Translations under genes and position numbers: made by a program
The notes under the pieces: generated by a model
Database searches by the model: none
What the model was told of the DNA's origin: nothing
The model's input: the letters and a program-made list of their open reading frames with translations, nothing else
Shown: positions 1 through 64,000 of the stretch, piece by piece
Numbering within the stretch: position 1 is the first letter of the stretch
Layout of the letters: every line of letters begins with the position of its first letter
From: a bacterium
GTDB taxonomy: Bacteria; Hinthialibacterota; Hinthialibacteria; Hinthialibacterales; Hinthialibacteraceae
Length of the DNA stretch: 64,000 bases
Reading direction: 5' to 3'
Assembly (NCBI GenBank): GCA_963663405.2
Contig: CAXXSM010000110.1
Location: 1 to 64,000, forward strand

Positions 1-258
1 ATTTGGCGGCGTAGTTCGGTCTGCCAATGCCATAACCGATCGGTGAGTTCATATGGAATGGATTCCACTGTTACGCGTTCAATAGCCGCTAACAGATTGA
101 TGGTTTGCGCGAGGTCATCCGGCTCCAGCAGATACCCTTGCACGAGTTTTGGACCTCGCGATAGGCGGTATGCGGCGCATGGGCCTCCCACTGGGATTGA
201 ACATGATGAATCCGTTCTTGCGCCCATCGAGACGCGGTTCGATTGGGATCGTCCTCAT
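1..258 (-). CDS. 5' part of an unknown gene following the kinase; runs off the left edge; apparently frameshifted
   Basis: ATG at 258 after a G-rich RBS (MRTIPIEP...). The frame QGYLLEPDDLAQTINLLAAIERVTVESIPYELTDRLWHWQTELRRQ stays open to base 1. Joining the pieces needs indels. Confidence 0.3.
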
Positions 259-478
259 TGGATTCCCCCCGGCGCCGCCCCACTTTCATCGCGGGCAGTC
301 CATTCACTACTCGTCTTCGCCGCCGCGTTCTCTCCACCCGCGTCATGCTGAAAACTGCTGAGTAAAATCAAGCCCGACAGGCCGTCTTTGTTCTCAGCGA
401 TGACAGAGGCGGGCGTTCGTGATTCGATCGGTGATCCGCAGGGGGGAATCGGCTAACACCAAATCTTTTTGGCTCGAA

Positions 479-1540
479 TCATTGAATCCATCGCCATACT
501 TGGAATGCCGAATCCATCGCCGCATTATGATCCGTACAAATTCGGCGCGGGGATGATGGCGCCAGGGGCATTAGGACATCCGGGGATAAAACGTCGATCC
601 ACAATGGGGGACAGGGGAGCGCAATATCCGCCGCCTTGTGCAGCAATTCCACCCACCGCGCCATCCCCGGCCGTTTGCGGGGATGGTTGAGCCCTTCACC
701 AAAGGTCTCTTGGCATAGCGCGCGCAGATCCCGGGTTAATACCCACTCTCGTGGAATTCTACGGGCCGAATGATTCCGATCGTCCGCTGGATCGTCTATC
801 CAGGGCCATTTACCCGCCAGGGCTTGGTCCTCCAATTCCGCTTCACCGTCCTGTACAGCGTCGCCCAGTAATGGGTGCTGCATTGTCAGCGTTTCAAACG
901 CGAGCACGGCGAACGCGTGCGCGTCGGTCAGGGTGGTCACCCCACTTTTTTTGTTGACCAACTCCGGCGCGCCATAACCAAAAGTATAGAAGCCGTAGCG
1001 GCCGGCTTCACTTTGGTAGCGCAGGTTATCCGCGTCAATGAACCACACTTCGTGAGCGGATACGTCTTCTGAGACGAAGATGTTATTGGGTGACGGATCG
1101 GCGTAGACCAACGCCTGGCTGTGGAGTTCCAGCAGCGCTTCCGCGGCGCGCGCTAAGAGCCGCAGCCGCCGGGCCATCCCCCCGCCTTCCAGGGTACCAC
1201 TCCGCTGGCGACGCATGGTCAACCCGGCAGATTCATCAACGTCAACAGAGGCGTCATAACCGGTCAGAAATTCCATCACGTAACCGAGATGGGGAGCGCG
1301 CAGCGTTTCCAATGGATGGGCGATGGGGATCCGATCGAGCGGTAAGAGTTGGATCGCTTGTAATTGCGACTCGAGTTGTTCACGGGCTTCGGACGTCGAA
1401 TGAGACGCCAGTTTTACGGCGATCCGCTCATTGTTTGTGAGATAGACAGCGCCCTGCCCCCCCTCCCCGATCTTCTCGGTCAGCCGGTGTGAGCCGCCTC
1501 GTTCGTCGATCGCGACTGGTGGAAATTCTTCCATCATCAA
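479..1540 (-). CDS. Ser/Thr protein kinase of the TerY-P triad; C-terminal Zn-ribbon region frameshifted
   Basis: GEGGQG P-loop, IAVK lysine, YADPSPNN catalytic loop, IDADN, YGAPE. CP-HC-GSTFY...CPW is recoverable by frame correction near 560-615. Adjacent to PP2C and vWA genes. Confidence 0.88.
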   Translation of the reverse strand: MMMEEFPPVAIDERGGSHRLTEKIGEGGQGAVYLTNNERIAVKLASHSTSEAREQLESQLQAIQLLPLDRIPIAHPLETLRAPHLGYVMEFLTGYDASVDVDESAGLTMRRQRSGTLEGGGMARRLRLLARAAEALLELHSQALVYADPSPNNIFVSEDVSAHEVWFIDADNLRYQSEAGRYGFYTFGYGAPELVNKKSGVTTLTDAHAFAVLAFETLTMQHPLLGDAVQDGEAELEDQALAGKWPWIDDPADDRNHSARRIPREWVLTRDLRALCQETFGEGLNHPRKRPGMARWVELLHKAADIALPCPPLWIDVLSPDVLMPLAPSSPRRICTDHNAAMDSAFQVWRWIQ

Positions 1541-2278
1541 TCCTTTCTTTTTTCATACCACAGCAGGGCGATGGTTTTGTCATCGGCGTGGTTGGGGACG
1601 GGCCAGTGGGCGTAATTCATAGGCCAATTCCATCCACCGGCGCCGGGTGGAAGCGGCGCCACGTCTTCTTGGAGATACCGGAGCAATTCATCATACTTAT
1701 CCGGCAGAAGATCGGCTGATACACCGTCCGTCAATAGGACAACCATAGTACCCGGTTTTGGATCGGGGATTTTCTCAATCTTCCATTCCGTTAGATCGGC
1801 TGCGATCCCCAGGCCTGTCGTCTCGTTGGTGAAATCTTTCGATTCCTCTTTCAACGGTGTGATGACGCCTTCTTCGTTTTGGATTAAAATTAATCCATCT
1901 CCCAGCTGCGCCACCCACAACGGGCCGTTCTCGATCGCGGCGGCGAACAGGCAGGTTGCCGCGCTCTCCCGCGGTTCCGCGGGGATGGACTCGTACGCCC
2001 CACATGGTATGGAGCAGCCGGATCGCCAAATCAGGCGGCGCGCCGTTGTATCTCGACCAGTAGCGAAGCGCGTCCATGACCGCCTTGCAGCCCATCTTCG
2101 ATCCCACCGCTGAGTTCGGTTTCGATCCCAATCCATCGCAGACGGCGATCGCTGTCCCAAACGCGCCGCGCGCGCCGGCCCAGGCGTCTTGATTGGGCCG
2201 GCCTTCTTCCATATGCCCAGGGCCTCGCACTGATACGCCAAACCACCGCCAGGAATGGATTAACGAATTCGTTTCCAT
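1537..2278 (-). CDS. PP2C-family phosphatase (TerY-P), split by a frameshift near 1985
   Basis: The N-half (ORF 1775..2314) has SVRGPGH...PNQDA and VCDGLGS. The C-half (ORF 1537..2241) has QLGDG, LLTDGVS and DDKT. Confidence 0.85.
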
Positions 2279-2285
2279 CTCTCGA

Positions 2286-2913
2286 TTATCCCAGTCTGTC
2301 CAAATCAGAACCACTCCCGGCGCTCTGGCTCAACCCCGCGGGTCGTGACGATACGGAAAAATTTGACGAGTTGACAGGCTTCGCTGGCGGGAAACAGCTC
2401 GCCCTCTTGCCCCATCCCCAACAAATTTGTTTCAGGATCTCCTCATCCACGTCCACATCCAATCCGCAACGCAAAATGATCGACTTTCTTCGCCCGCGCC
2501 ACTTCCAAGAGACGTTGTAACGGCGCTCTCCAATCATCCGAGGCCGATCCATCCGAAAAAAGGATCAAAATGGGTTTGTAACCATAGATGTCGTTGCGAA
2601 AGAAATCCTCCAATGTCTCAGCCGCCAATGTAAACGCTCCACCGAGGTGGGTGCAGCCATACCCGGTCAGGTCCTCGCCACGGAAACACGGCCGCCGGTT
2701 GAAAGGGCTGCCACAATGCCGCCTTCCTCTCACCGCCAAACACGATCGCAGCCACGTAGATCTCGGTCTGCTCATCGATCCCTCGTTTAAAGGTATCCAG
2801 GGTCTCGTTGACGGCTTGATTGAGTGTGTCGATCTTCCCTTTCATCGACATGCTGCCGCGCTCGAATCGAGCAGGAGAATGACGGGAAAACGGCGGAGTA
2901 ACATGGACGTCAT
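2286..2913 (-). CDS. terY: Second TerY-like vWA protein, multiple frameshifts
   Basis: Fragments in different frames: RRFPVILLLDSS/GSM (MIDAS), KIDTLNQAV, GCTHLGGAF, YKPILILFSDG, DWRAPLQRLL. Clearly paralogous to 2996..3667. Confidence 0.75.
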
Positions 2914-2995
2914 CAAATCATGTTCCTTTGAATTCCATCAAGAAATGGATTCGAATCGATTGTGTGATTCGGCTGCCAATCACTCCATTCTCCAT

Positions 2996-3667
2996 CTAGC
3001 CAAGCTGCTTGAGATCTGTGGAAATACCCGTAGCATGGTCATCGGGATTGACGCTCTTGCTTCGGAAGCCAATACTCATCGTCAGGAATTTGATGAATTC
3101 GATAATCTGCTTGGCGTCATCGGCTTGGAAGACGGCGCCTCCTTCCGCTTTATTGACAAAATCTTTTAGCACATTCACGTCCGTGTCGCTGCCGACGGAT
3201 AACGCAAAACGATCCCCTTTTAGGGCTCGTTCCGCTGTGAGCAGACGTTTGAGAGGCGTTTGCCAGTCACCCCCGTTGGGCTGCCCATCAGAAATCAGCG
3301 CTAAAACCGGCCGGTATCCCCGGCTGCTCACAATAGAGCGGTCCTCGATCGTATCCGCGGCGATCGTAAACGCCTCGCCCATCGGTGTATGTCCGCTGGC
3401 CGTCATATCCTTCCATTGAAGAGATTTGACTGGCTGCAGCGGCAGGTGCAATTTCCCTCCTTCCCCTCCGAACGTGATGACCGACATATGAATCTCCGCA
3501 CGCATGCCATCGTCTTTTTTCAAGATTTCGATCATGTCTTGCACGGCCTTGTTGAGTGTGTCGATCTTTTCACCATCCATACTGCCACTAATATCCAACA
3601 GTAAAAACACGGGAAGCGGCCGGACAGAGGGGGGAACGAATGATTTCATTTTGCTGCCAGTTTCCAT
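2996..3667 (-). CDS. terY: TerY-like vWA domain protein
   Basis: RPLPVFLLLDISGSM MIDAS, ASGHTPMGEAF, YRPVLALISDGQP. Start moved to ATG 3667 (AAGGA RBS). Confidence 0.9.
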   Translation of the reverse strand: METGSKMKSFVPPSVRPLPVFLLLDISGSMDGEKIDTLNKAVQDMIEILKKDDGMRAEIHMSVITFGGEGGKLHLPLQPVKSLQWKDMTASGHTPMGEAFTIAADTIEDRSIVSSRGYRPVLALISDGQPNGGDWQTPLKRLLTAERALKGDRFALSVGSDTDVNVLKDFVNKAEGGAVFQADDAKQIIEFIKFLTMSIGFRSKSVNPDDHATGISTDLKQLG

Positions 3668-3718
3668 TCGAGTTTCCTTTCTTGATAGAAACGTTGTTGT
3701 GATTCCGTTGGGTAGAGC

Positions 3719-3734
3719 GCATGGATCGCGCCAA
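3719..3734 (-). promoter_or_regulatory. Putative sigma54 (-24/-12) promoter of the TerY-P operon
   Basis: The minus strand reads TTGGCGCGATCCATGC (GG-N10-GC), about 50 bp upstream of the terY ATG. Confidence 0.5.
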
Positions 3735-3779
3735 TTCGGTTCCACATTCGGATTCAACTATTTGTCCGGTTTATTATTG

Positions 3780-3807
3780 AAGTCGCTTGGTCTTCGAATT
3801 TTGGTCA
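3780..3807 (-). promoter_or_regulatory. Possible ECF-type promoter (TGACC-N16-GCGACT)
   Basis: Same -35 element and spacing as the two motifs at 26112-26140 and 27619-27647. Confidence 0.35.
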
Positions 3808-4084
3808 AATTTTTTTTCGATTTTGGATTGGAATACGAAAAAAAGTAGATTTTAGAAGAGGATTTTCAAGAAAGAGATCATGAATAGGGTGAATGCGAAA
3901 CGCCATCGCTGAAATGGAATTGCCGCATTTTATCTTCGCTGATCCATACGAAACGTTGTATCCAGATCCGAGGAACTCAATCCGATTCACGGATTATTGT
4001 GTTTTCAGAAACTGGAGCGAATCGAATCAACAATGATCTGATTTCCGAATCAACAAGGATCCAAGAGAGAATCCATTGGTCATT

Positions 4085-5176
4085 CTATGGACAGGCGCCG
4101 ATTATTCCCAGATCCAGCAAATCTAGATAGATCGAATAGGGGATTTCCAGCAGATTGACCTGATCTCCGCAGTCGATCACGATTGTGATCGGGAGGACTG
4201 GATATTTTGTATAATCCGGTGGATTGGATGGGCCGTTCGTAGTCACATAATCATAGATCTGAGCGGCGATCGCCTGATCCCACGAGATGAAGCCTCCCCG
4301 GTTGATTCCGTTGCCTCCAATGACCGGCGTTCCGTTGAACAGCAGCATCCAGATGACCGCTTGGATTTCGTTGTGTGTGGCGCCGAGATCAATGAATCTA
4401 CCTGAGCGGTAATTGACCAACAAGAAATTGACCAGGTCGAAATTATCTGGATTGTTGACGAGGGAACAGACCGATGTCTTGGAGGAATACACGCCCACGT
4501 TGTGATACCATACGCCCAGGCGAATGATCGTATCCATATCCGCGCACCAGGCGGGATAGATAATCGTGTACAGGTCCGTCACGGCCAGCCAACCATTGAA
4601 ATATCCGCCGAATCCAGGCCAATAATCTCCGTCTCCTGACCCATCGCCGTTCACCATGTACGAGAAGAGATGGATCGTTGTAGCGGATGAACCAGAATAC
4701 CCAGCGTTGTCAAAAACCGTGACTGTGATTGTATAGATTCCATTATCCGCGTAGGTATGGTTCCCCGAAACGGTTCCTCCCCCGGTTCCTTGCGTCACGG
4801 AGCCGGGGAATGTGAAACCGTCCCCCCAATCAATTGTCGCGGTGTGTGTGTCCAGCGTATCCGGATCGGTGAACGATGCTGTCAGTTCCGCTTGAAATCC
4901 CGATATGAGGACTTGGATATCCGGATCGACGCTGGGAGCGGTGTTGACGCTTTGGCTGAATGACAGTTGTCCGACAAATCCGGAATAGAGCGTCATTTGA
5001 CCATTCTCGGACTGAGACGGCCCCGTATCCGCTTCCAGCGCGTCAATCATCGAAACGGCATTCCCGATAAAGGACTGCCCCCCCGACACAAGCCCACTGG
5101 GTAGGATCTCCGAATCAGCCAGAGCGCAGAGCGGGAAAAGAAGAATAGATAGTAATACTCTTATTTTTATGTTCAT
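4085..5176 (-). CDS. Secreted PKD/Ig-like domain protein
   Basis: N-terminal signal peptide. PKD signature FTDPD...ATIDWGDG...HTYADNGIYTITVTV. C-terminal AWCAD...IQAVIW region resembles thioester (TQXA-like) domains (weak). Confidence 0.75.
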   Translation of the reverse strand: MNIKIRVLLSILLFPLCALADSEILPSGLVSGGQSFIGNAVSMIDALEADTGPSQSENGQMTLYSGFVGQLSFSQSVNTAPSVDPDIQVLISGFQAELTASFTDPDTLDTHTATIDWGDGFTFPGSVTQGTGGGTVSGNHTYADNGIYTITVTVFDNAGYSGSSATTIHLFSYMVNGDGSGDGDYWPGFGGYFNGWLAVTDLYTIIYPAWCADMDTIIRLGVWYHNVGVYSSKTSVCSLVNNPDNFDLVNFLLVNYRSGRFIDLGATHNEIQAVIWMLLFNGTPVIGGNGINRGGFISWDQAIAAQIYDYVTTNGPSNPPDYTKYPVLPITIVIDCGDQVNLLEIPYSIYLDLLDLGIIGACP

Positions 5177-5277
5177 TCGTTTTTCTCCTTCAATCATCTT
5201 AAAACCAGCGATCTTGTCCGTTCCATCCCCGATTGAATAGAACGGCGCTGAGCGCTTTGCAGGATGATTGGATGCTC

Positions 5278-8200
5278 TTATGGATCGATTTTATTGGCCA
5301 ACGAATGCACGAGTGATTCCAATTCCGACAGCCGTTGTTTTAGATCTTGGATCTCTTGATCTTTTTGTTTTAACTCGATGTCTTTTTGTTTCAATAGACG
5401 GTAGTTCGCTTGGTTGGCGGCGAGGGAGACACCGATGGCGTCGAGGTTGTTGATTCTCCGTTCGTTGTTCTCTCCATAGCCGAAGATGGCGGCGAAGTCC
5501 TGTGAAACCGGGCCGATGTGGACGATCGAGTCATCTTGTGTGATGAGATTGTATTCAGTAATGGGCATGGAATCGAGTTTTGTAAGCAATTCTTCCCCAT
5601 CGATAGGAACGAAGTTCTCTTTCATATCACGGTCACTGACCGAACTCCACGAACCTCCCCCAGCCGCTAGTTGAACGCCCGATGTCAAGGCCGAATTAGT
5701 ATAGAAAAATACGCCTCCTGCGCTTCTGACGATAAACTGTTTTGTGCCGGTTGAGGCGACATCCGCAGCTGTATTATCTCCCCAAACAAAACAGCCATTA
5801 TGCAACGCTTTCGCCCGATTCCCCGCCGCGAAAGAAGTGGTTCCTTCAGCGGAATTCGTAGATCCTCCCGTAACTGTCGAAGCTAAACCACTAGCGGTGT
5901 TATTTAATCCTCCCCCGACGGTGGCTTTTTCACCTGAAGCAGTGTTTGTATACCCTCCGCCGATTGTCGAAGATAAACCACTAGCGGTGTTATTTAATCC
6001 TCCACCGACAGTGGATTTCTCACCTGAGGCTGTATTCCAAAGACCTCCTGCGACGGTCCCATAATCACCGCTCGCGATGTTGTCATTACCTCCGCCAACG
6101 AATGATCTTGCACCTGAAACTGTATTACCTACTCCTCCTGCGATAGTCCCATAATTTTTAGTCACTTGGTTTAAATACCCACCAGCTATGGTCGCACTAT
6201 GCAATCCTGATGTGACACTATTCCCGCTAAAGCCTCCAATGACATTGGGTCCAAGGCTGTTCGGTTCCAGCCGCATCGCACGTTGACCGTTCACTTTCAG
6301 TTCGAGAGCCTGATTATCAGTCGTTCCAAGAAAATCGGTTCCCGGCGTCGTTCCTGAGTTGCCTGTCAGCCCCCATTTTGAATTGGGATCGAAACCGGTT
6401 AGGGCATCCGCAACATCGGCATGACCTGCATTCGTCGCTTGATCGGCGTTTGTCGCATGGTCAGCGTTTACCGCGTGGTCTGAATTCGTCGCTTGATCGG
6501 CGTTGTCTGCATGATCGGAATCTTTCGCTTTGAATGTATCGGCGGTTAATGTCCCCGTAACCGTAAGATTCCCAACCTCAGCCGTCCCCGAAACATCCAG
6601 ATCACCATGAATAAACGTCCCCCCATTGGCCCGAACCACAAACTGATTCGCTCCCGTCGACTGGATATCCGCATTCGTTCTGTCTCCCCAAACAAAACTG
6701 CCATCATGCATGGATTTTGCCCTTCGCCCCGCCGCGAAACTATAGTCTCCATGAGCGTAATTGTCATATCCTCCCGCGACTGTACTATAGTATCCTCTAG
6801 CGTTATTATTACGTCCTCCCCCGATTATACTATAGTCTCCTTCAACGTAATTAGAATATCCTCCCCCGATTATACTATAGTCTCCTTCAACGTAATTAGA
6901 GTATCCTCCCGCGATTGTACTATAGTTTCCATCATCGTAATTATATTGTCCTCCCGCGATTGTCCCATACAGACCATTAACACGATTATGATCTCCTCCT
7001 GAGACAACTCCAAAACTGGCAGTAACCGAATTGATATACCCTCCACTGACGGTTCCATAATTCTCTGTAATTCTATTGTTACACCCACCGCCTATTGACG
7101 CGCCGTATTTCCCCGCGGTGACGCTATTGCTGTTATGACCGCCTATCACATTAGGAGACTCGGTGTTCGGTTCCAACCGCATCGCGCGTTGATTATTGAC
7201 CCGGAAGTCTAACGCTTGGTTATTACTCGTCCCAAAAAAACCAGTCCCAAAATTTAGATTCCCAACCTCGGCTCCACCGGAAACATCCAGATCACCATGA
7301 ATAAACGTCCCCCCATTGGCCCGAACCACAAACTGGTTCGCTCCCGTCGACCGGACATCCGCATCCGTGCTGTCTCCCCATACAAAACTGCCATCATGCA
7401 ACGCCTGTGCCCTTCGCCCCGCCGCAAAACTATAGTCTCCATAAGTGAGATTTAGATATCCTCCTGCGACTGTTCCAAAGTTTCCTCCCGCCGAATTATA
7501 ATATCCTCCCGCGACTGTACCATAGTTACCTCCCGCGGAATTATGATATCCTCCTGCGACTGTTCCATAGTTTGCTCCAATGTAATTATCATATCCACCA
7601 GCGATTGTACTATAGTTTCCTCCCGCGTAATTAGAATATCCTCCCGCGACTGTTCCAAATAGTACACCAACCTTATTTTCTTTACCTCCTGAGACAACTC
7701 CAAAACTGGCAGTAACCTCATTGATATACCCTCCACTGACGGTTCCATAATTCTCTGTGATTCTATTGTTACGCCCACCGCTTATTGTCGCGCCGTATTT
7801 CCCCGCGGTGACGCTATTGCTGTTATGACCGCCTATCACATTAGGAGACTCGGTGTTCGGTTCCAACCGCATCGCGCGTTGATTGCTGACTTTCAGTTCG
7901 AGCGCTTGATTATCCGTTGTTCCCAGAAAATCAGTCCCTGCCGTTGTTCCCACGTTGCCGGAAAGTCCCCATTTCAAAGCAGGATCGAAACCGGTTAGGG
8001 TATCCGCTACATCGGCGTGATCGGTTTCATTTGCATGCGCCGCTTCCATTGCATAACCAACAACAAGAATCCGCCGATCGGGCGCGAATTGATTGAACGT
8101 GACTCCATCAGAACTGAACCAGATCCGAAGATAGACTTCGGAATTCTCAAACACATCCGGCGTAATTTCCACATTCATGTTTGTGATTTTAGTATCCCCC

Positions 8201-8463
8201 AATCCGACCGAGAACATTCCTTCGTTCACGGGAAGCGAAACCGCGCTTCCAGGGATAAGGTTCGTCCCGATTGTCCCATCGTTACTCCATAAAATCTCCG
8301 AGTTGGAAGTGACAATCGCGAATTTAAAACAGCCCATCCCATCATAGGGCGCGCCGTTCACTGTTACCCGTCCCTGGTATCCAATAATCCCCGGCACCTC
8401 CGCGCTCGCTATAGACGCAAGAACAAATAAACCAATGATGACACGAACCGATTTACCAAACAT
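5278..8463 (-). CDS. Secreted trimeric adhesin/tail-fibre-like repeat protein with C-terminal peptidase S74 intramolecular chaperone
   Basis: Signal peptide MFGKSVRV...ASA with RBS GAGGAGG. Many 15-aa GGxxNxxxGxxSTV repeats. SDRDMKENF autocleavage motif, HIGPVSQDF and a C-terminal coiled coil. Confidence 0.88.
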   Translation of the reverse strand: MFGKSVRVIIGLFVLASIASAEVPGIIGYQGRVTVNGAPYDGMGCFKFAIVTSNSEILWSNDGTIGTNLIPGSAVSLPVNEGMFSVGLGDTKITNMNVEITPDVFENSEVYLRIWFSSDGVTFNQFAPDRRILVVGYAMEAAHANETDHADVADTLTGFDPALKWGLSGNVGTTAGTDFLGTTDNQALELKVSNQRAMRLEPNTESPNVIGGHNSNSVTAGKYGATISGGRNNRITENYGTVSGGYINEVTASFGVVSGGKENKVGVLFGTVAGGYSNYAGGNYSTIAGGYDNYIGANYGTVAGGYHNSAGGNYGTVAGGYYNSAGGNFGTVAGGYLNLTYGDYSFAAGRRAQALHDGSFVWGDSTDADVRSTGANQFVVRANGGTFIHGDLDVSGGAEVGNLNFGTGFFGTSNNQALDFRVNNQRAMRLEPNTESPNVIGGHNSNSVTAGKYGASIGGGCNNRITENYGTVSGGYINSVTASFGVVSGGDHNRVNGLYGTIAGGQYNYDDGNYSTIAGGYSNYVEGDYSIIGGGYSNYVEGDYSIIGGGRNNNARGYYSTVAGGYDNYAHGDYSFAAGRRAKSMHDGSFVWGDRTNADIQSTGANQFVVRANGGTFIHGDLDVSGTAEVGNLTVTGTLTADTFKAKDSDHADNADQATNSDHAVNADHATNADQATNAGHADVADALTGFDPNSKWGLTGNSGTTPGTDFLGTTDNQALELKVNGQRAMRLEPNSLGPNVIGGFSGNSVTSGLHSATIAGGYLNQVTKNYGTIAGGVGNTVSGARSFVGGGNDNIASGDYGTVAGGLWNTASGEKSTVGGGLNNTASGLSSTIGGGYTNTASGEKATVGGGLNNTASGLASTVTGGSTNSAEGTTSFAAGNRAKALHNGCFVWGDNTAADVASTGTKQFIVRSAGGVFFYTNSALTSGVQLAAGGGSWSSVSDRDMKENFVPIDGEELLTKLDSMPITEYNLITQDDSIVHIGPVSQDFAAIFGYGENNERRINNLDAIGVSLAANQANYRLLKQKDIELKQKDQEIQDLKQRLSELESLVHSLANKIDP
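6566..7884. repeat. Intragenic 690-bp tandem duplication containing 45-bp (15-aa) repeats
   Basis: 6566-7194 and 7256-7884 align at a constant offset of 690. A near-exact 45-bp tandem pair lies at 6814-6900. Confidence 0.9.
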
Positions 8464-8506
8464 TACTAGCCTCCTCGTATTAGAAATATTGATGTAATAA
8501 AAATAC

Positions 8507-8547
8507 AAAAAAACCGGACCACCAATAATTACTCCCAGGCGGCCCGG
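8507..8547 (-). terminator. Intrinsic terminator forming the riboswitch expression platform
   Basis: CCGGGCCGCC-loop-GGUGGUCCGG followed by U7. The 5' arm overlaps the 3' end of the aptamer. Confidence 0.75.
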
Positions 8548-8612
8548 CTGTCTCTTCAAAAATTAGACCCGTGGCTTTCCGTCCCTGTCTCACAACAGGT
8601 TTGGCTTTTTCT
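8533..8612 (-). ncRNA. Cyclic di-GMP-I (GEMM) riboswitch
   Basis: The minus strand reads AAAGCCAAACC-UGUU-GUGA-GACA-GGGACGGAAAGCCACGGGUCU...AGACAGCCGGGCCGCC, matching the GEMM-I consensus. It lies in the 5' leader of the adhesin gene. Confidence 0.88.
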
Positions 8613-8743
8613 TACTAAACAAACAATATCCCCAACTTCACTATACAGAATCACAGAACAGTAATACTACTGAAAACAAATCAACACCATTCTATCATAA
8701 CAATCAAATCCACGTAAATGGTATGTTCTGTCAAACAGCGGCT

Positions 8744-10345
8744 CTAATCGTCCGATCCGTCGTATCGTACATTCAACCGTTCCAATTGATTCGACAAGGT
8801 TTGGTAATTATTAAAGCCTAACAATTTCGACGCTATAGTTTTCGAGCCGCGCGCTTCGGTCATCGCTCTCCGTAAGTAAATCCGTTGGATATCATCCAAC
8901 AACAGGGATAGTTTAAACCCATCGCCCAAGGGTTGGTCCAGCAGACTTCCTTGGAAACTCGGCATCTCCATGATGGCGGCGGCGAAATCGTTTTCCTTCA
9001 ACACCGAGCCTTCCGCCATCACCATCGCCTGTAAGATCACGTTATACAACTCTCGTATATTCCCGGGCCAGGGTTGTTCTTTGAGAAATTTTTTGGCTTT
9101 GTCAGAAAATTTTTTCTTTTTATACCCCGGTTCATCGGCGGTTGTGAATTGCTGATTGATTTCCTCTAAAAAATGTTGGGCCAGCAGGGGAATGTCGTCT
9201 CGCCGTTCCCGCAACGGAGGCAGTTTGATGGCGATCACCGCCAACCGGTAATACAGATCCTCTCGAAATTCACCATTCACCACCGCCTGCAATATATCTT
9301 TATTGGTCGCGGCGATAACCCGCACATCACTTTGGATCACTGCCTCGCCGCCGACGGGAGAAAATTCCCGGCGCCAGGGAGTCTGGAGATCGAGCGGCTG
9401 CAAAACGCGCAGCAGTTTCACTTGGAGTTCCGGCGCCAATTCCCCGATTTCATCTAAAAACAAGGTCCCGGTGTCCGCGGTTTTGAATGCGCCATCCTTA
9501 TCCTTGTGCGCGCCGGTAAACGCGCCTTTCACATGACCGAACAATTCCGATTCGAGTAAATCCTTGGGGATCGCTCCACAATTGATGGCGACAAAAGGAT
9601 TCTCTTTTCGATGACTGGCTTGATGAATCGCCCGGGCGAACAGTTCTTTCCCTGTGCCGCATTCTCCCAACAGAAGCACGGGCACATCACGCATGGCCGC
9701 TCTCTTCGCCCGTCCGGCCACATAACGTATGCTCTTGCTATTCCCCACAATACGTTGAAATCCTTCTATTTCCTGGGGACTTTTACTGGCCAGACGCTGC
9801 CAATACGCGTCCGGCTTCCGCAGCAGTTCCGGGACAAAATCCACCGCGAGATCAAACGGGATTTCGGTCTCCCAGTACCGGTCTCGATGCGTCTGATAAA
9901 ACGTGGCGGGATACTTGCTCTTACCCAACAGCACCCAGACAGCGGCCATCGCGGGCGTGCCGGGACTGAGATGGATGCACAATTCCGCATCGGCGTTCGG
10001 CCGTTCGTTCAGGACCGTCCCCAATTCCTGGTCAACCACGGTGAAAATCCCCTTGTAGTCCGTGGGATTGGCAATCTTCACGGGATGCGCGATCGCATTC
10101 GATCCAAGCCACCGGCAGAACTGGCCGGTCAATTTGGCGCCGCAGTTGCTCAATAAATGAATTGCATCGAACGAGACCTGATCCACCAAGACTTTGATGG
10201 GGCTTTGAATCTCATCCAATGGAGGACCGGGTGGACACGCGTCCAGCACGGCTTGTTGTTTCTTGGGCGGAAGTGTTTTGGCCATCCCCCGAAGGTCATT
10301 ATGACCGATCCAGACGAACAGAAGTTTTCGATGGTTTTTTTTCAT
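8744..10345 (-). CDS. Sigma54-dependent activator (bEBP) with RtcR/CARF-like N-terminal domain
   Basis: GECGTGKE Walker A, ESELFGHVKGAFTGA, LFLDEIG, FREDLYYRL, WPGNIREL and a C-terminal HTH. The N-terminal WIG..D and HLSPGTPAM motifs are typical of RtcR-like CARF domains. Confidence 0.92.
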   Translation of the reverse strand: MKKNHRKLLFVWIGHNDLRGMAKTLPPKKQQAVLDACPPGPPLDEIQSPIKVLVDQVSFDAIHLLSNCGAKLTGQFCRWLGSNAIAHPVKIANPTDYKGIFTVVDQELGTVLNERPNADAELCIHLSPGTPAMAAVWVLLGKSKYPATFYQTHRDRYWETEIPFDLAVDFVPELLRKPDAYWQRLASKSPQEIEGFQRIVGNSKSIRYVAGRAKRAAMRDVPVLLLGECGTGKELFARAIHQASHRKENPFVAINCGAIPKDLLESELFGHVKGAFTGAHKDKDGAFKTADTGTLFLDEIGELAPELQVKLLRVLQPLDLQTPWRREFSPVGGEAVIQSDVRVIAATNKDILQAVVNGEFREDLYYRLAVIAIKLPPLRERRDDIPLLAQHFLEEINQQFTTADEPGYKKKKFSDKAKKFLKEQPWPGNIRELYNVILQAMVMAEGSVLKENDFAAAIMEMPSFQGSLLDQPLGDGFKLSLLLDDIQRIYLRRAMTEARGSKTIASKLLGFNNYQTLSNQLERLNVRYDGSDD

Positions 10346-10527
10346 GATAGAACCAGATTTATATTTTTATAAATATTCTTATTCATCGGGCGGGTGTCTG
10401 TCTACCCTTCCGGCATTCGAAAATTATTGTGTTTCTGCACGAAAACATCAATATCACCTTTATCTAAAGGGAATTTTCTACATTCGATCCAGCGGCGCCG
10501 CCATCACCAGGACGACAGGCAAAGAGA

Positions 10528-10544
10528 TTGGCCTCTGTTTTGCA
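10528..10544 (+). promoter_or_regulatory. Sigma54 (-24/-12) promoter of the JAB-E2-E1 operon
   Basis: TTGGCCTCTGTTTTGCA (GG-N10-GC with TTGC), about 50 bp upstream of the JAB start and divergent from the bEBP. Confidence 0.75.
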
Positions 10545-10593
10545 AAATCACACGCGAAGAGGCACAAAACAATTTGTTTGCTGTCTTTAGCCT

Positions 10594-11661
10594 ATGATGG
10601 AAAGGATCCGAACCTTGAATCCAGCGCCGGTCAACAATATCAGTCATGTTCCCGCCATTTACGAGTCTGAACTGCGAGTGATGGGCGGTTTGGCCTTACG
10701 AGGCTATCCGTACGAATGCGGGGGCAATCTGTTTGGCTTTTATACACGGGATCGCTGTCCCGTGATCTCCCTGCTGACAGGCCCCGGCCCGAACGCCACG
10801 TGTGAACGTTTCCATTTCGCCCAGGATTATGCGTTCTTCCTGCGCGCCAACCAGTTCTTCCATGCGGAATTTGGAATCGAGTGGATTGGCGATTGGCATT
10901 CGCATCCCCATCCCGGCGCCAACGAGCCCAGCCGGGGCGATTTGAATCAGGTCATGACACTCACCCGCCGGAATCCCCAGATTGAGCGCTGGCTCGATAT
11001 TATCGTCAGTTTTGAACGGAACCGCGCTTATAACCGGTTCTTCCCCGCCAGCTTACACCCGGCGACTAACGCTGTGTCCATCAACGCGTTCCTGTATCCC
11101 GACCCACAACAGGGCCAGGCGTTACGAACGCCTCTCCGGGTCTTGCCAGGAATGAGCCCGTTGCGTTCGGCGCTGGTCTCCAGAAACTCTCTCCAGCTAT
11201 GCCATTCGAGTTCCAACGTTCCTCAGGCGCCCATGGAACGGATTCGCTGCGAATCGAACGCGGACACAACAGAGCGATTTCATCACAGAAGCGAAAAGAA
11301 TGATATCCTGGCGGCTCAAATACGTGAGCTTCCCGAAGCGGCGCAACAGTCGATCGAGATAAGGCGCGCGCCTGGCCTTCTGATCCTGACCATCCCCATT
11401 ACAGCCTCTTACATCGCGGTGATTGGTTTGAAGGAAAACAATCCCACCTCCATTCTCAGGATTCTTGTCAAAGACATGAGGACCGATGAAACGCGCGATC
11501 TCACCTCCGCGTATGGCGCGAACGGCCGTTCGATCCGGCTTGGGCCACTCTATGAACGGCTTCACGCCCAAGCGGCGCGCCAACACAACGTGGATACCTG
11601 GTCGAAACTGCGGCCGCTGATAACGAGGTTCTGGCGGCCGTGGAGCGCCGTGCAATCCTAA
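10594..11661 (+). CDS. JAB/MPN (JAMM) metallopeptidase with an uncharacterised C-terminal domain
   Basis: ECGGNLFG ... GPGPNA ... IGDWHSHPHPGANEPSRGD (E...HxH...SxxD intact). Confidence 0.88.
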   Translation: MMERIRTLNPAPVNNISHVPAIYESELRVMGGLALRGYPYECGGNLFGFYTRDRCPVISLLTGPGPNATCERFHFAQDYAFFLRANQFFHAEFGIEWIGDWHSHPHPGANEPSRGDLNQVMTLTRRNPQIERWLDIIVSFERNRAYNRFFPASLHPATNAVSINAFLYPDPQQGQALRTPLRVLPGMSPLRSALVSRNSLQLCHSSSNVPQAPMERIRCESNADTTERFHHRSEKNDILAAQIRELPEAAQQSIEIRRAPGLLILTIPITASYIAVIGLKENNPTSILRILVKDMRTDETRDLTSAYGANGRSIRLGPLYERLHAQAARQHNVDTWSKLRPLITRFWRPWSAVQS

Positions 11662-11718
11662 ATCCAATTCCCATTTGGGAAGGTACACCAAATGAACTTT
11701 GTAAAGGAGACCTAAACG

Positions 11719-12168
11719 ATGTGGACACAACAACAGAGAACGCGGTTGGCGATCGAAGAAAAATTACTGCAAAAATACATGCCCGATTTCAAGTTTTACG
11801 ACCGGACACAAAACACGTATATCGCCGGGATCGTCAACGGGCCCCAGGTAACGCAGGACTACACCGTCATGATCCCTCTCCCCCTGGATTTTCCCTTCAG
11901 TAAACCGAAGGTGTATATCATCCGACCCGAGATTCTTCGGCTTTTTGGCGGCCAAGATACTGTCAACTCCCTCTCCACATCCCACGATTTCCACACGTTG
12001 GAGAACGGGCCTAACGGCGTCGTCCAAATTTGTTATCTATCCCATTGGGACGCCTCGATCACCTGTGTCAAAGCGATTCTCATGGCCCGGTTATGGCTTG
12101 TGGCCTACGAACAGCATCTTCAGACAGGCGAACCGGTCGCGCGGTATCTCGGCAAGCCGGAATCGTGA
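11719..12168 (+). CDS. Prokaryotic E2/UBC-fold protein
   Basis: RLAIEEKLL helix, LPLDFPFSKPKVYI, H...NG..QICYL (Cys at the catalytic position), then WDASIT, matching the UBC pattern. Confidence 0.75.
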   Translation: MWTQQQRTRLAIEEKLLQKYMPDFKFYDRTQNTYIAGIVNGPQVTQDYTVMIPLPLDFPFSKPKVYIIRPEILRLFGGQDTVNSLSTSHDFHTLENGPNGVVQICYLSHWDASITCVKAILMARLWLVAYEQHLQTGEPVARYLGKPES

Positions 12169-12236
12169 CGACGAAACGATTGTGAATCCAAGACCATTGT
12201 TTACGATGGATCTTTACCCATGCAAAGGAGAACATC

Positions 12237-13730
12237 ATGTCAATGACGGAAGAAGAACGAGTGCGTCAGATTATGGAAAACCATGTCCGGGGAGATCAGA
12301 CCGGCGCCAAACTGGTCTGGAATCCGGAGACCAAGATGATCGAAACGATCGATCCAGCGGCTTCGAAGGATCCGAAACAACTGGATCAAAAACTGATCAT
12401 TGAACCGTCCGACATGGGGCATTTTGCGGAATCGAATCCCGCGCCTGTCATTGTCCTGTCCGCCGAGAATATGGCCGGGCATACCGGAGCCGGCTGCTTT
12501 CCACACGCGTTCCGTTGTCTCGATGAAGGAGACGCGTACTCCGATATTCACACGGAACAGGCGGGAACGGCCGTACAAGGCAGTGTCTGCCTGACCGCGT
12601 CAGACACGAATACGCCGGTCGACGAATGCGGACGGCCCCACGATCGAGTGCGTGTCATCTTGAACCGGGATTCCCTATCAAATCCGGCCGCTCTCGATCG
12701 ATCCAACTCCAATGGGAATGAGCGCCCACGGGGGTATGTATTACAGCGGGAAGGCTGGATCGAGGCGGATGTGCAATTCGCGCCGATCAAGGACGATCTC
12801 TACTCTCGAACGCGGGGCATCCTTGAAACCAGCGTCCTCGCGGATCAATGTGTGGCGGTGTTGGGCCTGGGATCGGGAGGCGCGCAAATCGCCTGGGAAT
12901 TGGGCAAATTGGGATTGCGGCAAATTCTCGTGGATGGAGACCGCCTGGAAATCCACAACGTGGTCCGTCACATCGGCGGGCTGTCCGATGTGGGGCGCTA
13001 TAAAACCAAAATCATGAAAGAGAGAATCCTGGATATCAATCCGTACGCCTCCCTTGAAACCTGGGAAATGATGATGGACGCCTCCACGCAGGATCTCCTG
13101 TTGGAAATCGTCGAAAAAAGCGATTTGGTGATTGGCGCTGTGGACGATCACGACGCCCGAATGCGGATTAACCGGGCGTGTGTGGAACTCAAAACCCCGT
13201 TGATCCTGGCGGGAGTCTTCCGGCGGGCGTATGGAGGCCAAGTTCTCTATGTCCGTCCCGGCGAGACGCCCTGTTACCAATGTTTCACGCAGGCTTTGCC
13301 CGATACGGTCTGCGATCGGGAAATCTCCAGTTCCCGGGCCGCGGAGGGCTTGGCGTACACCGACCGGCCGGCCGCCATTGAACCCGGTCTCTCGATCGAT
13401 ATCGCCCCGATCAGTCATATGGTCGAGAAACTGACCGTGCAGAATCTGCTGCAAGGGCGCCCCACCTCCCTGCGCTCCTTGGATGAGGATCTGACCGCGT
13501 CCTGGTTTCTTTGGCTCAACCGGCGGGAAGAAGACACGAGTTACGAACAACTGAAACCGCTGCAATGCGGCGTCAACGGTATGAGCATCCTGCGCTGGTA
13601 TGGCGTGGATCTCCCCCGCAATCCCGCCTGCCCCTGTTGCGGCGATTTCGAGCAATACATCGCCGGCAAAGAAGAACTCGTCCTCCACCCGGAAGACACC
13701 GCGGCGTTTGGAGAAAGGGAAGCGGAATGA
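12237..13730 (+). CDS. E1/ThiF-family adenylyltransferase with long N-terminal extension
   Basis: LYSRTRG, GLGSGG, DGDRLEIHNVVRH, GRYKT, AVDD, Zn motifs CYQC and CPCC. Confidence 0.9.
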   Translation: MSMTEEERVRQIMENHVRGDQTGAKLVWNPETKMIETIDPAASKDPKQLDQKLIIEPSDMGHFAESNPAPVIVLSAENMAGHTGAGCFPHAFRCLDEGDAYSDIHTEQAGTAVQGSVCLTASDTNTPVDECGRPHDRVRVILNRDSLSNPAALDRSNSNGNERPRGYVLQREGWIEADVQFAPIKDDLYSRTRGILETSVLADQCVAVLGLGSGGAQIAWELGKLGLRQILVDGDRLEIHNVVRHIGGLSDVGRYKTKIMKERILDINPYASLETWEMMMDASTQDLLLEIVEKSDLVIGAVDDHDARMRINRACVELKTPLILAGVFRRAYGGQVLYVRPGETPCYQCFTQALPDTVCDREISSSRAAEGLAYTDRPAAIEPGLSIDIAPISHMVEKLTVQNLLQGRPTSLRSLDEDLTASWFLWLNRREEDTSYEQLKPLQCGVNGMSILRWYGVDLPRNPACPCCGDFEQYIAGKEELVLHPEDTAAFGEREAE

Positions 13731-16495
13731 TGGAATCCGCCCAATTCACCTATCGCCTTGCTGAGATTCCCGACCGCTCCTACCCTCCTTTCTTCGTAAA
13801 GGCGGGTGGGGATGTCCGGTCCGCCGTCCAGGCGGATTGCGAACATCTCCTCCGGGCGCTGGCGGAATTTCCACCTGATTCGGTCTCCCTGTCGACGCGC
13901 TATCTTTTCAATCCCTCCCATAACGGTCAGACGCCTCAGGAACGGCTGAACATCTTTCTCTCAGCTCAGGCGTACAACGAGGACTACTCGGCCGCGCTCT
14001 CTCTGTTGCTCGATCGGGGGCCTCTGCGCCGGTTTTATCCCCTGTGCAAGGTAGAATCCATGCAAATCCCGTGGGACACGTATCAGGCGGTTTGTACGAT
14101 CGCACGCCGGCAAATCCTCCTTGAACCAACCGTCACGCCGGAATTCAATCCCAAAGCTCTGCCCGCCTATCTCATGATCCAATCGTTTCAACCCAATCCG
14201 ACCAATGACGAAATGCCGTTGGACAATTTTCTTGACCGGATTGAAGAACCGGTCCTGATTGAACGGCGCTTTGAACCGGCGGATAGTTCCCGCGAGCTGG
14301 CTCTTCACACCAGGTATCTTTCTCTGTTGCAGCGCGTCAACCGGACGTGGGATGATGAGGACGTAATCGGCGATCCGATCGGTTCCAGCCACGCGGGCGA
14401 ATGGCGGATGGCTTTAAAATCCCTCCAAAAGAAAGAACCGCTCGCTGATGACTGCCGCCGCCGTCAGCAGCGGTTCCACGAAACGCTTACGCAGCCTCAT
14501 CTGCGGTTCCAGATCCGGATTTTCGCGCGATCCCAAGCCCTGGCCCGTCTGCTGGGTTCGGTGATCGCCGAATCCGCTTTCCAGGAGGGGAGCTACCGGT
14601 TGCAGGTTACGGACACGGGCGAATCGGGTTGGGAAGAAACAGCTCAGAATGTGGATTGTCGCCCTGTTCCGCCTGTCCTGGATAGCAGAGAAAGCGGGAA
14701 TAACTCCCAGCTGGAGCTGTACCGGGAATTGGAGCGGCTCAACCATCTCGCTCCAGTGGATCAGTTAACCAGCGTTTTCCGCCTGCCTCTCGCCGGGAAC
14801 GCCTCCCCCAAAACGATCCGGAAGAACACCGATCCACCGGCGGAATGTCCTGACATTATCCTGGGGATCGACGAACAGACTGCCAACAGTCAAACCAGCG
14901 AACCTTGGAATCCTGTGTACCGGGGGATTTCCATCAAGAACCTCGCCAAACATCTCTTTATCGCGGGGATGCCCGGTTCAGGGAAAACCATCGCCATCAT
15001 CAATTTGCTGCTTCAACTCAGCAAACTGAAGATCCCGTTCATTGTGTTCGAGCCGGGAAAAGCGGAATACCGGCTGCTCAAGCGGCTTAAGAATCATCCC
15101 AACGCCCAGCTGCGTCAATTGGCGCAGGAACTGCGCGTCTATACGCCGGGCAATGAACGGATCTCTCCCTGGCGCCTGAATCCACTCCAGATTCCCCCGG
15201 GGATCTCAACCTATCAACACATCGAAAACCTTTCCACCTGTTTCAAAGCGGCCATGCCCCTCAGCGCCCCTTTGCCCTCTCTTTTAGAGGAAGCGTTAGA
15301 ACGGGTATATGAACTTAATCCGGATCCGGATCATCCACCCCGGATGGCGGATCTCCATCATGCGGCTGAACGTGTGTTAGCCGCGAAGGGATACTCCGCC
15401 GAAGTCCATTCCAATATCAGAGGCGGACTAGATACACGGCTGGGCGCGCTGACCCGGCGCGCGATGGGCCGGATCTTTCAATGTCCAAATGATAATGAGG
15501 CTATCAAACAGCTGTTGGAAGGATTCTCGTTGATTGAACTCGCGGCGCTGCCGCGGGATCACGCGTGCCTGGTAACCCTATTCAGCTTAATGCTCTTGCG
15601 GGAAACGATCGCTTCCATCCCCTATACCCACGAAGGAATCCGGATCGTGATTGTGTTGGAAGAAGCGCATAATATCGTAGCCCGGACAAATCCGGCCGCC
15701 GCTTCGGAAACGAACGCCGATCCCACAGCGTTCGCCTCGGAATTTGTTTGTAACATGCTGGCCGAATTACGAGCCCACGGTGTTGCGATCGTGATCGTGG
15801 ATCAACTCCCCTCCACGGTCGCCCCGCAAGTCGTCAAAAACACCGGATCTAAACTAGCGTTTCGCCAGGTCGACACCGCCGACCGGGAAGACCTTGGCGG
15901 GGCTATGTTGTTTGGACCCCTTGAACTGGAAGAGATCGCCCGTTTACGGCCCGGTGAAGCGTTCTTCATGACCGAGAATTACTTCGGCCCCCGGCGGATT
16001 GTAACGCCGAATCTCCAAGCGGAGTTCGATCTTCCAATCCCCCCCGCGGGCGACTCCCTCCATTCGTATCTCCGTGACGAGGCCTGGTTCATCGAAACGG
16101 CGGAGGCCAGGATGACAGCGGAATTGAAGCGTCTCAAGAATGCGATGGATGAATTTGACGAGTTCCGGACACAAATCGTTCAACAAACCAAGAAACTGTT
16201 GACGGATTATACGCGAATTCTCACCCCCTCCTCCCAGGATCAGGGGAAAGGATTGAGTCAGTGTGTTCGCAAAGCCCAAACGCTTCTTACCCGTCTTACG
16301 AAAGGTTTTGAGGATTTTCAACGCGGCGCGTATCGCCCCTTGCTGGGTGAGGAGCCAGGGGAATCTCTCGACAGCGGTCTCCACTCGCTCCGAAACAACG
16401 CCATTCATCGATTTGAAACTGTGATAGAACCGGATACCCAGTCGTGTCTAGGTATCCTGCGCAATCTACTGGAAAAATCCACTATTAACGAATGA
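13727..16495 (+). CDS. HerA/FtsK-like (DUF87) P-loop ATPase
   Basis: KHLFIAGMPGSGKT, VLEEAHN, ELRAHG, IVDQLPS, VVKNT. ATGA overlap with the E1 stop gives a start at 13727. Confidence 0.88.
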   Translation: MMESAQFTYRLAEIPDRSYPPFFVKAGGDVRSAVQADCEHLLRALAEFPPDSVSLSTRYLFNPSHNGQTPQERLNIFLSAQAYNEDYSAALSLLLDRGPLRRFYPLCKVESMQIPWDTYQAVCTIARRQILLEPTVTPEFNPKALPAYLMIQSFQPNPTNDEMPLDNFLDRIEEPVLIERRFEPADSSRELALHTRYLSLLQRVNRTWDDEDVIGDPIGSSHAGEWRMALKSLQKKEPLADDCRRRQQRFHETLTQPHLRFQIRIFARSQALARLLGSVIAESAFQEGSYRLQVTDTGESGWEETAQNVDCRPVPPVLDSRESGNNSQLELYRELERLNHLAPVDQLTSVFRLPLAGNASPKTIRKNTDPPAECPDIILGIDEQTANSQTSEPWNPVYRGISIKNLAKHLFIAGMPGSGKTIAIINLLLQLSKLKIPFIVFEPGKAEYRLLKRLKNHPNAQLRQLAQELRVYTPGNERISPWRLNPLQIPPGISTYQHIENLSTCFKAAMPLSAPLPSLLEEALERVYELNPDPDHPPRMADLHHAAERVLAAKGYSAEVHSNIRGGLDTRLGALTRRAMGRIFQCPNDNEAIKQLLEGFSLIELAALPRDHACLVTLFSLMLLRETIASIPYTHEGIRIVIVLEEAHNIVARTNPAAASETNADPTAFASEFVCNMLAELRAHGVAIVIVDQLPSTVAPQVVKNTGSKLAFRQVDTADREDLGGAMLFGPLELEEIARLRPGEAFFMTENYFGPRRIVTPNLQAEFDLPIPPAGDSLHSYLRDEAWFIETAEARMTAELKRLKNAMDEFDEFRTQIVQQTKKLLTDYTRILTPSSQDQGKGLSQCVRKAQTLLTRLTKGFEDFQRGAYRPLLGEEPGESLDSGLHSLRNNAIHRFETVIEPDTQSCLGILRNLLEKSTINE

Positions 16496-16513
16496 TATCA
16501 GGAGAAAAACAAA

Positions 16514-17026
16514 ATGAACAATCGAAGCGATATGCCAACCCGAATCGAAGTGACCGACACAGTCGACTTGCATCAGAATGAGATGAACGACAAAGGAGAA
16601 GAAATTGAATTGACAGTTTCCGACCTGGAATTGGAGCGTGAAACGCTGGAAGCGTTGGAACGGCGAGGCACGGCGGAAGGAACGGACGAGATCGAGCAGA
16701 ATATTGACACCGCGCAAGATGTGAGTGGCGGCGAATTCGAAGAGGAGAGCCACGAATTGGAGGAAGTCCATTCAGAGACGGAAGAACACGAGACGGATCT
16801 GAACGAACGCTCGGAAGCGGCCACGATGGATCAAACGAAAATAGCGGACGCTCAATCGGCAATCCATAGTGACAACGCGAACAGTGAATTGGAACGGGCC
16901 AGAGAGGCTGCGGAACAGGATATCGAGTTCCTGACCGAACACGAGCAACGCTCAGAGCAGGCCCGGCAGGAGAGCGAACGGCTCCACCAGGAACATGAAA
17001 ATCGCGCGAGCCAGGCAAGGAGATAA
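16514..17026 (+). CDS. Highly acidic all-helical/coiled-coil protein
   Basis: RBS AGGAG. E/D-rich heptad-like sequence inside the operon. Confidence 0.8.
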   Translation: MNNRSDMPTRIEVTDTVDLHQNEMNDKGEEIELTVSDLELERETLEALERRGTAEGTDEIEQNIDTAQDVSGGEFEEESHELEEVHSETEEHETDLNERSEAATMDQTKIADAQSAIHSDNANSELERAREAAEQDIEFLTEHEQRSEQARQESERLHQEHENRASQARR

Positions 17027-17030
17027 GACC

Positions 17031-17660
17031 ATGCGAAACAATCGCAATTCAACCGTCACAGTTTTAGGAACCGGCGCCGATTCTTCAACCGGCCCTTCAA
17101 ATGCGAATCCACACCAAGCGGGGCAAACCTTACCCCGCGTGGCGGGAAGCGTCAACCCGGATTTCACGGGGATCGAGAACCAATACGCCAGCGGGTATGA
17201 TATCCATTCCGTCATCCAGAGTTTACCTGGCAAATTCTCGCAATGCCTGCGTCTTGTAGAGAAAGAGATTCAGTATTGCAAGAACAACCTGCGAACGGTC
17301 GCCCAACACGAGGAGGAAATCAACAGTGACGACGCGAGAGAGCATTATTTCCACGCGGAATCGGATTTAGCCGCCCAATACGAACACTACCTTTCCCTGC
17401 GGAAAGATATATGTGAGCAAATTAAAGAAATCGATCGCTCTATTCAGGGCACGCTGATTGAATTGGGGGGATTCGTTGATTCGACGCCCTCTCTTGGACC
17501 GCCCTCTCCCCCCAGCGAATCCCCTCCCCCGGCGTCAATAACGGCGCCAAGAGAGCCCTCAAAAGAAATCGACACCCTTTCGGACGCCGCTATGCGGAAT
17601 CATGTCGCCGCTGCGTTTGGCATTGATCCATCCATCATGGACAAGAAAGAAAAGCCATGA
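17031..17660 (+). CDS. Coiled-coil protein with Pro-rich linker
   Basis: RBS AAGGAG before ATG 17031. Stop overlaps the next start (ATGA). Confidence 0.75.
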   Translation: MRNNRNSTVTVLGTGADSSTGPSNANPHQAGQTLPRVAGSVNPDFTGIENQYASGYDIHSVIQSLPGKFSQCLRLVEKEIQYCKNNLRTVAQHEEEINSDDAREHYFHAESDLAAQYEHYLSLRKDICEQIKEIDRSIQGTLIELGGFVDSTPSLGPPSPPSESPPPASITAPREPSKEIDTLSDAAMRNHVAAAFGIDPSIMDKKEKP

Positions 17661-19535
17661 ATGAGAAAAGTCTGGTTCATCCCCTCTGCCTTGGCGCGGG
17701 AGGCCCCCGGCCGGGGCTTCGGATTCTCTGGCCTGGCGCGGATTCACCCCGGATCGAGATCGAACTGCCGCTGGGTCATAGCGTCTATTCCATCGATGTG
17801 GACGGGGAGAGGGATCTCATCGCGATCGGAACGCGGGCGGGCCGTATTGAACTGTTTTCGTATCCAAACCATGAGAATGAATCCTGCGAGCGGCTTCATT
17901 CTCTCCTGCAAGGCGCGCCGGTGTTGCCGGTATGTGTCCTTCCCCATCAACGGATCTTATCGGCGGACACCACCGGGCGCGTCTTGCTGTGGCGTCCTTT
18001 CGATAATCCATCCTCTCCGGTCTCGCTTGATACGACGGGTGAATTGGTTGGATCGATCAACCGTCTGGATGAGACACACGCCGTGGGTCTCTCTTCGCAA
18101 GGGAAGATTCTGATATGGGAACTATCCACCGGCCGGCTCTTGCGAATCATATCCGGTCCCGAGCCGCCCAAACAGCTGGCGCTTGTCAACCTTGTGTCTT
18201 GGCCTTCGCCGCAGGCGCTCGTCTATCCAGCTGCGGATGGTTCCTTGGTCCACTGCAAACCAGAAGATTCCAGCGTTTGTGTCTGGGAAGCGCATCACGG
18301 GGAATTCTATGCCTGCCTCTGCGATGGGGAGTATCTCCATACGATTGGTCATAAAGACGGCCGTATGAAAACATGGGACGCTTCGGGGACTGTCATTCAC
18401 CAACGTCGGTGTCCAACCGGGATCGTCGCGGGAGAATTTCTGGTGGATGGGACAAACCGGCTGCTTCTCATCAATGATCAGGGCCACGCTATGATTTACG
18501 ACCTTCATGACGATGCCCTGCAGCCGGTTCAAAAGTTGGATGGGGAGGCCTACCGGAGCGTGGCCGGGCCTTCCCATTCCGTCCGCCAGGCGCTTGCCGC
18601 TCAATGGCGGGTATCCCGTTTCCAGCAGTTGAAAACCGAAATTCAGTCCAAGATGGATCTTAACCAAGTTGAAGGTTTGAACGCATTACATCAAGAACTG
18701 GTGGATTTAGGCTTCGAGACGGTCTCGTTGGCGTTCCGGGCGCGCCAGGCGGCGCAACGGCAGGATCCGATCGAAGAACTGAAAATACGGCGCCGTCTGA
18801 CGTCCCAATTGTCCAGCGAAGATCCACAGGCGTCTGACTCTCTTCGATGTTACGCCGATACGCTGGAAAGAACCTGGCGATTGCGGGAAGCCCGATCGGT
18901 CTATCAATCAATTGATAAGTCGAGAGATGGTTGCCAATTCCTTCCATGGCTTGACCGCGCCTGCGGCGCCATGGAAGGGGGACCTGTGGACGATCGAACC
19001 GGACATTCCATTCCCGCTGTTGATTGAAGCCGCAAACGCGCTGGAAGAGCCGTTTACAGGCCGGTGGCTGTTCAACAGTTCGAATCCGATCCCATTCCCC
19101 GAATCCACTCTCTCCGCCGCCGTTTTGGCCGAAAAATACGAACAAATCAAAGCGGATGATCAACAAGAGAATCTCCCCGGCGCGGAGCCTTGCAGGATGC
19201 AATGGATCGTGCGGAATACAATCCAGCCGTTCGAAGCCGTCATTTTCCATGATTCCATCCAACCGGAATCAGTGGAAATTCAACGAGCGCTCTTGCTGAT
19301 TCAAAATGAGTTTCAAATTCGGATCCAGCCGGTGGCTCTGTTTCACGCCGAGGGAATAGAGCCAGGCCGGTCTTGGCGCGCGCATAACGCTCATGTCCTT
19401 CGCGTGTATGAAAGCGTGAGTCAGCGCCAGGCCGAGGATTTCTGGTCCCCCAAAATCCGCCAGACGATTGGATTGGCTTTACGGCGGCTTCGAAACCTTT
19501 CCCTCTCATCCCAGCGGCAAGAAAGGATCGCATAG
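17657..19535 (+). CDS. WD40-repeat protein with helical C-terminal region; one frameshift near 18978
   Basis: WD-like blades (GKILIWEL, WEAHHGE...DGRMKTWD). ORFs 17657..19027 and 18912..19535 join if one G is removed from the G-run (MEGDLWTIEPD). Confidence 0.78.
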
Positions 19536-19648
19536 AATGACAATAAACTGCGCAACTCAATCCATCATAAGAAGAGAAAGCCCGGCGCCCATTTCCTGGT
19601 GAAAATGAACTCTATATTTCTGATTTCCCGGAGCGGCGAAAAGCGAGT

Positions 19649-21111
19649 TTGGATATGGAGCCCGGATTCCAACTCGATCGCTTTATCATCAAAAGACTCT
19701 TAGCCCACGGAAATTCCGCAAGCGTCTATCTCGCTAACGACCAAATCCTCGATAGCGATGTTACGATCAAAGTGGTTGACATTGGCTCCAACAGTTCTCC
19801 CAACGCCGCCATTCAGTTGCAGAGAGAACATCAGGCGTATCACCACATTCAAGACCACCGCCATGTCCTGCAAGCGTTTGATCTTCATTCCGTGACTTGG
19901 GGCGGAGCCGCGTTCCTGATTCTGTCCATGGAATACGCGGAGGGTGGAACGCTTCGGAATTGGTTGAACGAGCGCCGGGGTGATGAAGAGACCCGCTATT
20001 TTCAAGGCTTGGAATATTTCAAACAGATCTGCCAGGGAGTTGCGGCAAGTCACAACGCCGGCGTTCTCCACTTGGATCTCAAACCGGAGAATTGCCTCTG
20101 TGTGGAGGGTGTGTATAAAAGTGGGGGGACTATAGTTCCTCGGCGGGGTTTCTCAATCAACCGATGAGCCAAGCGCTGGTGAACGATGAGGCGATTTCAT
20201 CCCGCTGTTTTACGCCGGCGTATATGGCCCCGGAACAGTTTATCGCCATCGATCCCGGTGATTTGGATATCCGATCGGATCTCTATAGTCTGGGGGTGAT
20301 TTTATACGAACTCGCACATCCCCAATGCCGCCCGCCTTTCGCAGGCTCGTACGAGCGTCTTCGTGAATTACACACAAGCGTTTCTCCATTACTCTACCCC
20401 ATCGAACATCCCGATCTCGCCGCCATTATCCAGCGATGCCTGGAAAAAGATCCCGCCAAACGGTATCAACGCGTCGAAGAACTGATGCGCGATCTCGAAT
20501 GTGGATATCGTCATTCTGAAATGGAAGATCAAAGGAACGTAATGTGGCAAGACATCCTGACTCACATCGAACGAGGGCGCCTTTCCCCCGCGAGGCGCCT
20601 CTGCCAACTCATCCTTCAGGACGATCCTTCCTGGACGGACGCGCGGGAAATCCTTGACCAGATTCAAGAACGGTTTCAGCAGGCTCAATCAATCTATACC
20701 GCGATGGAACAGGGATTGGATCGGCTCAGTCTTCACGAATTGAACGCGCTGCTGAACGCCGCCGTCGAAATATTCCCTGAACATCCAGCGGGACAGACGG
20801 TTCAGATCCTGCTCGAACAAAAAACAGAGCGCTACAGGCAAGCAATGGAAGAAGGCCTTACGGCTGTGCTGCGGCATGAATGGGACGAAGCGTATTCGTG
20901 GTTTGAGAAAGCCGATCGATACAATCCAGGCGCGATCGAGATCGTGAAAGCCAAACGATTCGTCAACAACATCCAACAAACGATCGAACCTACACGCCGT
21001 CGAATCAATCTGTGTCTGGACAATGGGGATCACGATAGGGCGCTGAATTTGGCGCGAAGCGTAGACCACTATCTTGCGAAACAGATCCCCGCGCTTCCCT
21101 CCTCTCCATAA
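19649..21111 (+). CDS. Hanks-type Ser/Thr kinase with C-terminal TPR-like helices; frameshift near 20120-20130
   Basis: VTIK, MEYAEGGTL, HLDLKPEN, TPAYMAPEQ, SDLYSLGVILYEL, CLEKDPAKRY. Removing two homopolymer bases restores KVGDYS at the DFG position. Confidence 0.85.
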
Positions 21112-21333
21112 CGCTGATCGGTTCATTCCAACCAAGAGAAAAAGAGAAGACGACGATTGATCCTGATTCATTATGGTGTCATTCTCTCGATAGCGTTCTT
21201 GAGACGCAGTTTCTTCAGTATTTCGATGACATGAGAACTACTCATCTTCGTTACACGCTTGAAAGAAAGATTGTCCGAAAACATGCGTTCTCAAAGCCCC
21301 CGCAACAGGCCTAGAGATGAAATGAAAAGGAGC

Positions 21334-21705
21334 CTACGAAGACTCCCGAACAAACAGGAAAACCGGATCCATTCGTTCCGGACATTCGGCTACATACGCC
21401 AGGCGATTTAATTCCGCCTGGTCGAGACACTCATTTGCGTCAAGAAGGCTTGAGTCCTCTTGTTCTTCGGTTTCGTTCATCTTTCGGTGACTATCGCTTA
21501 CAATCCCGAATTCCTTCCGCAACTGTTCTTCCTGTTGGGGATTCGCTTTCGGGTAGATCGGGAAACATTCGAAGCAATTCCAGAATACGATATCCAGTTC
21601 AGCGTTGTACGCGGCTTGGAGTTCATTTCCACAAACACATCGTCTGGTAAACCGGACGCTACTTAGGCTTGATTGTTCTTCCTCAGATTTCATTGTGTTA
21701 TTCAT
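21334..21705 (-). CDS. Small hypothetical protein with CxC...CxxC
   Basis: Strong RBS AAGGAGGT. CVCG and CFEC motifs. Confidence 0.65.
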   Translation of the reverse strand: MNNTMKSEEEQSSLSSVRFTRRCVCGNELQAAYNAELDIVFWNCFECFPIYPKANPQQEEQLRKEFGIVSDSHRKMNETEEQEDSSLLDANECLDQAELNRLAYVAECPERMDPVFLFVRESS

Positions 21706-21777
21706 TTTCGTACCTCCTTACCACCAGTTGGTGGTTCTCTCCATTGCCGGAGAACCACCTTAATGAAAGCGGGATAG

Positions 21778-21877
21778 CGGGTGGCTGTGAGCGAATCCCT
21801 CGATAAATCTTTAGGCCGGAAGGCCGGCCCGCCTTGGCGGGAAAAGATTTACGTAAGGGATTTGCGTGGCCGCCCGC
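21778..21877 (+). other. Y-shaped hairpin element, copy 1 (structured RNA or ssDNA)
   Basis: Nested stems gcgggtggc/gccgcccgc, gcgaatccc/gggatttgc and taaatcttt/aaagattta, capped by two short hairpins (GGAA and CTTG loops). Confidence 0.7.
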
Positions 21878-22160
21878 GTGCAGCGAATCATGACAGCGAT
21901 ACTGCAACAGCTTGTTTTATGATTGTGGAATAAATTGGTCAAAAAAATGAAGAGATAATCTATGACTTGTAATGGTGATAAACGTTTGTTCTTTGAATGA
22001 ACGAATTAAAAGCAAATGTGAATTTTGTAGCGATTGCGATAGTCAGACAGATGATGTCTTGGAGGTTGAATGAGTAGACGATTCATTCCATTCAAGACTC
22101 CGTTGATTCTAGGCTGTGATCAAACCACGGCCATATACCAACTCGCGTAAAACGATAATA

Positions 22161-22220
22161 GCAGGGGGCGCGGGGGACGCGTCCCCCGGATTTTCCTGAG
22201 CTCGTCAGCGCGGAGCGAAA
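22161..22220. other. GC-rich inverted repeat, oriT/dso-like candidate
   Basis: GGGGGCGCGGGGGACGCGTCCCCCG hairpin in intergenic DNA at the edge of a skewed region. Function inferred only. Confidence 0.3.
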
Positions 22221-23085
22221 AACCATTTTCTCATTCAAACCAACGCAACCAACCGCGCCTCAAAATCCTGTTATCGGCTCCACAAACATTCCACAAAAAC
22301 AGACCAATTCTTTCTTCTCTCCTTGCATTCAAAATCTTGCGCAACTCACAAATCCATATTTCAATATTTTCTTCATCTTCCCCAACACAAAATCAACTCA
22401 CTTTCTCCCCATTCTAACACGCGTGATCTCACTCAACTATATCGAATTGTTTTTCCGTCTGCTGAACATCGCACCTTCATTCCCACAATCCCAACCGTCC
22501 CTTTACCAAAACCATTCTCCTCAGACAAAACCACCAATCCATCTCTGCCTATCACTATAACTTGAACTCATCCGAACTCTCGATCCCGCCAACAACCAAC
22601 GCAAGACAAAAACAAGAGAAGAAAATGAAAAGAACAAAATCCTCTATCTGTGAAATCCAAACGAAAAACTCTACTCCATTCTCAACCATTTTCTCTTCAC
22701 GCTACTCCACACAAAACCAATTCCCTTTTTACCGATCATAACAGGCTTGACATCTTCCTCTCCAAAAATCCAATAGAACTTCCGCTTGTTGAACACTCCT
22801 CGTCATCTCTGCAATCCCAACCGTTCCATTCTCAAAACCTATCGTTCCATTCTCATCAGGCAAACTCCCAGCCCGTCTCTAACCGAAAATTCAACTTGAT
22901 CTCTTCCACACTCTCGATCCTACCAACAACCAATCCATCTCGAAAACAGGAATTACACCGACAAATCCTCGATTCAATCCAAATCCCAACTATTCTCGAT
23001 CCAAATCCTCCTGACACTCACACGAAACAACAACCTGAAATAGGAAGCCAAAGAAACAACAACAAAAGAAAAAAAAGAAAGAAAT

Positions 23086-23400
23086 TCAATCCATGCAAAA
23101 CGTCATGAATTCCTGATCTCTGTACAACGAATCAAGGAGCGCAAGAGATTCTCGAAGTTGCAACCACTCTTCTTTGATCCGCTTATGTGTGTCTGTGTTA
23201 ATCCCATTGAAGGTCATTTCCATCGCCATCTTCATTTGATAGTAGGAATCGATATGTCGAACCAATGCCGGATGCCTTGCTGCGCTTCCCACCAATGACT
23301 GGGTTCTTCGTGATGTCCAATACAAATCACTCAAGTAGCGCAAGACGTCTCGGGTCTGTTCGGTGTCTTTCCATGTATTCATGGTTTTTGGGGTTTTCAT
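23086..23400 (-). CDS. Small helical hypothetical protein
   Basis: RBS GAGGT before ATG 23400 (MKTPKTMNTW...). Confidence 0.6.
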   Translation of the reverse strand: MKTPKTMNTWKDTEQTRDVLRYLSDLYWTSRRTQSLVGSAARHPALVRHIDSYYQMKMAMEMTFNGINTDTHKRIKEEWLQLRESLALLDSLYRDQEFMTFCMD

Positions 23401-23443
23401 TTTTGTTACCTCTGGAGAATGACTCTTTGGCCGTTCTTCCAAA

Positions 23444-23576
23444 ATTATCATTTTCTCATCATGGGGGGTCTTTAAGCGAATCCCTCGATAAACCTTTAGG
23501 CCCTTGGGCCGGCCCCGAAGGGGAAAAGGTTTACGTATGGGATTAGCGTGACCTCCTGTGATGAGAAAATGATAAT
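23444..23576 (+). other. Y-shaped hairpin element, copy 2
   Basis: Same 75-nt core (23476-23550) as copy 1 with compensatory changes, plus a 27-bp outer inverted repeat attatcattttctcatca.../...tgatgagaaaatgataat. Confidence 0.72.
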
Positions 23577-23926
23577 AGTCGTTTTAGGGACACGGGGCTT
23601 AAGTCGTGGAATATCAACGGGCTTCCCTGTCCGTAATTGGGGGTGGGTTTAGGACGCGCTTTCTTTTCGTTGGGGACAGGATTGAAGCGTTTGCGGATAA
23701 TCCGGTTAGGGTTTGGGATGAATGAGGACAAAAAAGATATAGATTGAGGACGATGATCCACTGGTAAGGGTCATGGATTTCAGGATTCCACGAAGGATTG
23801 GATACTTGAATCTTCCACTGCCGCGTGATGGGATTTCAGGATCGAGGCCCGGGTGATAATGGAACCATCATCCCGGTTTAAAATCGTTCCCCGTTCTCTT
23901 TATGGCCGGTCTCATCCGTATCCACG

Positions 23927-23960
23927 GCCTTATCAAGTATTGGACAATTCTTGATAAGGC
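23927..23960. terminator. Inverted repeat downstream of the pilin-like gene
   Basis: gccttatcaag-N12-cttgataaggc (perfect 11-bp arms). No clear U tract. Confidence 0.35.
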
Positions 23961-23977
23961 GTGAGCGACACCTATTG

Positions 23978-24577
23978 TCACTGGAACTCACAAAATTCAG
24001 GAGTGGAATTCTCTGGGATGGTGATGAAGAGGTCGCCTGCGCTGTTTATACCGTTTGTTGGATCGAAAATTATCTGTTTTGATTCGATACTGAAAGATGG
24101 CGTTTTTTCCATGAATGAATTGGGGCCGCGGCTGACGATTACGCATCCTTTTTGATTGCCCCCTCGGAATGTGAATTGATCGTTGAGTTCTTCTTTTGAG
24201 GAGGCGACAAGGAAATATCCGTCCTCATAGCGATCTGGGAAAGGATCGTGGAAAAAGATCTGGCCCAGGTCCTTTGATAAGGATAGGTAAAAGAAATTAT
24301 ACGCGTTAAATGCGCTTGTCCATTCAATGGAACCATCTCCCCATGTAGGAGGAGGAATAAATACGAGATCTTCAGGGTAGTGTTGATTTGTCGTATAGAA
24401 TTCAATATACCGCTGTGAGAGAACGTGACATTTCGAATGCAATTGAGCGATTTTGGCGCGGGATACAATGTGATGATAGGAAGCAATCGTTATCAGACTC
24501 AAAATCGATAGAATTGAGATCGCGATAATGAGTTCAGGAAGAGTGAAGGATGATTTACCGGCAAATAAATCACGCAT
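23978..24577 (-). CDS. Type IV pilin/pseudopilin-like protein
   Basis: SFTLPELIIAISILSIL prepilin-type N-terminus. DPF...SRGP...FDPTNGINSAGD C-terminal motif. Confidence 0.8.
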   Translation of the reverse strand: MRDLFAGKSSFTLPELIIAISILSILSLITIASYHHIVSRAKIAQLHSKCHVLSQRYIEFYTTNQHYPEDLVFIPPPTWGDGSIEWTSAFNAYNFFYLSLSKDLGQIFFHDPFPDRYEDGYFLVASSKEELNDQFTFRGGNQKGCVIVSRGPNSFMEKTPSFSIESKQIIFDPTNGINSAGDLFITIPENSTPEFCEFQ

Positions 24578-24681
24578 CTGAATGATTTCGCTAAATTATT
24601 ATACTTATCCACCCTGCGATGTATCATTTTTCACTCTATCGAATCACAGATACTTTTGTCAAGAGAGATATAACCATCCTC

Positions 24682-25438
24682 TCATTTTTTCGATCTTCTC
24701 AAGACCTGAGTCCAAGGAATGCTTCCTGACTCAGTCCACCAGACTTTCTGATTCACGAATTGGTTCCGTTTGACGCATTGGTCGCGATCAATAGTGAATG
24801 ACTCTCCGGATTGAATTTCTTTCCGATAGGATTGAGTTTGAATTTGCACCCTTCCCTCGAATACATCCAAAAACAATTTCTGATTTTCAAGCGCAATACA
24901 ATATTCCGTTCCCAACACTTGGATATCCGCAATCGATGTTCTGATACTCCATTCTGGTTCAGTATCATCCGTGTGCATATACTGCGCTCGGCCTCCTATC
25001 AATCGAATGCGCTGATTCTCTTCATGCTGAATCGTTGTATTTCGATCGAGAATTATGGCGGTCTCTTGATTCAGTTGCGCATACATTTGATTGTTCAGAG
25101 TGGCGAGTACGCTAATGGACAGGTAATTTGAATTCATTGGCGCCGGCGATCTGTTCTTTGTCATCGATATGAATAACTCCTTGTCCGTGTATTATCTTCA
25201 TTCTTAGACTTGATTGTGGCGCATAGAAGCAATAAATAGTAATCGCAAAAAGAATGAAGATCGAAACGGACACTGTAATGGGCGCCGTTCGCCATGAGAA
25301 TCGCGGTTTCGACTCAATAGTATGAATGGAACGCAGAATTCTGAACTCCAAATTCTGTGTTGGGATCAGAGATTGTATTTCATTTGAAACTTCATCCATC
25401 AAAGAATCAACGATGGAATCGTCTATGTTTTTATTCAT
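24682..25438 (-). CDS. FecR-like anti-sigma factor, split by a frameshift near 25120-25140
   Basis: The N-part has a single TM helix. The C-part has IQVLGTEY...LDVFEGRVQ. Overlaps the ECF sigma stop. Confidence 0.75.
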
Positions 25439-26018
25439 CGGAATAACTCCATTTTTGATGAAAAAGGGTTTTCAATTTTGAGCGCGCGCGCCGCAGACGA
25501 CTATTCACAGCCTCAAAATGGATCGAAAGAATGCTTGCGATTTCTTCTCTTGGAATTTGTTCGATATAGTATAACGTTAAAATTTCCCGGTCTTTTCTCG
25601 ACAACCGGAAAAATATTTGTAGGGCTAAATAATTTTTCTCCTTCTCATCGAGTCTTTCGCACGGAGTCGTAACCGGTTCCGCGTCATTTCCTTTACGGCG
25701 AAATATCCGGATAATGCGCTCCCGCCGGATATGGTTGATACTCAAATGACGCGCAATTTGGAACAGAAGAGCGCGAACATTGAAGATGGTCTTTCCTTTC
25801 AACACATAATTGGTCCACAGCGACAGAAACGAGTCATGCACTATATCATCCACTTCTTCAATATTCCCAGTTTGTGCAACCACATATTTCCGCATTGAAT
25901 CCTGGTACAAACCGATTATTTTCCGGAACGCATATTCAGATCCTGCGCCTAACAGCTTTTCCAGGCTCAAATGTGATGATTGAATAGTTTCCTCATGAAA
26001 TTTCGGATTCGTTTCCAT
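25431..26018 (-). CDS. ECF sigma factor
   Basis: DDIVHDSFLSLW, LFQIARHLSINHIRR, LSRKDREILTLYY...EEIASIL...VNSRLRRAR. Confidence 0.9.
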   Translation of the reverse strand: METNPKFHEETIQSSHLSLEKLLGAGSEYAFRKIIGLYQDSMRKYVVAQTGNIEEVDDIVHDSFLSLWTNYVLKGKTIFNVRALLFQIARHLSINHIRRERIIRIFRRKGNDAEPVTTPCERLDEKEKNYLALQIFFRLSRKDREILTLYYIEQIPREEIASILSIHFEAVNSRLRRARSKLKTLFHQKWSYSDE

Positions 26019-26111
26019 TCTAAAGACCAATATGAGTAACGCGATCAATAAAGGGCACTTCGACTATTAGTTTTATTCGTATATAAAAACGATTACACCA
26101 ATCCATATTGA

Positions 26112-26140
26112 ATAGTCGACTTCCAATCAAAATTTGGTCA
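26112..26140 (-). promoter_or_regulatory. ECF-type promoter TGACC-N16-TCGACTAT (likely autoregulatory)
   Basis: Identical elements and spacing to 27619-27647. Directly upstream of the ECF gene. Confidence 0.65.
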
Positions 26141-26146
26141 AAAAAA

Positions 26147-27580
26147 TTAATGAATTTTCCAATTCTCAACCGCGCTGTTCACTGAAGTCGGTGTGGGCGC
26201 CGGTATTATGTTTGGGTCATTGAAGTAAATTCGGTTTAAGAAACTGGATTGATTTTCAGTCACAAAAATGACCTCTGCGGCTCTATTGCCATCGGTGTCA
26301 CCCAATATCGGTGTACCCTTGAGCGTTCCTGGAATATAGTAAGGAGGGATTCCGGCGGTCGATAAATCTTCCGTAAAAATATATAGAATGAATCGCTCTC
26401 CTACTTTTTGTACGGTTGGGATTTCAGCAAATGAATTCCATTGCATATTGGCCGCTCCAGAAAACGGTTCGGCGTTCAAGACAGTGAAAACCCGGACACG
26501 ATTCTGGGATGGATTCATCCAGTTGAGATTCGAACCGCTTGTGAAAAAAACGATTTCCGATTCCACATCTTCATCCCAGTTGCCAACCGAAAGAGTCAGG
26601 CAATCTTCCTGTTGCAGTACAAATTCGCGAATAAACCGGCCGTCAAAAAGATCCAACAGGAAAACCGACCGCGGAATACTCGCATCGGAATTTTGATTAA
26701 GCGCGGTTCCCGCGATCACAATGGGATCGCCGCTATTGGATTGACCGATGGCTAAACGAGAGATAAACAGATCAGACCGAATCGGCTGCTCCCACAGCAA
26801 AACAGGCTCATCCGATTCTTGGCTGAACAGATAGGCGTATATAGAGGTAGAAGATGTAGATTGAGAGAGATCGGGTAAATTGGTCGCCGCTAGAATCAGA
26901 TACGATTCCTTGAACAGATCATCTTGAGTGATCGCCATAACCGCCGGTGAAATGGGAGCGGGAAAATCGATTGTTGTTTCATGGTTTTTTCGTGATATAT
27001 CATACATTCTCACAAAGCTATTAGCGTTCTCCGTATTCTCGTAAGTAATCAATTCGAGAGAACCATCGTAATTGATATCCACTGCCGTAAAAATCTTCTC
27101 GTTTGCAGTACCATCTTTCCCAGGAATTTGAAAGAGATGACTTTCATTTAAGACGCTATAGGCTCGATGTTCTGTTTTACCGTTGAAATAGGCCGAGTAT
27201 AAGACGTCTTTTAAATGATCGTTATCAACATCAACCAAAGCGCTTAGGTAAATCGATGGTTTTGGGGAGCCAATTATTGGGATCGTATCAATGGATTGGA
27301 TTGTAAAATCAATAAAATAAATGTTATCACGATCGACTGATTGACCGATCACTTCTTGAATCCCATCTTGATCCAAATCGGCGCACAATAGATTTTCAAG
27401 GACTGATGGGATTCGAATGGAGTCAACATTCAAGAAATTCTGTATGTTCGTTTCAGTGAAGGGAAATTCTAAAAATGCGCTGGATCTCCTGTTGGCAAAA
27501 GGATGATCCCACTCACTCTCCGGATTCGCAGGAATTGGAGTAGTGAGTAAACCCATCAATAAAACAAAGAAATAAATCAT
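26147..27580 (-). CDS. Secreted FG-GAP/VCBS-repeat beta-propeller protein
   Basis: Signal peptide. DLDQDGIQEV, DVDNDHLKDV, DINYDGSLEL and DTDGNRAAEV repeats. Pro/Thr linker and short tail. Confidence 0.8.
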   Translation of the reverse strand: MIYFFVLLMGLLTTPIPANPESEWDHPFANRRSSAFLEFPFTETNIQNFLNVDSIRIPSVLENLLCADLDQDGIQEVIGQSVDRDNIYFIDFTIQSIDTIPIIGSPKPSIYLSALVDVDNDHLKDVLYSAYFNGKTEHRAYSVLNESHLFQIPGKDGTANEKIFTAVDINYDGSLELITYENTENANSFVRMYDISRKNHETTIDFPAPISPAVMAITQDDLFKESYLILAATNLPDLSQSTSSTSIYAYLFSQESDEPVLLWEQPIRSDLFISRLAIGQSNSGDPIVIAGTALNQNSDASIPRSVFLLDLFDGRFIREFVLQQEDCLTLSVGNWDEDVESEIVFFTSGSNLNWMNPSQNRVRVFTVLNAEPFSGAANMQWNSFAEIPTVQKVGERFILYIFTEDLSTAGIPPYYIPGTLKGTPILGDTDGNRAAEVIFVTENQSSFLNRIYFNDPNIIPAPTPTSVNSAVENWKIH

Positions 27581-27618
27581 TCGGATTCAATATCGAATTC
27601 AAAATCGTTTTCTTTAGT

Positions 27619-27647
27619 ATAGTCGATTTTTCATACTCACTTGGTCA
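27619..27647 (-). promoter_or_regulatory. ECF-type promoter TGACC-N16-TCGACTAT
   Basis: Second exact match of both boxes, about 40 bp upstream of ATG 27580. Confidence 0.65.
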
Positions 27648-27927
27648 TCAAAATGCTTTTTTCATCCAGAAAAAAAAGATCGAAGAAACGCCTTCATCCT
27701 CCAAAATGCCTTTCATAACACTTTACTAGTGATATGAAAAAAGACTATAGTTTTTTGCATTCGGCTGGTTTATCTCAAAAAAACGCGCGGATTCGTAGTA
27801 TCGATACCCCGAAATTGCTCATTGGATTGAATAGGTGAAAGAGCGAGTATTGAATTTCCTTGGCAATTATTCATTTGTTCAATAATTTTATAGAATAATT
27901 CATCCTATTGAGAAATTGGAATGTTAA

Positions 27928-29487
27928 ATGAACTCACTAAATCGATTGACTTGTCTTCTGTTCTTGTTTCTATTCAGCACAATCTCTTATTCACACACGG
28001 CTAACCAATGGCTCACGCAATGGGGAAATCCCCAAAGGACTCGGTATTTTTCGTCGGACCATATACCTTCTCAAAAAGCCACCCGATTGACAAAAAGAAC
28101 AATTCAATTGCCATTCCCAATTGAAGAATTTTTCTATACGGCGGACGTTACTGGAGATGGAAAAGCCGAGTTCGTCTCGTTGATTCACGATCCACCTTCG
28201 ATTTTGATCGTGGATCTTACGAATGAATCATACGAACAGATTCCATTAGAAAAGAGTCCTCATCTGACAGAAGAGAATGCTGAAATCGAATATGCGATTA
28301 ATCAACTTGTGGATTATGATGACGAACCTGGATTGGAGATTTTCTGCGAAGTCCTGCCAGTTGTTCCCGGATCGTATTATGATGGCAAACCGACATTTTA
28401 CCAGATTGTTTCTCCCCGTTTGAAGAAGGTCATCCATAGGTTTTCTGGTATTACCATTGAAGACCGGAGTGGGGATGGAATGTGGAGCGGGTGCGAAAGC
28501 GCTTCCATTTTATTCAAGGACCAAACGGATCAATGGAAAATGGCCGCATACATGTCTGCCGGGCATGAGGATTACAAACCAAGATCGATCAATATATACA
28601 ACATTGAAAGCGGTCAGCTGGAGGCGCAATTTCATACGGCCACGAGCACACGGATGATTTCATTGCTTAAAACGGAAAGCGACGAAATATTGATGACGCT
28701 TTGGTCTCACACCCCTGATAACTGGATACGGATCAACGGAGAGATTCAATACGATGAAGATGGAAGCGCGATTAATGTAAGTGAGATTTTGGATGAAAAG
28801 GTCGTAACCGATAAAGAAGGGTATAGTATCTGTTTGAACTATGATGGCTCGCTGAACGAAGACGCGCTCCAATTACGTTGGTATTCAAAAAATGCGGATT
28901 ACTGTTCCATCAATTCTGCAATTATTCAAGACTCTCAGAATAGAAACCTTACCGTAGATTTATGGCATGTCATTCGCGCATGGGATCCGCTATCCCCTGG
29001 AGGAATACGCATTTTTGATTTGGAGACAGGAGAGACAATTAATGAATTTCAAGCCGATGAGGGATTATCGTTTGAACACATTATCGCTCCACCCCATAGC
29101 GATAGGATTTACACTCGAATTTACGAACTTCCTCATCTAGTCCAATACAATATCCAAAACGGCGAAAATAAAATTGTAGAATTATCCGATAATTCCATCG
29201 TTCAACTCGAACTGATTGGGACGGCGGATATGGATGGCGGCGGTGAGTATGATATTGTTGTTATGAGTAATGCCTCGGATGAGTTTGAATTGATTGTCCT
29301 GGATACAGATCTGAACGAAAAAACCTCCATTCCAATTCCTCCATCCTATAAAACCGCTGTTTTTGGGGACGCGAATCAGAATGGATACCCCGAAGTCTAT
29401 TTGATCGATCAAAATACCAACCAGAGTCTCACCATTATTGAATACGGCAATCCTTCTTCTTTTTTCCCGTTTAACGATTACAAATAA
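27928..29487 (+). CDS. Secreted FG-GAP/VCBS-repeat beta-propeller protein
   Basis: Signal peptide, WLTQWGNPQRT, ADVTGDGKAEF, DMDGGGEYDIV, GDANQNGYPEV. Confidence 0.8.
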   Translation: MNSLNRLTCLLFLFLFSTISYSHTANQWLTQWGNPQRTRYFSSDHIPSQKATRLTKRTIQLPFPIEEFFYTADVTGDGKAEFVSLIHDPPSILIVDLTNESYEQIPLEKSPHLTEENAEIEYAINQLVDYDDEPGLEIFCEVLPVVPGSYYDGKPTFYQIVSPRLKKVIHRFSGITIEDRSGDGMWSGCESASILFKDQTDQWKMAAYMSAGHEDYKPRSINIYNIESGQLEAQFHTATSTRMISLLKTESDEILMTLWSHTPDNWIRINGEIQYDEDGSAINVSEILDEKVVTDKEGYSICLNYDGSLNEDALQLRWYSKNADYCSINSAIIQDSQNRNLTVDLWHVIRAWDPLSPGGIRIFDLETGETINEFQADEGLSFEHIIAPPHSDRIYTRIYELPHLVQYNIQNGENKIVELSDNSIVQLELIGTADMDGGGEYDIVVMSNASDEFELIVLDTDLNEKTSIPIPPSYKTAVFGDANQNGYPEVYLIDQNTNQSLTIIEYGNPSSFFPFNDYK

Positions 29488-29500
29488 GGGCTTATGGATT

Positions 29501-30430
29501 TCAGTCTTTCATGCGGGATAGTATGCTTGAGTCTTCCAATGCGAACTGGCGGCCTAGGACCGACACTCGATCGGCAAGGGAACCATCATCCTGGACCCAG
29601 ATAGAAGCGCCCAATCCCCGGTTGAGAATCCGTTGTTCGGTCGTGAGCCAGACGAAAGAGTCGTCCGGAATTTGTTGTGCGAGATTATGTATTTGTTTCA
29701 ACCGGCGGTCAGAATTACAAACCACTAACAAAACAAATCCGTTCAATGGCGCCTTGAAAAAACGCTCATACCGTTTGTATCCTTGGGAATGAAAGTAGAG
29801 CTGGTACCGATAGAATTTGTGATGAATCGATCTTGAGTTGCCATTTTCGCTGGCAAGAGGTTCCGTGGAACGATCGACTTCTAAGAAAAACAGGTACGTT
29901 TTCCCCAAGCCGGAATTAGTGATTGCCATGACCGCGTCAGGGATGAAACTGGCTTTCATATCGCCCATTCCATCCACAGGCACTTGATCGTAGATGAAAG
30001 GTTTTCCATTTTGCGTAGGCGGTAAAAACGGGGATGTTTGAGAGAGGAATTCAATGGAAATCGCTGAATTTCTTTGTAGGATTTGCGCGGCGATCTGGAT
30101 CCAATTCACGCTCAGTTGATGTTCGATACTCACCGGACTTTTCCACCCGATCTTCTCATACGAATGTTCTTCTTCCAACGCGCCTTTTTCATGCAGGCAT
30201 TGAACGCCTTTCTGGGAGAGTGAATAAATGAATTCCGGCCGTCCTGACTGCCCTCGCACAACTCGCTTTCTTTCGATCGCGTAATCCATGCAAAACAGTT
30301 TCGCCATCCGCCTGCGGACAGTCCGAACATGGGCGCCTTCCAGAACGGCGATTTGCTTGACCGTCAAAAGCCGGTATTCCGCAATCAAGTACGCTAATTT
30401 CAGGTCTTTCGAATCGATTTTTTGAGTCAT
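29501..30430 (-). CDS. Replication-relaxation (Replic_Relax) family protein
   Basis: N-terminal wHTH (LLTVKQI...VRRRMAKL...YSLSQKG), IEHQLSVN, IPDAV, FFLEVDRSTE, KFYRY. Confidence 0.82.
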   Translation of the reverse strand: MTQKIDSKDLKLAYLIAEYRLLTVKQIAVLEGAHVRTVRRRMAKLFCMDYAIERKRVVRGQSGRPEFIYSLSQKGVQCLHEKGALEEEHSYEKIGWKSPVSIEHQLSVNWIQIAAQILQRNSAISIEFLSQTSPFLPPTQNGKPFIYDQVPVDGMGDMKASFIPDAVMAITNSGLGKTYLFFLEVDRSTEPLASENGNSRSIHHKFYRYQLYFHSQGYKRYERFFKAPLNGFVLLVVCNSDRRLKQIHNLAQQIPDDSFVWLTTEQRILNRGLGASIWVQDDGSLADRVSVLGRQFALEDSSILSRMKD

Positions 30431-30647
30431 GATGTTTCCTCCATCTTTATTTATAAAAAGAAGCGGGAAGAAATGACCAGATATTTCAATTGAGCAAATC
30501 CACACGAAGGAATTCTCTATTGCTGAGGATTGGATTGGAAATCTATGATAAGCGAGATCAGCAAAACCTGTTTGTAGCAAATTTGATTCATTTAAAAACC
30601 GAAACATTTAAATACAGGTTCATCACTACTTTATAGAAACAACACCC

Positions 30648-31244
30648 GTGGTGATTGCATTGAATTTCGGACAACCAAACTACAATCAACATACGCCTTA
30701 TATGGGCTTGGAATCGAGAACGGATTATTTGAATCCTTCTTCATCGGTTTATTCCCAATCTAAATCCTTGTCCCTTAAACAACCGGAAACTTACTCTGGA
30801 GAGATTGACTCGGACAAAGTTTTGTCCCCCACTCATCTGGATGCGCTGACTGATGGAATCCGATCTGAAAAAACGAGGGATCCGATCAACCATTTTCTGG
30901 CGGATAAGAAAGCGTTTTTATCGAAAAGCGTGGAAGATATTTTGGGGATGATTTATGAACGAGAATATTTACGGGATACGAACTGTTACCGGATCGATCG
31001 GGATTCCTGTTACATCTCCCAGAAACTGTATGAAATCTACTACATTCCCATCGGCCTGAATCCCAACATCGATAAACTGCGCTCCAATCTCGAACGGGAG
31101 ATGATTGCGTTTGAACGTGAGAAGCGGATGGAATCGGTGGCGTGCTGGCGGGATATCACTCGCTTAAAAAACGATCTGCGCGAAGTCATGCGCGAGTTTT
31201 CCCAAGAAAATCGTAAAGGTTATCTGCTGTCAGGTGATCGATAA
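30648..31244 (+). CDS. Hypothetical helical protein coupled to the ATPase gene
   Basis: Long ORF ending 2 bp before the ATPase start. Confidence 0.7.
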   Translation: MVIALNFGQPNYNQHTPYMGLESRTDYLNPSSSVYSQSKSLSLKQPETYSGEIDSDKVLSPTHLDALTDGIRSEKTRDPINHFLADKKAFLSKSVEDILGMIYEREYLRDTNCYRIDRDSCYISQKLYEIYYIPIGLNPNIDKLRSNLEREMIAFEREKRMESVACWRDITRLKNDLREVMREFSQENRKGYLLSGDR

Positions 31245-31246
31245 AA

Positions 31247-33229
31247 ATGGAGGTTTATGAATTGTGCCGGAAGCTGAAACCCGTGTTAGGCGATCGAGCG
31301 GATCGATTGTGGTTGGCCTATCTGGCCGAGGATAATCGCGGGAAACAGGAATTGGAGATCGCATTACAGTTGTTAGCCGCTCAACATCTGGGCGTAAACG
31401 TTCAGTTTCCTGATGTTCATCTATCCGCTCCACCACAGGATAAATCTCATGGAAAGTATAACCTCGGTTCGGTGGTCTATTGCGATCGGCCGCTTCATCC
31501 ATTTGGGCTCCGGGAAGATGAACTGATTCAACATACCGCGATCTTTGGCCGGTCGGGAGCAGGCAAAACCAATACGGTGTTTGTCCTTCTGGAGAGTTTG
31601 CTGGATCAAAAAAAGCCGTTTCTTTTGTTCGACTGGAAGCGAAATTATCGAGATCTTTTATCCGTACGGAAAGATGAAATCTTGGTTTATACAGTTGGAG
31701 GACAGACCGTTCCCTTTGCGTTCAATCCATTGATTCCTCCGGAAGGAACCAGCGCGGCGGTCTGGCTCAAAAAAATGATCGAAATCATCGCTCACTCCTA
31801 CTACTTGGGAGAGGGCGTCATGTATCTTCTCCAGGAAGCGATCGATGCGGTGTATCACTCCTTCAATGTGTACAAAGGAAATCCTCCTAAATACCCCACC
31901 TTTAAAGATGTTCTGGAATGGCTCGAAAAACATCCAGTCAAAGGACGTAAAGCGCAATGGATGGATTCCGCTTTGCGGGGTGTTCGATCGATCTGTTTTG
32001 GGCATATGGGGAACGTGATGAATACCAGCGTTCAATCGAACGTTGGCGATCTATTGACCAGGAACGTAATCCTGGAATTGGATAGTCTGACGAACGCGGA
32101 TAAAACATTCACGATCGAGTCGCTCTTGCTGTGGATTCATCATTACCGTTTGACACAGCCGGATCGAGAGACCTTCAAACACGCCATGATCATCGAGGAA
32201 GCGCATCACATTTTACTGAAACGTTCCGGCGCCGGCAGCGGCGGGGAAGCGATCACGGACACCATTCTCCGTGAAATCCGGGAGTTGGGAGAAGGGATCG
32301 TGTTGGTGGATCAGCATCCGAGTTTGATCTCGATTCCCGCCATGGGCAACACCTACGCCACGATCTGCATGAATCTGAAACACCGGTCCGATGTCAACGC
32401 GGCGGGTGGGGCGATGCTGATTGACAATGAAGAGCGGGAATTATTGGGGCGGCTGCCAATTGGACGGGCGGTCGTCAAACTGCAGGGCCGCTGGCTGCAA
32501 CCGTTTGAGATCTCGATTCCCCATCGAAAAATCCCTAAAGGATCTGTGAACGATACCGCTTTGGCGCAGCACATGGTAGAACGGAATATCCTCAATCCTT
32601 ATGCGGAATATGATGAGGTCGTACATGGTACTGAGAACCCTATCACTATCCAATTGAATGAGAAAGAAAAAACCTTTTTGATCGATGTGTTTCAGAATCC
32701 ACTGTTTGGCGCGGTGGAGCGGTACCGGCATCTTCATTTGAGCCGACGAAAAGGAAACGCGATTCGGGAATCGTGTATCGAAAAAGATTTGATCGAGCCG
32801 GAAGAGATCCGGACACACAGCGGGAAAACAGTTCTGCTGGGATTAACGCCAAAGGGGAGAGCCTGTCTACGAAATATGAATTATGACGTTCCGAATAAAT
32901 CTCGTTGGGGCAGTCTGGATCATGAATTTTGGAAAGAAAAAGCCGCGCAACAATTCGTTCTTTTGGGTTGGACTGTCAGGAAAGAAGAATCCGGTCATGG
33001 ATACACAGATCTTGTGGCGGAAAAGAACGGCCAAAAAATTGCGGTGGAGATTGAAACGGGAAAATCAAATTGGAGGGAAAATATCCGGAAGAATCTAGCG
33101 GGAGATTATCGAGGGATTTTCATCCTAACTACCAAACCAGAAACGCAGAATCAGATTCTAAAAGTGATCGATGAAATGGAAACCAAGATCCCCATCAAAG
33201 TGAAACAAGTCCAAGATTTCGTGAAATAA
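31247..33229 (+). CDS. HerA/VirD4-like (DUF87) ATPase with C-terminal wHTH and PD-(D/E)xK-like domain
   Basis: HTAIFGRSGAGKT, IIEEAHH, REIRELG, VDQHPS. C-terminal DLVAEKNGQKIAVEIETG. Confidence 0.88.
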   Translation: MEVYELCRKLKPVLGDRADRLWLAYLAEDNRGKQELEIALQLLAAQHLGVNVQFPDVHLSAPPQDKSHGKYNLGSVVYCDRPLHPFGLREDELIQHTAIFGRSGAGKTNTVFVLLESLLDQKKPFLLFDWKRNYRDLLSVRKDEILVYTVGGQTVPFAFNPLIPPEGTSAAVWLKKMIEIIAHSYYLGEGVMYLLQEAIDAVYHSFNVYKGNPPKYPTFKDVLEWLEKHPVKGRKAQWMDSALRGVRSICFGHMGNVMNTSVQSNVGDLLTRNVILELDSLTNADKTFTIESLLLWIHHYRLTQPDRETFKHAMIIEEAHHILLKRSGAGSGGEAITDTILREIRELGEGIVLVDQHPSLISIPAMGNTYATICMNLKHRSDVNAAGGAMLIDNEERELLGRLPIGRAVVKLQGRWLQPFEISIPHRKIPKGSVNDTALAQHMVERNILNPYAEYDEVVHGTENPITIQLNEKEKTFLIDVFQNPLFGAVERYRHLHLSRRKGNAIRESCIEKDLIEPEEIRTHSGKTVLLGLTPKGRACLRNMNYDVPNKSRWGSLDHEFWKEKAAQQFVLLGWTVRKEESGHGYTDLVAEKNGQKIAVEIETGKSNWRENIRKNLAGDYRGIFILTTKPETQNQILKVIDEMETKIPIKVKQVQDFVK

Positions 33230-33437
33230 GGAAAAATAAAATCTCTGGAGTGAAACACCGTGTCAAAGGAATCCGATTTCAGTGATTCCAGGAGTATTTA
33301 CCTTTCATATTTCAATTGACCCTCTATAGAGCCTATTTCATTCCAGGATAAATAGAATCTTGGAATATCTTCATTCGGAAGAATCCGTTGGATAATTCCA
33401 AGATTCATAATCATGCAATGCATGGGATAATTGATCT

Positions 33438-34322
33438 TCAATCAACAACCATGGGCTGTGATTTCTTCCCCTCTTTTGTGAGAGATTCAATCTGAGTAAT
33501 GATGGTGGATGCGCATCGGCGGATCTTCTCCAGACGATTGAGCAGTTTGTTTTTATCGCCTTCCCACAGGCGGATGTAATCGGACGACGCTTGGATAGCC
33601 TGTACGCTGAACCGCTCACAGACAACACAGGCGACAGCTTCGGCCTCCAATTCACGCAGCGAACGGGAATCGTTGGTTGTTTGTCTTTGATGGAGAATTT
33701 CATGGGCGAATTCATGCGCGAGCACAGCGAAGGTTTCCGCGGAATCCATTCCCTTTTTAATCGTTATGGATCCTTTTTTGGAATAGCCAAACGCCCGGCC
33801 TGTGTACCCATAATCGAGCTGGATTCCATTTTTACGAACAGCTTGCTCCAGCATGGAAAGATATTGTCTCGCTTCACCTTGTGCTCGAAACGGTTCGGGT
33901 AATTTTGAGCCGTGTGTCTGCGCTAGATCGAAAACACAGACCACGCGGAACGAATATATTGTGTCTTCTTCAAATGGCTCTTTCGAGTCTTCTTGCTTTG
34001 TTTCTTTTGACTGTATTGAAGCTGTTTTCTTTTTGTAGCAAACCGGAGCGAGGATGCGGATGGCTTTCTCGCCGCGTTTAATGGATCGATGGAGACGTTT
34101 CCAGGTTTGAAATCCGGCGACTTGCGTGGCTTCAGGGCGTTGGGCCAAAATGAGAAATTGATTGGAGGTGGAGTACGTATGGAAAAGCGACATGGTTTTC
34201 AGGTATCGAGTCATTTCTGCTGAGTATCCTTTTTCCAGCTGCTCCCCCAATTTGGTGATGGTCTCCTGGATGATTTTCCGGCTTTGTTGGATCCGATCTT
34301 TAGTATTTTGGTTTGGTTTCAT
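33438..34322 (-). CDS. ardC: ArdC-like ssDNA-binding/anti-restriction protein with metallopeptidase domain
   Basis: YSTSNQFLILAQRPEATQVAGFQTWKRL...KRGEKAIRILAP, VFDLAQT, AHEFAH, ELEAEAVA. RBS GGAGG before ATG 34322. Confidence 0.85.
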   Translation of the reverse strand: MKPNQNTKDRIQQSRKIIQETITKLGEQLEKGYSAEMTRYLKTMSLFHTYSTSNQFLILAQRPEATQVAGFQTWKRLHRSIKRGEKAIRILAPVCYKKKTASIQSKETKQEDSKEPFEEDTIYSFRVVCVFDLAQTHGSKLPEPFRAQGEARQYLSMLEQAVRKNGIQLDYGYTGRAFGYSKKGSITIKKGMDSAETFAVLAHEFAHEILHQRQTTNDSRSLRELEAEAVACVVCERFSVQAIQASSDYIRLWEGDKNKLLNRLEKIRRCASTIITQIESLTKEGKKSQPMVVD

Positions 34323-34503
34323 TTGTATCCTCCGGCTAACTGGCCACCCTTGGACCAGTTGGCTGGAGGATCTCATCGAAGTAAGTAAAAGCATGAAATA
34401 ATTCAGAGAATCCAGCTGGATTATGTCCACGAATAATTTTCTATATGAAAGATAATTCCTCAAAAAAAGGGGATTTCTCCCCTTCAATTCATCGCAATCA
34501 ATC

Positions 34504-34854
34504 CTACCGTAAGAATAGAAAATACCAGCGTCGTTTTGACTTCTGGTTTTCCGTTTCACGATGAATACGCTGACGTTCCAGTTCTGAAAGCTTATGACCG
34601 ATTTCTTCTGTGGTTTCTTCCTGAGCAACAGCGCGATAGGCGGTGACGCTTTTGAAGATGACCGGTTGATACTTGGCTTCGACGATATCGATCAGTTCGA
34701 GGATTGCTGCGCCGATTCGAGCAGCTTTGACATGCTCTTGGAGATCGTTGAAGTGACTATCGAAAATCGATTGTTCGGTCAGGATATCTCGCAGTCCTCG
34801 GCCTACATTTCGATTCGATTTTGCGTTAGCTGTTTTACTACCGTTATTATTCAT
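34504..34854 (-). CDS. Hypothetical protein
   Basis: RBS AAAGGA. Co-oriented gene in the operon. Confidence 0.6.
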   Translation of the reverse strand: MNNNGSKTANAKSNRNVGRGLRDILTEQSIFDSHFNDLQEHVKAARIGAAILELIDIVEAKYQPVIFKSVTAYRAVAQEETTEEIGHKLSELERQRIHRETENQKSKRRWYFLFLR

Positions 34855-34876
34855 GATTTTGTTCCTTTCTGGTTTT

Positions 34877-35347
34877 TTAGATTTCTTGCCAGACCGATCC
34901 GGAATTGATGCCGGGGGCAATGGCGTGCGCGGCGGCTGTCAGCGTTCGATAGACTGTCCCATTGAACAGGATGGATCGACCATCGGAGCGTTTGTTGGAT
35001 GGATCGTCCACGATGACGGCTTCGTAGGTTTGGCCCCGATAGGTGGTTTGAATTGTTGAACCAACCGGTGGGATTTCCAATGGTTTGCGGGTGTGTTCGG
35101 GGATGTATTGCTCATCGCCGGTTTGGTTTGGAATCTTGGTTTGGATTTTCTCCTTTCTTTTTGGCTTTGAACTTTGATTCAGTGTTGGCGGTGATTTGAC
35201 ACTTGGTTGTGATTTGTTCGAATCACAATCGATGAGACGTCTTTCTTGTTCACGTATGCAATCGGTTTGGATGCCACAGCTCGCGCATTCCGGAGCGATG
35301 GGATCAAACAGGGCGAAACAGGATGGATTTTGGACACAGGTATCCAT
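34877..35347 (-). CDS. Cys-rich N-terminus plus RAMA/DUF2924-like C-terminal domain
   Basis: CF...ECASC...C. YRGQTYEA...ILFNGTVYRTLTAAAHAI...SG..W. RBS AAGGAG. Confidence 0.65.
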   Translation of the reverse strand: MDTCVQNPSCFALFDPIAPECASCGIQTDCIREQERRLIDCDSNKSQPSVKSPPTLNQSSKPKRKEKIQTKIPNQTGDEQYIPEHTRKPLEIPPVGSTIQTTYRGQTYEAVIVDDPSNKRSDGRSILFNGTVYRTLTAAAHAIAPGINSGSVWQEI

Positions 35348-35389
35348 TGATAAATCTCCTTTCGATATTGAATGGTTATTTGTTGCTGG

Positions 35390-37270
35390 TTATTTGCGGT
35401 TTCTGCGGAGTAATTCAGAAAACTTCGTGTAGAACGCTTTAGGAAGTTCTGGCAGGTTTTGAACGACTACGTTCTCTTTGAAGAAATTCTTTACGTAATC
35501 CGCTTGGATGCCAACGGCCACACACTCGATTCCGGCCTTTTCACATTTACGCAGGTTCTCTTCGAGATGTTTAATGACAGCTATCTGCATCGTTGGATTC
35601 CCGCTGTATGGTTCTCCATCCGTGAGAACAAGGATGATCTTTCGGGTTTCCTTCCGGATGACGATACGTTTTGCAGTGAAAATAATGGCGTCATCGATGG
35701 GTGTGTATTCCAGGGCGTTCATAGCAGGAACGCGAGGCTTCAGCGCCCGGAATGGTTCGTCGAACGCCTTAAAGATGGAATAGACGCAGGGAAAGAAGCG
35801 GGTATAGAGTTTGGAGAGTTGCTGCAAATCCATCCCCGTTTCCCGTGTCAATCGGGCGAAGGCCCGTTTGGAAGGCTCAGTCGTGAAGCCGATTACCTCG
35901 GAGGGGATACGCAGCTGGTTGAGTGTTTCAGCGAATAGGATGGCGACTTGGCGAGCCAGGTAGATGCGTGGGCCATTCATCGAACCGGACAGATCAACAA
36001 GAAGCGACACCGCTACCGAATCGGATTCGCATTCTTGGATTTGCCGAAAGACTTTGTTCGAGCCCTGATTGAGCAGCGCATAAAGCTTTTTGCTGTTGAC
36101 CTGGCCTTCTTCCCGATCGTTGACCCAGAACCGGGTATCGCGCGAACGGAGAGTTCGAATCAACTGTTGCCGAAGAGCGCCGACATGAGGCCGAACAGCA
36201 TTGCTCAAGTTTTGATAAGTTTCACCGTTATCCAATGATAGAGGCGTAACAGCTTTATCCAGCGATGGATCGTATACCCGGTAGGCTTGGTTTGTTCCAT
36301 CACTGAATTCTTCTTGGACTTGCTCTCTGATAGTTCTCTGGAGCTCGAATGGATGGCCGGTGGATGAGTATTGTCCGGCTAAGGCCTGATCCATCGCGCC
36401 TTTATTTCCATTCTCAGAATCATCTGATGGACTACTTTTCGAGTTCGAGTGTTCATCCGAGTTCGAACCATCTTGTTGATCCATAGAATCATCCTTTTGT
36501 CCCTCGGAACCGTTTTGCCGATTGTCAGATTCTTCTTGACCACCAGAGGAAGAGGATTTTGTTGATCGCTGATCCTTGTCTATTGGTTCTTGCTTGGATT
36601 CACCAGATGAGGATTGTAACTGTGATTCTCGATTCTTTTCCGTACTATTTGGTTGTTTTGAATTTGAAGGTTGACTTTCTTGCTCAGCTTTATACTTGAG
36701 GCGTTCCAGGATACTTTCCGCCATTGCGCAGGCTTCGTCAGTGTTATGGAGGGATTTGAACCGCTCCGCTTCGTTCTTGAATTGTTCCACCATTCCGATC
36801 GCGTCTTCGCCATACTGGTCATAGGGCAGATCCATTCCAGTAAGGAACAGACCACACAAGAACCGGACTGGGAGAGGCATTTGATCGATGGGATGAGTGC
36901 GAGTGATCTCTGCGACGCTGTGCAGGATGTTGTGACGTGAGCCCGGATATTCCTTCTGCATGGCGTAATTGACGCGCACATCTTCGATGACATTAAGCGT
37001 ATCAAATCCGAAATCGCCCCATTTCTGTTTGAAATTCTTCATGCGGCCATCAAAGTCGCTGAAGAGGATATGGGCGGTCTCATGATCCAACTCACCACGG
37101 ACCAAACTCCATAACGACTCAGAGATCTCGTCTGGCAACGCCGGCAGCCAGATGGTCCGGCCGTCGGTCTTGCATTCGTTTCCTTTGCATTGGACTGAGA
37201 TGTTGTACTTACGGGACAAGATTCGTCCAACGCGTTCCAAGGTGGTTTCTAATCCGTATTGATTCTTCAT
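35390..37270 (-). CDS. CobT-like vWA protein (MGE type)
   Basis: TDGRTIWLP, DHETAH, NVIEDVRV, low-complexity S/Q/D linker, LLVDLSGSM, LVLTDGEP. Confidence 0.87.
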   Translation of the reverse strand: MKNQYGLETTLERVGRILSRKYNISVQCKGNECKTDGRTIWLPALPDEISESLWSLVRGELDHETAHILFSDFDGRMKNFKQKWGDFGFDTLNVIEDVRVNYAMQKEYPGSRHNILHSVAEITRTHPIDQMPLPVRFLCGLFLTGMDLPYDQYGEDAIGMVEQFKNEAERFKSLHNTDEACAMAESILERLKYKAEQESQPSNSKQPNSTEKNRESQLQSSSGESKQEPIDKDQRSTKSSSSGGQEESDNRQNGSEGQKDDSMDQQDGSNSDEHSNSKSSPSDDSENGNKGAMDQALAGQYSSTGHPFELQRTIREQVQEEFSDGTNQAYRVYDPSLDKAVTPLSLDNGETYQNLSNAVRPHVGALRQQLIRTLRSRDTRFWVNDREEGQVNSKKLYALLNQGSNKVFRQIQECESDSVAVSLLVDLSGSMNGPRIYLARQVAILFAETLNQLRIPSEVIGFTTEPSKRAFARLTRETGMDLQQLSKLYTRFFPCVYSIFKAFDEPFRALKPRVPAMNALEYTPIDDAIIFTAKRIVIRKETRKIILVLTDGEPYSGNPTMQIAVIKHLEENLRKCEKAGIECVAVGIQADYVKNFFKENVVVQNLPELPKAFYTKFSELLRRNRK

Positions 37271-38361
37271 GATTCATTCGCTCCTTTCTGTGTAGGATTC
37301 ATGAGATCTCCCAGGCGCCGCTGCGCGATTTCTTCAACGACGCGCCGGTCATCTCGGGAGAGCTTGTTGAGAACGGTGAGTTCCAACGCTTTGGTCAGGT
37401 TACCGAGTTGATCGTATTTCCTGGCGAAAGCGAGCAAGCGACGGGTGGAAAAACTGCAATAACACTCTTCGCGTTCCGCCGCTTCGCGGACCTGGCGGGC
37501 GTATTTCACCAGACGTCTGATGTCGGTCTTTTTCAGGCTGGAGACTTTTTGAGAGAGGATTTCGGTCTCGGTTTTCTCATCTGGGTAGTCCAGATAGATG
37601 ACTGTGTCAAACCGGTCTTTGAAGGCTTCGTTCAAAATCTGCGTTCCAGCGTACAATCCAGACTCATCTCCATTACCGATCGTATTGGCGGTGGCGATGA
37701 TGCGAAAATCGGGATGGGGAGCGATTATCTCGCCGTCTTTTTCGAGAAGCGTGAGTTTGCCGCATTCTTCGAGCACGCTTTGGAGCACAAATAAAATATT
37801 TGGCAGAGCCGCGTCGATCTCATCGAGCAGCAGCCAATCACCGTTTTTCATGGCAGTGGGCAGGATGCCCTCGCTGTAAACCATTTCTTTGCCACGAACG
37901 GTCCAGCGGCCCAAGAAATCAGAGACCGTAGTCTCGCCATTCAGGTTGCAGCGCCGCAAAGGAGTATTGGTCTGGGCGGCGAGCTGCATGACCAGCGAAC
38001 TTTTTCCTGTGCCGGTCGGACCGACGATCATCACGTTTTCCTGGTGGTTAATGGAGTGGATCAGGTAAGCGGCCTCGGGCGGGAATTGGTAATGCGGATC
38101 AGAGTTAGGCACTATCGGATTTGCGCCATTTCTCTTTTTGAGCGCCGCGTCATGAATCCGGAACTCTGCTGTGGCTTGTATCGGTGTTCGTTTGACGGTT
38201 TTGCCGGATTGGATCTGATTGAGCAATGCCGGAGCCACCAGAGGCGCGCCAGGGTATTGCTTCAGGTACTCTTGCGCCGTTGTGCGGTGACATTCACCGA
38301 GGTGACCATACAAAGCGCCATGGATTGACTCTCCACAAAGTTGACAGGTGATAGTATTCAT
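37267..38361 (-). CDS. CobS/CbbQ-like MoxR AAA+ ATPase with N-terminal C2H2-type finger
   Basis: CQLC...H...H, GPTGTGKS, LLDEID, IIATANT, NEAFKDRF, FSTRRL. Confidence 0.9.
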   Translation of the reverse strand: MNTITCQLCGESIHGALYGHLGECHRTTAQEYLKQYPGAPLVAPALLNQIQSGKTVKRTPIQATAEFRIHDAALKKRNGANPIVPNSDPHYQFPPEAAYLIHSINHQENVMIVGPTGTGKSSLVMQLAAQTNTPLRRCNLNGETTVSDFLGRWTVRGKEMVYSEGILPTAMKNGDWLLLDEIDAALPNILFVLQSVLEECGKLTLLEKDGEIIAPHPDFRIIATANTIGNGDESGLYAGTQILNEAFKDRFDTVIYLDYPDEKTETEILSQKVSSLKKTDIRRLVKYARQVREAAEREECYCSFSTRRLLAFARKYDQLGNLTKALELTVLNKLSRDDRRVVEEIAQRRLGDLMNPTQKGANES

Positions 38362-38378
38362 CTCGTTTTCCTTTCTAA

Positions 38379-38410
38379 TAAAAAAATCCCGGCAGACGCC
38401 GGGGCTGTTT
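38379..38410 (-). terminator. Terminator-like hairpin
   Basis: Minus strand CCCGGC-GTCT-GCCGGG followed by a T tract. Confidence 0.55.
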
Positions 38411-38460
38411 CGTTTGCAGGCTTTACGCCCTTTTTCATTTGTTTGAACTGTGGAATCGGA

Positions 38461-38697
38461 TCATTGGATCTTGATTCCAGGATCGGTGAAATTTTTCTCA
38501 CAGTTTTGACAGTAGAGATATTCCATTACCGGATTGATTCCATCCTCGACAGACTCGATTTCCTCTTCCGCCCAAATCAAACCGCAATCATCCTGGTAGA
38601 GATTGCGATAGATGCTGGAGGGAAGCACGACACAGAGCTGGATGCGTTTCACATCTTCATTTCCACAATGCGGGCATTGGATTTCTTTGATACACAT
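38461..38697 (-). CDS. Small Zn-ribbon protein
   Basis: CPHC...CQNC. RBS AAGGA. Confidence 0.7.
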   Translation of the reverse strand: MCIKEIQCPHCGNEDVKRIQLCVVLPSSIYRNLYQDDCGLIWAEEEIESVEDGINPVMEYLYCQNCEKNFTDPGIKIQ

Positions 38698-38741
38698 TTC
38701 ATTTTTCCTTTCTTTGATTGATGTGGTTTACGGTTAAATTG

Positions 38742-38779
38742 AAAAAGACCGGACAGAACTTGGTTCCATCCGGCCTTTT
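38742..38779 (-). terminator. Terminator-like hairpin
   Basis: aaaagaccgga...tccggcctttt inverted repeat with A/T tails. Confidence 0.5.
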
Positions 38780-38904
38780 GCCTATGAATTGATTCAAATA
38801 GAACTAATCAACATCGATGTCATTGATGTTGAGTTAGCGCATCATCTTTGCGGGGGAAGGATAACTTGTAGGATGAATCGAGGAATGAGAAAAAGGAAAG
38901 AGAA

Positions 38905-39342
38905 TTACTCACTTTCCCAGACGGAAACCATGCAGGGATCGCCTTCTTCGTCCATCTCCGTTTCCTCGCGTAGCTCTTGCTCGGTGAGATTGTCCACGTC
39001 GTAATCCTGGACACGGATTCTTACGCCAGCGGGGATGTTTTGGATATCCTGGATAACACCGCCGCGCACAAAGACGGTCACTTCATCCAATTCGATGACT
39101 GTAACATTCTTGATAGCCCGGCAACCTATCATCGCTATTCCTTCGTTGTGAAAGGCAGCCATGATTTCGCGTTCGTCCTCCGCATCATCCGCGTACATCG
39201 CAGCGAGTTCCTTGTAAGCTTGATCTTCTTTGTTTTCACCATCCGATTTTATGAAGATCGTCTCACAGTACTCGTGTTCTCCATCCACGATAGTGTAATG
39301 GACCTTCATCGTTCGATTTTCTTTTCTTGTGGTGTTTTTCAT
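38905..39342 (-). CDS. Acidic hypothetical protein (phage/ICE-like)
   Basis: RBS AAGGAGGT. VFVRGGVIQDI...VQDYD motif. Confidence 0.72.
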   Translation of the reverse strand: MKNTTRKENRTMKVHYTIVDGEHEYCETIFIKSDGENKEDQAYKELAAMYADDAEDEREIMAAFHNEGIAMIGCRAIKNVTVIELDEVTVFVRGGVIQDIQNIPAGVRIRVQDYDVDNLTEQELREETEMDEEGDPCMVSVWESE

Positions 39343-39375
39343 TGTTTTGATACCTCCTTCTTTTTTTTCATTGAA

Positions 39376-39639
39376 CTAGTAATCCTCTGGAAAAATCAAC
39401 GACACCAGATTTTGGCCATCGGTTCCGGCTCCTTCATCCAGGATGCCCCACAACCGGCGCCCGTTGATCTGGACGATCCACAGGTTGGGATTGGCTGGAT
39501 CGGGAACCTTCATCTTCTCAAAGAGAATCGTGAACGCGTGATGGATTTCTTCTGGTGTCAATGTTTCGTATACAGCTCGTGACACAACAGTTTGGGATTG
39601 GACTTCTACGGTACTGCTTGTTCGATTGGTTTCTTTCAT
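39376..39639 (-). CDS. Small plasmid-type hypothetical protein
   Basis: RBS GGAGGT. C-terminal LIFPEDY. Confidence 0.7.
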   Translation of the reverse strand: MKETNRTSSTVEVQSQTVVSRAVYETLTPEEIHHAFTILFEKMKVPDPANPNLWIVQINGRRLWGILDEGAGTDGQNLVSLIFPEDY

Positions 39640-40137
39640 TTTGGAACCTCCATTGTTATGGTTGAGGCAAAACGGCCTGGCAGGCCAGTATCTGCCCTGC
39701 CTGGTTGTTTTGCTATTTGGATTCGGTTTTGAATAGAAAATGCGATCGGATTGATCGAGAAGAGATGCAGAGAGTATTCACTAGGCGAATCTCGCCATTT
39801 TACGTTTCTCGACGGGAATGTCCCGTATGGATTTCATGTCTTGACCACAGACCGTTCGTTCGCTGTTCAACGGTTTGTTGGGACAAACCGGATACGGACA
39901 AAGGTTTCATGCGGTCTTTTTTTGGTCTTCCAACCTGAAAGTCATCTCATTTTCCTGGCGGAAAAGATTCTACTTTCGGATGGTGTTTTGTTGTTCTTGC
40001 GCAGAAGTGAATTCCCTCCGGTTTATAAATCTTCCGGTTTTGAGCGTTTGGACAACTCTCTTTTGAGAGGATTGTTGTACCTCTTGAGTGACTGCAAACC
40101 GTAACCTTTAAATAGTAGTGACAATTCTCCTTGCTCC

Positions 40138-40311
40138 ATGAAACGAATCACACCCCACACACCGGATGAAGAAATCGCCGATTGGATTGAAGAACAGCTC
40201 AAAGAAGTCAACCTAAAAGTCGAACACATTATTTACCGGCTGCGGTATGAAGATCCACGCATTTGGTTGGCTGAGAACGAGCGAAAAGATAAGAACCTAA
40301 AGAAATATTAA
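40138..40311 (+). CDS. Possible 57-aa protein absent from the ORF track
   Basis: MKRITPHTPDEEIADWIEEQLKEVNLKVEHIIYRLRYEDPRIW... looks protein-like. RBS is weak. Confidence 0.4.
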   Translation: MKRITPHTPDEEIADWIEEQLKEVNLKVEHIIYRLRYEDPRIWLAENERKDKNLKKY

Positions 40312-40679
40312 TCTCTGGATGGGATTGTTTTTTCACCCCTGCCTTTTCGATCAAAATAGACGGTTTCTGAACGAATTCATTTTTTCTTCCTTGTTAAAAT
40401 TTCGTGACTTATCATATGAGGACCATCCAAAAATGACCTCCTACCAAAAACCGTGCGAAAGCGTGGAATTTGAGTTCAATGGGGCAGGGGGACAAGCGAA
40501 CTCCAACTAAAAGATTGAAAAATATGCAGTTTTCTTGCGGAATGGGATGAAATTTTAGGAGGGTATATACCTTTACTATCGTGTAGGCTGTCCATTGAAC
40601 TTATGCATATGACTTTCTCGACGAGAAACATGAATTGAACTCATTTTTTGGTTATTTTACAGCAATCAAAAGAGAATTC

Positions 40680-41093
40680 TCAAAGGTAAAATATCAAATC
40701 CCGTTCTTTCTGTTCCTGGACGGAATCCTTCTTCTGTCGGAAATTCAGAACCAGATTGGCCACTTTCACTAACGCCCGGGGAAACTTGTTGGAAAACACC
40801 CAGCCTTCCCGATAGCCGTATGTCTTGTTAAACCGGGAGACGTGATCGATCAGCCCCATCCGCCGCATTTTGGCGCGAACCGTTTCCAAACTCCGGCGGC
40901 TCAATCCCAGTTGATCTACAATCGGATCCAGGACCGGTAAGAACTGATCCTTGGCCCATTTCAGTTCCACGAAGATCGAGAGAAAAATCTTTTGATGATT
41001 AGAGTTATCCGGAAAGAGAATTCTCGCCAACTCATCCGCGGATTCCAACCGGGATATCGTGTTATGGTTAGTCTCGATTTTTGTGGAAGCCAT
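40680..41093 (-). CDS. Hypothetical wHTH-like protein
   Basis: LGLSRRSLETVRAKMRRMGLID. Tight operon spacing. Confidence 0.72.
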   Translation of the reverse strand: MASTKIETNHNTISRLESADELARILFPDNSNHQKIFLSIFVELKWAKDQFLPVLDPIVDQLGLSRRSLETVRAKMRRMGLIDHVSRFNKTYGYREGWVFSNKFPRALVKVANLVLNFRQKKDSVQEQKERDLIFYL

Positions 41094-41094
41094 T

Positions 41095-41487
41095 TTATTT
41101 AGGGCGGTAGGATCGATTAGCTTGATTGACTCGTTTGCGTAATGTCACTCGTTCTTTCGCGATTTCAAGCGCCTGAGATCGTAGGTATGAGCCAAAATTG
41201 GATTCCAACCAATAGATCGTTGTATACGCGTTCACGTAAATATCGTTGAATAACCGTTGGAATCTCCAGCGGACTCCCTGGCGGGTCATGCCAAACACGC
41301 GCTCTATTTTCATCCCGTAATTCTTGTGCAATACCAATGTTTTTGGATCGGTCTTCTTCAGTTCAATGGATAGATCGTTCTCCTCAAACAGACCTTTCAA
41401 CCGTTGGATGAACTCCAAATCCTTTTGTGTCAGTTTCACTTTTCTTTTAAGGATTGATGTTCTATTTAAGGTTTTCGATCTCCTCAT
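41095..41487 (-). CDS. Basic hypothetical protein, possible HTH
   Basis: FGMTRQGVRWRF. Start uncertain. Confidence 0.65.
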   Translation of the reverse strand: MRRSKTLNRTSILKRKVKLTQKDLEFIQRLKGLFEENDLSIELKKTDPKTLVLHKNYGMKIERVFGMTRQGVRWRFQRLFNDIYVNAYTTIYWLESNFGSYLRSQALEIAKERVTLRKRVNQANRSYRPK

Positions 41488-42235
41488 CGAAATCCCGTTT
41501 AAACACCCAGATATCGTTCCCCTCTTGCCGCAAATGGACTTGCCGGTCATGTTCCATGAATATCAGTGTAATAAACCGCCAGATTCGATCCTTCGGTGTG
41601 GAAGGATGCAACGCCGGTATCTGTGAAAAGAGCACACTGCGCTGGTTTACAAGAGCAGAGATGGCGCGCTGGTAATCGGTCATGCAGAACGTTTCCGAAC
41701 GGTCATATGCAAACTCATCATTCCCCGTTTCGGCGCCGATCAACCGATCCAAATCTTGTTCCAATCCTGGGATGGTGTCCAATTGGGGATAGTCCTCCAA
41801 TTCCAGTTCTTTCGAATGAGAATCCCTTAGCTGTTTTCTCATCCTGTCGCGGTACAGTTGTTTCCGTTCGCGTGATTCTTTCATTCGCTCTCTAAAATAA
41901 TCCGCGTCGAACAGCCGTTCATCAAAGAGAAATCTGGACGGAACGGTAGCGCCGCATTGCGTACAGGCGTAATGATACACTTTCTTCGTTAGCCTGGCTT
42001 TGCAGCAGGGGCTTGATTGAAATTCGATTGTCGGATCGAGTTGAACACCGCAGGAACATCGCCATGTCGTAGGAGAGAGAACCTTCATCTTTTGGCCGCA
42101 TTGGGGGCACCGGTAGCGCATCCGCAGCACCGCCACGTAAAAATCCCGCGCAATAGTCTGGATTGTTGTCACTCGATCGTGAACACGGTCGATCGCCGCA
42201 ATCAGAGGATTTGGATTCCTTCGTGGAATGAGCAT
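41462..42235 (-). CDS. Double Zn-ribbon protein with ScpA-like C-terminal winged helix
   Basis: CPQC, CSCG, SPCC, CTQC. C-terminal FITLIFMEHDRQVHLRQEGNDIWV. Confidence 0.72.
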   Translation of the reverse strand: MLIPRRNPNPLIAAIDRVHDRVTTIQTIARDFYVAVLRMRYRCPQCGQKMKVLSPTTWRCSCGVQLDPTIEFQSSPCCKARLTKKVYHYACTQCGATVPSRFLFDERLFDADYFRERMKESRERKQLYRDRMRKQLRDSHSKELELEDYPQLDTIPGLEQDLDRLIGAETGNDEFAYDRSETFCMTDYQRAISALVNQRSVLFSQIPALHPSTPKDRIWRFITLIFMEHDRQVHLRQEGNDIWVFKRDFDEEIENLK

Positions 42236-42487
42236 GCCATTGGGGATATGCGCAAAGCATATAGATGTTTCGGTTGGAAAAACGAAAGGTTTATATAGAT
42301 GTCGAGACCTATTGTTTTACAGGTGATCAAGTATGGAAGAACTATTTGAATGTCCTTATTGTACATCGTCTAACACAATTTGGCGGGGTTATCGTAAATT
42401 GAAAGAAGGGCGAGTCAGAATTCGCCAATGCAAATCCTGTAAGCGGCGATTCACTCCCAGAAAACAACCGGAATATGGTGATGAACC

Positions 42488-42796
42488 ATGAATGGAATAG
42501 CCGCTAAACCGGAGATGGAATTCAAAGCCGGCGCGGTTCGCGCCGCTATCTGGATGAATCCACATCAATCCGCCGATGGGAAATTGTTTACCAGCGCGAA
42601 AGTCGTGGTGGAACGGATCTACAAGGATGAGAGCGGCCATTTTAAAAGCACACACCGTCTCGATACCAATGATATCCCCAAGGCGATCCTGGTTCTCAAA
42701 AAGGCGTTCGAAGTGCTTACGCTCAAAAAACCGGAGCCAGGATATCAGCCGACACAGTCTTCTCTCCATCCATCGATCCCTAACCGTCTACCATGA
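42488..42796 (+). CDS. Small conserved protein, putative ssDNA-binding (PC4/SSB-like)
   Basis: GAVRAAIWMN...VERIYKD..G.FKST...NDIPKAILVLKKA. Function inferred. Confidence 0.68.
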   Translation: MNGIAAKPEMEFKAGAVRAAIWMNPHQSADGKLFTSAKVVVERIYKDESGHFKSTHRLDTNDIPKAILVLKKAFEVLTLKKPEPGYQPTQSSLHPSIPNRLP

Positions 42797-43032
42797 ATCC
42801 CCGCTTTGAAGATCGGACTTTCTTGGCGAGTGAACCACTGGATTGGATTATGATTCAAAGAATCAGAGATCTGCGAAATCTTGCTGATGCGAGCCATGAT
42901 CGATTGAGAGAATTACGACGGGAGCCCCAAAAGAATTCTTTGGAGATCCGGTTTGAAGAAACTGTTCTTCATTCGACCTTACGAACGATTGAGAAAATGG
43001 AACATTCATTGTTTCTGGAAAGGAATGACTAA
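42793..43032 (+). CDS. Small coiled-coil protein
   Basis: ATGA overlap with the upstream gene. Confidence 0.55.
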   Translation: MNPRFEDRTFLASEPLDWIMIQRIRDLRNLADASHDRLRELRREPQKNSLEIRFEETVLHSTLRTIEKMEHSLFLERND

Positions 43033-44301
43033 AGATTTTGCCCGCAGGTCTTGAAGACCTTTTGGACGACTTTTTCTGGAAGAGAGGAAGACAGTTCCCG
43101 GGTTTTTTCCGTACCGCCCCTTTGAGATTACCCTGGCGTTGATTAAACCGTAGATGTCCAAAAAACTGACGATATCAGAGAATCGCCGCTGTGTGAGTGT
43201 CCGCACATTCCGCTGGTCACAGATGGATCGATAAATATCATAAGCGGGCCCGGTCCAGAGTTTTTCTCGTGAGTTATGCAAGCCAGTATAGCAAGCCAAG
43301 AGAGCGCATTTCTGTTGAGGCGCGAGAGCTTGGATTAACTGCTCGGTCTTGTCGATCTCCAACAAGGAATCCGCCTCATCCACTTCACGCACACCCAGAT
43401 AACCGGTCGAATCTTCGGCGATTTTGACTCCTTTGACTAACAACTCGATGGCTTTGCGCGCGTCTCCATTCTCCCGTGACGCGTATGCGGCGATTTTGCG
43501 GATCGACGCGGGATCGACTTTCCGGATGTCGAGGGCTTTCTCCACCCGGAGATTTAAGATTTCAATCAGATCCATGGCGTCGTAGGGCTCAAAAATAATA
43601 TCCGTCTTTTTGAGCACGGAGAGAATTCGAGGATCCAAGGTTTTGTCCCATTCGATTCGATTGGTCAGCAAGAGATAAAATAAGCGGACGGGAACCCGTT
43701 TGGGCAATGTTTTGGCTAAAAACGTGTAAAAGAGATCGCTGTTGGAGGTGACATTGTCGACCTCGTCCATCACAATGCAGACCAAGTTATGGCGGGCCGT
43801 CAGCGCCCGGATGACGGTCTCTTGCATCTGGTCTAACGCGATGCCTTTGCGGTACCGTTTGGTTGTCCCATCCAAGGATAAGGCCAGCTCGTTCAACGCG
43901 CCAAAACAGGTTTTCGGAGTGGTGAGATCGACGTAATAATACTGAAACTGAATCTGTTTGGCGCCGCACATGGAAGCCAGAGCGTTGAGGAAATGTAAGC
44001 AGGTGACCGATTTGCCCGCGCCGGAAGGGCCGTAGATCAGGAGATTGGCCGGCGAATCACCGGCCAGAACGGGTGATAAGTATTTGGCTAATCGATGCAG
44101 TTGTTGTTGGCGAATGTTGCGTTGAAAGATCTCTTTTAGAACCGTTACCCGTTCGGATTCCGTCAGTTTTTCATCATCGAGATAGGAAGGATTCAGCGTG
44201 ATTTTCTTGTCTTCGATATGAAGAAACGCTTCTTGAATCAGGGATTCTGTGCTCGTTGTCGAGGTGGATGGTTCGGTTCCATAGGAAATCTTCTGACTCA
44301 T
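43029..44301 (-). CDS. cdc6: Orc1/Cdc6-family replication initiator (archaeal type)
   Basis: NLLIYGPSGAGKS, VMDEVD, LDPRILS, FEPYDAMDLIEILNLRV, GDARKAIELL and winged helix LTQRRFSDIVSFLDIYGLINARVISKGRYG. Removing one base of the A-run near 43105 restores KTREL and a stop at 43029. Confidence 0.9.
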
Positions 44302-45058
44302 GCCGTATAGGAAGGCCTCTTTCAATATTTAAATTTTTTCTTGTCCTGAAGGAGTGATAACAGAGAACTGGGAGGGAAGATTTCCTGTGGAACGCAATTA
44401 TAAAATAAGGTTCATCCGGAAATTGGGCACATCGATTGAATTTTTAATAAAAAGTGTAATCGAAAGCCCTATGGATCGTGACGTGTCTGTGGACAAATCT
44501 ATCGATATTGCCCACAGCCACTTGGATAACGATAAAGCCGTTATCCACACGCTCCACAGTTATACGGATAATACCAATTCTATTTTTTTCTTTGTTAATA
44601 ACTGATTGAATATTCTATACTTAAGAATCTTGAAAAACTTGCTAAGATTTAAAGAAATCCTTGTATTGATCATTTTAAAAAACAGATTGCAAAACACCCA
44701 ATAATCAATATTCCGATAGTCTATTCAAAGATTAGATAATCATAGAATAAGATACACAAATATTTGACAGATTACTTTTGACATTTAACAGATCACGGAG
44801 TATCGATGCTTTTTTCCTAGGAAATTTGAGGTATCACAATGATAAAACTTACAAAAAATGGTGAAATTTCCTAAGAAAAAACGCAATGCGCCCAATTTCC
44901 GGATGAGCCTAAAATAAGTTGTTTATTACTTCTTTTATTACATACTATATAGAAAACAAAAACAAACATTCAAATTCAAAAATTTTCATACATATCACAA
45001 TTGAAAATGAGTTTCCACAGGAAATCTCCTCTCATGGTTCGACCAATTTCCAATGAAT
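44277..45058. other. Putative replication origin: mini-ORB-like repeats, DnaA boxes and an AT-rich tract
   Basis: About 8 copies of a 13-mer ending GGAAAT in both orientations. Perfect TTATCCACA at 44541-44549 plus degenerate boxes. AT-rich 44575-44790. Confidence 0.7.
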
Positions 45059-45079
45059 TTCCAATCGTAACATTTATAT

Positions 45080-46327
45080 TTGAGTAGGAACAAATATGAA
45101 TCCATGATTGGAAATCGAATGGCAAATGGGATAGATCATCACGCGTGGACATTCACAAGATCGTCAGTTCCCAATGGATTCTCTGCTTTGACTCAGTGGG
45201 ATACTATCCTCGATCCAACCCATGTTTATCTTCGTCATTCTAACATCATCGATTTTTTCATTTTTGCTCTTATTTTCATCGGAATCGCTCATTTCAGTCT
45301 CCGAAAGAGATTTCCTGGTAGAGCAGGAAGAGCGGTCAGTTTGGGGATTGGATTGGTTCTGGCCTTTTCTATGATTTCTGCGGAAAAGAGATATCAATTT
45401 ACTCTCACTTCATTTGGTACGGTGGCAATTGTCATTTTAACTCTTCTGTTTGGGATTATGGTCTACCAGATTTTTTCGTATTTAAAAATAAGTTCGATTC
45501 TATCTTTTCTTTTAACCTTGGTTGTGATGATGTTGGTAGTTACAACCATCGATCCTTATTTGAATGATCTGGCAAGCGCTATCATTCCTTTTTTGTATCC
45601 ATTGCTCGTAATCGCATTTCTTGTCTCTTTGGTGAAAGCGCTTGCAAAGATTAGTGCCAGGAGTCCGAGTGAAGCTCTGAAAGTCAAATTACATAAACTC
45701 TCCTACAACGATCCCGATCGAATCACCAACAAGAAATTATCCGATGAAGCGAATTCTTTGAAGAAAGTCGGTATTCCTGGAATCAAAAAAATGCAGTCTA
45801 GCATGAAACAGATGAAGACATCGTTTGATGAACTGGATTCTTCCATTCAACATTACGGAGGGAATCCTCGGGCCCGATCCTTGCTCGCTCAGAAAATACA
45901 AATGACGTTTCAATCGAACCGTTATTTGAAAAAATCACTGGATTCTCTTAAAACACTCAATGAACGTCTCCTGGCTCTGGATTCCAGTCTGTTTTCTGCA
46001 AAACAGCGCCAACTGATGGACAAAATGAGTCTAAAAGAACGGAGGAAATTGAAGAAAGAGATACTGGATGAACAGCAAAAGGTTGGATTGGAATCGGAGA
46101 TCGAGGAGTTAGAAACGAGGATTGAGAATCGGGAAATCGCGATTAATCAATCGTTGCGTGATTCCATGAGAAATCTACTGGCTGGAAGAATAGAGGAAGC
46201 GCTCAAGAAGATTCGAATAGCGAGAGTCTGGAAGAAAGAAGGCTATTTGATCGCCCAGCGGATTCAGGATTTGGAAAAGAAAATTTTGAGGATAAGCCTT
46301 TTGGATATCGATCGAACGAAAATTTAA
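45080..46327 (+). CDS. Multi-pass membrane protein with long basic coiled-coil C-terminus
   Basis: About 5 hydrophobic segments followed by a K/E/L-rich coiled coil. Start uncertain. Confidence 0.75.
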   Translation: MSRNKYESMIGNRMANGIDHHAWTFTRSSVPNGFSALTQWDTILDPTHVYLRHSNIIDFFIFALIFIGIAHFSLRKRFPGRAGRAVSLGIGLVLAFSMISAEKRYQFTLTSFGTVAIVILTLLFGIMVYQIFSYLKISSILSFLLTLVVMMLVVTTIDPYLNDLASAIIPFLYPLLVIAFLVSLVKALAKISARSPSEALKVKLHKLSYNDPDRITNKKLSDEANSLKKVGIPGIKKMQSSMKQMKTSFDELDSSIQHYGGNPRARSLLAQKIQMTFQSNRYLKKSLDSLKTLNERLLALDSSLFSAKQRQLMDKMSLKERRKLKKEILDEQQKVGLESEIEELETRIENREIAINQSLRDSMRNLLAGRIEEALKKIRIARVWKKEGYLIAQRIQDLEKKILRISLLDIDRTKI

Positions 46328-46339
46328 CTGGTTAGTAAA

Positions 46340-46990
46340 TCAGCGGTTTTGCACGGTCAAAATCGCATTCATGATCTCACGCATGCGTTCAATTGTATCG
46401 ACCTGATGAGAATCCCTGTGATGATACATCACATCAATCCCAGCAAAGAGATTCCGATGAAGACTTTCCACTTGATACAGATTCTGCTTATCCGCTTCCA
46501 GAACTAGGACAAAACGATATTCATTCTCCCAACCTTGTATCTTCATATGTGGCCGGGCGCGGAGGAAATACTCCTCCGCCCGGTGAACTTGCCGGATGGC
46601 TTCCCCAATATCGTAGAGTCGAGGTTTCATTTCACAGATCAACCATGTCGATCTTTTCTGATCCGCAGAATCTTTCCGAAGCACAACATCAATCACGCCC
46701 CGATCCCCATAATGGTTGTACATGATCTCACAGCCAACCAGGGAGTAATGTTTTAACTTCATCGCCTCAATGAAATTCTGTGTAAATGCGGCGTGTTGAT
46801 GGTCTTTTGTGGAAGGCATTTTCTCATGAGACCAAAGTAAGAATGTATGATTTATAAAACTTTGGATTTTACAAGGTGTGTATTCATAACTCGATTGATT
46901 GAGTAATCGATGCCGGTCAGGATGGTAAACAGGATTGTGTCTATTCGGTGGAATTCGTGGTATGATGATTTTCTCAAGTCTTGCATTCAT
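46340..46990 (-). CDS. PD-(D/E)xK nuclease-fold protein
   Basis: E...GVIDVV...ICEMKP...IGEAIRQV. The true start may be 46819. Confidence 0.62.
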   Translation of the reverse strand: MNARLEKIIIPRIPPNRHNPVYHPDRHRLLNQSSYEYTPCKIQSFINHTFLLWSHEKMPSTKDHQHAAFTQNFIEAMKLKHYSLVGCEIMYNHYGDRGVIDVVLRKDSADQKRSTWLICEMKPRLYDIGEAIRQVHRAEEYFLRARPHMKIQGWENEYRFVLVLEADKQNLYQVESLHRNLFAGIDVMYHHRDSHQVDTIERMREIMNAILTVQNR

Positions 46991-47304
46991 TGACCTTTTT
47001 AGTTTGAATGACTGATTATTTTCAATAAATCGTCATAAACCTTTGTTTTTGAGTGATTTGAGCGTTCATTTCTTTGAAATATAAGGTACACGGATGCAAA
47101 ATCGGCATACATATATAGATATTATATGAGATCAAATTTAATAATTAATGAGTTAAACTTTTTATAATAGGGTATATATAATACTAAATTATTCAAAAAA
47201 TACTCTAACCTTGTGTATTCTCAATTCAAGCAATTTTCCCCTTAAATCAAAAATTTGTTGTGATATCTTATACGTATATTTCGGAGTGATTTTGGAGGAA
47301 AATC

Positions 47305-48411
47305 ATGGCTGATCAAACCCGAAAAAAGAAGATTAAGAGAGTCTATGGAACCGGTTGTCTTTATCAGAGGAATGGGTTTTGGTATGTCAGTTTTCGTCAT
47401 GAAGGTAAACAGTTGGTTCGCGCGGTTGTAGAGCCGAGTACGAAACGGCGGGCGGTGAATAAAATACAAGCCGAAAAATGGGCTCAGGAAATGATGTATC
47501 GAATTTCCCATGGCGAAAAAGGCGCATTGGAAGATCGGATTAAGAAAAAGAATTTGATTTTACTCCAAGAACTTGATGAAGCTTATTGTCAGGCGTTTGA
47601 AGAACAATGGGATGAAAAACGAAGAGTCCATCACCGGAATGTCATAGGGCGGTTTACGAAACGCTTTACTCATATTCGTGATATTACACATGAATCGCTT
47701 GGTCAATACGTGGAAGAACGCAAAAGTCCATCATCCCGTGGTACGATTCGTTCAAACGCAACAATCAACAGAGAACTATCAGAATTACGAAGGATTCTTA
47801 ATTGGGCTTTGCAAGTTGACCTCATTGAGAGAAATCCATTTCTTGGATTTAAACTACTCAAAGAAGAAAACCACCGGGAGAGAATTTTAACGGATGAAGA
47901 ATTACAACGCTTACTTGCGACTCTCAAGAAGAAAGAATTCTCGGATTTTCGTCCAATTGTGTTGATTGCGTTGTATATGGGGATGCGGCGGGGCGAGATC
48001 ATTAATTTGAAATGGTCGGATGTTGATGAAACGAAACAAGAATTCGATCTACTCAAAACCAAAAATGGAAAACGCCGGAGGCTTCCAATCCCCGATATCG
48101 TATGGAAGGAATTGAGAAAGATCAAAAGGAATTCTGAATACATCTTTGCGTCACCAAGGAATCCAGAGCAACCACGAAAAAAGATATGGAATCGTTGGAC
48201 AGCGCTATTGAAAGCTAGTAAGATAGACAACTTTCGCTTCCATGATGCTCGCCACTGGTGTGCATCAAATTTGTTACGAAATGGCGCCGATCTCGCAGTC
48301 GTGAAGGAGATTCTTGGGCATACGACTATCGTGACGACCAGCCGATATTTGAATGTTCTTCAAAAGGAGAAGAAGACTGCGTTGGATGACTTAGAAAGAA
48401 AATTCACTTGA
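47305..48411 (+). CDS. Tyrosine recombinase/phage-type integrase
   Basis: GMRRGEI, KTKNGK, FRFHDARH, ILGH, TSRY. SAM-like ATINRELSELR. Confidence 0.95.
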   Translation: MADQTRKKKIKRVYGTGCLYQRNGFWYVSFRHEGKQLVRAVVEPSTKRRAVNKIQAEKWAQEMMYRISHGEKGALEDRIKKKNLILLQELDEAYCQAFEEQWDEKRRVHHRNVIGRFTKRFTHIRDITHESLGQYVEERKSPSSRGTIRSNATINRELSELRRILNWALQVDLIERNPFLGFKLLKEENHRERILTDEELQRLLATLKKKEFSDFRPIVLIALYMGMRRGEIINLKWSDVDETKQEFDLLKTKNGKRRRLPIPDIVWKELRKIKRNSEYIFASPRNPEQPRKKIWNRWTALLKASKIDNFRFHDARHWCASNLLRNGADLAVVKEILGHTTIVTTSRYLNVLQKEKKTALDDLERKFT

Positions 48412-48632
48412 TCTTGATTAAATATATGGGCATGGAAACAATCTTGACCAATGTTTTTCAAATGGCGCCTATCCAAGTTGTATAAAACTTGATATATCCT
48501 CTTCTAGATGGTTCTAACTCGTACATATTTTAGTCAACATAAAATGATTGAGCAAACACCGTTAATCAATCTAGTGAATTTTCGTTAAATACTAGGTGTA
48601 CAGAATTCCCTATCATCGAATCGAGGTTAAAA

Positions 48633-50810
48633 ATGAAAACAATAAAATCTATCCCTTTCCTTTTGACAATTTGTATCTTGTCAATTACAGAATCTGCTGA
48701 AAAGCAAGAACCATGGTATGAACGCTTACTTATTGGTATGGAGGTTGGCCCAAGTGGTTCACAATTCGGCAGCGATCCGAGTGATGTTGGTTACGCCGTC
48801 AACTTTTCTGGTAAGGATATTGTTCAAACGCTACAGCAAACCGGTTCTCAATATATTGTGATTTGGGGCAAGGATAGTGAGTACGCTTATTACAATTCAA
48901 ATGTCGCTCCACGATGCCCCGGTTTATATGGCCGAGATGTAATTCAGGAAACGATCGACATTGCTAAACCATATAACATACCTGTGATTGTCTATTGTGT
49001 CGTCCAAGGAAATGGTTATCCACTGCGCAATCATCCCGAGTATGATATGAAAGGCATCGATGGCGCCCGTCTTGGGAGAATTTGTTTTAATTCCAATTAT
49101 ATTGAACATGCGAAAGCTGTCTTGAATGAAATGCTCGCATATGATATTGATGGATTGCATATTGACATGCTCGATCAGGGATTCGGCCCACCGTATGGAT
49201 GCTGGTGTGAATCGTGTAAGAAGCTATTTAAAATCGAATATGGGAAAGAAATCCCATCCAGTGTTACTTGGGATGAAGACTGGGATCGGATGTTGGAATT
49301 CCGTTACAATACAAGTGACCGCTTTGAGAAGGAATTATATCGTTATGTCAAATCGATCAAACCCAATGTGACTGTTGATTTTAATTATCATGGTTATCCT
49401 CCCTTCTCTTTTGAATTGGGCCAGCGACCTGTGCAGCATTCGGATAATGGAGATTTTGTAACAGGGGAAACTGGTGTTTGGGGATTCAGCGCTTCAGGCG
49501 TCAGCCAAACAACACGCTTCCTCGCCGCGTCGACACCAGGTCAACGGTATCAAGTCGTGATGCAACGCGGCGTACGGATGTACCACGATCAGACGACACG
49601 TCCTCTTAATGATATGCGTTGGGAGATGTTTACGCTACTAGCGCACGGCGGGCAAGTCACCATGGTCGACAAAACGCCGTATGACGGTTCGCTAGATCGT
49701 GTAGCATATCAACGATTTGAGATACTGTTCAACGAAGCCTTGGCAAAGCGTGAACATTTTGGTCAACCACATTACGCGGAAGTTGGGCTCTATTATTCAC
49801 ACCGGACTCGGGATTGGTACGCGAAGGAAGAAGCCTGGCGCTATCAGCAGAGTTTTAATGGATCTCATGTGGCGTGCGTATACGAGCATATCCCGTATAA
49901 GGTTGTCCTGGATGAAAATCTTGCACTGAATACATTAGAAAAAATATCCACATTGATTCTGCCAAACGCGGCGATTCTTTCCCCACGGGAAATTGCTATC
50001 TTCAAACAATTTGTCAATAACGGCGGTAATCTAATCGTCACTGGCGCAACGGGCATGTATGGTTGGCTAGGACGCCCACAACAAGAAAATTCATTGTCTG
50101 ATTTGATTGGCGCCAAAGCGGTTGAAATACTTCCTTCAATTGACAACCATGTTTGTTTACACAAACTTGATGAGCAAAAAGCGTTATTACTTAAGCAGAT
50201 TCCATTGGATTGGCCATTTCTCGTTAAAGGACCTGCTGTCGCGTATCATCCAACTAAAGCATCAGCCATTGGTGATTTAATGAAACCGCATCGTACCATT
50301 CGACAACAACAAGGCAAAGAAGGAACTGACATGCCCATGTCAGCGGATCGATCCGTTGGCCCAGCCATCCTGATCAACTCCTATGGAAAAGGAAACGTTC
50401 TAACCATTACCTGCTCACCAGGGTATGCCACCGCCAGCGAACATCGCATGACCGAAGATCGCTATTTGTTACGCAACGCCATTCGCTATTTAAATGAAAA
50501 ACCGGAGATTTTGATCGATGCGCCTGTGATTGTTGAAACGGTGACAACAAAGCAAGACAATCGATATCGCATTCATTTTCTTGGGCGCCAAACGCCCGCC
50601 GGCTGGACACCGTCGGTGAATCGCCCCTATGCGCTGCCGACATTGATCGAAGATAAACCATTGTATCGGGCATCTATTGCGTTGAAGAATCCAATCAAGA
50701 ATGCTGCGTGTTACAATGACACAACTGAGTTGAAACAAACATCGGATAAAAGCATCGATCTTTTAATCGATGATATTCATGAAATTGTGATAATAGATAC
50801 TACCCAATAA
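48633..50810 (+). CDS. Secreted glycoside hydrolase-like protein (GHL6/fucosidase-like TIM barrel plus beta-galactosidase trimerisation domain)
   Basis: Signal peptide, YDIDGLHIDM, GCWCESC, LILPNAAILS...FVNNGGNLIVTGATG. Confidence 0.8.
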   Translation: MKTIKSIPFLLTICILSITESAEKQEPWYERLLIGMEVGPSGSQFGSDPSDVGYAVNFSGKDIVQTLQQTGSQYIVIWGKDSEYAYYNSNVAPRCPGLYGRDVIQETIDIAKPYNIPVIVYCVVQGNGYPLRNHPEYDMKGIDGARLGRICFNSNYIEHAKAVLNEMLAYDIDGLHIDMLDQGFGPPYGCWCESCKKLFKIEYGKEIPSSVTWDEDWDRMLEFRYNTSDRFEKELYRYVKSIKPNVTVDFNYHGYPPFSFELGQRPVQHSDNGDFVTGETGVWGFSASGVSQTTRFLAASTPGQRYQVVMQRGVRMYHDQTTRPLNDMRWEMFTLLAHGGQVTMVDKTPYDGSLDRVAYQRFEILFNEALAKREHFGQPHYAEVGLYYSHRTRDWYAKEEAWRYQQSFNGSHVACVYEHIPYKVVLDENLALNTLEKISTLILPNAAILSPREIAIFKQFVNNGGNLIVTGATGMYGWLGRPQQENSLSDLIGAKAVEILPSIDNHVCLHKLDEQKALLLKQIPLDWPFLVKGPAVAYHPTKASAIGDLMKPHRTIRQQQGKEGTDMPMSADRSVGPAILINSYGKGNVLTITCSPGYATASEHRMTEDRYLLRNAIRYLNEKPEILIDAPVIVETVTTKQDNRYRIHFLGRQTPAGWTPSVNRPYALPTLIEDKPLYRASIALKNPIKNAACYNDTTELKQTSDKSIDLLIDDIHEIVIIDTTQ

Positions 50811-51267
50811 GCATACATTATAAGAGTCTTGAGGATCAATTAAATTGCTGCATGAATTAAGTCGATAAAGATTCTATTTACGAGAATTTATTGAAAGGGG
50901 AATATCTGATATAAAATCGATAGCGCAAAGCGATTCGTAGCTGTTCGATACCTGTGTATCACCCATATACAATTTACATGCCTTTTGATGGAATTCAGCC
51001 TCCAAACCGGATGGCTGTATTCATAAAACTCATAATTTGCAATCGACTTTTATCTAATCATTCAGATTTCATCTGCGACAAAAACTATTTTTGAGGCTCT
51101 GTGAGAGTAATATCGATCATAGTACAATTAACTCATGGATATACTCTACTCTCCGCGACATGTGTTGATTGAGTTTATTGAGTTTTTAGACGGTACAGTT
51201 CTATCAACTTTTTAATCCTACGGCATTATTACAAGATTTTCTAGAATTCAAAGAAGGAACCAGGACT

Positions 51268-52749
51268 ATGTCTTCCAATATTGTGATAATCGGAGCTGGA
51301 CCAGGTGGTCTCGCGGCCGCAATGCTCTTGAGCAAGGCAGGCGCGCGAGTTAGGGTGTTGGAACGCCAGGATCGCGTAGGTGGGCGGACGTCTACTATGG
51401 AAGCGCTGGGCTTTCGATTCGACCTCGGTCCGACTTTCTTTATGTACCCGCAAATCCTTCAGGAAATCTTTACGGCATGTGGTGAAAGGCTGGAAGACCG
51501 TGTTGAACTTAAACGCCTGGATCCCCACTATCAATTGTTTTTTGAGGACGATGGCTCCTTAATGACGCGTTCAAATCCGGTGGATATGGAAAACGAAGTG
51601 ATCCGCCTGTCCCCAGAGGATGTGGGTGGTTTTCAACGGTTTCTCGAAGATAACCGGAGAAAATTCGCTTCACTCGCTCCGGCGCTCCAGAAACCTTATT
51701 CTTCCATTCTGGACCTGCTAGATCCCAAAATGCTCAAAATGCTCCCCTATTTTAGACCGACGAAAAGCGTGGAAGGGGATTTACGTTCGTTTTTCAAAGA
51801 TGAACGTATGCGGTTGGCCTGCGCATTTCAAAGCAAATATCTAGGGATGTCACCGTTTACCTGTCCAAGCATTTTCACGATCCTTTCCTTTTTTGAATAT
51901 GAGTACGGGATCTATCACCCTATCGGCGGCTGTGGAGCCGTTTCTATGGCTATGGCCAGAATGGCCGAAAAACTAGGCGCTGAAATCCATCTGTCTGAGC
52001 CGGTCATCGGGATACAGTTCAATGGCAAACGGGCTCAGGGAGTGGTCACCCAATCCGGCGTCTATTCCTGTGACGCGCTAGTGATTAACGCCGACTTTTC
52101 CCATGCAATGAAGGAACTTGTTCCCAATACTTTGCGCAAAGGGTGGTCGGACGAGATCTTACGGAAGAAGAAATACTCCTGTTCGACCTTCATGATCTAT
52201 CTGGGTATCAATCGCCAATTCCCTGATTTGCAGCATCACACCATTTTTCTCTCAGAGAATTACCGTGAGAACCTCACCGATATCGAACGGGATCACCATC
52301 TATCGGTCAATCCCTCTTTTTACGTTTGTCATCCCGCCGCGTCCGATTCTAGCATGGCTCCAGAAGGAAAGTCGGCTCTCTACATCCTTGTTCCCGTCAC
52401 CCATCTGCATGAAAATATCGATTGGGAGACCGAGGAGCGGCGTTACCGCGACCTGATATTACGTCAGCTATCGAAGATCGGAATCACCAATCTCGAATCC
52501 GCCATTGAATACGAACGTGTGTTGACTCCTTCCAGGTGGGAATCTGAATATGCGATTCACAAGGGCGCGGTGTTTAACTTAGCCCATTCTTTAGACCAGA
52601 TGTTGTTTCTGCGTCCCCCGAACCGTTTTAAGGAACTGGACGGTGTGTATCTGGTTGGTGGTGGCACACATCCGGGGAGCGGATTGCCGGTCATCTATGA
52701 ATCCGCGCGCATCACCTCCCGTCTGGTCGAAAAGGATTTAGGATTATGA
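51268..52749 (+). CDS. crtN: CrtI/CrtN-family carotenoid desaturase (C30 context)
   Basis: [40 protein letters not shown]. Confidence 0.88.
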
Positions 52750-53594
52750 AATGGACGCGTGTTTTTAAACTCTTTGAGTGTTTTGGGCCGCTTTCGTTGA
52801 TCTTCCTGGCGATCCTATTCGCCAGCTGCGCGATCCAATCTCCCATTCCCAGTGATCCAACCTGCGCTCCGATAGAGGTTCCGCTACTGACCGCTATCGG
52901 GAATGTACGACATGCGCTTCTGAATTGGGATTTAGAACTTATGAACAAGGTGGCTCAGCAGATTCAATGGGCCAAATCTACGGATGAGACCGAGACTTTC
53001 TATCGGGATTACTGGCGCGGCGTAGCGCTGTTTCATGTGATCCTGGCTCTGCAAGATCCCAACATCAACACAGATAATGCGGACCAGTTTGAAACTGTTG
53101 TCCAGGAAGCGGTAAAGACGCTCAAGGCAGCGGTGGCGCAACGCCCCGAAGACGGTGACAGCCACGCCATGCTCGCTACCCTTTATGGTATCAGAATTAG
53201 CCGGCGGCCATTGACTGCAGTCTGGTTAGGCCCACTCGTTCAGAAGCATCAGAAGGCCGCGAAAATTGCGGAGCCAGACAATCCCCGTGTACGCTACCTT
53301 GAGGGCGCTGGCGCTCTCAACCGGGCTCGCGATTCTCGCGATATTTCCACGGCCTTGGATATATTGCTTCAAGCGGAGCGCCTGTTCGCCGAAGAAGCCT
53401 TTGCTACAAAAACTTCCTGGGATGCGGATTGGGGACGTTCACAGAATCTGATTTTCATCGGCGAAGCGTATGAAAAACTTGACAACTCTGAAGAGGCCAT
53501 GGTTTGGTTTGAACGCGCATTGCGCGCGAATCCCACATCCTCACGCGCTAAAGAAGGATATGAACGATGCCGGAAAAAAATGGAAAACCAGTAA
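52746..53594 (+). CDS. TPR lipoprotein-like protein
   Basis: LFASC lipobox-like motif, TPR helices, overlaps both neighbours. Confidence 0.72.
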
Positions 53595-55075
53595 TCGTCA
53601 TCGGAGCCGGTCTCGGTGGCATGTCAGCGGCTTTGTCGCTGGCCTTGGAAGGATACGAAGTCACCGTCTTCGAGAAAAACCGCTGTGTCGGTGGAAAACT
53701 GAACGTGCTTTCCGCCGAGGGCTATCAATTCGACCTGGGGCCTTCCATTCTTACCTTGCCGCATATTTTTGCACGCACGTTTGAGCGAGCAGGTAAGCGC
53801 ATCGAAGACTATGTTCCGATGCGCACGGTACGCCCGCACTGGCGCAATTTGTTCGAAGATGGAATGGTGATCGACCTTTACCCGGAACGCGAACGGATGG
53901 ACGCCGAGGCGAGGAAAGCCTGCGAACCGCCGGAGAACGTGCGCGCGTTTCTGGCCTATTCCGAAAAGTTATACGATCTGGTAAATAAAGGTTATTTCGA
54001 GGAAGGACTGGATACCGCCGCTGATTTCCGCAAGTTCTATGGATTGGCAGCATTCCCGCAATTCGATCTTCTCCGCAGTATGCATCAAAGCGTCCGCCGT
54101 CATTTTAAAACCCGTTATTTTATTGATATCTTTGATTTCTTCATTAAGTATGTCGGCTCATCAGCCTATCACGCCCCCGCCTTTATGAATTGTATGCCCA
54201 CCATCCAGTTTCGCTATGATTTGTGGTATGTCATGGGCGGGATGTACCGGTTGGCGCAGGGTCTGGAACGGCTCATGTGTGAACTCGGCATTCGCATTGA
54301 ACTCAATACAGAGGTCCAGAAGTTGATCTTGACAGAGGACCGCCGGAAAGTGCGCGGTGTCCGGTTGGCCGATGGCCGAGAAATAAAGGCGGATACGGTC
54401 GTGTCGAATATGGAGGTCATCCCGGCTTATCGGCGTCTTCTCGGTGAGAACGAAGCGGCGCTGAAGAAAATGCAAAAGTGGCTGGAGCCTGCCTGTTCCG
54501 GCTTGGTCATCGATCTTGGATTGGATTGTAAATACGAAAACTTGGCGCATCACAATTTCTTCTTCTCAGGGGATCAAAAAAAACATTTCCATGATGTGTT
54601 CAAAAAAAGAAAACTCCCCCATGATCCCACCTTGTACGTAGTGGCTGCTTCACGCACAGATCCATCGGTTGCGCCTGAAGGCTGCGATTGCCTCAAGATC
54701 CTCCCCCACATACCATACCTGAATTCGAAGAATCCAGTTTCCCTGGAGGAATACAAAGCCCTCAAAGAACGGATCCTCGATAAGATGGAGCGCATGGGAT
54801 GCCCGGATCTCCGAAAACACATTGTTTACGAACATTTCTGGACACCACGCGACATCGAGAACCAGTATTACTCAAACTGTGGCTCCATCTATGGGGTGGT
54901 CAGCGATCGATTTAAAAACTTGGCCTTCAAGGCTCCTAAAGCCAGCCAGAAGTATCAGGGATTGTTTTTCACCGGTGGATCCGTCAATCCAGGAGGCGGC
55001 ATGCCAATGGTCTTTCTCTGCGGGCAGAACGTGGCGAAAACCATTGTCAAATGGAGACAGGATAAAGACACATGA
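53567..55075 (+). CDS. crtP: CrtP/CrtNb-like diapolycopene/diaponeurosporene oxygenase
   Basis: FDLGPSILTLPHIF, FIKYVGSS, GSIYGVVSD, GGSVNPGGGMPMV. Confidence 0.88.
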   Translation: MPEKNGKPVIVIGAGLGGMSAALSLALEGYEVTVFEKNRCVGGKLNVLSAEGYQFDLGPSILTLPHIFARTFERAGKRIEDYVPMRTVRPHWRNLFEDGMVIDLYPERERMDAEARKACEPPENVRAFLAYSEKLYDLVNKGYFEEGLDTAADFRKFYGLAAFPQFDLLRSMHQSVRRHFKTRYFIDIFDFFIKYVGSSAYHAPAFMNCMPTIQFRYDLWYVMGGMYRLAQGLERLMCELGIRIELNTEVQKLILTEDRRKVRGVRLADGREIKADTVVSNMEVIPAYRRLLGENEAALKKMQKWLEPACSGLVIDLGLDCKYENLAHHNFFFSGDQKKHFHDVFKKRKLPHDPTLYVVAASRTDPSVAPEGCDCLKILPHIPYLNSKNPVSLEEYKALKERILDKMERMGCPDLRKHIVYEHFWTPRDIENQYYSNCGSIYGVVSDRFKNLAFKAPKASQKYQGLFFTGGSVNPGGGMPMVFLCGQNVAKTIVKWRQDKDT

Positions 55076-56175
55076 TTTGGATCATCTTTGCCTTGTGGAC
55101 TCTGGGCTTTGTGTTGTTATGGCGAGTTCCCGTCTGCCCCAGAGGATCAGTGAAGAATACACCGCTTAAAATCTCTCTAATCATCCCCGCGCGTAACGAA
55201 GAACACAATATTAAACGCCTATTGGATTCCATTTCCACCTTGTCGCTGCAGCCCTTCGAAGTGATTGTTGTTGACGACGGCTCTACCGACCGAACGCCGG
55301 AAATCGCGCGCGAATATGGCGCGCTCGTACTTCCCGCTCCACCACTGCCCGATGGCTGGCGAGGCAAAACCTGGGCCTGCTGGAACGGATCTCTGCGCGC
55401 ACAGGGCGAGACCTTTTTGTTTCTGGACGCAGACCTAGTATTGAAGCATGACGCTATTGAACGCATTCATCATGCCTATAATAAGGATGACTGTCGTGTC
55501 CTCTCCCTTGGACCGTACCACGAGGTGGAAAAGCCCTACGAGCAATTTTCCGCAATGTTCAATCTCTTGACCTTTATGGGCATGGGATCGTTTTCGCTGA
55601 CGGGTTCTCCAGACGATCCGCGTGGCTTATTCGGACCTTTCCTTCTCATCGATCGCCATACCTACGAAGCGATCGGTGGGCATAAGGTAGTATGCGCGGA
55701 GATTTTGGAACATATGAGCCTGTGCGCCCTGCTCCGGCAGCGTCGAGTAAAGATGCGATGTCTCGGTGGACAGGGTGTGGTTCACATCCGTATGTATCCG
55801 AATGGGCTGGCTTCCCTGGTGGAAGGTTGGACGAAGGCCTTCGCGTCAGGCGCGTCGAAAACCAGCCCTCTCACACTGGCGCTCTCGGCCGCTTGGATTA
55901 CTGGGGGCATGCTGGCGTTTAGCTTCTCTGTAATGTCACCTATGGTTTCCTCTCTTTCTCCTATGAGCGCGATCACCTACGCAGCCTATGCTGTGAGTCT
56001 ATACTTCATGCTGCGTCCCATCGGGCGATTCCCCATTTGGTCCTGCGCGCTCTACCCATTGTTGATGCTCGTTTTCTTCATCATCTTTGCTCGTTCGGCG
56101 CTGCTTAGACAATCCGGCGGTCAAGTCACCTGGAAAGGGCGTACGATTGACACCTCACGCCGGGAGGATGGTTAG
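55072..56175 (+). CDS. crtQ: GT2 glycosyltransferase, CrtQ-like
   Basis: IIPARNEE, VVDDGSTD, GWRGKTWAC, FLDAD, RMYP, WKGR. Confidence 0.85.
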   Translation: MIWIIFALWTLGFVLLWRVPVCPRGSVKNTPLKISLIIPARNEEHNIKRLLDSISTLSLQPFEVIVVDDGSTDRTPEIAREYGALVLPAPPLPDGWRGKTWACWNGSLRAQGETFLFLDADLVLKHDAIERIHHAYNKDDCRVLSLGPYHEVEKPYEQFSAMFNLLTFMGMGSFSLTGSPDDPRGLFGPFLLIDRHTYEAIGGHKVVCAEILEHMSLCALLRQRRVKMRCLGGQGVVHIRMYPNGLASLVEGWTKAFASGASKTSPLTLALSAAWITGGMLAFSFSVMSPMVSSLSPMSAITYAAYAVSLYFMLRPIGRFPIWSCALYPLLMLVFFIIFARSALLRQSGGQVTWKGRTIDTSRREDG

Positions 56176-56176
56176 T

Positions 56177-56677
56177 ATGACGACCCAAGAGATTACACTG
56201 GCCGCCATTAATGTTCTGGCTTGGCTAGTCATTCACATGGGATTTGCCTGGCTGGGTACAAGGGCGCCGATCGCCTGTTTTAAACCGCGCGCTTGGCTTT
56301 TTCGAACGTATGCTTTTGAACGAAGTGGCAGATTCTACGAGAGTGTGTTTCGTGTAAAAATCTGGAAAGACAAGCTACCCGACGGCGCAGCCTGGTTCAA
56401 ATCCGGTTTTCCCAAAAAAAAACTGGCCCAAGCCGATCCTGTTTACATGAATCGCTTTATAGTGGAAACCTGTCGTGGTGAACTGGTTCACTGGATCGTG
56501 TGTTTGGCTTCGGGATTATTCTTTCTGTGGAACGAAGCTTGGGTGGGTTGGCTCATGGTCGTTTACGGTATTGTGGCCAATTTCCCCTGTATTATTATCC
56601 AACGTTACAACCGCGGCCGTTTGCGGCGCATTGCTCTCAAGCGTACACCCCGGGAGGTTCGGCATGAACACATCTGA
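56177..56677 (+). CDS. crtO: CrtO-like glycosyl-diaponeurosporenoate acyltransferase
   Basis: WKDKLPDG, ETCRGELVHW, NFPCIIIQRYNR. Confidence 0.85.
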   Translation: MTTQEITLAAINVLAWLVIHMGFAWLGTRAPIACFKPRAWLFRTYAFERSGRFYESVFRVKIWKDKLPDGAAWFKSGFPKKKLAQADPVYMNRFIVETCRGELVHWIVCLASGLFFLWNEAWVGWLMVVYGIVANFPCIIIQRYNRGRLRRIALKRTPREVRHEHI

Positions 56678-58064
56678 ACCGAATTTGGAATTTCTACTGA
56701 AAAAACAGAAAGCCTTCGCAGCTGGCCACCCGTTTCCCGATGCTGGCCAACGCCGTCGTCACTTGCTTCGATTGGCCCATGAAATCGAAACTCGGACTTA
56801 TATTCTACTCGACGCGCTGTTTCAAGATCTCGGAAAATGTCCTACTGAGGCATACGCGACCGAAGTTGGTTTCGTCCTTCGTGACATTCGTTTTGCTGTC
56901 AAGAACTTACGAAGATGGATGAAACCCCGCCGTACCCGAACTCCATGGATTGTCTCACCAGGCCGGGCCTGCGTGTGTCCGGAGCCGATCGGTGTGGTTC
57001 TAATTATCGGTCCCTGGAACTATCCCTTCCAACTGCTTATCTCGCCCTTGGTGGCAGCCCTCGCCGCAGGCAATGCGGTCTGTTTGAAACCATCTGAATT
57101 CGCGCCGGCCACCGCTCGGGCGATCCATGACTTGTGCCAGAACATCTTTCCAGAAGAGATGGTTTGCGTTGTGGAGGGAGACCACCGAATCAGCGCAGAA
57201 CTGGTTACGCTGCCTTTCGATCATATCTTCTTCACTGGTTCCACGGAAATAGGGCGTAAGGTCGCTCAATCCGCGTCCAAACACCTGATTCCTGTAACTC
57301 TGGAACTGGGAGGAAAATCTCCCTGTATAGTTTGCGCTGACGCTCCGTTACGGCAAACCGCCCGCCGGATTGTGTGGGGGAAATGCCTCAACGCGGGCCA
57401 GACCTGCGTGGCGCCCGATCACGTGTGGGCTCATCATTCTATCAAGGACGCCTTACTGGAAGAACTCAAGATCGCCGCGCGAGCGATGATTCCGGTTCGC
57501 CCACCCGATCCAAATCCGGGTGATTATGGACGGCTCATCAACGAACGGCATTTTGACCGGCTGGAGAAACTCCTGGATGGCGCCATCATCTATGACGGAG
57601 GTGAACGCGATCGTGAGTCTTTGATTTTTTCCCCGGCCATTCTCACTGAAATCGATTCATGTCACCCGGTGATGCAAGAAGAGATATTCGGCCCTTTACT
57701 TCCCGTCTTACCTTTCCATTCGTTGGACGATCTGATGCAGAATATGCGCGCACTCCCCACTCCCCTCGCGGCCTACTTGTTTACCAGCGACAGGAAGACG
57801 ATGCGTATGTTTCAAGAGCGCGTCACCGCCGGTGGAATTTGCGTCAATGACACCATCAGTCAGGTTTTACCCCCGGATTTGCCATTCGGCGGTGTGGGCG
57901 CGAGCGGTTACGGGAACTATCACGGCCGGGCGGGTTTTGATCGGCTCAGTCATGCGAAATCAGTCCTTCGCCGAGGCTTTTTCCCCGATCTTCCATTTCG
58001 CTATCCTCCATATACGACTAGCCTGGACATAATCAAACGGGTATACAGGTTTTTAGCTGGATAA
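56664..58064 (+). CDS. aldH: Aldehyde dehydrogenase (AldH/CrtNc-like)
   Basis: PWNYP, FFTGST, LELGGKSP, NAGQTCVAPD, EEIFGP, PFGGVG. Confidence 0.88.
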   Translation: MNTSEPNLEFLLKKQKAFAAGHPFPDAGQRRRHLLRLAHEIETRTYILLDALFQDLGKCPTEAYATEVGFVLRDIRFAVKNLRRWMKPRRTRTPWIVSPGRACVCPEPIGVVLIIGPWNYPFQLLISPLVAALAAGNAVCLKPSEFAPATARAIHDLCQNIFPEEMVCVVEGDHRISAELVTLPFDHIFFTGSTEIGRKVAQSASKHLIPVTLELGGKSPCIVCADAPLRQTARRIVWGKCLNAGQTCVAPDHVWAHHSIKDALLEELKIAARAMIPVRPPDPNPGDYGRLINERHFDRLEKLLDGAIIYDGGERDRESLIFSPAILTEIDSCHPVMQEEIFGPLLPVLPFHSLDDLMQNMRALPTPLAAYLFTSDRKTMRMFQERVTAGGICVNDTISQVLPPDLPFGGVGASGYGNYHGRAGFDRLSHAKSVLRRGFFPDLPFRYPPYTTSLDIIKRVYRFLAG

Positions 58065-58265
58065 AACGTAATTTGATTGAACCTTTTCAGTATAGGTTTC
58101 TCATTCAGAAGATCAGCATGACTTTTTAATATCCTGGATGGTACCGCTTCATCTTTCAAGATTTTCGTTTACTATCCGATTTGGGATGAAGGCAAAGTGT
58201 GGTTTGTTACATGAGACGGCGACAATTTTCTTCATAAAAATCGCTATATATACCTATTGATGTTT

Positions 58266-58874
58266 TCAACCGGCGTTCTTCTCGCTCGTTGTCACCGCTT
58301 TGATCCAATCTATCATGAGTGTAAAGGCTCCTTCTTGTTTCCCGGAAATCATGAAGCCGAGAGACGCCACCTTTTTTGGATCCAACGAAGGAGCTTCCGG
58401 AACGATTCTCCCTCGAAACATGGGAACGAATTCGGTAAATGGAGCGAAAACCGTGTTCCACTGATCTTTTTTAGTTATGAATTCATAATAATAATAAATT
58501 CCATCCCATTGTGTATTGTTTTTAATTGAGAGTTTATAGCGTTTCCCATCTCCCTTGAGGCGAACCGCAATCCCTTGGTAATCACGAAGATCAAACAGAG
58601 CGTCTTGGGAGCGAACCGAGGCGAAACCGCCATTGTTTTCAAGAGAGACGAATCCTTCAAAAATCCCGATCCCTTTTTCATTTGTTTTCATGAAACTTTG
58701 AGAACGTCCACCCATTACCGTGTCGTTGATGATTGCCCACTGTTTGGCTGATTCCTTTTTAGCAAAGTGAAACAGCGTTATTTCTTTTTCTTTGGAAATC
58801 ATGGCGGTGGTACCTCCAAATGCGAGAGTAAAACTCATTATCATCGTTCCTAAAACCACTATTCTTTTTTTCAT
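58266..58874 (-). CDS. CIA30/NDUFAF1-family protein
   Basis: WAIINDTVMGGRS, SLENNGGFASVRS, GDGKRYK. Confidence 0.9.
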   Translation of the reverse strand: MKKRIVVLGTMIMSFTLAFGGTTAMISKEKEITLFHFAKKESAKQWAIINDTVMGGRSQSFMKTNEKGIGIFEGFVSLENNGGFASVRSQDALFDLRDYQGIAVRLKGDGKRYKLSIKNNTQWDGIYYYYEFITKKDQWNTVFAPFTEFVPMFRGRIVPEAPSLDPKKVASLGFMISGKQEGAFTLMIDWIKAVTTSEKNAG

Positions 58875-59031
58875 GATTTTTTCCTTTTTCACATCTGAAT
58901 CATTGAACGAATAAACTCAGATACTGTATCGTGAACATAATATTTATATTATTATACTTTTGTGTATCCAGCCAACATCAGATATTTTGTACTATCATTC
59001 ACTTCCTTATCGCGGTCGTTGAAACCGGATG

Positions 59032-59520
59032 TTACGGATTTAGCCTCCAGATCGAAAAATTGAGCGAGGCGGCGTAGCTAACCCAAATGAGATATGGAAC
59101 CAATATTCCTCCGGCCATTCTATGAATCTTCCAAAAGAGAATCATTGTAATCAGTATAGAGATCCACAACAGTATAATTTCTATCAACGCCGCTTCGATA
59201 TTTTTGAGCGTGAAGAACAATCCCGGCCATAAACCATTCAAAAGAAGTTGAATCCCGAAAACAATGAGCGCAGGCTTGATCTTCACGCTTTGGCGTCTGC
59301 GCCATACCAACCACGCCGCCACTCCCATACAGGTATAGAGAAAGGTCCAAACCGGCCCAAACATCCATCCCGGCGGTGTCCAAGACGGCTTCTCAAGTGT
59401 TGTATACCAATTATTGACCGAAACGAAAGTCAATAGTGAAGCAATGACTTGAACGAGAATACAAATCCCTACCCAGAATATAAGTGAGAACCATTGGCTA
59501 GCGAGTATATTTCTATGCAT
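59032..59520 (-). CDS. tspO: TspO/MBR tryptophan-rich sensory protein
   Basis: WYTTLEKPSWTPPGWMFGPVWTFLY, PYLIWVSYA. Confidence 0.93.
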   Translation of the reverse strand: MHRNILASQWFSLIFWVGICILVQVIASLLTFVSVNNWYTTLEKPSWTPPGWMFGPVWTFLYTCMGVAAWLVWRRRQSVKIKPALIVFGIQLLLNGLWPGLFFTLKNIEAALIEIILLWISILITMILFWKIHRMAGGILVPYLIWVSYAASLNFSIWRLNP

Positions 59521-59613
59521 TGGATTCCTTTCATGGGAATACTGCGATCTCTTTTATTGTTATTTTATAAACAATAATGAAGGGGATCAAAACCAGCCCC
59601 TGCAATATCCCAA

Positions 59614-60498
59614 TTAATGCGTTTTTTCAATTCGATTCGCTTGCAATCCTTTCACGAAAGCGACCAATTCAACCATCGAGGCAATCCATTGAACGTTTGA
59701 GAACAAAGGAAACCTTATGCTTTCCGCCTCTTTTCCACCAATGATTAATTTTATTCCAAACTGGTTAGAGAACGCAGCCAGTTCTTCGATCACCCCGTGC
59801 AATTTCATTCCATGCTTTTTATAACTGATACTTAGCCACACCAGAGCGAGTTGGTATTGTTCTATCGCCGTGTAAAAGACTTCGAAGGGAGTATTCGGTC
59901 CATAATTGATGGACCTCATCCCTTCCGACGCAAGTACCGCCGCCACTGATAGAGAAGGTAAGAAATATGGATCTCCCGGTGGCGCTCCTCCCAGAGCGAT
60001 CGGCGCATCGTGTTCAGGCCTGAAGATCGCTCGAATTCGATTCAACACATCCAAACATATATCCGTCGCCCGATGTTCCAAACCGATTCCCGCTTCTTCA
60101 TGCCGCCATAATTCACCGATTCGTGACATGGATTGTCGAATAGGGCCATCACAGATTTCGGCTACACTCTGACCATTCAAATAGAGATAGATCAAAAGCG
60201 CTCTGACTTGCTCCGTCTGTCCTTCGAGTAAAAACTCATACAATCGATCCGGGGCGGATTCTTTTGTTACTGGATCACCGGTGAGATAGGCGAGATCTGG
60301 AAACCCGAGTATTTCTGGTTTCACTAAAGGAATTCGCTGCGCGCGGATAAACTGAATCGCTGTGTCTACCTCGATCTTGCGATGTCCGCCCTCCGTTTTA
60401 TCCGCACGGATCTTACCATTGTCCATCCAGCGTTTGATCGAGGATTCGCTTAAATCGATGGCTTGGGATAAATCTTTTGGTGAGAGATAAAAATTCAC
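59614..60498 (-). CDS. CarH/LitR-like regulator (MerR-type HTH plus B12-binding-like domains)
   Basis: SESSIKRW...TEGGHR, IGELW-x9-EH, Rossmann-like GPNTP...VWLS...IIGG. Probable GTG start at 60498 with AAAGGA RBS. Confidence 0.82.
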   Translation of the reverse strand: MNFYLSPKDLSQAIDLSESSIKRWMDNGKIRADKTEGGHRKIEVDTAIQFIRAQRIPLVKPEILGFPDLAYLTGDPVTKESAPDRLYEFLLEGQTEQVRALLIYLYLNGQSVAEICDGPIRQSMSRIGELWRHEEAGIGLEHRATDICLDVLNRIRAIFRPEHDAPIALGGAPPGDPYFLPSLSVAAVLASEGMRSINYGPNTPFEVFYTAIEQYQLALVWLSISYKKHGMKLHGVIEELAAFSNQFGIKLIIGGKEAESIRFPLFSNVQWIASMVELVAFVKGLQANRIEKTH

Positions 60499-60549
60499 CG
60501 TTTCAATCCTTTGGGCGCGTTCAATTCCATACGTCAAATCAAAATCATT

Positions 60550-60750
60550 GATAAAGAATTGGCTTCGACACTTTAAATTACCCATGTTCCCACTCTGTTT
60601 GTATATCGGCAAGGAATCTTGCTCTACATTCAGCCCGGTTCATTCACCGAGGAACAGTTATCGGACATCATCCACCAAGCAGAATTTTTCGATATCGATC
60701 TTGTGCGTTCAGAAATTGAGTATGAAAAAACGGTTAAAATATGCGCTTGA
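60550..60750 (+). pseudogene. Thioredoxin C-terminal remnant
   Basis: DKELASTL*ITHVPTLFVYRQGILLYIQPGSFTEEQLSDII...DIDLVRSEI. In-frame TAA, no WCxxC N-terminus. Confidence 0.55.
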
Positions 60751-60856
60751 TGTAAGGCGTTTTTTATGAGTTATCATTGCCCTTTACTGTTTTCATAAGG
60801 ATTAAAGAGCGAACATCTTGTACGTCAAATCATATAACACAATTTGAAGGTTTATC

Positions 60857-61021
60857 ATGAACAACACAGTTAAACGAGAAATCAATTTGCAGTGGATCAA
60901 GGCCGATTCGGGAACAACGTATCTGTGTCCTTTAGGCGCGCTTAGTAGAATCGACATTCTCAGTGGAGATGTTCTGCAGAAAATGTGCGTAGACGAATCC
61001 AAGAATCCTCAGAAAAACTAA
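60857..61021 (+). CDS. 54-aa hypothetical protein absent from the ORF track
   Basis: MNNTVKREINLQWIKADSGTTYLCPLG...MCVDESKNPQKN with RBS GAAGG. Confidence 0.6.
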   Translation: MNNTVKREINLQWIKADSGTTYLCPLGALSRIDILSGDVLQKMCVDESKNPQKN

Positions 61022-61188
61022 GGGTCAAGTTTCCTGCATCCGTCTCTAGCGGGCAGTCATAAATTGGGCGTCCATCTTACAAAGAAGACGCTCTTTCATC
61101 TCCCTCCTGCCCCAGTTTCTTCAGCACCAACCGCGTGTCTTTTTTCCCTATTGAGTGTTGTTGAATTCCTCCGTATTCGAGAAAGAGA

Positions 61189-61707
61189 TTACCCATTTTC
61201 CTGAGGTATCCATTCATGGACCACCTGAAAACTAGATACATGGAAATACCGGATGATTTGTATGCGGAATAATGCGGTGGAGGATGAATATACAAATGTC
61301 TTCAAATGCGGGTGTTTAGAAATTAGAACGTTCGCCCAATAATTGAATGCCTTTTGCTCGTCAACTTGAATCGCTCTACCAGTGGCTGTAATGGCTTCAA
61401 TCTCCATCATATTGTCGATTTTTTGGGCTCGATTATCGATCAAGAGCGCAACGTGATCACAATTACAAAGTAAGTGATATTTACGCGTTGAAACAGGAGT
61501 GCCGAAGACAATCTGAGTAAGATCGTCCGTCGTTGCGAACGCGATAAGGGAACCATAAGGTTGACCTTCACCTTGCGTGCATAACACTCCATACAGTTGA
61601 TCCGTCAATAATTTACGAATTTGTTTAGGAATAGAGGAGGATTCCTTAGAAACATGAAAACCAAAAGAACTTTCGTTTTTCATAATTGGTTCATCAGTAT
61701 TCTTCAT
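61189..61707 (-). CDS. Pyridoxamine 5'-phosphate oxidase-like FMN-binding protein
   Basis: YGVLCTQGEGQPYGSLIAF, TRKY, VALLIDNR. Confidence 0.85.
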   Translation of the reverse strand: MKNTDEPIMKNESSFGFHVSKESSSIPKQIRKLLTDQLYGVLCTQGEGQPYGSLIAFATTDDLTQIVFGTPVSTRKYHLLCNCDHVALLIDNRAQKIDNMMEIEAITATGRAIQVDEQKAFNYWANVLISKHPHLKTFVYSSSTALFRIQIIRYFHVSSFQVVHEWIPQENG

Positions 61708-61887
61708 GTTAAAAACCTACGCTGCTTCCAATCGATTCTATTCAGGAAAGAAACGGCAATAATTCAATAGTAAAAATAGATATCCCCTCGTTATAAGGCG
61801 CTGATTCATATGTCATGCACAGTATCGAGGTATGTTCGGTCATGCAAGGCCTTTTGGATTGCCCCATTAGAATTCGAAATACTTTTT

Positions 61888-62232
61888 CTATCGATTTACT
61901 CCGAATTCGTTAATATCTAATTTGAATTCTTTCCCATCGCTAACGATCAATTTGTTATCTTCAGTGTTTACATAGACCAAATCTTCAATCGATACGGTTT
62001 CAGGAATCACATTCATGATGTAACCACTATCACCAATCGTCACCAGTTTCACTCGTTTATCACTTTTACGTACAAATTCGTTCCGGGTGCTATCGAATAC
62101 ATAGACGTATCCCTCAAGACGCGCGTTGCGTTCAGTCGTGTCTTTCACTTCACCCGCAAAATGACGGCGAACCTCTCCCTCAAACAATCGGCGCGTGATC
62201 ACATGAATTTTTTCACCAACTTTGAGCAGCAT
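61888..62232 (-). CDS. Conserved hypothetical protein
   Basis: RBS AGGAGGT. RRLFEGEVRRHFAGEV. Confidence 0.8.
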   Translation of the reverse strand: MLLKVGEKIHVITRRLFEGEVRRHFAGEVKDTTERNARLEGYVYVFDSTRNEFVRKSDKRVKLVTIGDSGYIMNVIPETVSIEDLVYVNTEDNKLIVSDGKEFKLDINEFGVNR

Positions 62233-62352
62233 AAATGGCTACCTCCTAGGATCAAAGAATCCAATCCAATCTAGTTGAATATGTATAGTAGATAATATTG
62301 ATCAAACAAGATTTATATTTTTTTTCATAATACTAAAAAATGTTACTTGAGA

Positions 62353-62994
62353 TTATCCTTCCGGTGTTTTGATCCCCTTGGTTTCAGCCGATTCTAGATT
62401 ATGTTTGTTTTTATCTGGATCTAAAAAGGTCGCCAATTTCTCAAGACCGAAATAATAGACCATCAAGATTAACAAAATTAAGAAAAAGGAAATCGCGATT
62501 TCATAGGATAATCCCATTTGCATGGCTTTTTCGAGCAAGGTCGTCGAAAAAACCCCGATTAATAGTGATATCCACAAGGCTTTAACTCCTGCAAGTTTGG
62601 ATTTTGCTGAATGACTGTTACGGCCAGTAATAATGGAGGTGATATAGTTGTTTAATCCCAAAATTAAAACGAATGGCAAGGGAGCTAACATCAATAACTC
62701 CAAGCCTAGTACTACACGTTTTAATAAGATTCGCATTTCGTTATTTTCTGATTTTAACGCAAAAAAATCACTGGAAAAATTAAACAGTGAATTTGTAGTG
62801 AAGTGAATAATTGAGAGGAAAAAATCAGTAAACGCTAGTAACATCAATATACCCATGACCGCGAATGAAATATAGGCCGCGATGCTCATAGGATAGTGGA
62901 TGAGTTTTGATAAGACATTTATGGAACCGGCATCTTTTGAAATCTCTTTTGATTCTTCTCCATTCATGGTCTTTTCATTTTGTTTTGTTAACAT
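62353..62994 (-). CDS. Four-TM membrane protein
   Basis: Four hydrophobic segments. Confidence 0.7.
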   Translation of the reverse strand: MLTKQNEKTMNGEESKEISKDAGSINVLSKLIHYPMSIAAYISFAVMGILMLLAFTDFFLSIIHFTTNSLFNFSSDFFALKSENNEMRILLKRVVLGLELLMLAPLPFVLILGLNNYITSIITGRNSHSAKSKLAGVKALWISLLIGVFSTTLLEKAMQMGLSYEIAISFFLILLILMVYYFGLEKLATFLDPDKNKHNLESAETKGIKTPEG

Positions 62995-63460
62995 CGATAT
63001 CCTCTGTATGAAAACTAGAAAATTAAATTTATTGATAATAATTGTATCATTTTAAATGAAATTTTGAACCGTATATTAGAAAATAATTAATAATTGCATT
63101 CTGAGGATTGTTTAGGTCTCTTCAATTTGAAGTGTATCTTTAATTGGTATTAAACGAGATATATTTAAAAAAAAGAAAATAATAAGTAACAAAAGTGTTT
63201 GTCCGAAAAAAGCGTAACGTGAAACAGTTAAAGCGCTAAAATGTATGAAAATAGTATACATGCCTCTTATGGTTTACGAAAAAAATAAGAGTAATTTAGT
63301 ATCATATGGACCAAAGGAATGTGTTGAATCAATAAAAAATATCTTGTTTTTTTTGTTTTGCTTTATATACTTCCCAATCAAGTAAATTGATTTAAAAATT
63401 GTAATTCAATTATCACGTATTGTTTTTTTATTGTAAAATATTTTGAGAGGAGATACCAAT

Positions 63461-64000
63461 ATGGAGAGGCTTTTAAATCGTCATTGGCACCATATTTCGA
63501 TTGAACAGCTTGCGAATTTAGTCGAAACCGATCTGCAAAAAGGATTATCCAATATTGAAGTTACAAGACGTCAAGGTTTATTTGGTCCAAACGTAGTCTC
63601 CGCTCAGAAAAAAATGGGCCCTATTAAACGTTTTATACTCCAGTTTCACCAACCACTTGTTTACGTTCTTCTGGCCGCAGGATTTGTGACCTTTTTTTTA
63701 AAGGAATGGATAGACGCTGTTGTAATTTTAGCAGTAGTAGTTATAAATGCCATTATCGGTTTTATCCAAGAATCCAAAGCCGAAAAAGCTATTGAATCAT
63801 TAAGAGAGATGGTAACGACTGAAGCGACCGTCTTTCGTGCTGGAAAAAAAACACGGATTCCATCAAGAGAGATCGTTCCAGGTGATCTCGTGTTGTTGCA
63901 ATCCGGGGATAAAGTACCTGCGGATATGCGGCTATCGCAAGTACGAGAATTGAAGATCGATGAATCAGCCTTAACCGGTGAATCGGTTTCGGTTCAAAAA
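63461..64000 (+). CDS. P-type cation-transporting ATPase (type II), 5' partial
   Basis: MERLLNRHWHH...GLS...FGPN...QFHQPLVYVLL...GFIQESKAE...VPGDLV...GDKVPADMRL...IDESALTGES. RBS GAGGAG. Confidence 0.92.
   Translation, partial: MERLLNRHWHHISIEQLANLVETDLQKGLSNIEVTRRQGLFGPNVVSAQKKMGPIKRFILQFHQPLVYVLLAAGFVTFFLKEWIDAVVILAVVVINAIIGFIQESKAEKAIESLREMVTTEATVFRAGKKTRIPSREIVPGDLVLLQSGDKVPADMRLSQVRELKIDESALTGESVSVQK

What the first reader, a model, noticed from the sequence alone, without database searches (positions are those of the whole stretch)
8744..21111. Sigma54/CARF-controlled JAB-E2-E1 operon with HerA ATPase, WD40 and kinase but no visible ubiquitin-like modifier
Seen: an RtcR/CARF-like bEBP divergent from a clean -24/-12 promoter, then eight co-oriented, partly overlapping genes (JAB, standalone E2, E1, DUF87 ATPase, two coiled-coil proteins, WD40, kinase-TPR). 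No gene looks like a beta-grasp Ubl, none ends in Gly-Gly, and no CD-NTase is present. Known: bacterial E1/E2/JAB sets act in type II CBASS (conjugating the CD-NTase) and in Bil/Bub-type systems (conjugating a Ubl). Inference: a different conjugation system with a non-canonical modifier, a WD40 substrate adaptor, a motor ATPase and a kinase, induced by a nucleotide or RNA-damage signal. I do not recognise this architecture as a named system; a defence role is suggested only by context.
Basis: partly seen in the sequence, partly recalled or inferred. Interest (0 to 1): 0.9.

Follow-up and report, generated by a model that had tools for sequence, protein, structure and literature searches.

The report
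Bacterial tagging operon with hidden mini-tag
This operon joins ubiquitin-type tagging enzymes to a motor-ATPase, propeller and kinase module, and its missing "ubiquitin" is probably a conserved 60-residue mini-protein, not ubiquitin-shaped, that here is fused to the front of the activating enzyme.

Summary
An RtcR-like CARF activator faces a -24/-12 box, followed by JAB, E2, E1, a HerA-type ATPase, two small proteins, a WD40 protein and a kinase-TPR protein.

Three corrections:
- **Candidate modifier.** E1 residues 1-63 are a conserved mini-protein. It sits just upstream of the E1 core in 27 of 35 related genome loci, as a separate gene or fused. It is not beta-grasp. Conservation stops at an invariant Phe, followed by a hypervariable tail.
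- **Two separable modules.** Module A is JAB-E2-mini-protein-E1, a split Cap2/Cap3-like unit. Elsewhere it sits beside CD-NTase or TIR genes. Module B is HerA through kinase. Elsewhere it continues with two HTH-like proteins and a Lon-type protease, and it can occur without module A.
- **This copy looks damaged.** Four extra homopolymer bases, relative to a 94%-identical paralog, break the WD40 and kinase genes. The last three module-B genes are absent.

No Pfam, PADLOC or NCBIfam system model fits, and my literature searches found no description.

Best reading (0.5): JAB trims the mini-protein, E1 adenylates it, and E2 Cys105 conjugates it. Main rival: Cap2-like conjugation of a partner protein's tail.

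The scan met both modules before on other DNA (e1-4923924, e1-4004071). I rate it a new variant of a known kind, interest 0.72.

The parts
8744..10345 (-). RtcR-like bacterial enhancer-binding protein: CARF domain, sigma54 AAA+ domain and HTH, 533 aa
   Evidence: Pfam Sigma54_activat 3.7e-66. PADLOC RtcR_PspF2--CARF_AAA_HTH 2e-168, residues 7-526. The best NCBIfam hit is RtcR at 328 bits, below the 650-bit equivalog cut-off.
10529..10544 (+). -24/-12 (sigma54-type) promoter element TGGCCTCTGTTTTGCA, about 50 nt upstream of the JAB start
   Evidence: Sequence. Pattern search gives 4 matches in the window against 0.95 expected. The element is conserved in the C64 copy (L039), and a like element lies upstream of JAB in L013. 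rpoN was not found in this 82%-complete genome but is present in 19 of 19 relatives of the same family.
10594..11661 (+). JAMM/JAB metallopeptidase (residues ~20-150) with a conserved C-terminal domain of unknown fold, 355 aa
   Evidence: Prok-JAB 3e-08. PADLOC CBASS JAB models, best 3.2e-14. E41, H102, H104, S113 and D116 are invariant, as is a second motif Y168...G186-x-S188-P189-x-R191.
11719..12168 (+). Stand-alone UBC-like E2, 149 aa, catalytic Cys105
   Evidence: No Pfam hit even at E<=10. PADLOC E2 PDLC00858 9.8e-10. C105, H89 and H92 are invariant in 14 sequences. In a profile search of the PDB, the best 60 shown of 122 hits are E2 or RWD proteins, best E 0.003.
12237..12425 (+). Mini-protein module (E1 residues 1-63, ending ...PSDMGHF63), the candidate modifier, here fused to E1
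   Evidence: It is a separate 57-82 aa ORF in 12 related loci and fused in others. It is present in 27 of 35 loci. 75 stand-alone homologues were found, most of them 60 aa. The AF2 model has pLDDT 77 and an alpha-beta-beta-alpha-alpha layout with no Foldseek match. JAB + mini-protein co-fold: weak support, score 0.60 against best control 0.01.
12426..13730 (+). E1. Linker 64-70, beta-rich N-domain 71-182, ThiF/UBA5-like adenylation domain, Zn site C346/C349/C465/C468. The crossover loop has near-invariant Y374 and no conserved Cys. The C-terminal tail PEDTAAF491-G repeats the mini-protein's end motif.
   Evidence: ThiF 8.6e-33. AF2 pLDDT 80.7. Foldseek: UBA5 2.5e-17, BubCD 9.1e-17, Cap2 4.9e-15 with 436 aligned columns. 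Conservation; tail motif.
13727..16495 (+). HerA/FtsK-type ATPase, 922 aa, with a ~400-aa N-terminal region of unknown family
   Evidence: DUF87 1e-05, 26.2 bits against a 23.2-bit cut-off. PADLOC mad8 1.6e-14 and HerA 7.4e-10. NCBIfam CedD 5.1e-14, below cut-off. Walker A GMPGSGKT and Walker B VLEEAH are readable in the sequence.
16514..17026 (+). p170, an acidic, probably coiled-coil protein conserved after HerA
   Evidence: No Pfam or PADLOC family. tblastn hits of 30-53% identity in 13 related loci.
16995..17660 (+). p221, a low-complexity or coiled-coil protein. Its tail ...AAAFG-IDPSIMDKKEKP resembles the 'hydrophobic-Gly + variable tail' ends of its orthologues.
   Evidence: No family for the window protein. 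The L005 orthologue gives only weak SMC-like PADLOC hits, E about 2e-4. C-termini compared.
17657..19535 (+). WD40 propeller plus helical C-terminal domain. It is one gene in orthologues (621-707 aa). Here it is split by a +1 G at 18977 into 17657-19027 and 19020-19535.
   Evidence: The C141 paralog has an intact 625-aa ORF. The WD40 profile gives 356 PDB hits, best 2.8e-16.
19537..21111 (+). Ser/Thr kinase with C-terminal TPR. It is interrupted by extra bases at 19588 (C), 20120 (A) and 20123 (G) relative to the paralog, leaving ORFs 19649-20167 and 20164-21111.
   Evidence: Pkinase profile positions 4-132 lie in one ORF and 145-255 in the next. Indel list. The C141 paralog has an intact 546-aa ORF.

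Best explanation
The window holds one copy, of at least four related copies in this genome, of a composite conflict-type system built from two separable modules.

**Module A** is a split Cap2/Cap3-like conjugation unit with four parts:
- a JAMM peptidase;
- a UBC-like E2 with Cys105;
- a UBA5/ThiF/Cap2-like E1 whose crossover loop has no conserved Cys but a conserved Tyr374;
- a constant ~57-63-residue alpha/beta mini-protein that ends in an invariant Phe. Here it is fused to the E1 N-terminus.

**Module B** is a HerA-type ATPase, two coiled-coil proteins, a WD40 protein and a kinase-TPR. In other genomes it continues with two HTH-like proteins and a Lon-type Ser-Lys protease.

Proposed mechanism (all steps inferred):
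1. The RtcR-like CARF activator switches on the sigma54 promoter.
2. JAB frees the mini-protein from E1, or trims its tail, at or next to Phe63.
3. E1 adenylates the new C-terminus, possibly through a Tyr374 oxyester as in Bub.
4. E2 takes it as a Cys105 thioester and ligates it to a module-B component or an invader protein.
5. JAB reverses the mark.

Module A thus acts as a portable regulator, or tagger, for different immune modules. This particular copy may be non-functional.
For: Shown:
- All catalytic motifs are intact and conserved.
- The mini-protein lies directly upstream of the E1 core in 27 of 35 genome loci. The 8 misses are 4 loci whose contig begins inside E1 and 4 distant E1 relatives. 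It is also present in 19 of 19 metagenome loci of a second subfamily.
- It is a separate ORF in some genomes and fused in others. At least 33 of 120 E1 homologues carry it N-terminally. In a search for longer proteins, 12 of 12 hits were ThiF fusions.
- Conservation stops at Phe. The 75 stand-alone homologues end ...EDADMF or ...EDMKAF, followed by 1-8 hypervariable residues. Two natural proteins end exactly at Phe, in L032 and L069. This is the pattern of a precursor that is trimmed.
- JAB + mini-protein co-fold: weak support. Score 0.60, best of 3 controls 0.01, partner pLDDT at least 64, runs agree in at least 74% of contacts. In the tool's calibration the mark was reached by 58 of 80 solved complexes and 2 of 110 mismatched pairs, but a score of 0.60 or under came from only 7 of those 80 and from both passing mismatches.
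- Precedent for a JAB releasing a modifier fused to an enzyme, and for a Cys-less E1 using an invariant crossover-loop Tyr: Bub (PMC11601596; abstract and sections 3, 5 and 7 read).
- Modularity. Module A sits with SMODS + TIR-SAVED in L021 and with TIR genes in L012. SMODS follows E1 in 14 of 14 metagenome loci that extend past E1. Module B occurs alone in G022:C64.
- Patchy spread: HerA matches in 10 of 35 genomes of the phylum.
Against: - No adenylation, thioester or conjugate has been shown for any member.
- The mini-protein is not beta-grasp. AF2 models its end motif as a short helix (H57-64, pLDDT 61-80), whereas Ubl tails enter E1 sites extended.
- The terminal residue would be Phe or Phe plus one small residue, not Gly.
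- The same motif, [ED]Dxxx[FY] followed by a small residue, sits at the E1's own C-terminus. A strict regex finds it in 31 of 120 homologues, against 19 of 1574 internal windows and 47 of 2400 shuffled tails. The motif could therefore be a docking peptide rather than an adenylation substrate.
- In the CBASS-linked relatives the CD-NTase itself has a conserved 'KLFG' plus variable tail. That fits the known Cap2 mechanism without any modifier.
- The co-fold verdict is 'weak', which the tool describes as more often wrong than right unless the guess was likely beforehand.
- In the window, the WD40 and kinase genes are frameshifted and the HTH-like and Lon genes are absent.
- rpoN was not found in the assembled genome.
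Confidence: 0.5

Rival explanations
1. Cap2-like mechanism with no dedicated modifier. E1 and E2 conjugate the C-terminus of a partner protein: p221 or the E1's own tail here, the CD-NTase in CBASS-linked relatives. JAB reverses it. The mini-protein would be an accessory E1 subunit, a docking or pseudo-substrate regulator, or the acceptor.
For: - The nearest families are CBASS type II models: PADLOC E2 9.8e-10, 'E1-E2' 2.4e-25, JAB 3.2e-14.
- The Foldseek hit to Cap2 (7to3_A) covers 436 columns.
- In Cap2 systems the cyclase C-terminus is the substrate. The E. cloacae remnant is 'FA' and V. cholerae ends in Gly (preprint 10.1101/2022.03.31.486616, passages read).
- SMODS proteins next to module A keep 'KLFG' plus 5-20 variable residues in 13 of 13 sequences printed.
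- p221 orthologues in A+B systems end in hydrophobic-G-(P) plus a variable tail in 8 of 10 complete sequences seen. The one module-B-only system lacks the Gly.
- The E1 tails carry the same motif as the mini-protein.
Against: - It does not explain why the mini-protein is present in every assessable locus whatever the neighbouring module is.
- It does not explain why conservation ends sharply at Phe with hypervariable tails.
- It does not explain why two natural versions stop exactly at Phe.
- The p221 motif is absent in L001 and L003.
- The B-only comparison rests on a single locus.
Confidence: 0.3
2. Whatever the family does, the window copy is a decaying or mis-assembled duplicate. It is a truncated operon with broken WD40 and kinase genes and no Lon or HTH genes, so no working system sits at these coordinates.
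For: - Relative to the C141 paralog (93.7% identity over 13,066 nt), the window has four extra homopolymer bases at 18977, 19588, 20120 and 20123.
- C141 has intact ORFs of 625 and 546 aa for these genes.
- c4a, c4b and the Lon-like gene are found only on C141 and C1.
- The other copies are also damaged. C141 has a 5'-truncated, frameshifted JAB and a frameshifted E1. C64 has frameshifts in bEBP, JAB and E2. C1 has a split E1.
Against: - The six upstream genes are intact.
- rpoB and rpoC are uninterrupted, so the assembly is not generally error-prone.
- The indels lie in homopolymers, in a stretch where the copies are 98-99.8% identical. Consensus errors in a repeat are therefore possible.
- A near-identical protein from another assembly (P0001) has the small-E1 fusion in frame where C141 does not.
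- L009 also lacks c4b and the Lon gene within its locus.
- The missing genes could act in trans.
Confidence: 0.15
3. The E1 is a peptide-modifying adenylase of the MccB/PaaA kind. It would act on the mini-protein as a ribosomal precursor peptide, making a small product rather than a protein tag.
For: - MccB and PaaA are among the structural and profile hits: MccB 2.5e-14 by Foldseek and 2.7e-18 by profile, PaaA 1.2e-10.
- A small gene lies next to a ThiF-like enzyme that has an extra N-terminal domain.
- A peptidase gene is present.
Against: - An invariant-Cys UBC-like E2 has no role in such pathways.
- The whole 57 residues, not just a core peptide, are conserved and predicted to fold.
- No exporter or immunity gene is present.
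- The neighbours are CD-NTase, TIR and HerA modules.
Confidence: 0.05

Closest known systems
Type II CBASS Cap2/Cap3 (family '6b' of Iyer et al. 2006)
   Same: - ThiF-type E1, UBC-like E2 and JAB peptidase with no beta-grasp Ubl.
- The best defence-database hits are CBASS E2, E1-E2 and JAB models.
- A sister subfamily of this module sits directly upstream of a CD-NTase and TIR-SAVED.
- Substrates end in a hydrophobic residue plus a small residue.
   Different: - E1 and E2 are separate genes.
- E1 lacks the crossover-loop Cys that Cap2 has (C548 in the preprint; conservation).
- A conserved mini-protein is always present.
- The window has no CD-NTase and no nucleotide-activated effector. The partner is a HerA-WD40-kinase module instead.
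Bub (6E/DUF6527) pathways
   Same: - Homodimer-type E1 resembling UBA5 and ThiF. BubCD is a top Foldseek hit at 9.1e-17.
- The crossover loop has no Cys and a conserved Tyr (Y370 in BubCD, Y374 here).
- JAB cleaves a modifier fused to an enzyme (abstract and section list).
   Different: - Bub has a beta-grasp Ubl, a Ser-type E2 and the DUF6527 protease BubE.
- Here E2 keeps an invariant Cys, no DUF6527 hit was seen, and the candidate modifier is not beta-grasp.
Bil (BilABCD) pathways
   Same: Separate E2, JAB and E1 genes with a small modifier gene, in an antiphage setting.
   Different: [quoted passage not shown] Here there is one adenylation domain, no Cys domain and no beta-grasp.
UBA5 (minimal homodimeric E1 that uses short C-terminal linear motifs)
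   Same: It is the best structural match, 6h78 at 2.5e-17. Both E1s carry a short conserved motif in the C-terminal tail. The role of the UBA5 tail motifs in binding UFM1 and its E2 is recalled, not taken from a call.
   Different: UBA5 has a catalytic Cys (C250) and a beta-grasp substrate.
CalpL-CalpT-CalpS (Lon-type protease releasing a sigma factor). Analogy for the module-B tail only.
   Same: A Lon-family protease is encoded next to HTH or sigma-like proteins (abstract of 10.1101/2024.05.08.593097, seen in the search listing). The c9 protein is a Lon proteolytic domain, with PDB 1xhk at 8.8e-09 and an invariant Ser/Lys pair. c4a has an HTH-like motif.
   Different: There is no sequence match to Calp proteins and no SAVED domain. 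These genes are absent from the window copy.

Membership tests
Type II CBASS | CD-NTase (SMODS) gene in the operon | tested here: not met
   No SMODS or CD-NTase hit in any ORF from 8744 to 21111. SMODS is present only in the sister subfamily.
Type II CBASS | Cap2 as a single E2-E1 fusion with a crossover-loop catalytic Cys | tested here: not met
   E2 and E1 are separate genes. The only invariant or near-invariant Cys residues in 82 E1 sequences are the four Zn ligands.
Type II CBASS | Cap3-type JAB peptidase | tested here: met
   The JAMM motif is invariant. PADLOC JAB models, best 3.2e-14.
Bil (BilABCD) | Beta-grasp Ubl (BilA) | tested here: not met
   The only small conserved protein has a helix, a hairpin and helices. 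Foldseek gives 0 matches at E<=0.001. The other proteins were not modelled.
Bil (BilABCD) | [quoted passage not shown] | tested here: not met
   There is a single ThiF domain at 200-358 and a beta-rich N-domain, with no inserted Cys domain.
Bub (6E) | DUF6527 (BubE) serine protease | tested here: not met
   No such Pfam hit in any protein scanned.
Bub (6E) | E2 with catalytic Ser instead of Cys | tested here: not met
   Cys105 is invariant in 14 sequences.
Bub (6E) | E1 crossover loop without Cys and with a conserved Tyr | tested here: met
   Y374 is invariant in 21 sequences and at least 90% conserved in 82. No loop Cys is conserved. Whether it is positionally equivalent to BubCD Y370 was not aligned.
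UBC-fold E2 | UBC fold with a catalytic Cys after a His-containing motif | tested here: inconclusive
   Profile hits go only to E2 or RWD proteins but are weak, best E 0.003, and cover the N-terminal half. S88-H89...H92...C105 is invariant. No structure was predicted for it.
JAMM/JAB metallopeptidase | E...HxH...S..D metal and catalytic motif | tested here: met
   E41, H102, H104, S113 and D116 are invariant in 11 sequences.
E1/ThiF adenylating enzymes | Rossmann nucleotide site, conserved Arg and Asp, two CxxC Zn pairs | tested here: met
   G210/G212, R244, D303 and C346/C349/C465/C468 are conserved. ThiF 8.6e-33. Foldseek matches UBA5, ThiF and MoeB.
RtcR | CARF-AAA+-HTH architecture | tested here: met
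   PADLOC RtcR_PspF2 model matched end to end, 2e-168.
RtcR | Equivalog-level similarity and control of rtcBA | tested here: not met
   NCBIfam RtcR scores 328 bits against a 650-bit cut-off. The divergent operon is JAB-E2-E1, not rtcBA.
HerA/FtsK ATPases | DUF87 core with Walker A and B | tested here: met
   DUF87 scores 26.2 bits against a 23.2-bit cut-off. The motifs are readable. Weak PDB HerA hit at 0.0027.
MADS (PADLOC mad1-8) | Full set of mad components including the methyltransferase | tested here: not met
   Only the generic ATPase (mad8, 1.6e-14) and kinase (mad6, 1.2e-23) models hit. No other mad model hit any protein.

The most novel reading that the evidence does not exclude
The ~57-residue alpha/beta mini-protein is a third kind of prokaryotic protein tag, after beta-grasp Ubls and Pup. 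JAB trims it to a C-terminal Phe. A Cys-less, Tyr-bearing E1 activates it, and a Cys-E2 passes it on. It would serve as the portable currency of a module that plugs into CBASS, TIR and HerA-Lon immune systems. In the HerA-Lon systems the set of tag ligases, a JAMM peptidase, a ring ATPase and a Lon-type protease could work as a tag-unfold-degrade machine, analogous in layout to a proteasome.
Probability: 0.35. Interest if true: 0.88.

Novelty: new variant of a known kind. Interest (0 to 1): 0.72.

Why it matters
Bacterial E1/E2/JAB pathways (type II CBASS, Bil, Bub) are recent discoveries that bear on the origin of ubiquitin signalling and on antiphage immunity. This family adds a widespread split Cap2/Cap3-like module. 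E1 homologues number at least 564, from Planctomycetota, Desulfobacterota, Actinomycetota, Gammaproteobacteria and other groups.

Its constant fourth member is an unannotated mini-protein that is not ubiquitin-shaped. If it is the tag, it shows that E1-E2 chemistry is not tied to the beta-grasp fold or to a C-terminal Gly. If it is not, it is a new regulator of Cap2-type conjugation, and it may help with the open question of what CBASS cyclases are conjugated to.

The finding also gives a testable link between conjugation and a so far undescribed module built from HerA, WD40, kinase and Lon genes.

Tried and rejected
- **Hidden beta-grasp in E1 or the mini-protein.** Rejected for these two. 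The AF2 secondary structure is not beta-grasp. Foldseek finds nothing significant; the best hit is a PB1 domain at E 0.22.
- **Named defence system.** PADLOC gave only generic JAB, E2, E1, HerA and kinase hits. NCBIfam gave nothing over a curated cut-off. Pfam gave nothing for E2, the mini-protein, p170, p221, c4a or c4b.
- **Literature.** Four full-text searches found no description of this architecture: and for RtcR/CARF with JAB/ThiF. Iyer 2006 types 6a-6e (section 14 read) do not include it. Supplementary tables of the CBASS, Bil and Bub papers are closed and may list such operons. Subscription papers, such as Burroughs 2009 on E1-like enzymes, could not be searched.
- **c4a.** The profile search of the PDB found nothing significant. 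The Atlas gave HTH leads at only 0.78-0.81, which is weak.
- **Reads.** The public runs laid on 17700-21100 hold only contigs. Over 18441-21100 the single contig matches the C141 paralog: 73 differences and 4 gaps, against 74 and 4 computed for C141. They therefore neither confirm nor refute the window's extra bases. Window-identical pieces were seen only at 17897-18114 and 18222-18470.
- **Enhancer sites.** Inverted-repeat and sigma70/terminator scans of the intergenic region were at chance level and uninformative.
- **Gene neighbourhoods by exact protein.** I used the search for related loci, the genome search and my own tblastn instead.
- **Inversion in C141.** An inversion that would explain the separated c4a-c4b-Lon genes did not fit the junctions and was dropped.

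Full report
**1. What is in the window**

| Coordinates | Gene | Main evidence |
|---|---|---|
| 8744-10345 (-) | sigma54 activator, 533 aa | PADLOC CARF-AAA-HTH model RtcR_PspF2 matched end to end (2e-168); only 328 of the 650 bits needed for the NCBIfam RtcR equivalog, so RtcR-like, not RtcR |
| 10529-10544 | GG-N10-GC box TGGCCTCTGTTTTGCA | lies about 50 nt before the first gene |
| 10594-11661 | JAMM peptidase | Prok-JAB 3e-08 |
| 11719-12168 | 149-aa E2 | no Pfam hit; CBASS-type E2 hits in PADLOC |
| 12237-13730 | ThiF-type E1 | ThiF 8.6e-33 |
| 13727-16495 | HerA/DUF87 ATPase | DUF87 above cut-off |
| 16514-17026, 16995-17660 | two family-less proteins | no hits |
| from 17657 | WD40 protein | see section 5 |
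| to 21111 | Ser/Thr kinase with TPR | Pkinase hits split over two ORFs |

- The strict promoter pattern alone is weak: 4 matches against 0.95 expected. It recurs in the C64 copy and upstream of JAB in L013.
- rpoN was not found in this 82%-complete genome. It is present in 19 of 19 genomes of the same family, so it is probably unassembled.
- Rfam finds only a c-di-GMP-I-type riboswitch at 8534-8614, which belongs to the neighbouring fibre gene.

**2. The enzymes look active**

- JAB: E41, H102, H104, S113 and D116 are invariant in 11 orthologues.
- E2 fold: a profile search of the PDB gives 122 hits at E<=10. The best 60 shown are E2 or RWD proteins, but the best E is only 0.003. The UBC assignment is therefore likely, not proven. 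I did not model the protein.
- E1 model (pLDDT 80.7): a beta-rich N-domain (71-182, pLDDT about 90), a ThiF domain and a disordered crossover loop (359-383).
- E1 structural matches: UBA5 2.5e-17, BubCD 9.1e-17, ThiF, and Cap2 at 4.9e-15. Cap2 gives one of the longest alignments listed, 436 columns; only the BubCD hits are longer (504-514 columns, rmsd about 20 Å). I infer that the N-domain corresponds to the Cap2 linker domain.
- E1 conservation across 82 sequences: the only conserved Cys residues are the four Zn ligands. The loop keeps a near-invariant Tyr374 in 'AYxDR'.
- This parallels Bub E1, whose crossover loop lacks Cys and has one invariant Tyr (Y370) that forms an oxyester (PMC11601596; abstract and sections 3, 5 and 7 read). 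Unlike Bub, the E2 here keeps its Cys.

**3. The hidden fourth component**

E1 homologues are numerous: 564 at E<=0.001 among 8000 scored candidates. Aligning them shows a ~60-residue N-terminal module that is present in some and missing in others.

- In the 35 genome loci found with the E1 profile, the 'missing' module is a separate small ORF between E2 and E1 in 12 loci and is fused in others.
- An HMM of the module finds it directly upstream of the E1 core in 27 of 35 loci. The 8 misses are 4 loci whose contig starts inside E1 (L003, L006, L016, L020) and 4 distant E1 relatives (L030, L033-L035).
- At least 33 of 120 listed E1 homologues carry it N-terminally.
- A search for longer proteins found 12 hits, all ThiF fusions.
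- A search at similar length found 75 stand-alone proteins, most exactly 60 aa.
- Conservation runs up to an invariant Phe (...SSEDADMF, ...AEDMKAF, ...PSDMEHF). It is followed by 1-8 hypervariable residues, or by the E1 linker in fusions.
- Two natural proteins end exactly at that Phe: L032, and L069 at 57 aa.
- In the window the module is E1 residues 1-63 (...PSDMGHF63).
- Modelled alone it reaches pLDDT 77 with a helix, a beta-hairpin, a short helix and a terminal helix. Foldseek finds nothing significant: 0 hits at E<=0.001, best 0.22. It is not a beta-grasp.
- Co-folding it with the JAB protein gave 'weak support'. The score was 0.60 against a best control of 0.01, with partner pLDDT at least 64 and at least 74% contact agreement. 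By the tool's calibration a pass at this level is weak.

A sharply conserved end, a variable tail, fusion to an enzyme and a dedicated peptidase together form the signature of a processed modifier precursor. That is my preferred reading.

**4. Evidence that complicates this reading**

- The same motif, [ED]Dxxx[FY] followed by a small residue and a short tail, sits at the E1's own C-terminus (window: PEDTAAF491-GEREAE) in many homologues. A strict regex finds it in 31 of 120, against 19 of 1574 internal windows and 47 of 2400 shuffled tails. Looser versions are seen in many more.
- AF2 draws the motif as a helix in both places.
- It could therefore be a docking or pseudo-substrate element rather than, or as well as, an adenylation substrate.
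- In the CBASS-linked subfamily the CD-NTase keeps 'KLFG' plus a variable tail. This matches the known Cap2 mechanism, in which the cyclase C-terminus is adenylated. That mechanism is described in preprint 10.1101/2022.03.31.486616 (passages read). Its methods give an 'FA' remnant for the E. cloacae cGAS.
- In A+B systems p221 ends in hydrophobic-Gly-(Pro) plus a variable tail in 8 of 10 complete sequences seen; the window has AAAFG-IDPSIMDKKEKP. The single module-B-only system lacks the Gly.

These points support the main rival: Cap2-like conjugation of a partner's tail, with the mini-protein acting as regulator or acceptor.

**5. Two modules, not one operon type**

tblastn of the window proteins on the 35 loci shows JAB-E2-mini-E1 followed by HerA in 18 loci. 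The operon runs through the kinase in 7 loci: L004, L005, L008, L009, L013, L018 and L032, from Phycisphaerae, Desulfobacteraceae, Desulfarculia, Victivallales and Thermodesulfobacteriota.

In those loci:
- The WD40 protein is a single ORF of 621-707 aa. It equals the window's WD40 ORF plus ORF 19020-19535.
- The operon continues with two paralogous proteins and a ~200-aa protein. L009 has only the first of the three.
- The two paralogues are c4a (~390 aa) and c4b (~235 aa). c4a has an HTH-like 'GLSKATLSRFAGS' motif.
- The ~200-aa protein is a Lon-type proteolytic domain. 'GxSAD' Ser104 and Lys148 are invariant, and PDB 1xhk matches at 8.8e-09, with nearly all 33 hits being Lon. Atlas leads agree.

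Twelve loci have module A without HerA:
- L021: SMODS plus TIR-SAVED follow.
- L012: ThsB-like TIR and TIR genes follow.
- L023: the genes downstream of E1 that I scanned are metabolic. The other actinobacterial loci were not scanned.

In 19 metagenome loci of the L021 subfamily the mini-protein is present in 19 of 19. SMODS follows E1 in 14 of 14 loci that extend past E1.

Conversely, G022:C64 has HerA, p170, p221, WD40, kinase, c4a, c4b and Lon with unrelated BlaI/BlaR-like genes upstream and no module A. G017:C20 has both modules.

HerA-type matches occur in 10 of 35 genomes of the phylum, a patchy spread typical of accessory systems.

**6. State of the window copy**

The genome is 8.44 Mb in 170 contigs. 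It holds the following related copies:

| Contig | Relation to the window | State |
|---|---|---|
| C141 | 93.7% identical to window 10830-23873 | JAB truncated at the 5' end |
| C64 | 95% identical to window 8704-12260 | ends at the contig end |
| C1 | divergent, 25-47% aa identity | complete A+B system |

- Relative to C141 the window has single extra bases in homopolymers at 18977 (G), 19588 (C), 20120 (A) and 20123 (G). These split the WD40 and kinase genes. C141 has them intact at 625 and 546 aa.
- c4a, c4b and the Lon gene exist only on C141, 4.7 kb away on the other strand, and on C1.
- The other copies carry their own frameshifts, yet rpoB and rpoC are intact.
- Public contigs laid on the region represent the paralog, not this copy.
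- Whether the defects are real decay or consensus errors in a repeat therefore stays open.

**7. Comparison with known systems, and novelty**

The module works most like Cap2/Cap3. It shares the Cys-less, Tyr-bearing E1 with Bub, and separate E2, E1 and JAB genes with Bil. It fails defining features of each (see the membership table).

- No model in Pfam, PADLOC 2.0 or NCBIfam 20 names it.
- Four literature searches found no description. Supplements were closed and subscription papers were out of reach.
- Earlier notes of this scan describe the A+B operon in another genome and call its Ubl enzymes an optional add-on (e1-4923924). They also describe an E1-E2-JAB module around a 58-residue peptide in Bacteroidales (e1-4004071). 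My own tests agree with both.

I rate it a new variant of a known kind. The bolder possibility is that the mini-protein is a new class of protein tag.

Noticed in passing
window 8704-23873; G000 C141:21665-34705; C64:15649-19212: The whole unit, from the bEBP through about 2.7 kb of non-coding DNA after the kinase, is repeated at 91-99.8% identity on two other contigs. Homology with C141 ends at 23873. This suggests a duplicated or mobile block larger than the operon.
   Followed up: partly
window 8534-8614 (-): Rfam hit to the c-di-GMP-I-GGC riboswitch variant (RF03167, 72 bits against 59, E 1.1e-15), upstream of the 1093-aa fibre-like gene that carries a Peptidase_S74 domain.
   Followed up: partly
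E1 C-terminus, window 13680-13727, and homologues: The E1's own tail repeats the mini-protein's terminal motif, (S/T/P)-E-D-x-x-x-F followed by a small residue. In L012 the two copies co-vary: 'EATRFA' in the mini-protein and 'DTARFGQ' in the E1 tail.
   Followed up: partly
L021:11204-12091 and L057-L069: CD-NTase (SMODS) proteins next to this module end in a conserved 'LW(R/K)KLFG' followed by 5-20 variable residues. This would fit trimming by the JAB before conjugation.
   Followed up: no
L032:14211-15848, L008:17243-18856, L018:17242-18477, L054:5533-9114: Kinase orthologues carry an N-terminal zinc ribbon (CxxC...CxxC). G022 has a 1193-aa version with double zinc ribbons and more TPRs. The window and C141 kinases lack it.
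   Followed up: no
G000 C141:34706-39445 (L037:714-5420): Between the truncated JAB and the c4a-c4b-Lon genes of C141 lie a DUF2357 protein (3.4e-11) and a 757-aa protein with no family. Further on there is another DUF87 ATPase.
   Followed up: no
L038:844-2511(-), L054:2155-3831(-): In the C1 and G022 systems the Lon-like protein is 555-558 aa long, with a ~350-aa C-terminal extension of unknown family.
   Followed up: no
Read laying, window 17897-18470: In run X2 the window-identical contigs have depth of about 3, while the paralog-like contigs have depth 5-6.5. The copies may differ in number, or may come from different strains.
   Followed up: no

Follow-up and report, generated by a model that had tools for sequence, protein, structure and literature searches.

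What is the role of a branched hairpin that recurs, in the same orientation, just ahead of small genes in a bacterial island? The stretch of DNA that raises this question (the window, 64,000 nucleotides of contig CAXXSM010000110.1 from a Hinthialibacterota assembly, GCA_963663405.2) carries two such modules, for which a first-pass annotation had proposed a promoter or origin acting on single-stranded DNA (ssDNA), of the sso/ssi/Frpo kind, a target of the nearby Replic_Relax protein, or an antisense RNA.

Both modules lie where that annotation had placed them, since a 27-nt pattern common to the two cores matches at 21791-21817 and 23476-23502 only (shuffles expect 0.00), and the direct repeat D3 joins 21779-21830 with 23464-23515. 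The core of copy 1 occupies 21787..21869 on the + strand (CM R1, 93.4 bits; fold) and extends to 21778-21878 with its outer stem of 9 bp; the core of copy 2 occupies 23472..23551, again on the + strand (CM R1, 99 bits; inverted repeat I1; fold), and extends to 23444-23576 with an outer stem of 27 bp, in which 23444-23470 pairs with 23550-23576 at 89% complementarity. The order of the fold is the same in both: P2, an internal loop where an unpaired TCGA stands opposite CGTA, P3, and the two terminal hairpins P4 and P5; the compensatory change from T-A to C-G in P3, the exchange of loops (GGAA/CTTG in one copy, CTTG/GAA in the other) and the pairing of both outer stems are likewise as first described. 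Two of the details noticed at the outset proved to be local. The arrangement GTGACC-N17-GATAAT is present in copy 2, at 23548-23576, but it is idiosyncratic to that copy and not family-wide, and the Y shape of both window copies is not essential, because some members of the family carry a single terminal hairpin.

Selection acts on the structure, and it is the + strand that folds. Of the alignment cells of 82 distinct metagenomic copies, 98.0% are paired, and both sides have changed at 17 of 28 pairs; none of 500 shuffles is as good, and slid controls give 28-55%. This covariation supports the original suspicion of a covarying structure, and the first 7 sequences picture it in the same way. 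The strand is indicated by pair 7-138, which in 81 sequences is GU 66 times, AU 9, GC 5 and something else once: since this pair, mostly G-U, is kept throughout on the + strand and would become an A.C in the opposite one, the + strand is the folding strand, as had been claimed. With P1 included, the core is also the more stable on the + strand, by RNA parameters in 54 of 63 copies and by DNA parameters in 61 of 63, and in the window the difference is about 10 kcal/mol for both copies (−57.5 kcal/mol, z −5.7, versus −47.8 on the − strand for copy 1; −74.7 kcal/mol, z −9.5, versus −64.8 for copy 2), with z-scores from −4.8 to −9.5. If the single conserved G.T is set aside, wobble pairs (19) are no commoner than A.C (20), which counts against a function as ssDNA.

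The element is not peculiar to this locus. A search with the covariance model found many further homologues with covariation, and the family now comprises 153 copies, spread over 110 genomic and metagenomic loci of Planctomycetota, Desulfobacterota, Latescibacterota, Acidobacteria and the small phylum of the window itself (the redundant loci L032, L037 and L035 are left out of the counts, and of 56 pattern matches in genome contigs the 18 without a covariance-model match were counted as chance). There is one copy in 79 loci, two in 21, three in 8 and four in 2, and contigs of the isolate Desulfocarbo indianensis hold four modules; copies within one island are always like-oriented. Some tandem copies are 3-5 nt apart with no gene between them, which would be odd for promoters and counts against the ssDNA reading. 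The initial description of two copies holds for the window only, because the source genome (8.4 Mb) has modules at seven places, six of them in three paralogous islands (contigs C110, C141 and C55), each with both copies, and the core of copy 2 is identical in all three. Viral contigs gave a single pattern match, and a blastn search of PLSDB plasmids with a three-module stretch gave none. Rfam 15 returned nothing for the two window copies at the gathering score or at E≤10, and 0 matches at E≤0.1 in six further loci holding 17 modules, in agreement with the earlier statement that no known family was recognizable. This is, then, a widespread structured element, previously uncatalogued in that Rfam has no match to it; it could be the same as the "Rhodopirellula-1" candidate motif, presented by Weinberg et al. 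(2010, PMC2864571) as a motif of Planctomycetes and Proteobacteria, ambiguous as an RNA and with no Rfam accession.

A repeated palindromic unit in intergenic DNA, whose minus-strand version folds well too, invites the thought of a selfish or neutral repeat similar to REP or MITE, or of a plain terminator or mRNA stabiliser of the minus-strand operon. We regard this as very improbable. A closed chromosome of 5.4 Mb holds exactly 3 copies, in one cluster beside the relaxase gene, and other genomes hold 1-7 copies, all inside such islands; few copies, clustered in islands and fixed in orientation relative to the genes, do not describe a REP or MITE family. In the mRNA strand, moreover, the conserved G.T would be an A.C mismatch, and no T-run follows the module on either strand.

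The relation to the genes on the left is also constant. As had been observed, each copy in the window lies upstream of a minus-strand gene: small gene 1 (21334-21705; ORF with RBS; 123 aa with a CxC...CxxC motif), whose start codon is 82 nt from the core of module 1, and small gene 2 (23086-23403; 105 aa from an ATG preceded by AGAGG, the longest ORF reaching 23451), whose start is 69 nt from the core of module 2. Neither has a match in Pfam, NCBIfam or PHROG, and the homologues of the first, in five other module loci, are on the minus strand in every one. In the family as a whole (the counts of gene side and strand additionally leaving out L016, L017, L019 and L036) the commonest downstream gene, c0, is on the minus strand in 48 of 48 cases, as are almost all of the c2, c5, c7 and ArdC-like genes, and an ArdC-like gene lies downstream of a module in 9 of the 11 loci having one. 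The module stands some 40-90 nt upstream of these co-oriented genes, ArdC-like genes included, with the start of c0 at 37-120 nt in most loci, and gene and module move together as homology blocks. The c0 product has no match in Pfam, NCBIfam or PHROG; its AlphaFold model is mostly helical (pLDDT 71), and Foldseek found no match to it in the PDB at E≤0.001. Given that the c0 and relaxase genes all lie on the minus strand, as do nearly all of the c2, c5, c7 and ArdC-like ones, the folded strand is their template strand, also in accordance with what had been proposed.

Two lesser features accompany the modules. Between module 1 and the RBS of the gene to its left there is an accessory hairpin, HP0 (21730..21759; GGTGGTTCTC-loop-GAGAACCACC; DNA fold), counterparts of which, with other sequences (GGCGGTTCGC...GCGAACCGCC), occupy the equivalent spot in many homologous loci; by motif count, a hairpin of this type is present at about 40-46% of 146 modules, and its folding has no strand bias. 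Between module 1 and small gene 2 extends a G-depleted non-coding tract (22240..23085, + strand; GC skew −0.5 to −0.66) with no convincing ORF. Comparable G-poor tracts occur in 14 module loci, their sign always as in the window and in 0 cases the opposite; such a tract is not, however, characteristic of the DNA right of the modules in general, being present there in only 5 of 83 loci.

To the right the constant neighbour is a relaxase. The window contains a Replic_Relax gene (29501..30607, − strand; Pfam PF13814, 9.1e-20) for a relaxase of MOB_C type with a restriction-endonuclease fold, PF13814 having been equated with MOB_C (PMC5357655), and the suspected link with it was well founded: all 30 relaxase matches lie to the right of the module and on the minus strand, a relaxase is found on that side in 17 of the 30 loci that have 4 kb or more of flank, and within the same phylum it is present in 6 of 7 module-bearing genomes versus 3 of 28 others. 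In many loci a TATATATTCGAYTTT-like box and 3-6 locus-specific repeats are interposed between the last module and the relaxase gene, the order being a conserved inverted repeat, 100-800 nt, the AT-rich box with its repeats, and the 3′ end of the relaxase gene; in the window the box (about 23737-23760) and the short direct repeats occupy 23737..23842 (direct repeat D15), with GGATTTCAGGAT at 23775-23786 and 23831-23842 and the related GGATTGGATA in between. The idea that the AT-rich box might be a "collapsed" module was dropped, because the box is the first of the locus-specific repeats. In the window copy only, the repeats are parted from the relaxase gene by inserted cargo (23877..29491; a pseudopilin, a FecR-like protein, an ECF sigma factor and two FG-GAP proteins by Pfam; BLAST breakpoints versus C141 and C55), which is not part of the element; on contigs C55 and C141 the module block adjoins the relaxase region, and these represent the arrangement prior to insertion. 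Beyond the relaxase follow a HerA/FtsK/TraG-like DNA translocase (31247-33229, + strand; Pfam, NCBIfam), an anti-restriction-like gene with ArdC-N and M78 peptidase domains (33438-34628, − strand; Pfam, NCBIfam) and a tyrosine integrase (47305..48411, + strand; Pfam Phage_integrase, 5.3e-32), which probably marks the right end of the island.

This layout suggests an origin of transfer. The module would be the large inverted repeat of a MOB_C oriT and the relaxase would nick in or beside the extruded or single-stranded hairpin; its winged-helix domain may bind the locus-specific direct repeats while its nuclease domain nicks, the hairpin serving in termination as well. The resemblance is to the oriT of pAD1 and pAM373, where a MOB_C gene, short locus-specific repeats and a large conserved inverted repeat also lie within a few hundred bp, a likeness of layout; the nic site of pAD1 reportedly falls within that inverted repeat, which is said, after Francia and Clewell in 2002, to be conserved between related plasmids. 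According to a review, TraX of pAD1, a MOB_C protein with the restriction-endonuclease fold, binds 5 direct repeats situated 70-120 bp from nic (PMC12857230). This order and the association with the relaxase favor this possibility, although a pAD1-type oriT would not be expected in up to four copies per island, some of them kilobases from the relaxase: 31 of the 110 loci have 2-4 copies in direct orientation, where tandem nick sites should delete the DNA between them. Counted outward from the relaxase gene's 3′ terminus and the block of direct repeats, modules stand at 230-2700 nt, and the distal copies, at 1.7 kb from the relaxase in the window and 5.3 kb in Desulfocarbo, are still 33-82 nt upstream of a minus-strand gene; and the core is near-invariant across phyla, whereas the relaxases have only 33-42% identity. 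We therefore consider that the module is rather unlikely to be the nicked repeat of an oriT, and hold the same reserve about the division of labor among the relaxase domains.

The homology between loci ends sharply 8-10 nt 3′ of the foot of the hairpin, after GCCGGAGCG. HUH relaxases typically nick at this same distance from a hairpin foot, and the break might thus be counted in favor of an oriT; however, homology also breaks at the left edge of the module, and the breaks do not prove that cutting is site-specific, because shuffled DNA on either side of a conserved module would give the same appearance.

The same junctions evoke an integron-like system, in which the module would be a folded-ssDNA recombination site bounding small gene cassettes, and the nuclease-fold protein next to it, with a repeat-flanked site of its own, would serve the array. 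Like-oriented modules and small genes alternate at gaps of 220-420 nt, different genes follow the modules, and a protein gene with direct repeats stands at one end of the array; as in attC sites, of which the folded strand is the bottom strand, there is an imperfect palindrome between small co-oriented genes, folded on the bottom (template) strand and variable in its terminal structure. In such a scheme the Replic_Relax protein would dock on direct repeats of its own and carry out both cutting and rejoining just after GCCGGAGCG, where the hairpin has its foot, shuffling units of module plus small gene between islands, and this would be a capture machine without a tyrosine recombinase or an HUH enzyme, whose units would probably be anti-defence genes. 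That the module is a site of this kind seems to us highly unlikely, and that the relaxase would so cut and rejoin is just as doubtful. There are no RYYYAAC/GTTRRRY boxes, nor the R/L consensus of attC, and the corresponding pairs of P3 vary freely (at the would-be AAC/GTT positions, CG 26, UA 24, GC 20); no integron integrase (IntI) is nearby, the sole tyrosine recombinase of the window being 24 kb from the modules; the arrays are short, with at most 4 modules; most genes further along the operon lack a module; and the modules are tied to the downstream and not to the upstream gene, the other block boundary being fuzzy.

The folded + strand could also be RNA. A structured transcript might be an antisense regulator acting on 5′ regions of the genes downstream, or a 5′ leader where a + strand gene lies to the right, as happens in some loci (HNH-like c4 in 8, Cdc6-like in 6), and the covariation, the conserved G-U, the purine-rich unpaired positions and the GNRA loops are typical of functional RNAs. 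A comparable case is STAXI (RF01728), whose tandem structured units near anti-restriction, ssb and integrase genes raised the same question of ssDNA or RNA and were judged more likely to be RNA (PMC2864571); STAXI, in contrast, is a repeated pseudoknot with UUCG loops from Enterobacteria, and the Rfam models do not match the modules. We find a function as RNA unlikely. No promoter is conserved on the left and a terminator is lacking on the right, the flank consensus being blank beyond P1; in most loci a + strand transcript would enter the repeats and then the relaxase gene from its 3′ end; and a gene-specific antisense RNA is not indicated, because the same module precedes unrelated genes.

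The loops point away from RNA as well. In a census of 141 distinct modules, 54 have a C-GNA-G triloop on P5, which reads C-GAA-G in 36, and 20 have GNRA there, whereas the loop of P4 is GNRA in 30, GNNA in 19 and C-GNA-G in 14; C-GNA-G triloops thus dominate in P5, and TNCG is absent in all 141. Mini-hairpins of the C-GNA-G and C-GNNA-G types are far more stable as DNA than as RNA, and are found in the ssDNA initiation signals of G4, of RSF1010 ssiA (CCGAAGG) and in the hairpin promoters of phage N4 (PMC13037366; PMC3201870). The GNRA loops suit RNA as well, which counts against a DNA form.

Thus, the original suggestion of an ssDNA role remains the best reading, helped by the gene orientation and by these loops, and we tentatively propose, short of an even chance, that the module acts on the displaced + strand as a single-strand initiation signal or as a promoter, ahead of the early genes of the island. 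It would be a strand-specific signal of integrated mobilizable or conjugative islands with a MOB_C (Replic_Relax) relaxase, active as the folded single + strand, the template for the co-oriented early genes, which would become accessible once the island is displaced or transferred in single-stranded form. The hairpins, P2, internal loop and P3, capped by SSB-resistant C-GNA-G and C-GNNA-G mini-hairpins, would recruit a polymerase, whether host RNA polymerase or primase, and the RNA, started leftwards on the + strand, would be a primer for the complementary strand, an mRNA for the downstream genes (c0, the small proteins, ArdC-like genes), or both. The structure and its selection, the strand that folds, the genomic association and orientation and the types of loop are observed; an active form of DNA and not RNA, the recruitment of a polymerase and the direction of synthesis are what we infer. 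A core conserved across phyla beside repeats that are locus-specific fits a universal host enzyme as the reader.

The module may then be a functional analogue of sso, ssi or Frpo elements on an unrelated fold, an equivalence we put forward with similar caution. Like the Frpo/ssi elements of the leading regions of F and ColIb-P9, it is a repeated, strand-specific hairpin upstream of co-oriented genes that include anti-restriction genes, in a conjugative or mobilizable element, and multiple copies likewise occur with Frpo/ssi repeats and paired ssos. At ~80-135 nt, however, it is shorter than Frpo, which has roughly 300 nt, it folds in an unrelated way, around a conserved internal loop and two mini-hairpins, and the relaxase of its islands is MOB_C in place of MOB_F or MOB_P. 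The folding of the template strand is the arrangement reported for leading-region genes and Frpo (PMC11541004). A promoter mimic of the Frpo type for sigma-70 is the part of the original suggestion that finds no support, because −10-like hexamers are not enriched in the right flanks (6 of 135 modules versus 9 of 135 on the reverse complement, with no −35/−10 enrichment), and the stems, unlike those of Frpo, lack a −35/−10 mimic; this absence of a −35/−10-like pair as a family feature counts against the ssDNA reading. So might the direction of transfer: a nick, if made beside the repeats on the + strand, would bring the modules and their genes into a recipient last, unlike in classical leading regions.

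With ssoA and ssoU, the oric of G4, ssiA of RSF1010 and the promoters of phage N4 the module shares an orientation-specific folding of ssDNA and the capping C-GNA-G and C-GNNA-G mini-hairpins, CCGAAGG being found in ssiA too; the comparison rests on strand-specific folding, loops and layout and not on sequence likeness. Ssos sit upstream of the double-strand origin and can be paired, and on the folded strand the module similarly has an origin-like region with repeats to its 3′ side. The RSB and CS-6 elements conserved in ssoA are not features of the family: a TAGCGT, which we take to be CS-6-like by the ssoA consensus, occurs in copy 2 only, in a stem flank and not in a loop, where the family consensus is CTGCGTG, and no gene for a RepB′-type primase or an N4-type polymerase was seen nearby. 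The hosts differ too, the modules belonging to integrated islands of Planctomycetota, Desulfobacterota and others.

To our knowledge, the ssDNA signals by which incoming or displaced DNA begins transcription or replication come from a few plasmids and phages of proteobacteria and firmicutes, and they are recognized chiefly by sequence similarity to these examples; MOB_C is the least understood of the relaxase families. The element described here is a large family supported by covariation, with a compact and unrelated fold, in islands of little-studied phyla and beside a MOB_C relaxase. If it is an ssDNA initiation signal, it would offer a testable, portable model of the activation of establishment genes in the absence of a sigma-70 promoter mimic, and a marker of arrays of early or anti-defence genes in environmental bacteria; if it is instead the hairpin of a MOB_C oriT, it would give the first broad comparative picture of such an oriT. 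Whichever function holds, the family provides a covariance model with which islands of this kind can be annotated.

The window contains two copies of one folded module on the + strand, each with a core of about 80 nt (21787-21869 and 23472-23551) and with the same predicted shape: an outer stem (P1), two core stems (P2 and P3) on either side of an internal loop, and two short terminal hairpins (P4 and P5). P2 pairs GCGAATCCC with GGGATT.GC over 9 bp, P3 pairs TAAAYCTTT with AAAGRTTTA, again over 9 bp, and in the internal loop TCGA faces CGTAA or CGTAT, with CG-CG pairing possible inside. A 27-nt pattern common to both copies has no other match in the window (0.00 expected in shuffles), the folding z-scores are all below -4.8 in stretches of 101 and 141 nt, and with RNA parameters the + strand of both copies folds about 10 kcal/mol better than the minus strand. 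The relationship between the copies proposed in the first-pass annotation is borne out: one shape, a compensatory T-A to C-G change, swapped terminal loops, and outer stems of unrelated sequence that still pair, over 9 bp in copy 1 and 27 bp in copy 2 (23444-23470 with 23550-23576, 89% complementary). Each copy also lies, as had been stated, upstream of a small minus-strand gene with a Shine-Dalgarno sequence, namely the ORFs 21334-21705 and 23086-23403.

The window's genome (8.4 Mb in 170 contigs, 82% complete) carries the same 2.5-kb block, both hairpins included, on contigs C55 and C141 at 91-93% identity to the window, and a fourth, divergent module copy on contig C81 (41.5 bits with R1, the covariance model of the module). 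The core of copy 2 is identical across the three paralogous loci, while the flanks there differ by 7-9%; and when the 2.6-kb block is compared by BLAST with 40 relatives, other genera match in the hairpin core alone, so the conserved part is the hairpin and not its flanks. R1 was built from seven sequences with the structure set by hand (92.9% of cells paired, six pairs changed on both sides, 0/500 shuffles as good), and it matches in 7 of the 35 genomes of the window's phylum and in 38 of 56 stretches from an exact IUPAC pattern scan of species-representative genomes, the other 18, which lack R1 support, being chance matches. Most of these 38 carriers are Planctomycetota (Phycisphaerae, Pirellulales, Planctomycetales), and the remainder are Desulfobacteraceae, an isolate of Desulfocarbo indianensis, Latescibacterota, Acidobacteria and one Gammaproteobacteria MAG. 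A pattern scan of metagenomes gave at least 119 stretches, and R1 finds there at least 88 further copies (E<=1e-6) in at least 81 contigs. The distribution is patchy: in a sample of 151 genomes from the order containing one Pirellulales carrier, 9 have the module. In a closed Phycisphaerae chromosome of 5.4 Mb the modules number exactly three and lie in a single cluster, which rules out a dispersed repeat of the REP/MITE type; that the module is a selfish repeat or a stabiliser of mRNA is highly improbable. The search with a covariance model has thus turned two copies into a large family with supported covariation, and the module remains, as first annotated, without a known family, for neither the window copies nor 17 others, taken from six more loci, have a match in Rfam. 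No earlier description of its fold, conserved loop, host elements or phyla was found in the literature, where the motif itself was sought only as "Rhodopirellula-1", an ambiguous motif from Planctomycetes and Proteobacteria that Weinberg et al. (2010) list without an Rfam number; this may be an earlier sighting of the module, the comparison being by name and taxa only.

Among 82 distinct metagenomic modules, standard pairing holds in 98.0% of cells and drops to 28-55% once partners are shifted by 1-3 columns. Both sides have changed in 17 of 28 pairs (159 cells), and 0/500 shuffles reach any of five measures. Fitting the alignment to the model biases it towards the structure, but the conclusion is safe in view of the shifted controls and the variety of pair types, one P3 pair alone including CG 26, UA 24 and GC 20 times. 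The unpaired letters that had been singled out as conserved are kept by the family, as TCGA and CG(A)TAA around P2/P3, together with an A before P4, GA between P4 and P5, and a G after P5. Of the covarying Y-shaped hairpin originally described, the covariation therefore stands and the Y does not: some members have a single hairpin in place of P4 and P5, so that the invariant part is P2, the internal loop and P3.

That the + strand, the template of the adjoining genes, is the one that folds is likewise sustained. The third P2 pair is G-U in 66 of 81 sequences (A-U 9, G-C 5, unpaired 1), a legitimate pair on the + strand and an A.C mismatch when read on the minus strand, and the + strand gives core and outer stem the better fold in 54/63 copies with RNA parameters and 61/63 with DNA parameters. 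Outside this pair G.T and A.C are balanced (19 vs 20), so the strand call rests on the third P2 pair, the loops and the purine-rich unpaired positions.

For the gene context, 110 loci with 153 modules were oriented with the module on the + strand, and their six-frame ORFs were searched with profiles of recurrent neighbour clusters. All 30 matches to the Replic_Relax relaxase lie right of the modules on the minus strand; the 48 matches to c0, a protein of unknown function of about 200 aa, all share that strand (34 to the left, 11 between modules, 3 to the right), as do nearly all those to the small proteins c2, c5 and c7, to c6 and to the ArdC-like c3, which lie mostly left of the modules. These sides and strands give the minus-strand order relaxase gene, modules, then c0, small genes, the ArdC-like gene and further genes, and in every case it is the template strand that folds. 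Where enough flank is available, the relaxase is found in 17/30 loci and c0 in 15/24, and within the phylum the relaxase is present in 6/7 module-bearing genomes vs 3/28 others, these genomes being kin and not independent. One module is found in 79 loci, two in 21, three in 8 and four in 2, always in one orientation, with gaps clustering near 75 nt (no gene between) and at 220-420 nt (one small gene between); an integron-like cassette site is an improbable identity for it. In most loci the start codon of c0 is 37-120 nt from a module, and an accessory hairpin (21730-21759 in the window) usually occupies this gap, directly before the ribosome-binding site. Modules far from the relaxase are placed no differently: a Desulfocarbo contig has a module 5.3 kb from the relaxase, yet 33 nt upstream of a minus-strand gene, and copy 1 of the window, 1.7 kb from copy 2, is 82 nt upstream of its gene.

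Some further features accompany the modules. In islands of the Desulfobacterota type, c4 (150-190 aa, HNH/Holliday-junction-resolvase-like, PHROG 9019) is encoded on the module's own strand between module and relaxase gene (locus L215, 9570-10049; also L081, L080, L051, L056 and L060). Right of module 1, the stretch 22070-22200 has a possible small + strand gene, a 29-codon ORF (22070-22159) with a GGAGG ribosome-binding site, followed by a GC-rich + strand hairpin with a T-run (22171-22188). Between module 1 and the second small gene, a non-coding tract of 850 nt (22240-23085), kept in all three paralogous loci, has hardly any G in its + strand (GC skew -0.5 to -0.66) and could be a rut-like stretch or unstructured ssDNA. 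Fourteen other loci have such tracts beside their modules, with a skew of that sign throughout and never of the opposite one.

The genes around the window modules belong to an integrated mobile island: a Replic_Relax relaxase (29501-30607, minus strand), a HerA/FtsK/TraG-like translocase (31247-33229, +), an ArdC-N and M78 peptidase gene (33438-34628, minus strand), a CobT/MoxR pair, a Cdc6/Orc-like ATPase and a tyrosine integrase (47305-48411, +). The translocase, which weakly matches CedD, VirB4 and TraD models, has a HerA/FtsK-like paralogue at 13511-16495. Replic_Relax (PF13814) is the MOB_C relaxase family (PMC5357655), with a restriction-endonuclease fold (PMC3424549; PMC12857230). The window has the only full-length relaxase of its genome, the copies on C55, C4, C86 and C141 being fragmented or with in-frame stops beside intact modules. 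Since the module block adjoins the Replic_Relax-homologous region in C55 and C141, the 5.6-kb cargo at 23877-29491, which lies between direct repeats and relaxase gene and is missing there (a pseudopilin, a FecR-like protein, an ECF sigma factor and two FG-GAP proteins), is an insertion peculiar to the window copy; a 16-nt near-perfect palindrome (23927-23960) lies at its left edge. Elsewhere in the window, a c-di-GMP-I-GGC riboswitch aptamer (8534-8614, minus strand; RF03167, 72 bits) lies directly upstream of a 1093-aa gene (5278-8559, minus strand) with UspA1-type repeats and a Peptidase_S74 chaperone domain, and a Ser/Thr kinase (19649-21111, +) is split into overlapping ORFs for the N- and C-terminal Pkinase halves (19649-20167 and 20164-21111) by a frameshift that is genuine or else stems from an assembly error.

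In most loci, the stretch from the last module to the 3' end of the relaxase gene holds an AT-rich box (TATATATTCGAYTTT-like) and then 3-6 direct repeats, each 10-12 nt long and placed at intervals of about 22-30 nt, whose sequence varies from locus to locus; in the window (about 23737-23842) GGATTTCAGGAT occurs twice with a related repeat between. In the plasmid pAD1 the nick lies within a large inverted repeat. The MOB_C relaxase of pAD1, TraX, has as its binding sites, according to a review, five direct repeats at a distance of 70-120 bp from nic (PMC12857230), an arrangement that the box and repeats beside the relaxase gene resemble. The module could then be the oriT hairpin of a pAD1-like origin, as its adjacency to relaxase and repeats and the sharp break of homology 8-10 nt beyond the hairpin foot would suggest; however, with two to four copies in direct orientation, some of them distal, and with such breaks expected around any conserved module, we consider this doubtful.

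The terminal loops of 141 distinct modules are C-GNA-G triloops (54 in P5, 36 of them C-GAA-G, and 14 in P4), GNRA tetraloops (20 and 30) and GNNA tetraloops (7 and 19), with no TNCG tetraloop in either hairpin. A review from 2026 on mini-hairpin DNA (PMC13037366) describes the GCGNAGC and GCGNNAGC hairpins as poor binders of SSB, with an extraordinary stability as DNA that is considerably lower when they are made of RNA. It reports them from sites of initiation on ssDNA, namely G4 oric, RSF1010 ssiA (CCGAAGG, a motif contained in the P5 of the module, CCC-GAA-GGG) and the single-stranded hairpin promoters of phage N4, with GGA or GAA triloops. The stability of such hairpins depends on the closing pair (PMC3201870). 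An RNA transcribed as the + strand would account for the style of covariation, the GNRA loops and the minority of loci that have + strand genes on the right, but given the DNA-type loops, and as no conserved promoter or terminator was found, it is unlikely.

The active form is probably the + strand as ssDNA, and a single-strand initiation or promoter signal, which explains more of the features than the other readings, is the one that we tentatively prefer. When the + strand is displaced or transferred, SSB-resistant hairpins would recruit a polymerase, which would start an RNA leftwards on the folded strand, and this RNA would prime complementary-strand synthesis, express the adjoining genes, or both. 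Such a signal fits the orientation rule described for leading-region genes and Frpo, the ssDNA promoter of conjugative plasmids (PMC11541004), as well as the modules ahead of genes even far from the relaxase, the several copies per island, a core kept across phyla while neighbouring repeats diverge, and the chemistry of the loops. Modules in tandem without an intervening gene weaken it, as does the lack of a -35/-10 mimic (6/135 modules vs 9/135 in the control). The kind of element is already known, as an ssDNA signal of mobile elements or as an oriT hairpin; the fold seen here, with the loop that it conserves and the host elements and phyla in which it occurs, has no counterpart in Rfam. The module is a strand-specific folded element of MOB_C islands, heading a co-oriented gene array templated by the folded strand.

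Follow-up and report, generated by a model that had tools for sequence, protein, structure and literature searches.

An Orc1/Cdc6-family protein and conserved ORB-like boxes in an integrative element of a bacterium

The orc1/cdc6 gene and its product

The window, which is the whole stretch of 64,000 nucleotides analysed here, carried an orc1/cdc6 gene with the following features.

43029..44301, minus strand: orc1/cdc6, with the ATG at 44301 and the stop at 43029 in the frame of the intact paralogs
43103..43108, minus strand: run of A residues that is one base longer (A6) than in the paralogs C141, C4 and C86 (A5)

The open reading frame as called (43006-44325, minus strand, 439 aa) began upstream of the true start, ATG 44301; MSQK or MGQK opened all paralogs and homologs. 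The span 43029-44301 measured 1273 nt, corresponding to 424 codons and one base. The extra A put the last ~25 residues out of frame. The frame broke directly after ...GRYGK, the invariant residues T400, R401 and L407 were lost, and the reading frame continued to 43006. No contig of the public runs supported the extra A at 43103-43108, and one contig each of runs X4 and X5 had one letter fewer at 43103.

The window protein scored 239.4 bits with the NCBIfam model TIGR02928 (cut-off 181.3 bits), which placed it in the family, and the four genomic copies scored 240–248 bits. The Pfam domains Cdc6_C (7.4e-18), Cdc6_lid (1.4e-10), AAA_16 (7.9e-11) and AAA_22 (3.6e-10) were matched. The full AAA+ plus winged-helix Cdc6 signature described in an earlier note on this DNA was thus recovered, and the objection raised there, that the protein might fall outside the Cdc6 family, did not hold. 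The AAA+ core contained the Walker A and B, sensor and arginine motifs as well as the initiator-specific motif (ISM), and the sequences GPSGAGKS, DEVD, LTN, DPR and GDARKA were invariant across the homolog alignment. The C-terminal winged helix had a basic wing and kept the helix-turn-helix (HTH) sequence TQRR and the wing sequence GRYGKT. An invariant LDDEKL motif was located in the N-terminal ~60 residues of the bacterial proteins. Judged by its sequence, the window protein is a canonical, true member of the Orc1/Cdc6 family.

The closest solved relatives were the origin-bound initiators 2qby_A (1.1e-46) and 2v1u_A (9.2e-46), which were aligned over residues 64–412. The HTH 'TQRR', the wing 'GRYGKT(K/R)E' and the ISM glycine were conserved in this alignment, and the ISM Gly-Ile was aligned with the 'GL' of Orc1-1. 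TQRR, the wing and the ISM glycine are the counterparts of R341, R365 and G120/L121, the DNA-contact residues that were tested in PMC3089459; the offset in numbering between the two proteins is inferred.

The bacterial host and the integrative element

The host genome was a metagenome-assembled genome of 8.4 Mb in 170 contigs, 82% complete and with an estimated contamination of 2.4%. It encoded bacterial DnaA (541 bits) and DnaB (521 bits). The closest named relatives point to Hydrogenedentota as the probable phylum of the host. No true match to MCM was found in this 82%-complete genome; the best match, at 30.5 bits, represented AAA+ cross-matching, because all 14 control genomes, bacteria included, passed that cut-off. 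MCM was also not recognised in the element by Pfam searches of its ORFs. The window itself contained a sigma-54 activator (8744-10345), an ECF sigma factor (25431-26048) and a c-di-GMP-I riboswitch (8534-8614, 72 bits). The bacterial context and the lack of a visible MCM, both pointed out in the earlier note, were therefore confirmed, and the latter was extended from the window to the genome.

The cdc6 gene was part of an element that was found in four ~90%-identical copies, and in fragments, on different contigs of the host genome. The features of the window copy outside the cdc6 region were as follows.

23873..23984, no strand: approximate left limit of the core element (~24.5 kb), marked by a switch in paralog homology
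29501..30607, minus strand: Replic_Relax protein (9.1e-20; PHROG 'replication initiation by nicking', 6.6e-12), candidate relaxase
31247..33229, plus strand: HerA/FtsK-type (DUF87) ATPase, candidate DNA-transfer motor (CedD-like at 69 bits, far below the cut-off)
33438..34628, minus strand: ArdC-N domain protein
35390-37270, minus strand: CobT-like VWA protein
37267-38361, minus strand: CobS/MoxR-like AAA+ ATPase
45080..46327, plus strand: 415-aa membrane/coiled-coil protein, divergent from cdc6, with weak homologs at the same position in 4 loci
47305..48411, plus strand: tyrosine recombinase (Phage_integrase, 5.3e-32), at the right end of the element
48418..48458, no strand: right junction of the element, marked by divergence of contigs from other runs

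The copies C4 and C86 matched the window from 23984 rightwards, and C141 and C55 matched a different segment ending at 23873. At the other end, the integrase-end contigs of other runs diverged past 48458 and the right-flank contigs diverged before 48418/48449; part of 38000-50000 had no contig cover in some public runs, and these junction data refer to the covered stretches and to contigs only. The integrase and the Replic_Relax protein, located in the same element as cdc6, bore out the integrative context that had been proposed for the gene.

No att direct repeat of at least 13 nt was shared between 46900-49000 and 1-30000, a second copy of the 86-nt right junction was absent from the whole genome, and no tRNA target was found within the window. 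The ORFs scanned included no recognisable VirB4 or T4SS set, and Pfam and PHROG searches recognised no helicase, primase or polymerase in the element. No close relative was found in plasmids: all 423 PLSDB records with a match were below 60% identity, and all 40 records listed were archaeal, with 26–32% identity. The phage collection gave no match.

An archaeal fragment fused to bacterial DNA by assembly or contamination would be one explanation of an archaeal-type gene in a genome of this many contigs and this level of estimated contamination, and the GC content does fall across the element. However, each of the four copies on four contigs was flanked by bacterial genes, and the contig of the window was 189 kb long. 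Homologs of Cdc6 with 54–67% identity were found in bacterial chromosomes of 6.5–9.6 Mb, including the complete isolate genome of Desulfosarcina variabilis, whereas the archaeal relatives were only 23–33% identical. The same DNA was also found in contigs from three other studies. The misassembly considered in the earlier note is thus refuted as far as the present data go, and its probability is negligible.

The distribution of the gene was patchy, with 5 of the 35 genomes of the phylum above the cut-off. In the tree, only two outgroup clusters were named among the 20 proteins looked up (a Micrarchaeota Cdc6 and the JGI 'cell division control protein 6'), so that the label 'archaeal' is our own for most outgroup rows. 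The bacterial Cdc6 clade is large and annotated in databases but apparently undescribed, and the window is not a singular case. Full-text literature searches yielded no description of this family, although the supplements of PMC3914693 or PMC6563490 might list bacterial Orc1/Cdc6 sequences.

ORB-like boxes and conserved partner genes

Three ~24-nt boxes (GTTCCAyNGGAAAT followed by a C-rich tail) were located upstream of cdc6 in the window and its paralogs.

44274..44299, plus strand: ORB-like box 1, overlapping cdc6 codons 1–9 (PWM 27.5 bits)
44370..44395, minus strand: ORB-like box 2, proximal, located ~90 nt before the cdc6 start codon, its C-rich tail facing the gene (PWM 33.0 bits)
45010..45035, plus strand: ORB-like box 3, distal, in the opposite orientation to box 2 (PWM 30.9 bits)
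44919..45009, no strand: main part of the AT-rich spacer that separates boxes 2 and 3
44410..44909, no strand: MITE-like insertion of ~500 bp with imperfect terminal inverted repeats and the 9-nt target duplication TAAAATAAG
44401-44409 and 44910-44918: the two copies of the target duplication TAAAATAAG

The boxes were specific to the gene. In an independent set of 25 metagenome loci, the 13,359 nt surrounding the gene starts contained 26 occurrences of TTCCNNNGGAA, against 7 in the remaining 138,134 nt, and 20 of the 25 loci had at least one. When 35 loci were scanned with a leave-one-locus-out PWM at a threshold of at least 14 bits, 75 matches were found in 18,553 nt near the cdc6 start and 3 in 280,915 nt elsewhere. 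The loci with matches, 33 of the 35, belonged to several phyla, and the order and orientation of the three boxes were constant. Across the whole 8.44-Mb genome, 12 of the 19 matches of at least 16 bits lay at cdc6 copies, as did every match of at least 22.8 bits.

Boxes 2 and 3 flanked, in inverted orientation, a spacer of 94–166 nt. Its GC content was 0.18–0.47 against 0.38–0.58 for the locus, and it was AT-richer than the locus in 10 of 10 two-box loci. The uninterrupted spacer of the paralog C141 measured 112 nt with a GC content of 0.18. In the window, the rest of the spacer consisted of 44396-44400 and one copy of the 9-nt duplication, and the conserved palindrome TTTTCTATAT(T/A)G.AA was located within 44919..45009. 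In D. variabilis, a ParA-type ATPase gene directly adjoined the box region.

The 14-nt box core agreed at 12 of 14 positions with the published ORB consensus of Methanomassiliicoccales (PMC4153887), and Table 2 of that paper includes inverted ORB pairs, 39–256 nt apart, beside orc1/cdc6. In Pyrococcus ORBs, the conserved core consists of TTCC and GAA (PMC1904270). The G-rich string 3' of the dyad, which is contacted by the AAA+ domain in archaeal ORBs, was absent, and the flank was C-rich (yTwCyCAC) where archaea read GGGGT. On sequence grounds, the arrangement resembles that of an archaeal origin, namely an ORB, an unwinding element and a second ORB next to orc1.

The window copy of this module is probably impaired, because the MITE lies in the spacer and the C-terminus may be frameshifted. 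The MITE split the putative origin spacer 13–14 nt from box 2, and copies with 99–100% identity were found on nine other contigs (C103, C148, C151, C153, C23, C36, C7, C73 and, in part, C147/C18). The gene and boxes were intact in the copies on C141 and C4, and the C86 contig stopped short of the distal box.

The boxes could alternatively be operators, with Cdc6 acting as a transcription factor on its own gene, on the divergent gene and on a switch for maintenance or excision of the element. The archaeal Orc1-2 DNA-damage regulator and the Orc1-like switch protein of the virus SNJ2 would be models for such a regulator, and non-initiator Orc1 paralogs are known from archaea (PMC6061795, PMC9738581 and PMC10123103). 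The position of box 1 over the start codon with box 2 ~90 nt upstream, which was kept in 33 of the 35 loci, agrees with this explanation, as do the further conserved non-box motifs between box 2 and cdc6, which include a TTTAAATA element and a short inverted repeat. However, no further strong boxes occurred in the window or in the 8.4-Mb genome, so that the only targets of the regulator would be itself and its neighbour, and the lack of other box clusters genome-wide argues against a wider regulon. The nearest relatives of the protein in structure and sequence were the initiator paralogs Orc1-1/ORC1, and two inverted boxes with an AT-rich spacer in between are arranged as in an origin. In the spacer of an intact copy, no sigma-70-like promoter was found where 2.3 were expected from shuffled sequences, although the host may use other promoters. 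A purely regulatory role is therefore considered unlikely.

Four conserved genes were located on the side of the 3' end of cdc6.

42488..42796, plus strand: p102, small conserved protein between cdc6 and ZnR257, present in 5 related loci and without a family match
[quoted passage not shown]
41095..41439, minus strand: p151, with the invariant motif RQGxRWRFxRLF
40680..41093, minus strand: p137, winged helix with a long C-terminal helix, 71% mean column identity across phyla

The real start of p151 is probably the GTG at 41439, which would give ~114 aa. The trio of ZnR257, p151 and p137 often travelled together with cdc6, in ~11–12 of the 40 loci examined, many of which were short contigs; it was absent from some long contigs (L012, L015). 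The model of ZnR257 (pLDDT 72, pTM 0.33) had no Foldseek match in the PDB at E≤1e-3, and its residues 181–257, which cover the winged-helix half, matched only generic winged helices (VIA-align Z 8–9). The model of p137 (pLDDT 74) showed weak matches to winged helices of the MarR/PadR/TFE-alpha type (E about 1e-3). Atlas look-ups placed p137 and p102 in bacterial clusters, with RepL and HTH rows at 0.91 that serve as leads only. A PC4-like fold for p102 and a PD-(D/E)XK nuclease for p216 (46340-46990) are guesses from sequence to which no tool lent support. The predicted complex of Cdc6 with ZnR257, run without controls, scored 0.00, which counts neither for nor against an interaction. The partner genes had no match in PHROGs or PADLOC.

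Some related loci had defence-type genes nearby, for example SIR2 and HerA in L009, which would suit a Cdc6 that acts in defence or exclusion, sensing foreign DNA and sitting on the origins of related elements that enter, so as to block them (incompatibility or immunity). ORC-Cdc6/STAND-clade ATPases appear as recurrent defence components in bioRxiv 10.64898/2026.10.19.760177 and PMC12839542, and have been proposed as sensors of foreign DNA in several bacterial immune systems. However, PADLOC gave no significant match for Cdc6 and its three partners (best 17.6 bits, with a generic P-loop model), and no effector domain or gene was conserved beside cdc6. The protein is a canonical Orc1/Cdc6 with a Cdc6_C winged helix, unlike the divergent defence families, and its cognate boxes were located on its own element. 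A defensive role is accordingly thought improbable.

A putative replication module and its relation to known systems

Orc1/Cdc6, ORB origins and MCM belong to archaeal and eukaryotic replication, for which DnaA and DnaB are the bacterial counterpart. We favour, with a probability of about 0.55, the reading that cdc6 and its boxes form an autoregulated module, composed of replication origin and initiator, of an integrative, mobilisable element. The product of cdc6 would most likely bind the three ORB-like boxes that immediately precede the gene. Boxes 2 and 3, inverted around the AT-rich spacer with its central palindrome, would serve as the origin, and binding to box 1 over the start codon would repress the gene. 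Once excised by the tyrosine recombinase, the element would be circular and would begin to replicate from this module. As MCM is missing from both the element and the host, the initiator would then have to hand over to a bacterial helicase, be it the host DnaB or a different motor. The DNA-binding-type proteins ZnR257, p151 and p137 may mediate this step. Against this reading, the element contained no recognisable helicase, primase or polymerase that could act after origin binding. The position of box 1 on the start codon and the non-box motifs near the gene would fit a plain autoregulated promoter equally.

The autonomous replication through Cdc6 proposed in the earlier note gains weight from the conserved origin-type layout of ORB-like boxes beside the gene but is still a proposal; the searches detected neither an episomal form nor a helicase partner nor att sites. 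A broader proposal, which we put forward only tentatively, is a cross-domain replicon in which Cdc6 would fire an ORB-type origin and load DnaB or another motor through ZnR257, p151 and p137. Bacterial replication would then have a third way to be initiated, in addition to DnaA and plasmid Rep, and integrative elements would have carried it into Desulfobacterota, Hydrogenedentota, Spirochaetota and other phyla.

The annotation as Cdc6 was already in databases, and the three ORB-like boxes, their recurrent layout and the co-travelling partner genes are new here. In bacteria without MCM, selection maintains a complete initiator and a recognisably ORB-like origin: protein identity across phyla is 54–70%, and 33 of the 35 loci share the cis layout. 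If the module replicates, the long-standing question of how specific the initiator–helicase hand-over is between domains becomes testable, and poorly tractable anaerobes, Desulfobacterota and Hydrogenedentota among them, would gain a new type of replicon. If Cdc6 only regulates or excludes, it would be a bacterial case of exaptation from initiator to regulator.

When compared with archaeal Orc1/Cdc6 proteins (S. solfataricus Orc1-1 at oriC, 2qby; A. pernix ORC1 on ORB4, 2v1u), the window protein had the same order of AAA+/ISM, lid and winged helix, with a full-length alignment at E about 1e-46 and with the wing GRYGKT(K/R)E and the HTH TQRR identical. The sequence identity was ~23–33%, and the N-terminus differed by its LDDEKL motif. 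The boxes shared with archaeal ORB origins the GTTCCA..GGAAAT dyad and, next to the initiator gene, the arrangement as an inverted pair that encloses AT-rich sequence. However, the 3' flank of the boxes was C-rich (yTwCyCAC) in place of the archaeal G-string, a third box lay on the start codon, and the host was a bacterium with DnaA and DnaB and without MCM.

Archaeal elements with orc1/cdc6, which include haloarchaeal and Methanosarcina plasmids and cryptic integrated elements of Thaumarchaeota (PMC6563490), likewise combine an integrase or plasmid backbone with their own Orc1/Cdc6. Their MCM comes from the host or is self-encoded, whereas the bacterial element had neither. Unlike them, it carried Replic_Relax, ArdC, a HerA/FtsK-like ATPase and three bacterial-only partner genes.

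The ORC-CDC6/STAND-clade ATPases of defence systems (BrxC/BrxD, DUF499, HINPO) and the Pfam 'ORC-CDC6-like' orphans are bacterial members of the same AAA+ clade and often located on mobile DNA. They do not reach the Orc1/Cdc6 family models and differ in their C-terminal domains, whereas the window Cdc6 passed TIGR02928 and Cdc6_C, had initiator-type cis sites and had no PADLOC match. Plasmid Rep proteins of the iteron type, as outlined in bioRxiv 10.1101/2024.09.03.610885, also use winged helices, which are related to the winged-helix domain of Orc1/Cdc6, and repeated sites beside an AT-rich region and their own gene, and are autoregulated, as is proposed here for Cdc6. Such Rep proteins lack an AAA+ module, whereas the window Cdc6 has the whole initiator architecture of AAA+, ISM, lid and winged helix.

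Family membership and bacterial setting of cdc6

The orc1/cdc6 gene (cdc6) lay on the minus strand in a 439-aa ORF (43006–44325), the longest across the reported span of 43029–44301. That span measured 1273 nt, or 424 codons plus one base, and the true start was assigned to the ATG at 44301 because every relative begins with MSQK or MGQK. The ORF matched Cdc6_C (7.4e-18), Cdc6_lid (1.4e-10), AAA_16, and AAA_22 in Pfam, and its 239.4 bits exceeded the curated cut-off (181.3) of NCBIfam TIGR02928, the model named 'orc1/cdc6 family replication initiation protein'. The top two solved-structure matches, S. solfataricus Cdc6-1 (2qby_A, 1.1e-46) and A. pernix ORC1 (2v1u_A, 9.2e-46), are archaeal initiators crystallised on origin DNA, and were aligned to residues 64–412. 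The AAA+ plus winged-helix Cdc6 signature claimed in an earlier note was thereby confirmed. The Walker A (GPSGAGKS), Walker B (DEVD), LTN, DPR, and GDARKA motifs were present. In the structure-hit alignment, the Gly-Ile of the initiator-specific motif (ISM), the HTH sequence TQRR, and the wing GRYGKT(K/R)E coincided with Orc1-1. Residues G120/L121, R341, and R365 of Orc1-1 matter for origin binding, according to PMC3089459. The ISM, HTH, and wing residues of cdc6 probably correspond to these, given an inferred offset between the numbering of the paper and that of the alignment.

The window made up the first 64 kb of a contig of 189 kb, which belonged to an 8.44-Mb genome of 170 contigs (82% complete, 2.4% contamination), which also encoded DnaA (541 bits) and DnaB (521 bits). 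The window carried a sigma-54 activator, an ECF sigma/FecR pair, Ser/Thr kinases, and a c-di-GMP-I riboswitch. The best Pfam model score for MCM in the 82%-complete genome was only 30.5 bits, and such scores were taken as AAA+ cross-matches because all 14 control genomes, bacteria included, reached the cut-off of that model. Both the bacterial context and the lack of a visible MCM, as stated earlier, were upheld. Two extra DnaB-like genes (C15:4704–6014 and C47:15832–17130; 366 and 345 bits) fell under the DnaB cut-off, and contig C47 ended in a fragment of a cdc6 element, ~40 kb from its DnaB-like gene.

Four cdc6 copies in the genome exceeded the family cut-off, on the window's contig C110 and on C141, C4, and C86. 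The surrounding element of ~24 kb was repeated at ~88–94% identity, with more fragments on C161, C55, C47, C38, C27, and C1. Of 8000 candidates scored in the protein search, 456 were relatives at E<=1e-3. Among the 120 matches listed, identity was 55–95%, and the named ones were all bacterial (Hydrogenedentes, Thermodesulfobacteriota, and delta proteobacterium NaphS2, whose homolog is annotated 'replication initiation protein, orc1/cdc6 family'). Of 15 loci in species genomes, 11 had bacterial titles (54–67% identity) and four were archaeal (25–31%). Among the bacterial ones were the complete Desulfosarcina variabilis str. Montpellier chromosome and MAG chromosomes measuring 6.5 and 8.2 Mb. 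An assembly chimera joining an archaeal fragment to bacterial DNA was ruled out by the four genomic copies and the homologs in bacterial chromosomes; its probability is negligible. Within the host phylum the gene was patchy, with 5 of 35 genomes above the cut-off, this genome counted.

Among 1.84 billion cluster representatives searched, 2784 were related at E<=1e-3, of which 146 reached E<=1e-30. The bacterial main clade fell into a single 50% cluster, and a few intermediates at 32–45% identity came next. A quick LG+G4 tree was built from 123 rows, comprising 12 bacterial rows, 7 intermediates, 6 translated loci, and 98 of the 131 representatives P0139–P0269, only those of 370–470 aa being kept and shorter fragments left out. 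In this unrooted tree, with SH-aLRT instead of bootstraps and outgroup rows mostly without names, the bacterial rows grouped in a single clade (SH-aLRT 99) that nested with the intermediates (97). The joint group was located in a poorly resolved region with DPANN-type rows (Iainarchaeum, Micrarchaeota) and loci L083 and L084. These two loci and L085, from three genomes of the host's class (G001, G033, G034), made up a second family of Orc1/Cdc6-like bacterial proteins (~365 aa), with a full-length TIGR02928 match below cut-off (107–129 bits) and a long branch near the DPANN-type rows.

ORB-like boxes upstream of the gene

Three copies of the box GTTCCAyAGGAAATCTyC were found upstream of or at the start of cdc6.

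44274–44299, box 1, covering codons 1–9 of cdc6
44370–44395, box 2, in the orientation opposite to box 1
45010–45035, box 3, inverted relative to box 2

In the intact paralog on C141, boxes 2 and 3 were 112 nt apart, with a spacer GC of 0.18. The same motif was located upstream of relatives in other phyla. The independent test set comprised 25 of 32 metagenome loci, L068–L070 and L075 being omitted for their missing 5′ end and L076–L078 for their 23–31% identity. Here TTCCNNNGGAA occurred 26 times in the 13,359 nt from −450 to +100 of the gene start versus 7 times in the other 138,134 nt, and at least once in 20 of the loci. A 26-nt weight matrix (>=14 bits), with each of 35 test loci left out in turn (L017, which has no 5′ end, was omitted), gave 75 matches in 18,553 nt near the start versus 3 in 280,915 nt elsewhere; 33 loci were positive, the exceptions being L016 and L067. 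When a matrix made from other genomes only was scanned across the whole 8.44-Mb genome at >=16 bits, 12 of 19 matches were at cdc6 copies (22.8–34.1 bits), including the contig-end fragment on C47, and the remaining seven were singletons (16.4–21.6 bits).

The layout was constant, with a distal box in minus orientation at −200 to −385 and a proximal box in plus orientation at about −90 to −157. A third box was often present in minus orientation, at −56 to +22. The spacers of the inverted pairs were 94–166 nt long and AT-rich in all 10 loci examined. In an alignment of 16 upstream regions, a central palindrome, TTTTC(T/A)ATAT(T/A)G.AA, was conserved. The stretch between box 2 and the start codon (e.g. 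L025 2225–2485; window 44303–44369) held two further features common to these loci: CCACT...AGTGG, which forms a short inverted repeat, and an TTTAAATA element ~50 nt ahead of the start. Binding at box 1 would lead to autorepression of cdc6; that the protein is purely a regulator is, in our judgement, rather unlikely.

Mobile element and condition of the window copy

The element extended from about 23.9 to 48.45 kb. Besides the cdc6 block and the features listed below, it contained the FecR/ECF sigma pair, two unassigned large proteins, a CobT-like/CobS-like pair, a protein with an ArdC-N domain, several small ORFs, a protein of 216 aa, and a membrane/coiled-coil protein.

Located features of the element; partner genes were counted across 40 loci, of which many are short contigs
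29501–30607, Replic_Relax protein
31247–33229, HerA/FtsK-type ATPase
40680–41093, partner gene p137 (12 of 40 loci)
41095–41439 (probable), partner gene p151 (12 of 40)
41462–42235, partner gene ZnR257 (11 of 40)
44410–44909, MITE-like repeat of ~500 bp, non-coding; terminal inverted repeats imperfect; target duplication of 9 nt, TAAAATAAG
47305–48411, tyrosine recombinase

The right end was placed at 48418–48458 because contigs of other runs, which carry either the integrase end or the right flank, diverge there. The left limit (23873–23984) is approximate and marks where homology switches between different paralogs. No att repeat was found, nor any tRNA in the window, and none of the element's genes was recognised as a helicase, primase, or polymerase. 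The three partners recurred with cdc6 in varying order and orientation, were all absent from some long loci (e.g. L012, L015), and had no matches in Pfam, PHROGs, or PADLOC. The mobile context of Replic_Relax, HerA/FtsK-like, ArdC-like, and integrase genes was repeated in related loci. In D. variabilis, a ParA/MinD-type ATPase (L013 8413–9198, minus strand; AAA_31, 1.1e-39) adjoined the ORB-like region, which suggests a partition function as on plasmids. On C4, a 520-aa fusion of Phage_integrase, IS91-type Zn-binding, and Y2 transposase parts (L022 6499–8061) adjoined the right end of the element copy, the position of the window's tyrosine recombinase.

Directly left of the element, a second repeated segment matched C141 at ~94% identity from 10830 to 23873. 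It held a ubiquitin-like conjugation/defence-type set (10594–16495), in which an E1-like ThiF protein (PADLOC 'E1-E2', 2.4e-25) was combined with a JAB peptidase and a protein of 994 aa that is in part a HerA-like ATPase. The riboswitch (c-di-GMP-I-GGC, 8534–8614, minus strand) scored 72 bits versus a gathering score of 59; the gene downstream of it encoded a protein of 1093 aa containing a Peptidase_S74 (endosialidase chaperone) domain and had diverged paralogs on C6, C29, C36, and C64.

The A-run at 43103–43108 was A6 in the window copy versus A5 in the three paralogs. The extra A shifted the frame after ...GRYGK and removed the invariant T400, R401, and L407. At 43103, a single contig in each of two public sequencing runs (X4, X5) was one letter shorter, and none of the contigs supported the extra base. 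These contigs could come from other strains or copies, so the frameshift is a possibility only. The MITE-like repeat was inserted in the AT-rich spacer, 13–14 nt from box 2, and appears recently active because 99–100% identical copies were present on at least eight other contigs of the genome (C103, C148, C151, C153, C23, C36, C7, C73). The insertion and the possible frameshift together suggest that the window copy of the module is impaired. The whole arrangement was kept in the paralog copies on C141 and C4.

Proposed function and comparison with archaeal origins

The most economical reading, with a probability of roughly 0.55, is that boxes and gene together serve an integrative mobilisable element as its origin and initiator module, autorepressed through box 1. 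Of the mobile lineage using Cdc6 for autonomous replication proposed earlier, the element is present; replication is proposed only with that probability, and is made more plausible by the ORB-like origin layout. The interesting part is the step that would follow origin binding. The literature covers archaeal Orc1/Cdc6, archaeal elements carrying it, and the wider ORC-CDC6/STAND clade in bacterial defence. A role of the present protein in defence or exclusion is improbable, and readings not yet conceived keep a small share. In openly accessible full-text literature, no description of canonical bacterial Orc1/Cdc6 genes with ORB-like boxes was found. Sporadic bacterial ORC/Cdc6 homologs are mentioned in AAA+ classifications.

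Table 2 of PMC4153887 gives the archaeal ORB consensus as CTTCCAGTGGAAACGAAAGGGGT and that of Methanomassiliicoccales as GTTCCAGTGGAAATGG-AGGGGTA, with inverted ORB pairs 39–256 nt apart beside orc1/cdc6. In the ORB and mini-ORB repeats of Pyrococcus, TTCC and GAA form a perfectly conserved core (PMC1904270). The bacterial box agreed with the published Methanomassiliicoccales ORB consensus at 12 of the first 14 positions, GTTCCA..GGAAAT. Its 3′ flank was C-rich (yTwCyCAC), whereas the archaeal box has a G-string. The bacterial module thus shared the dyad and overall layout of archaeal origins and lacked their G-string.
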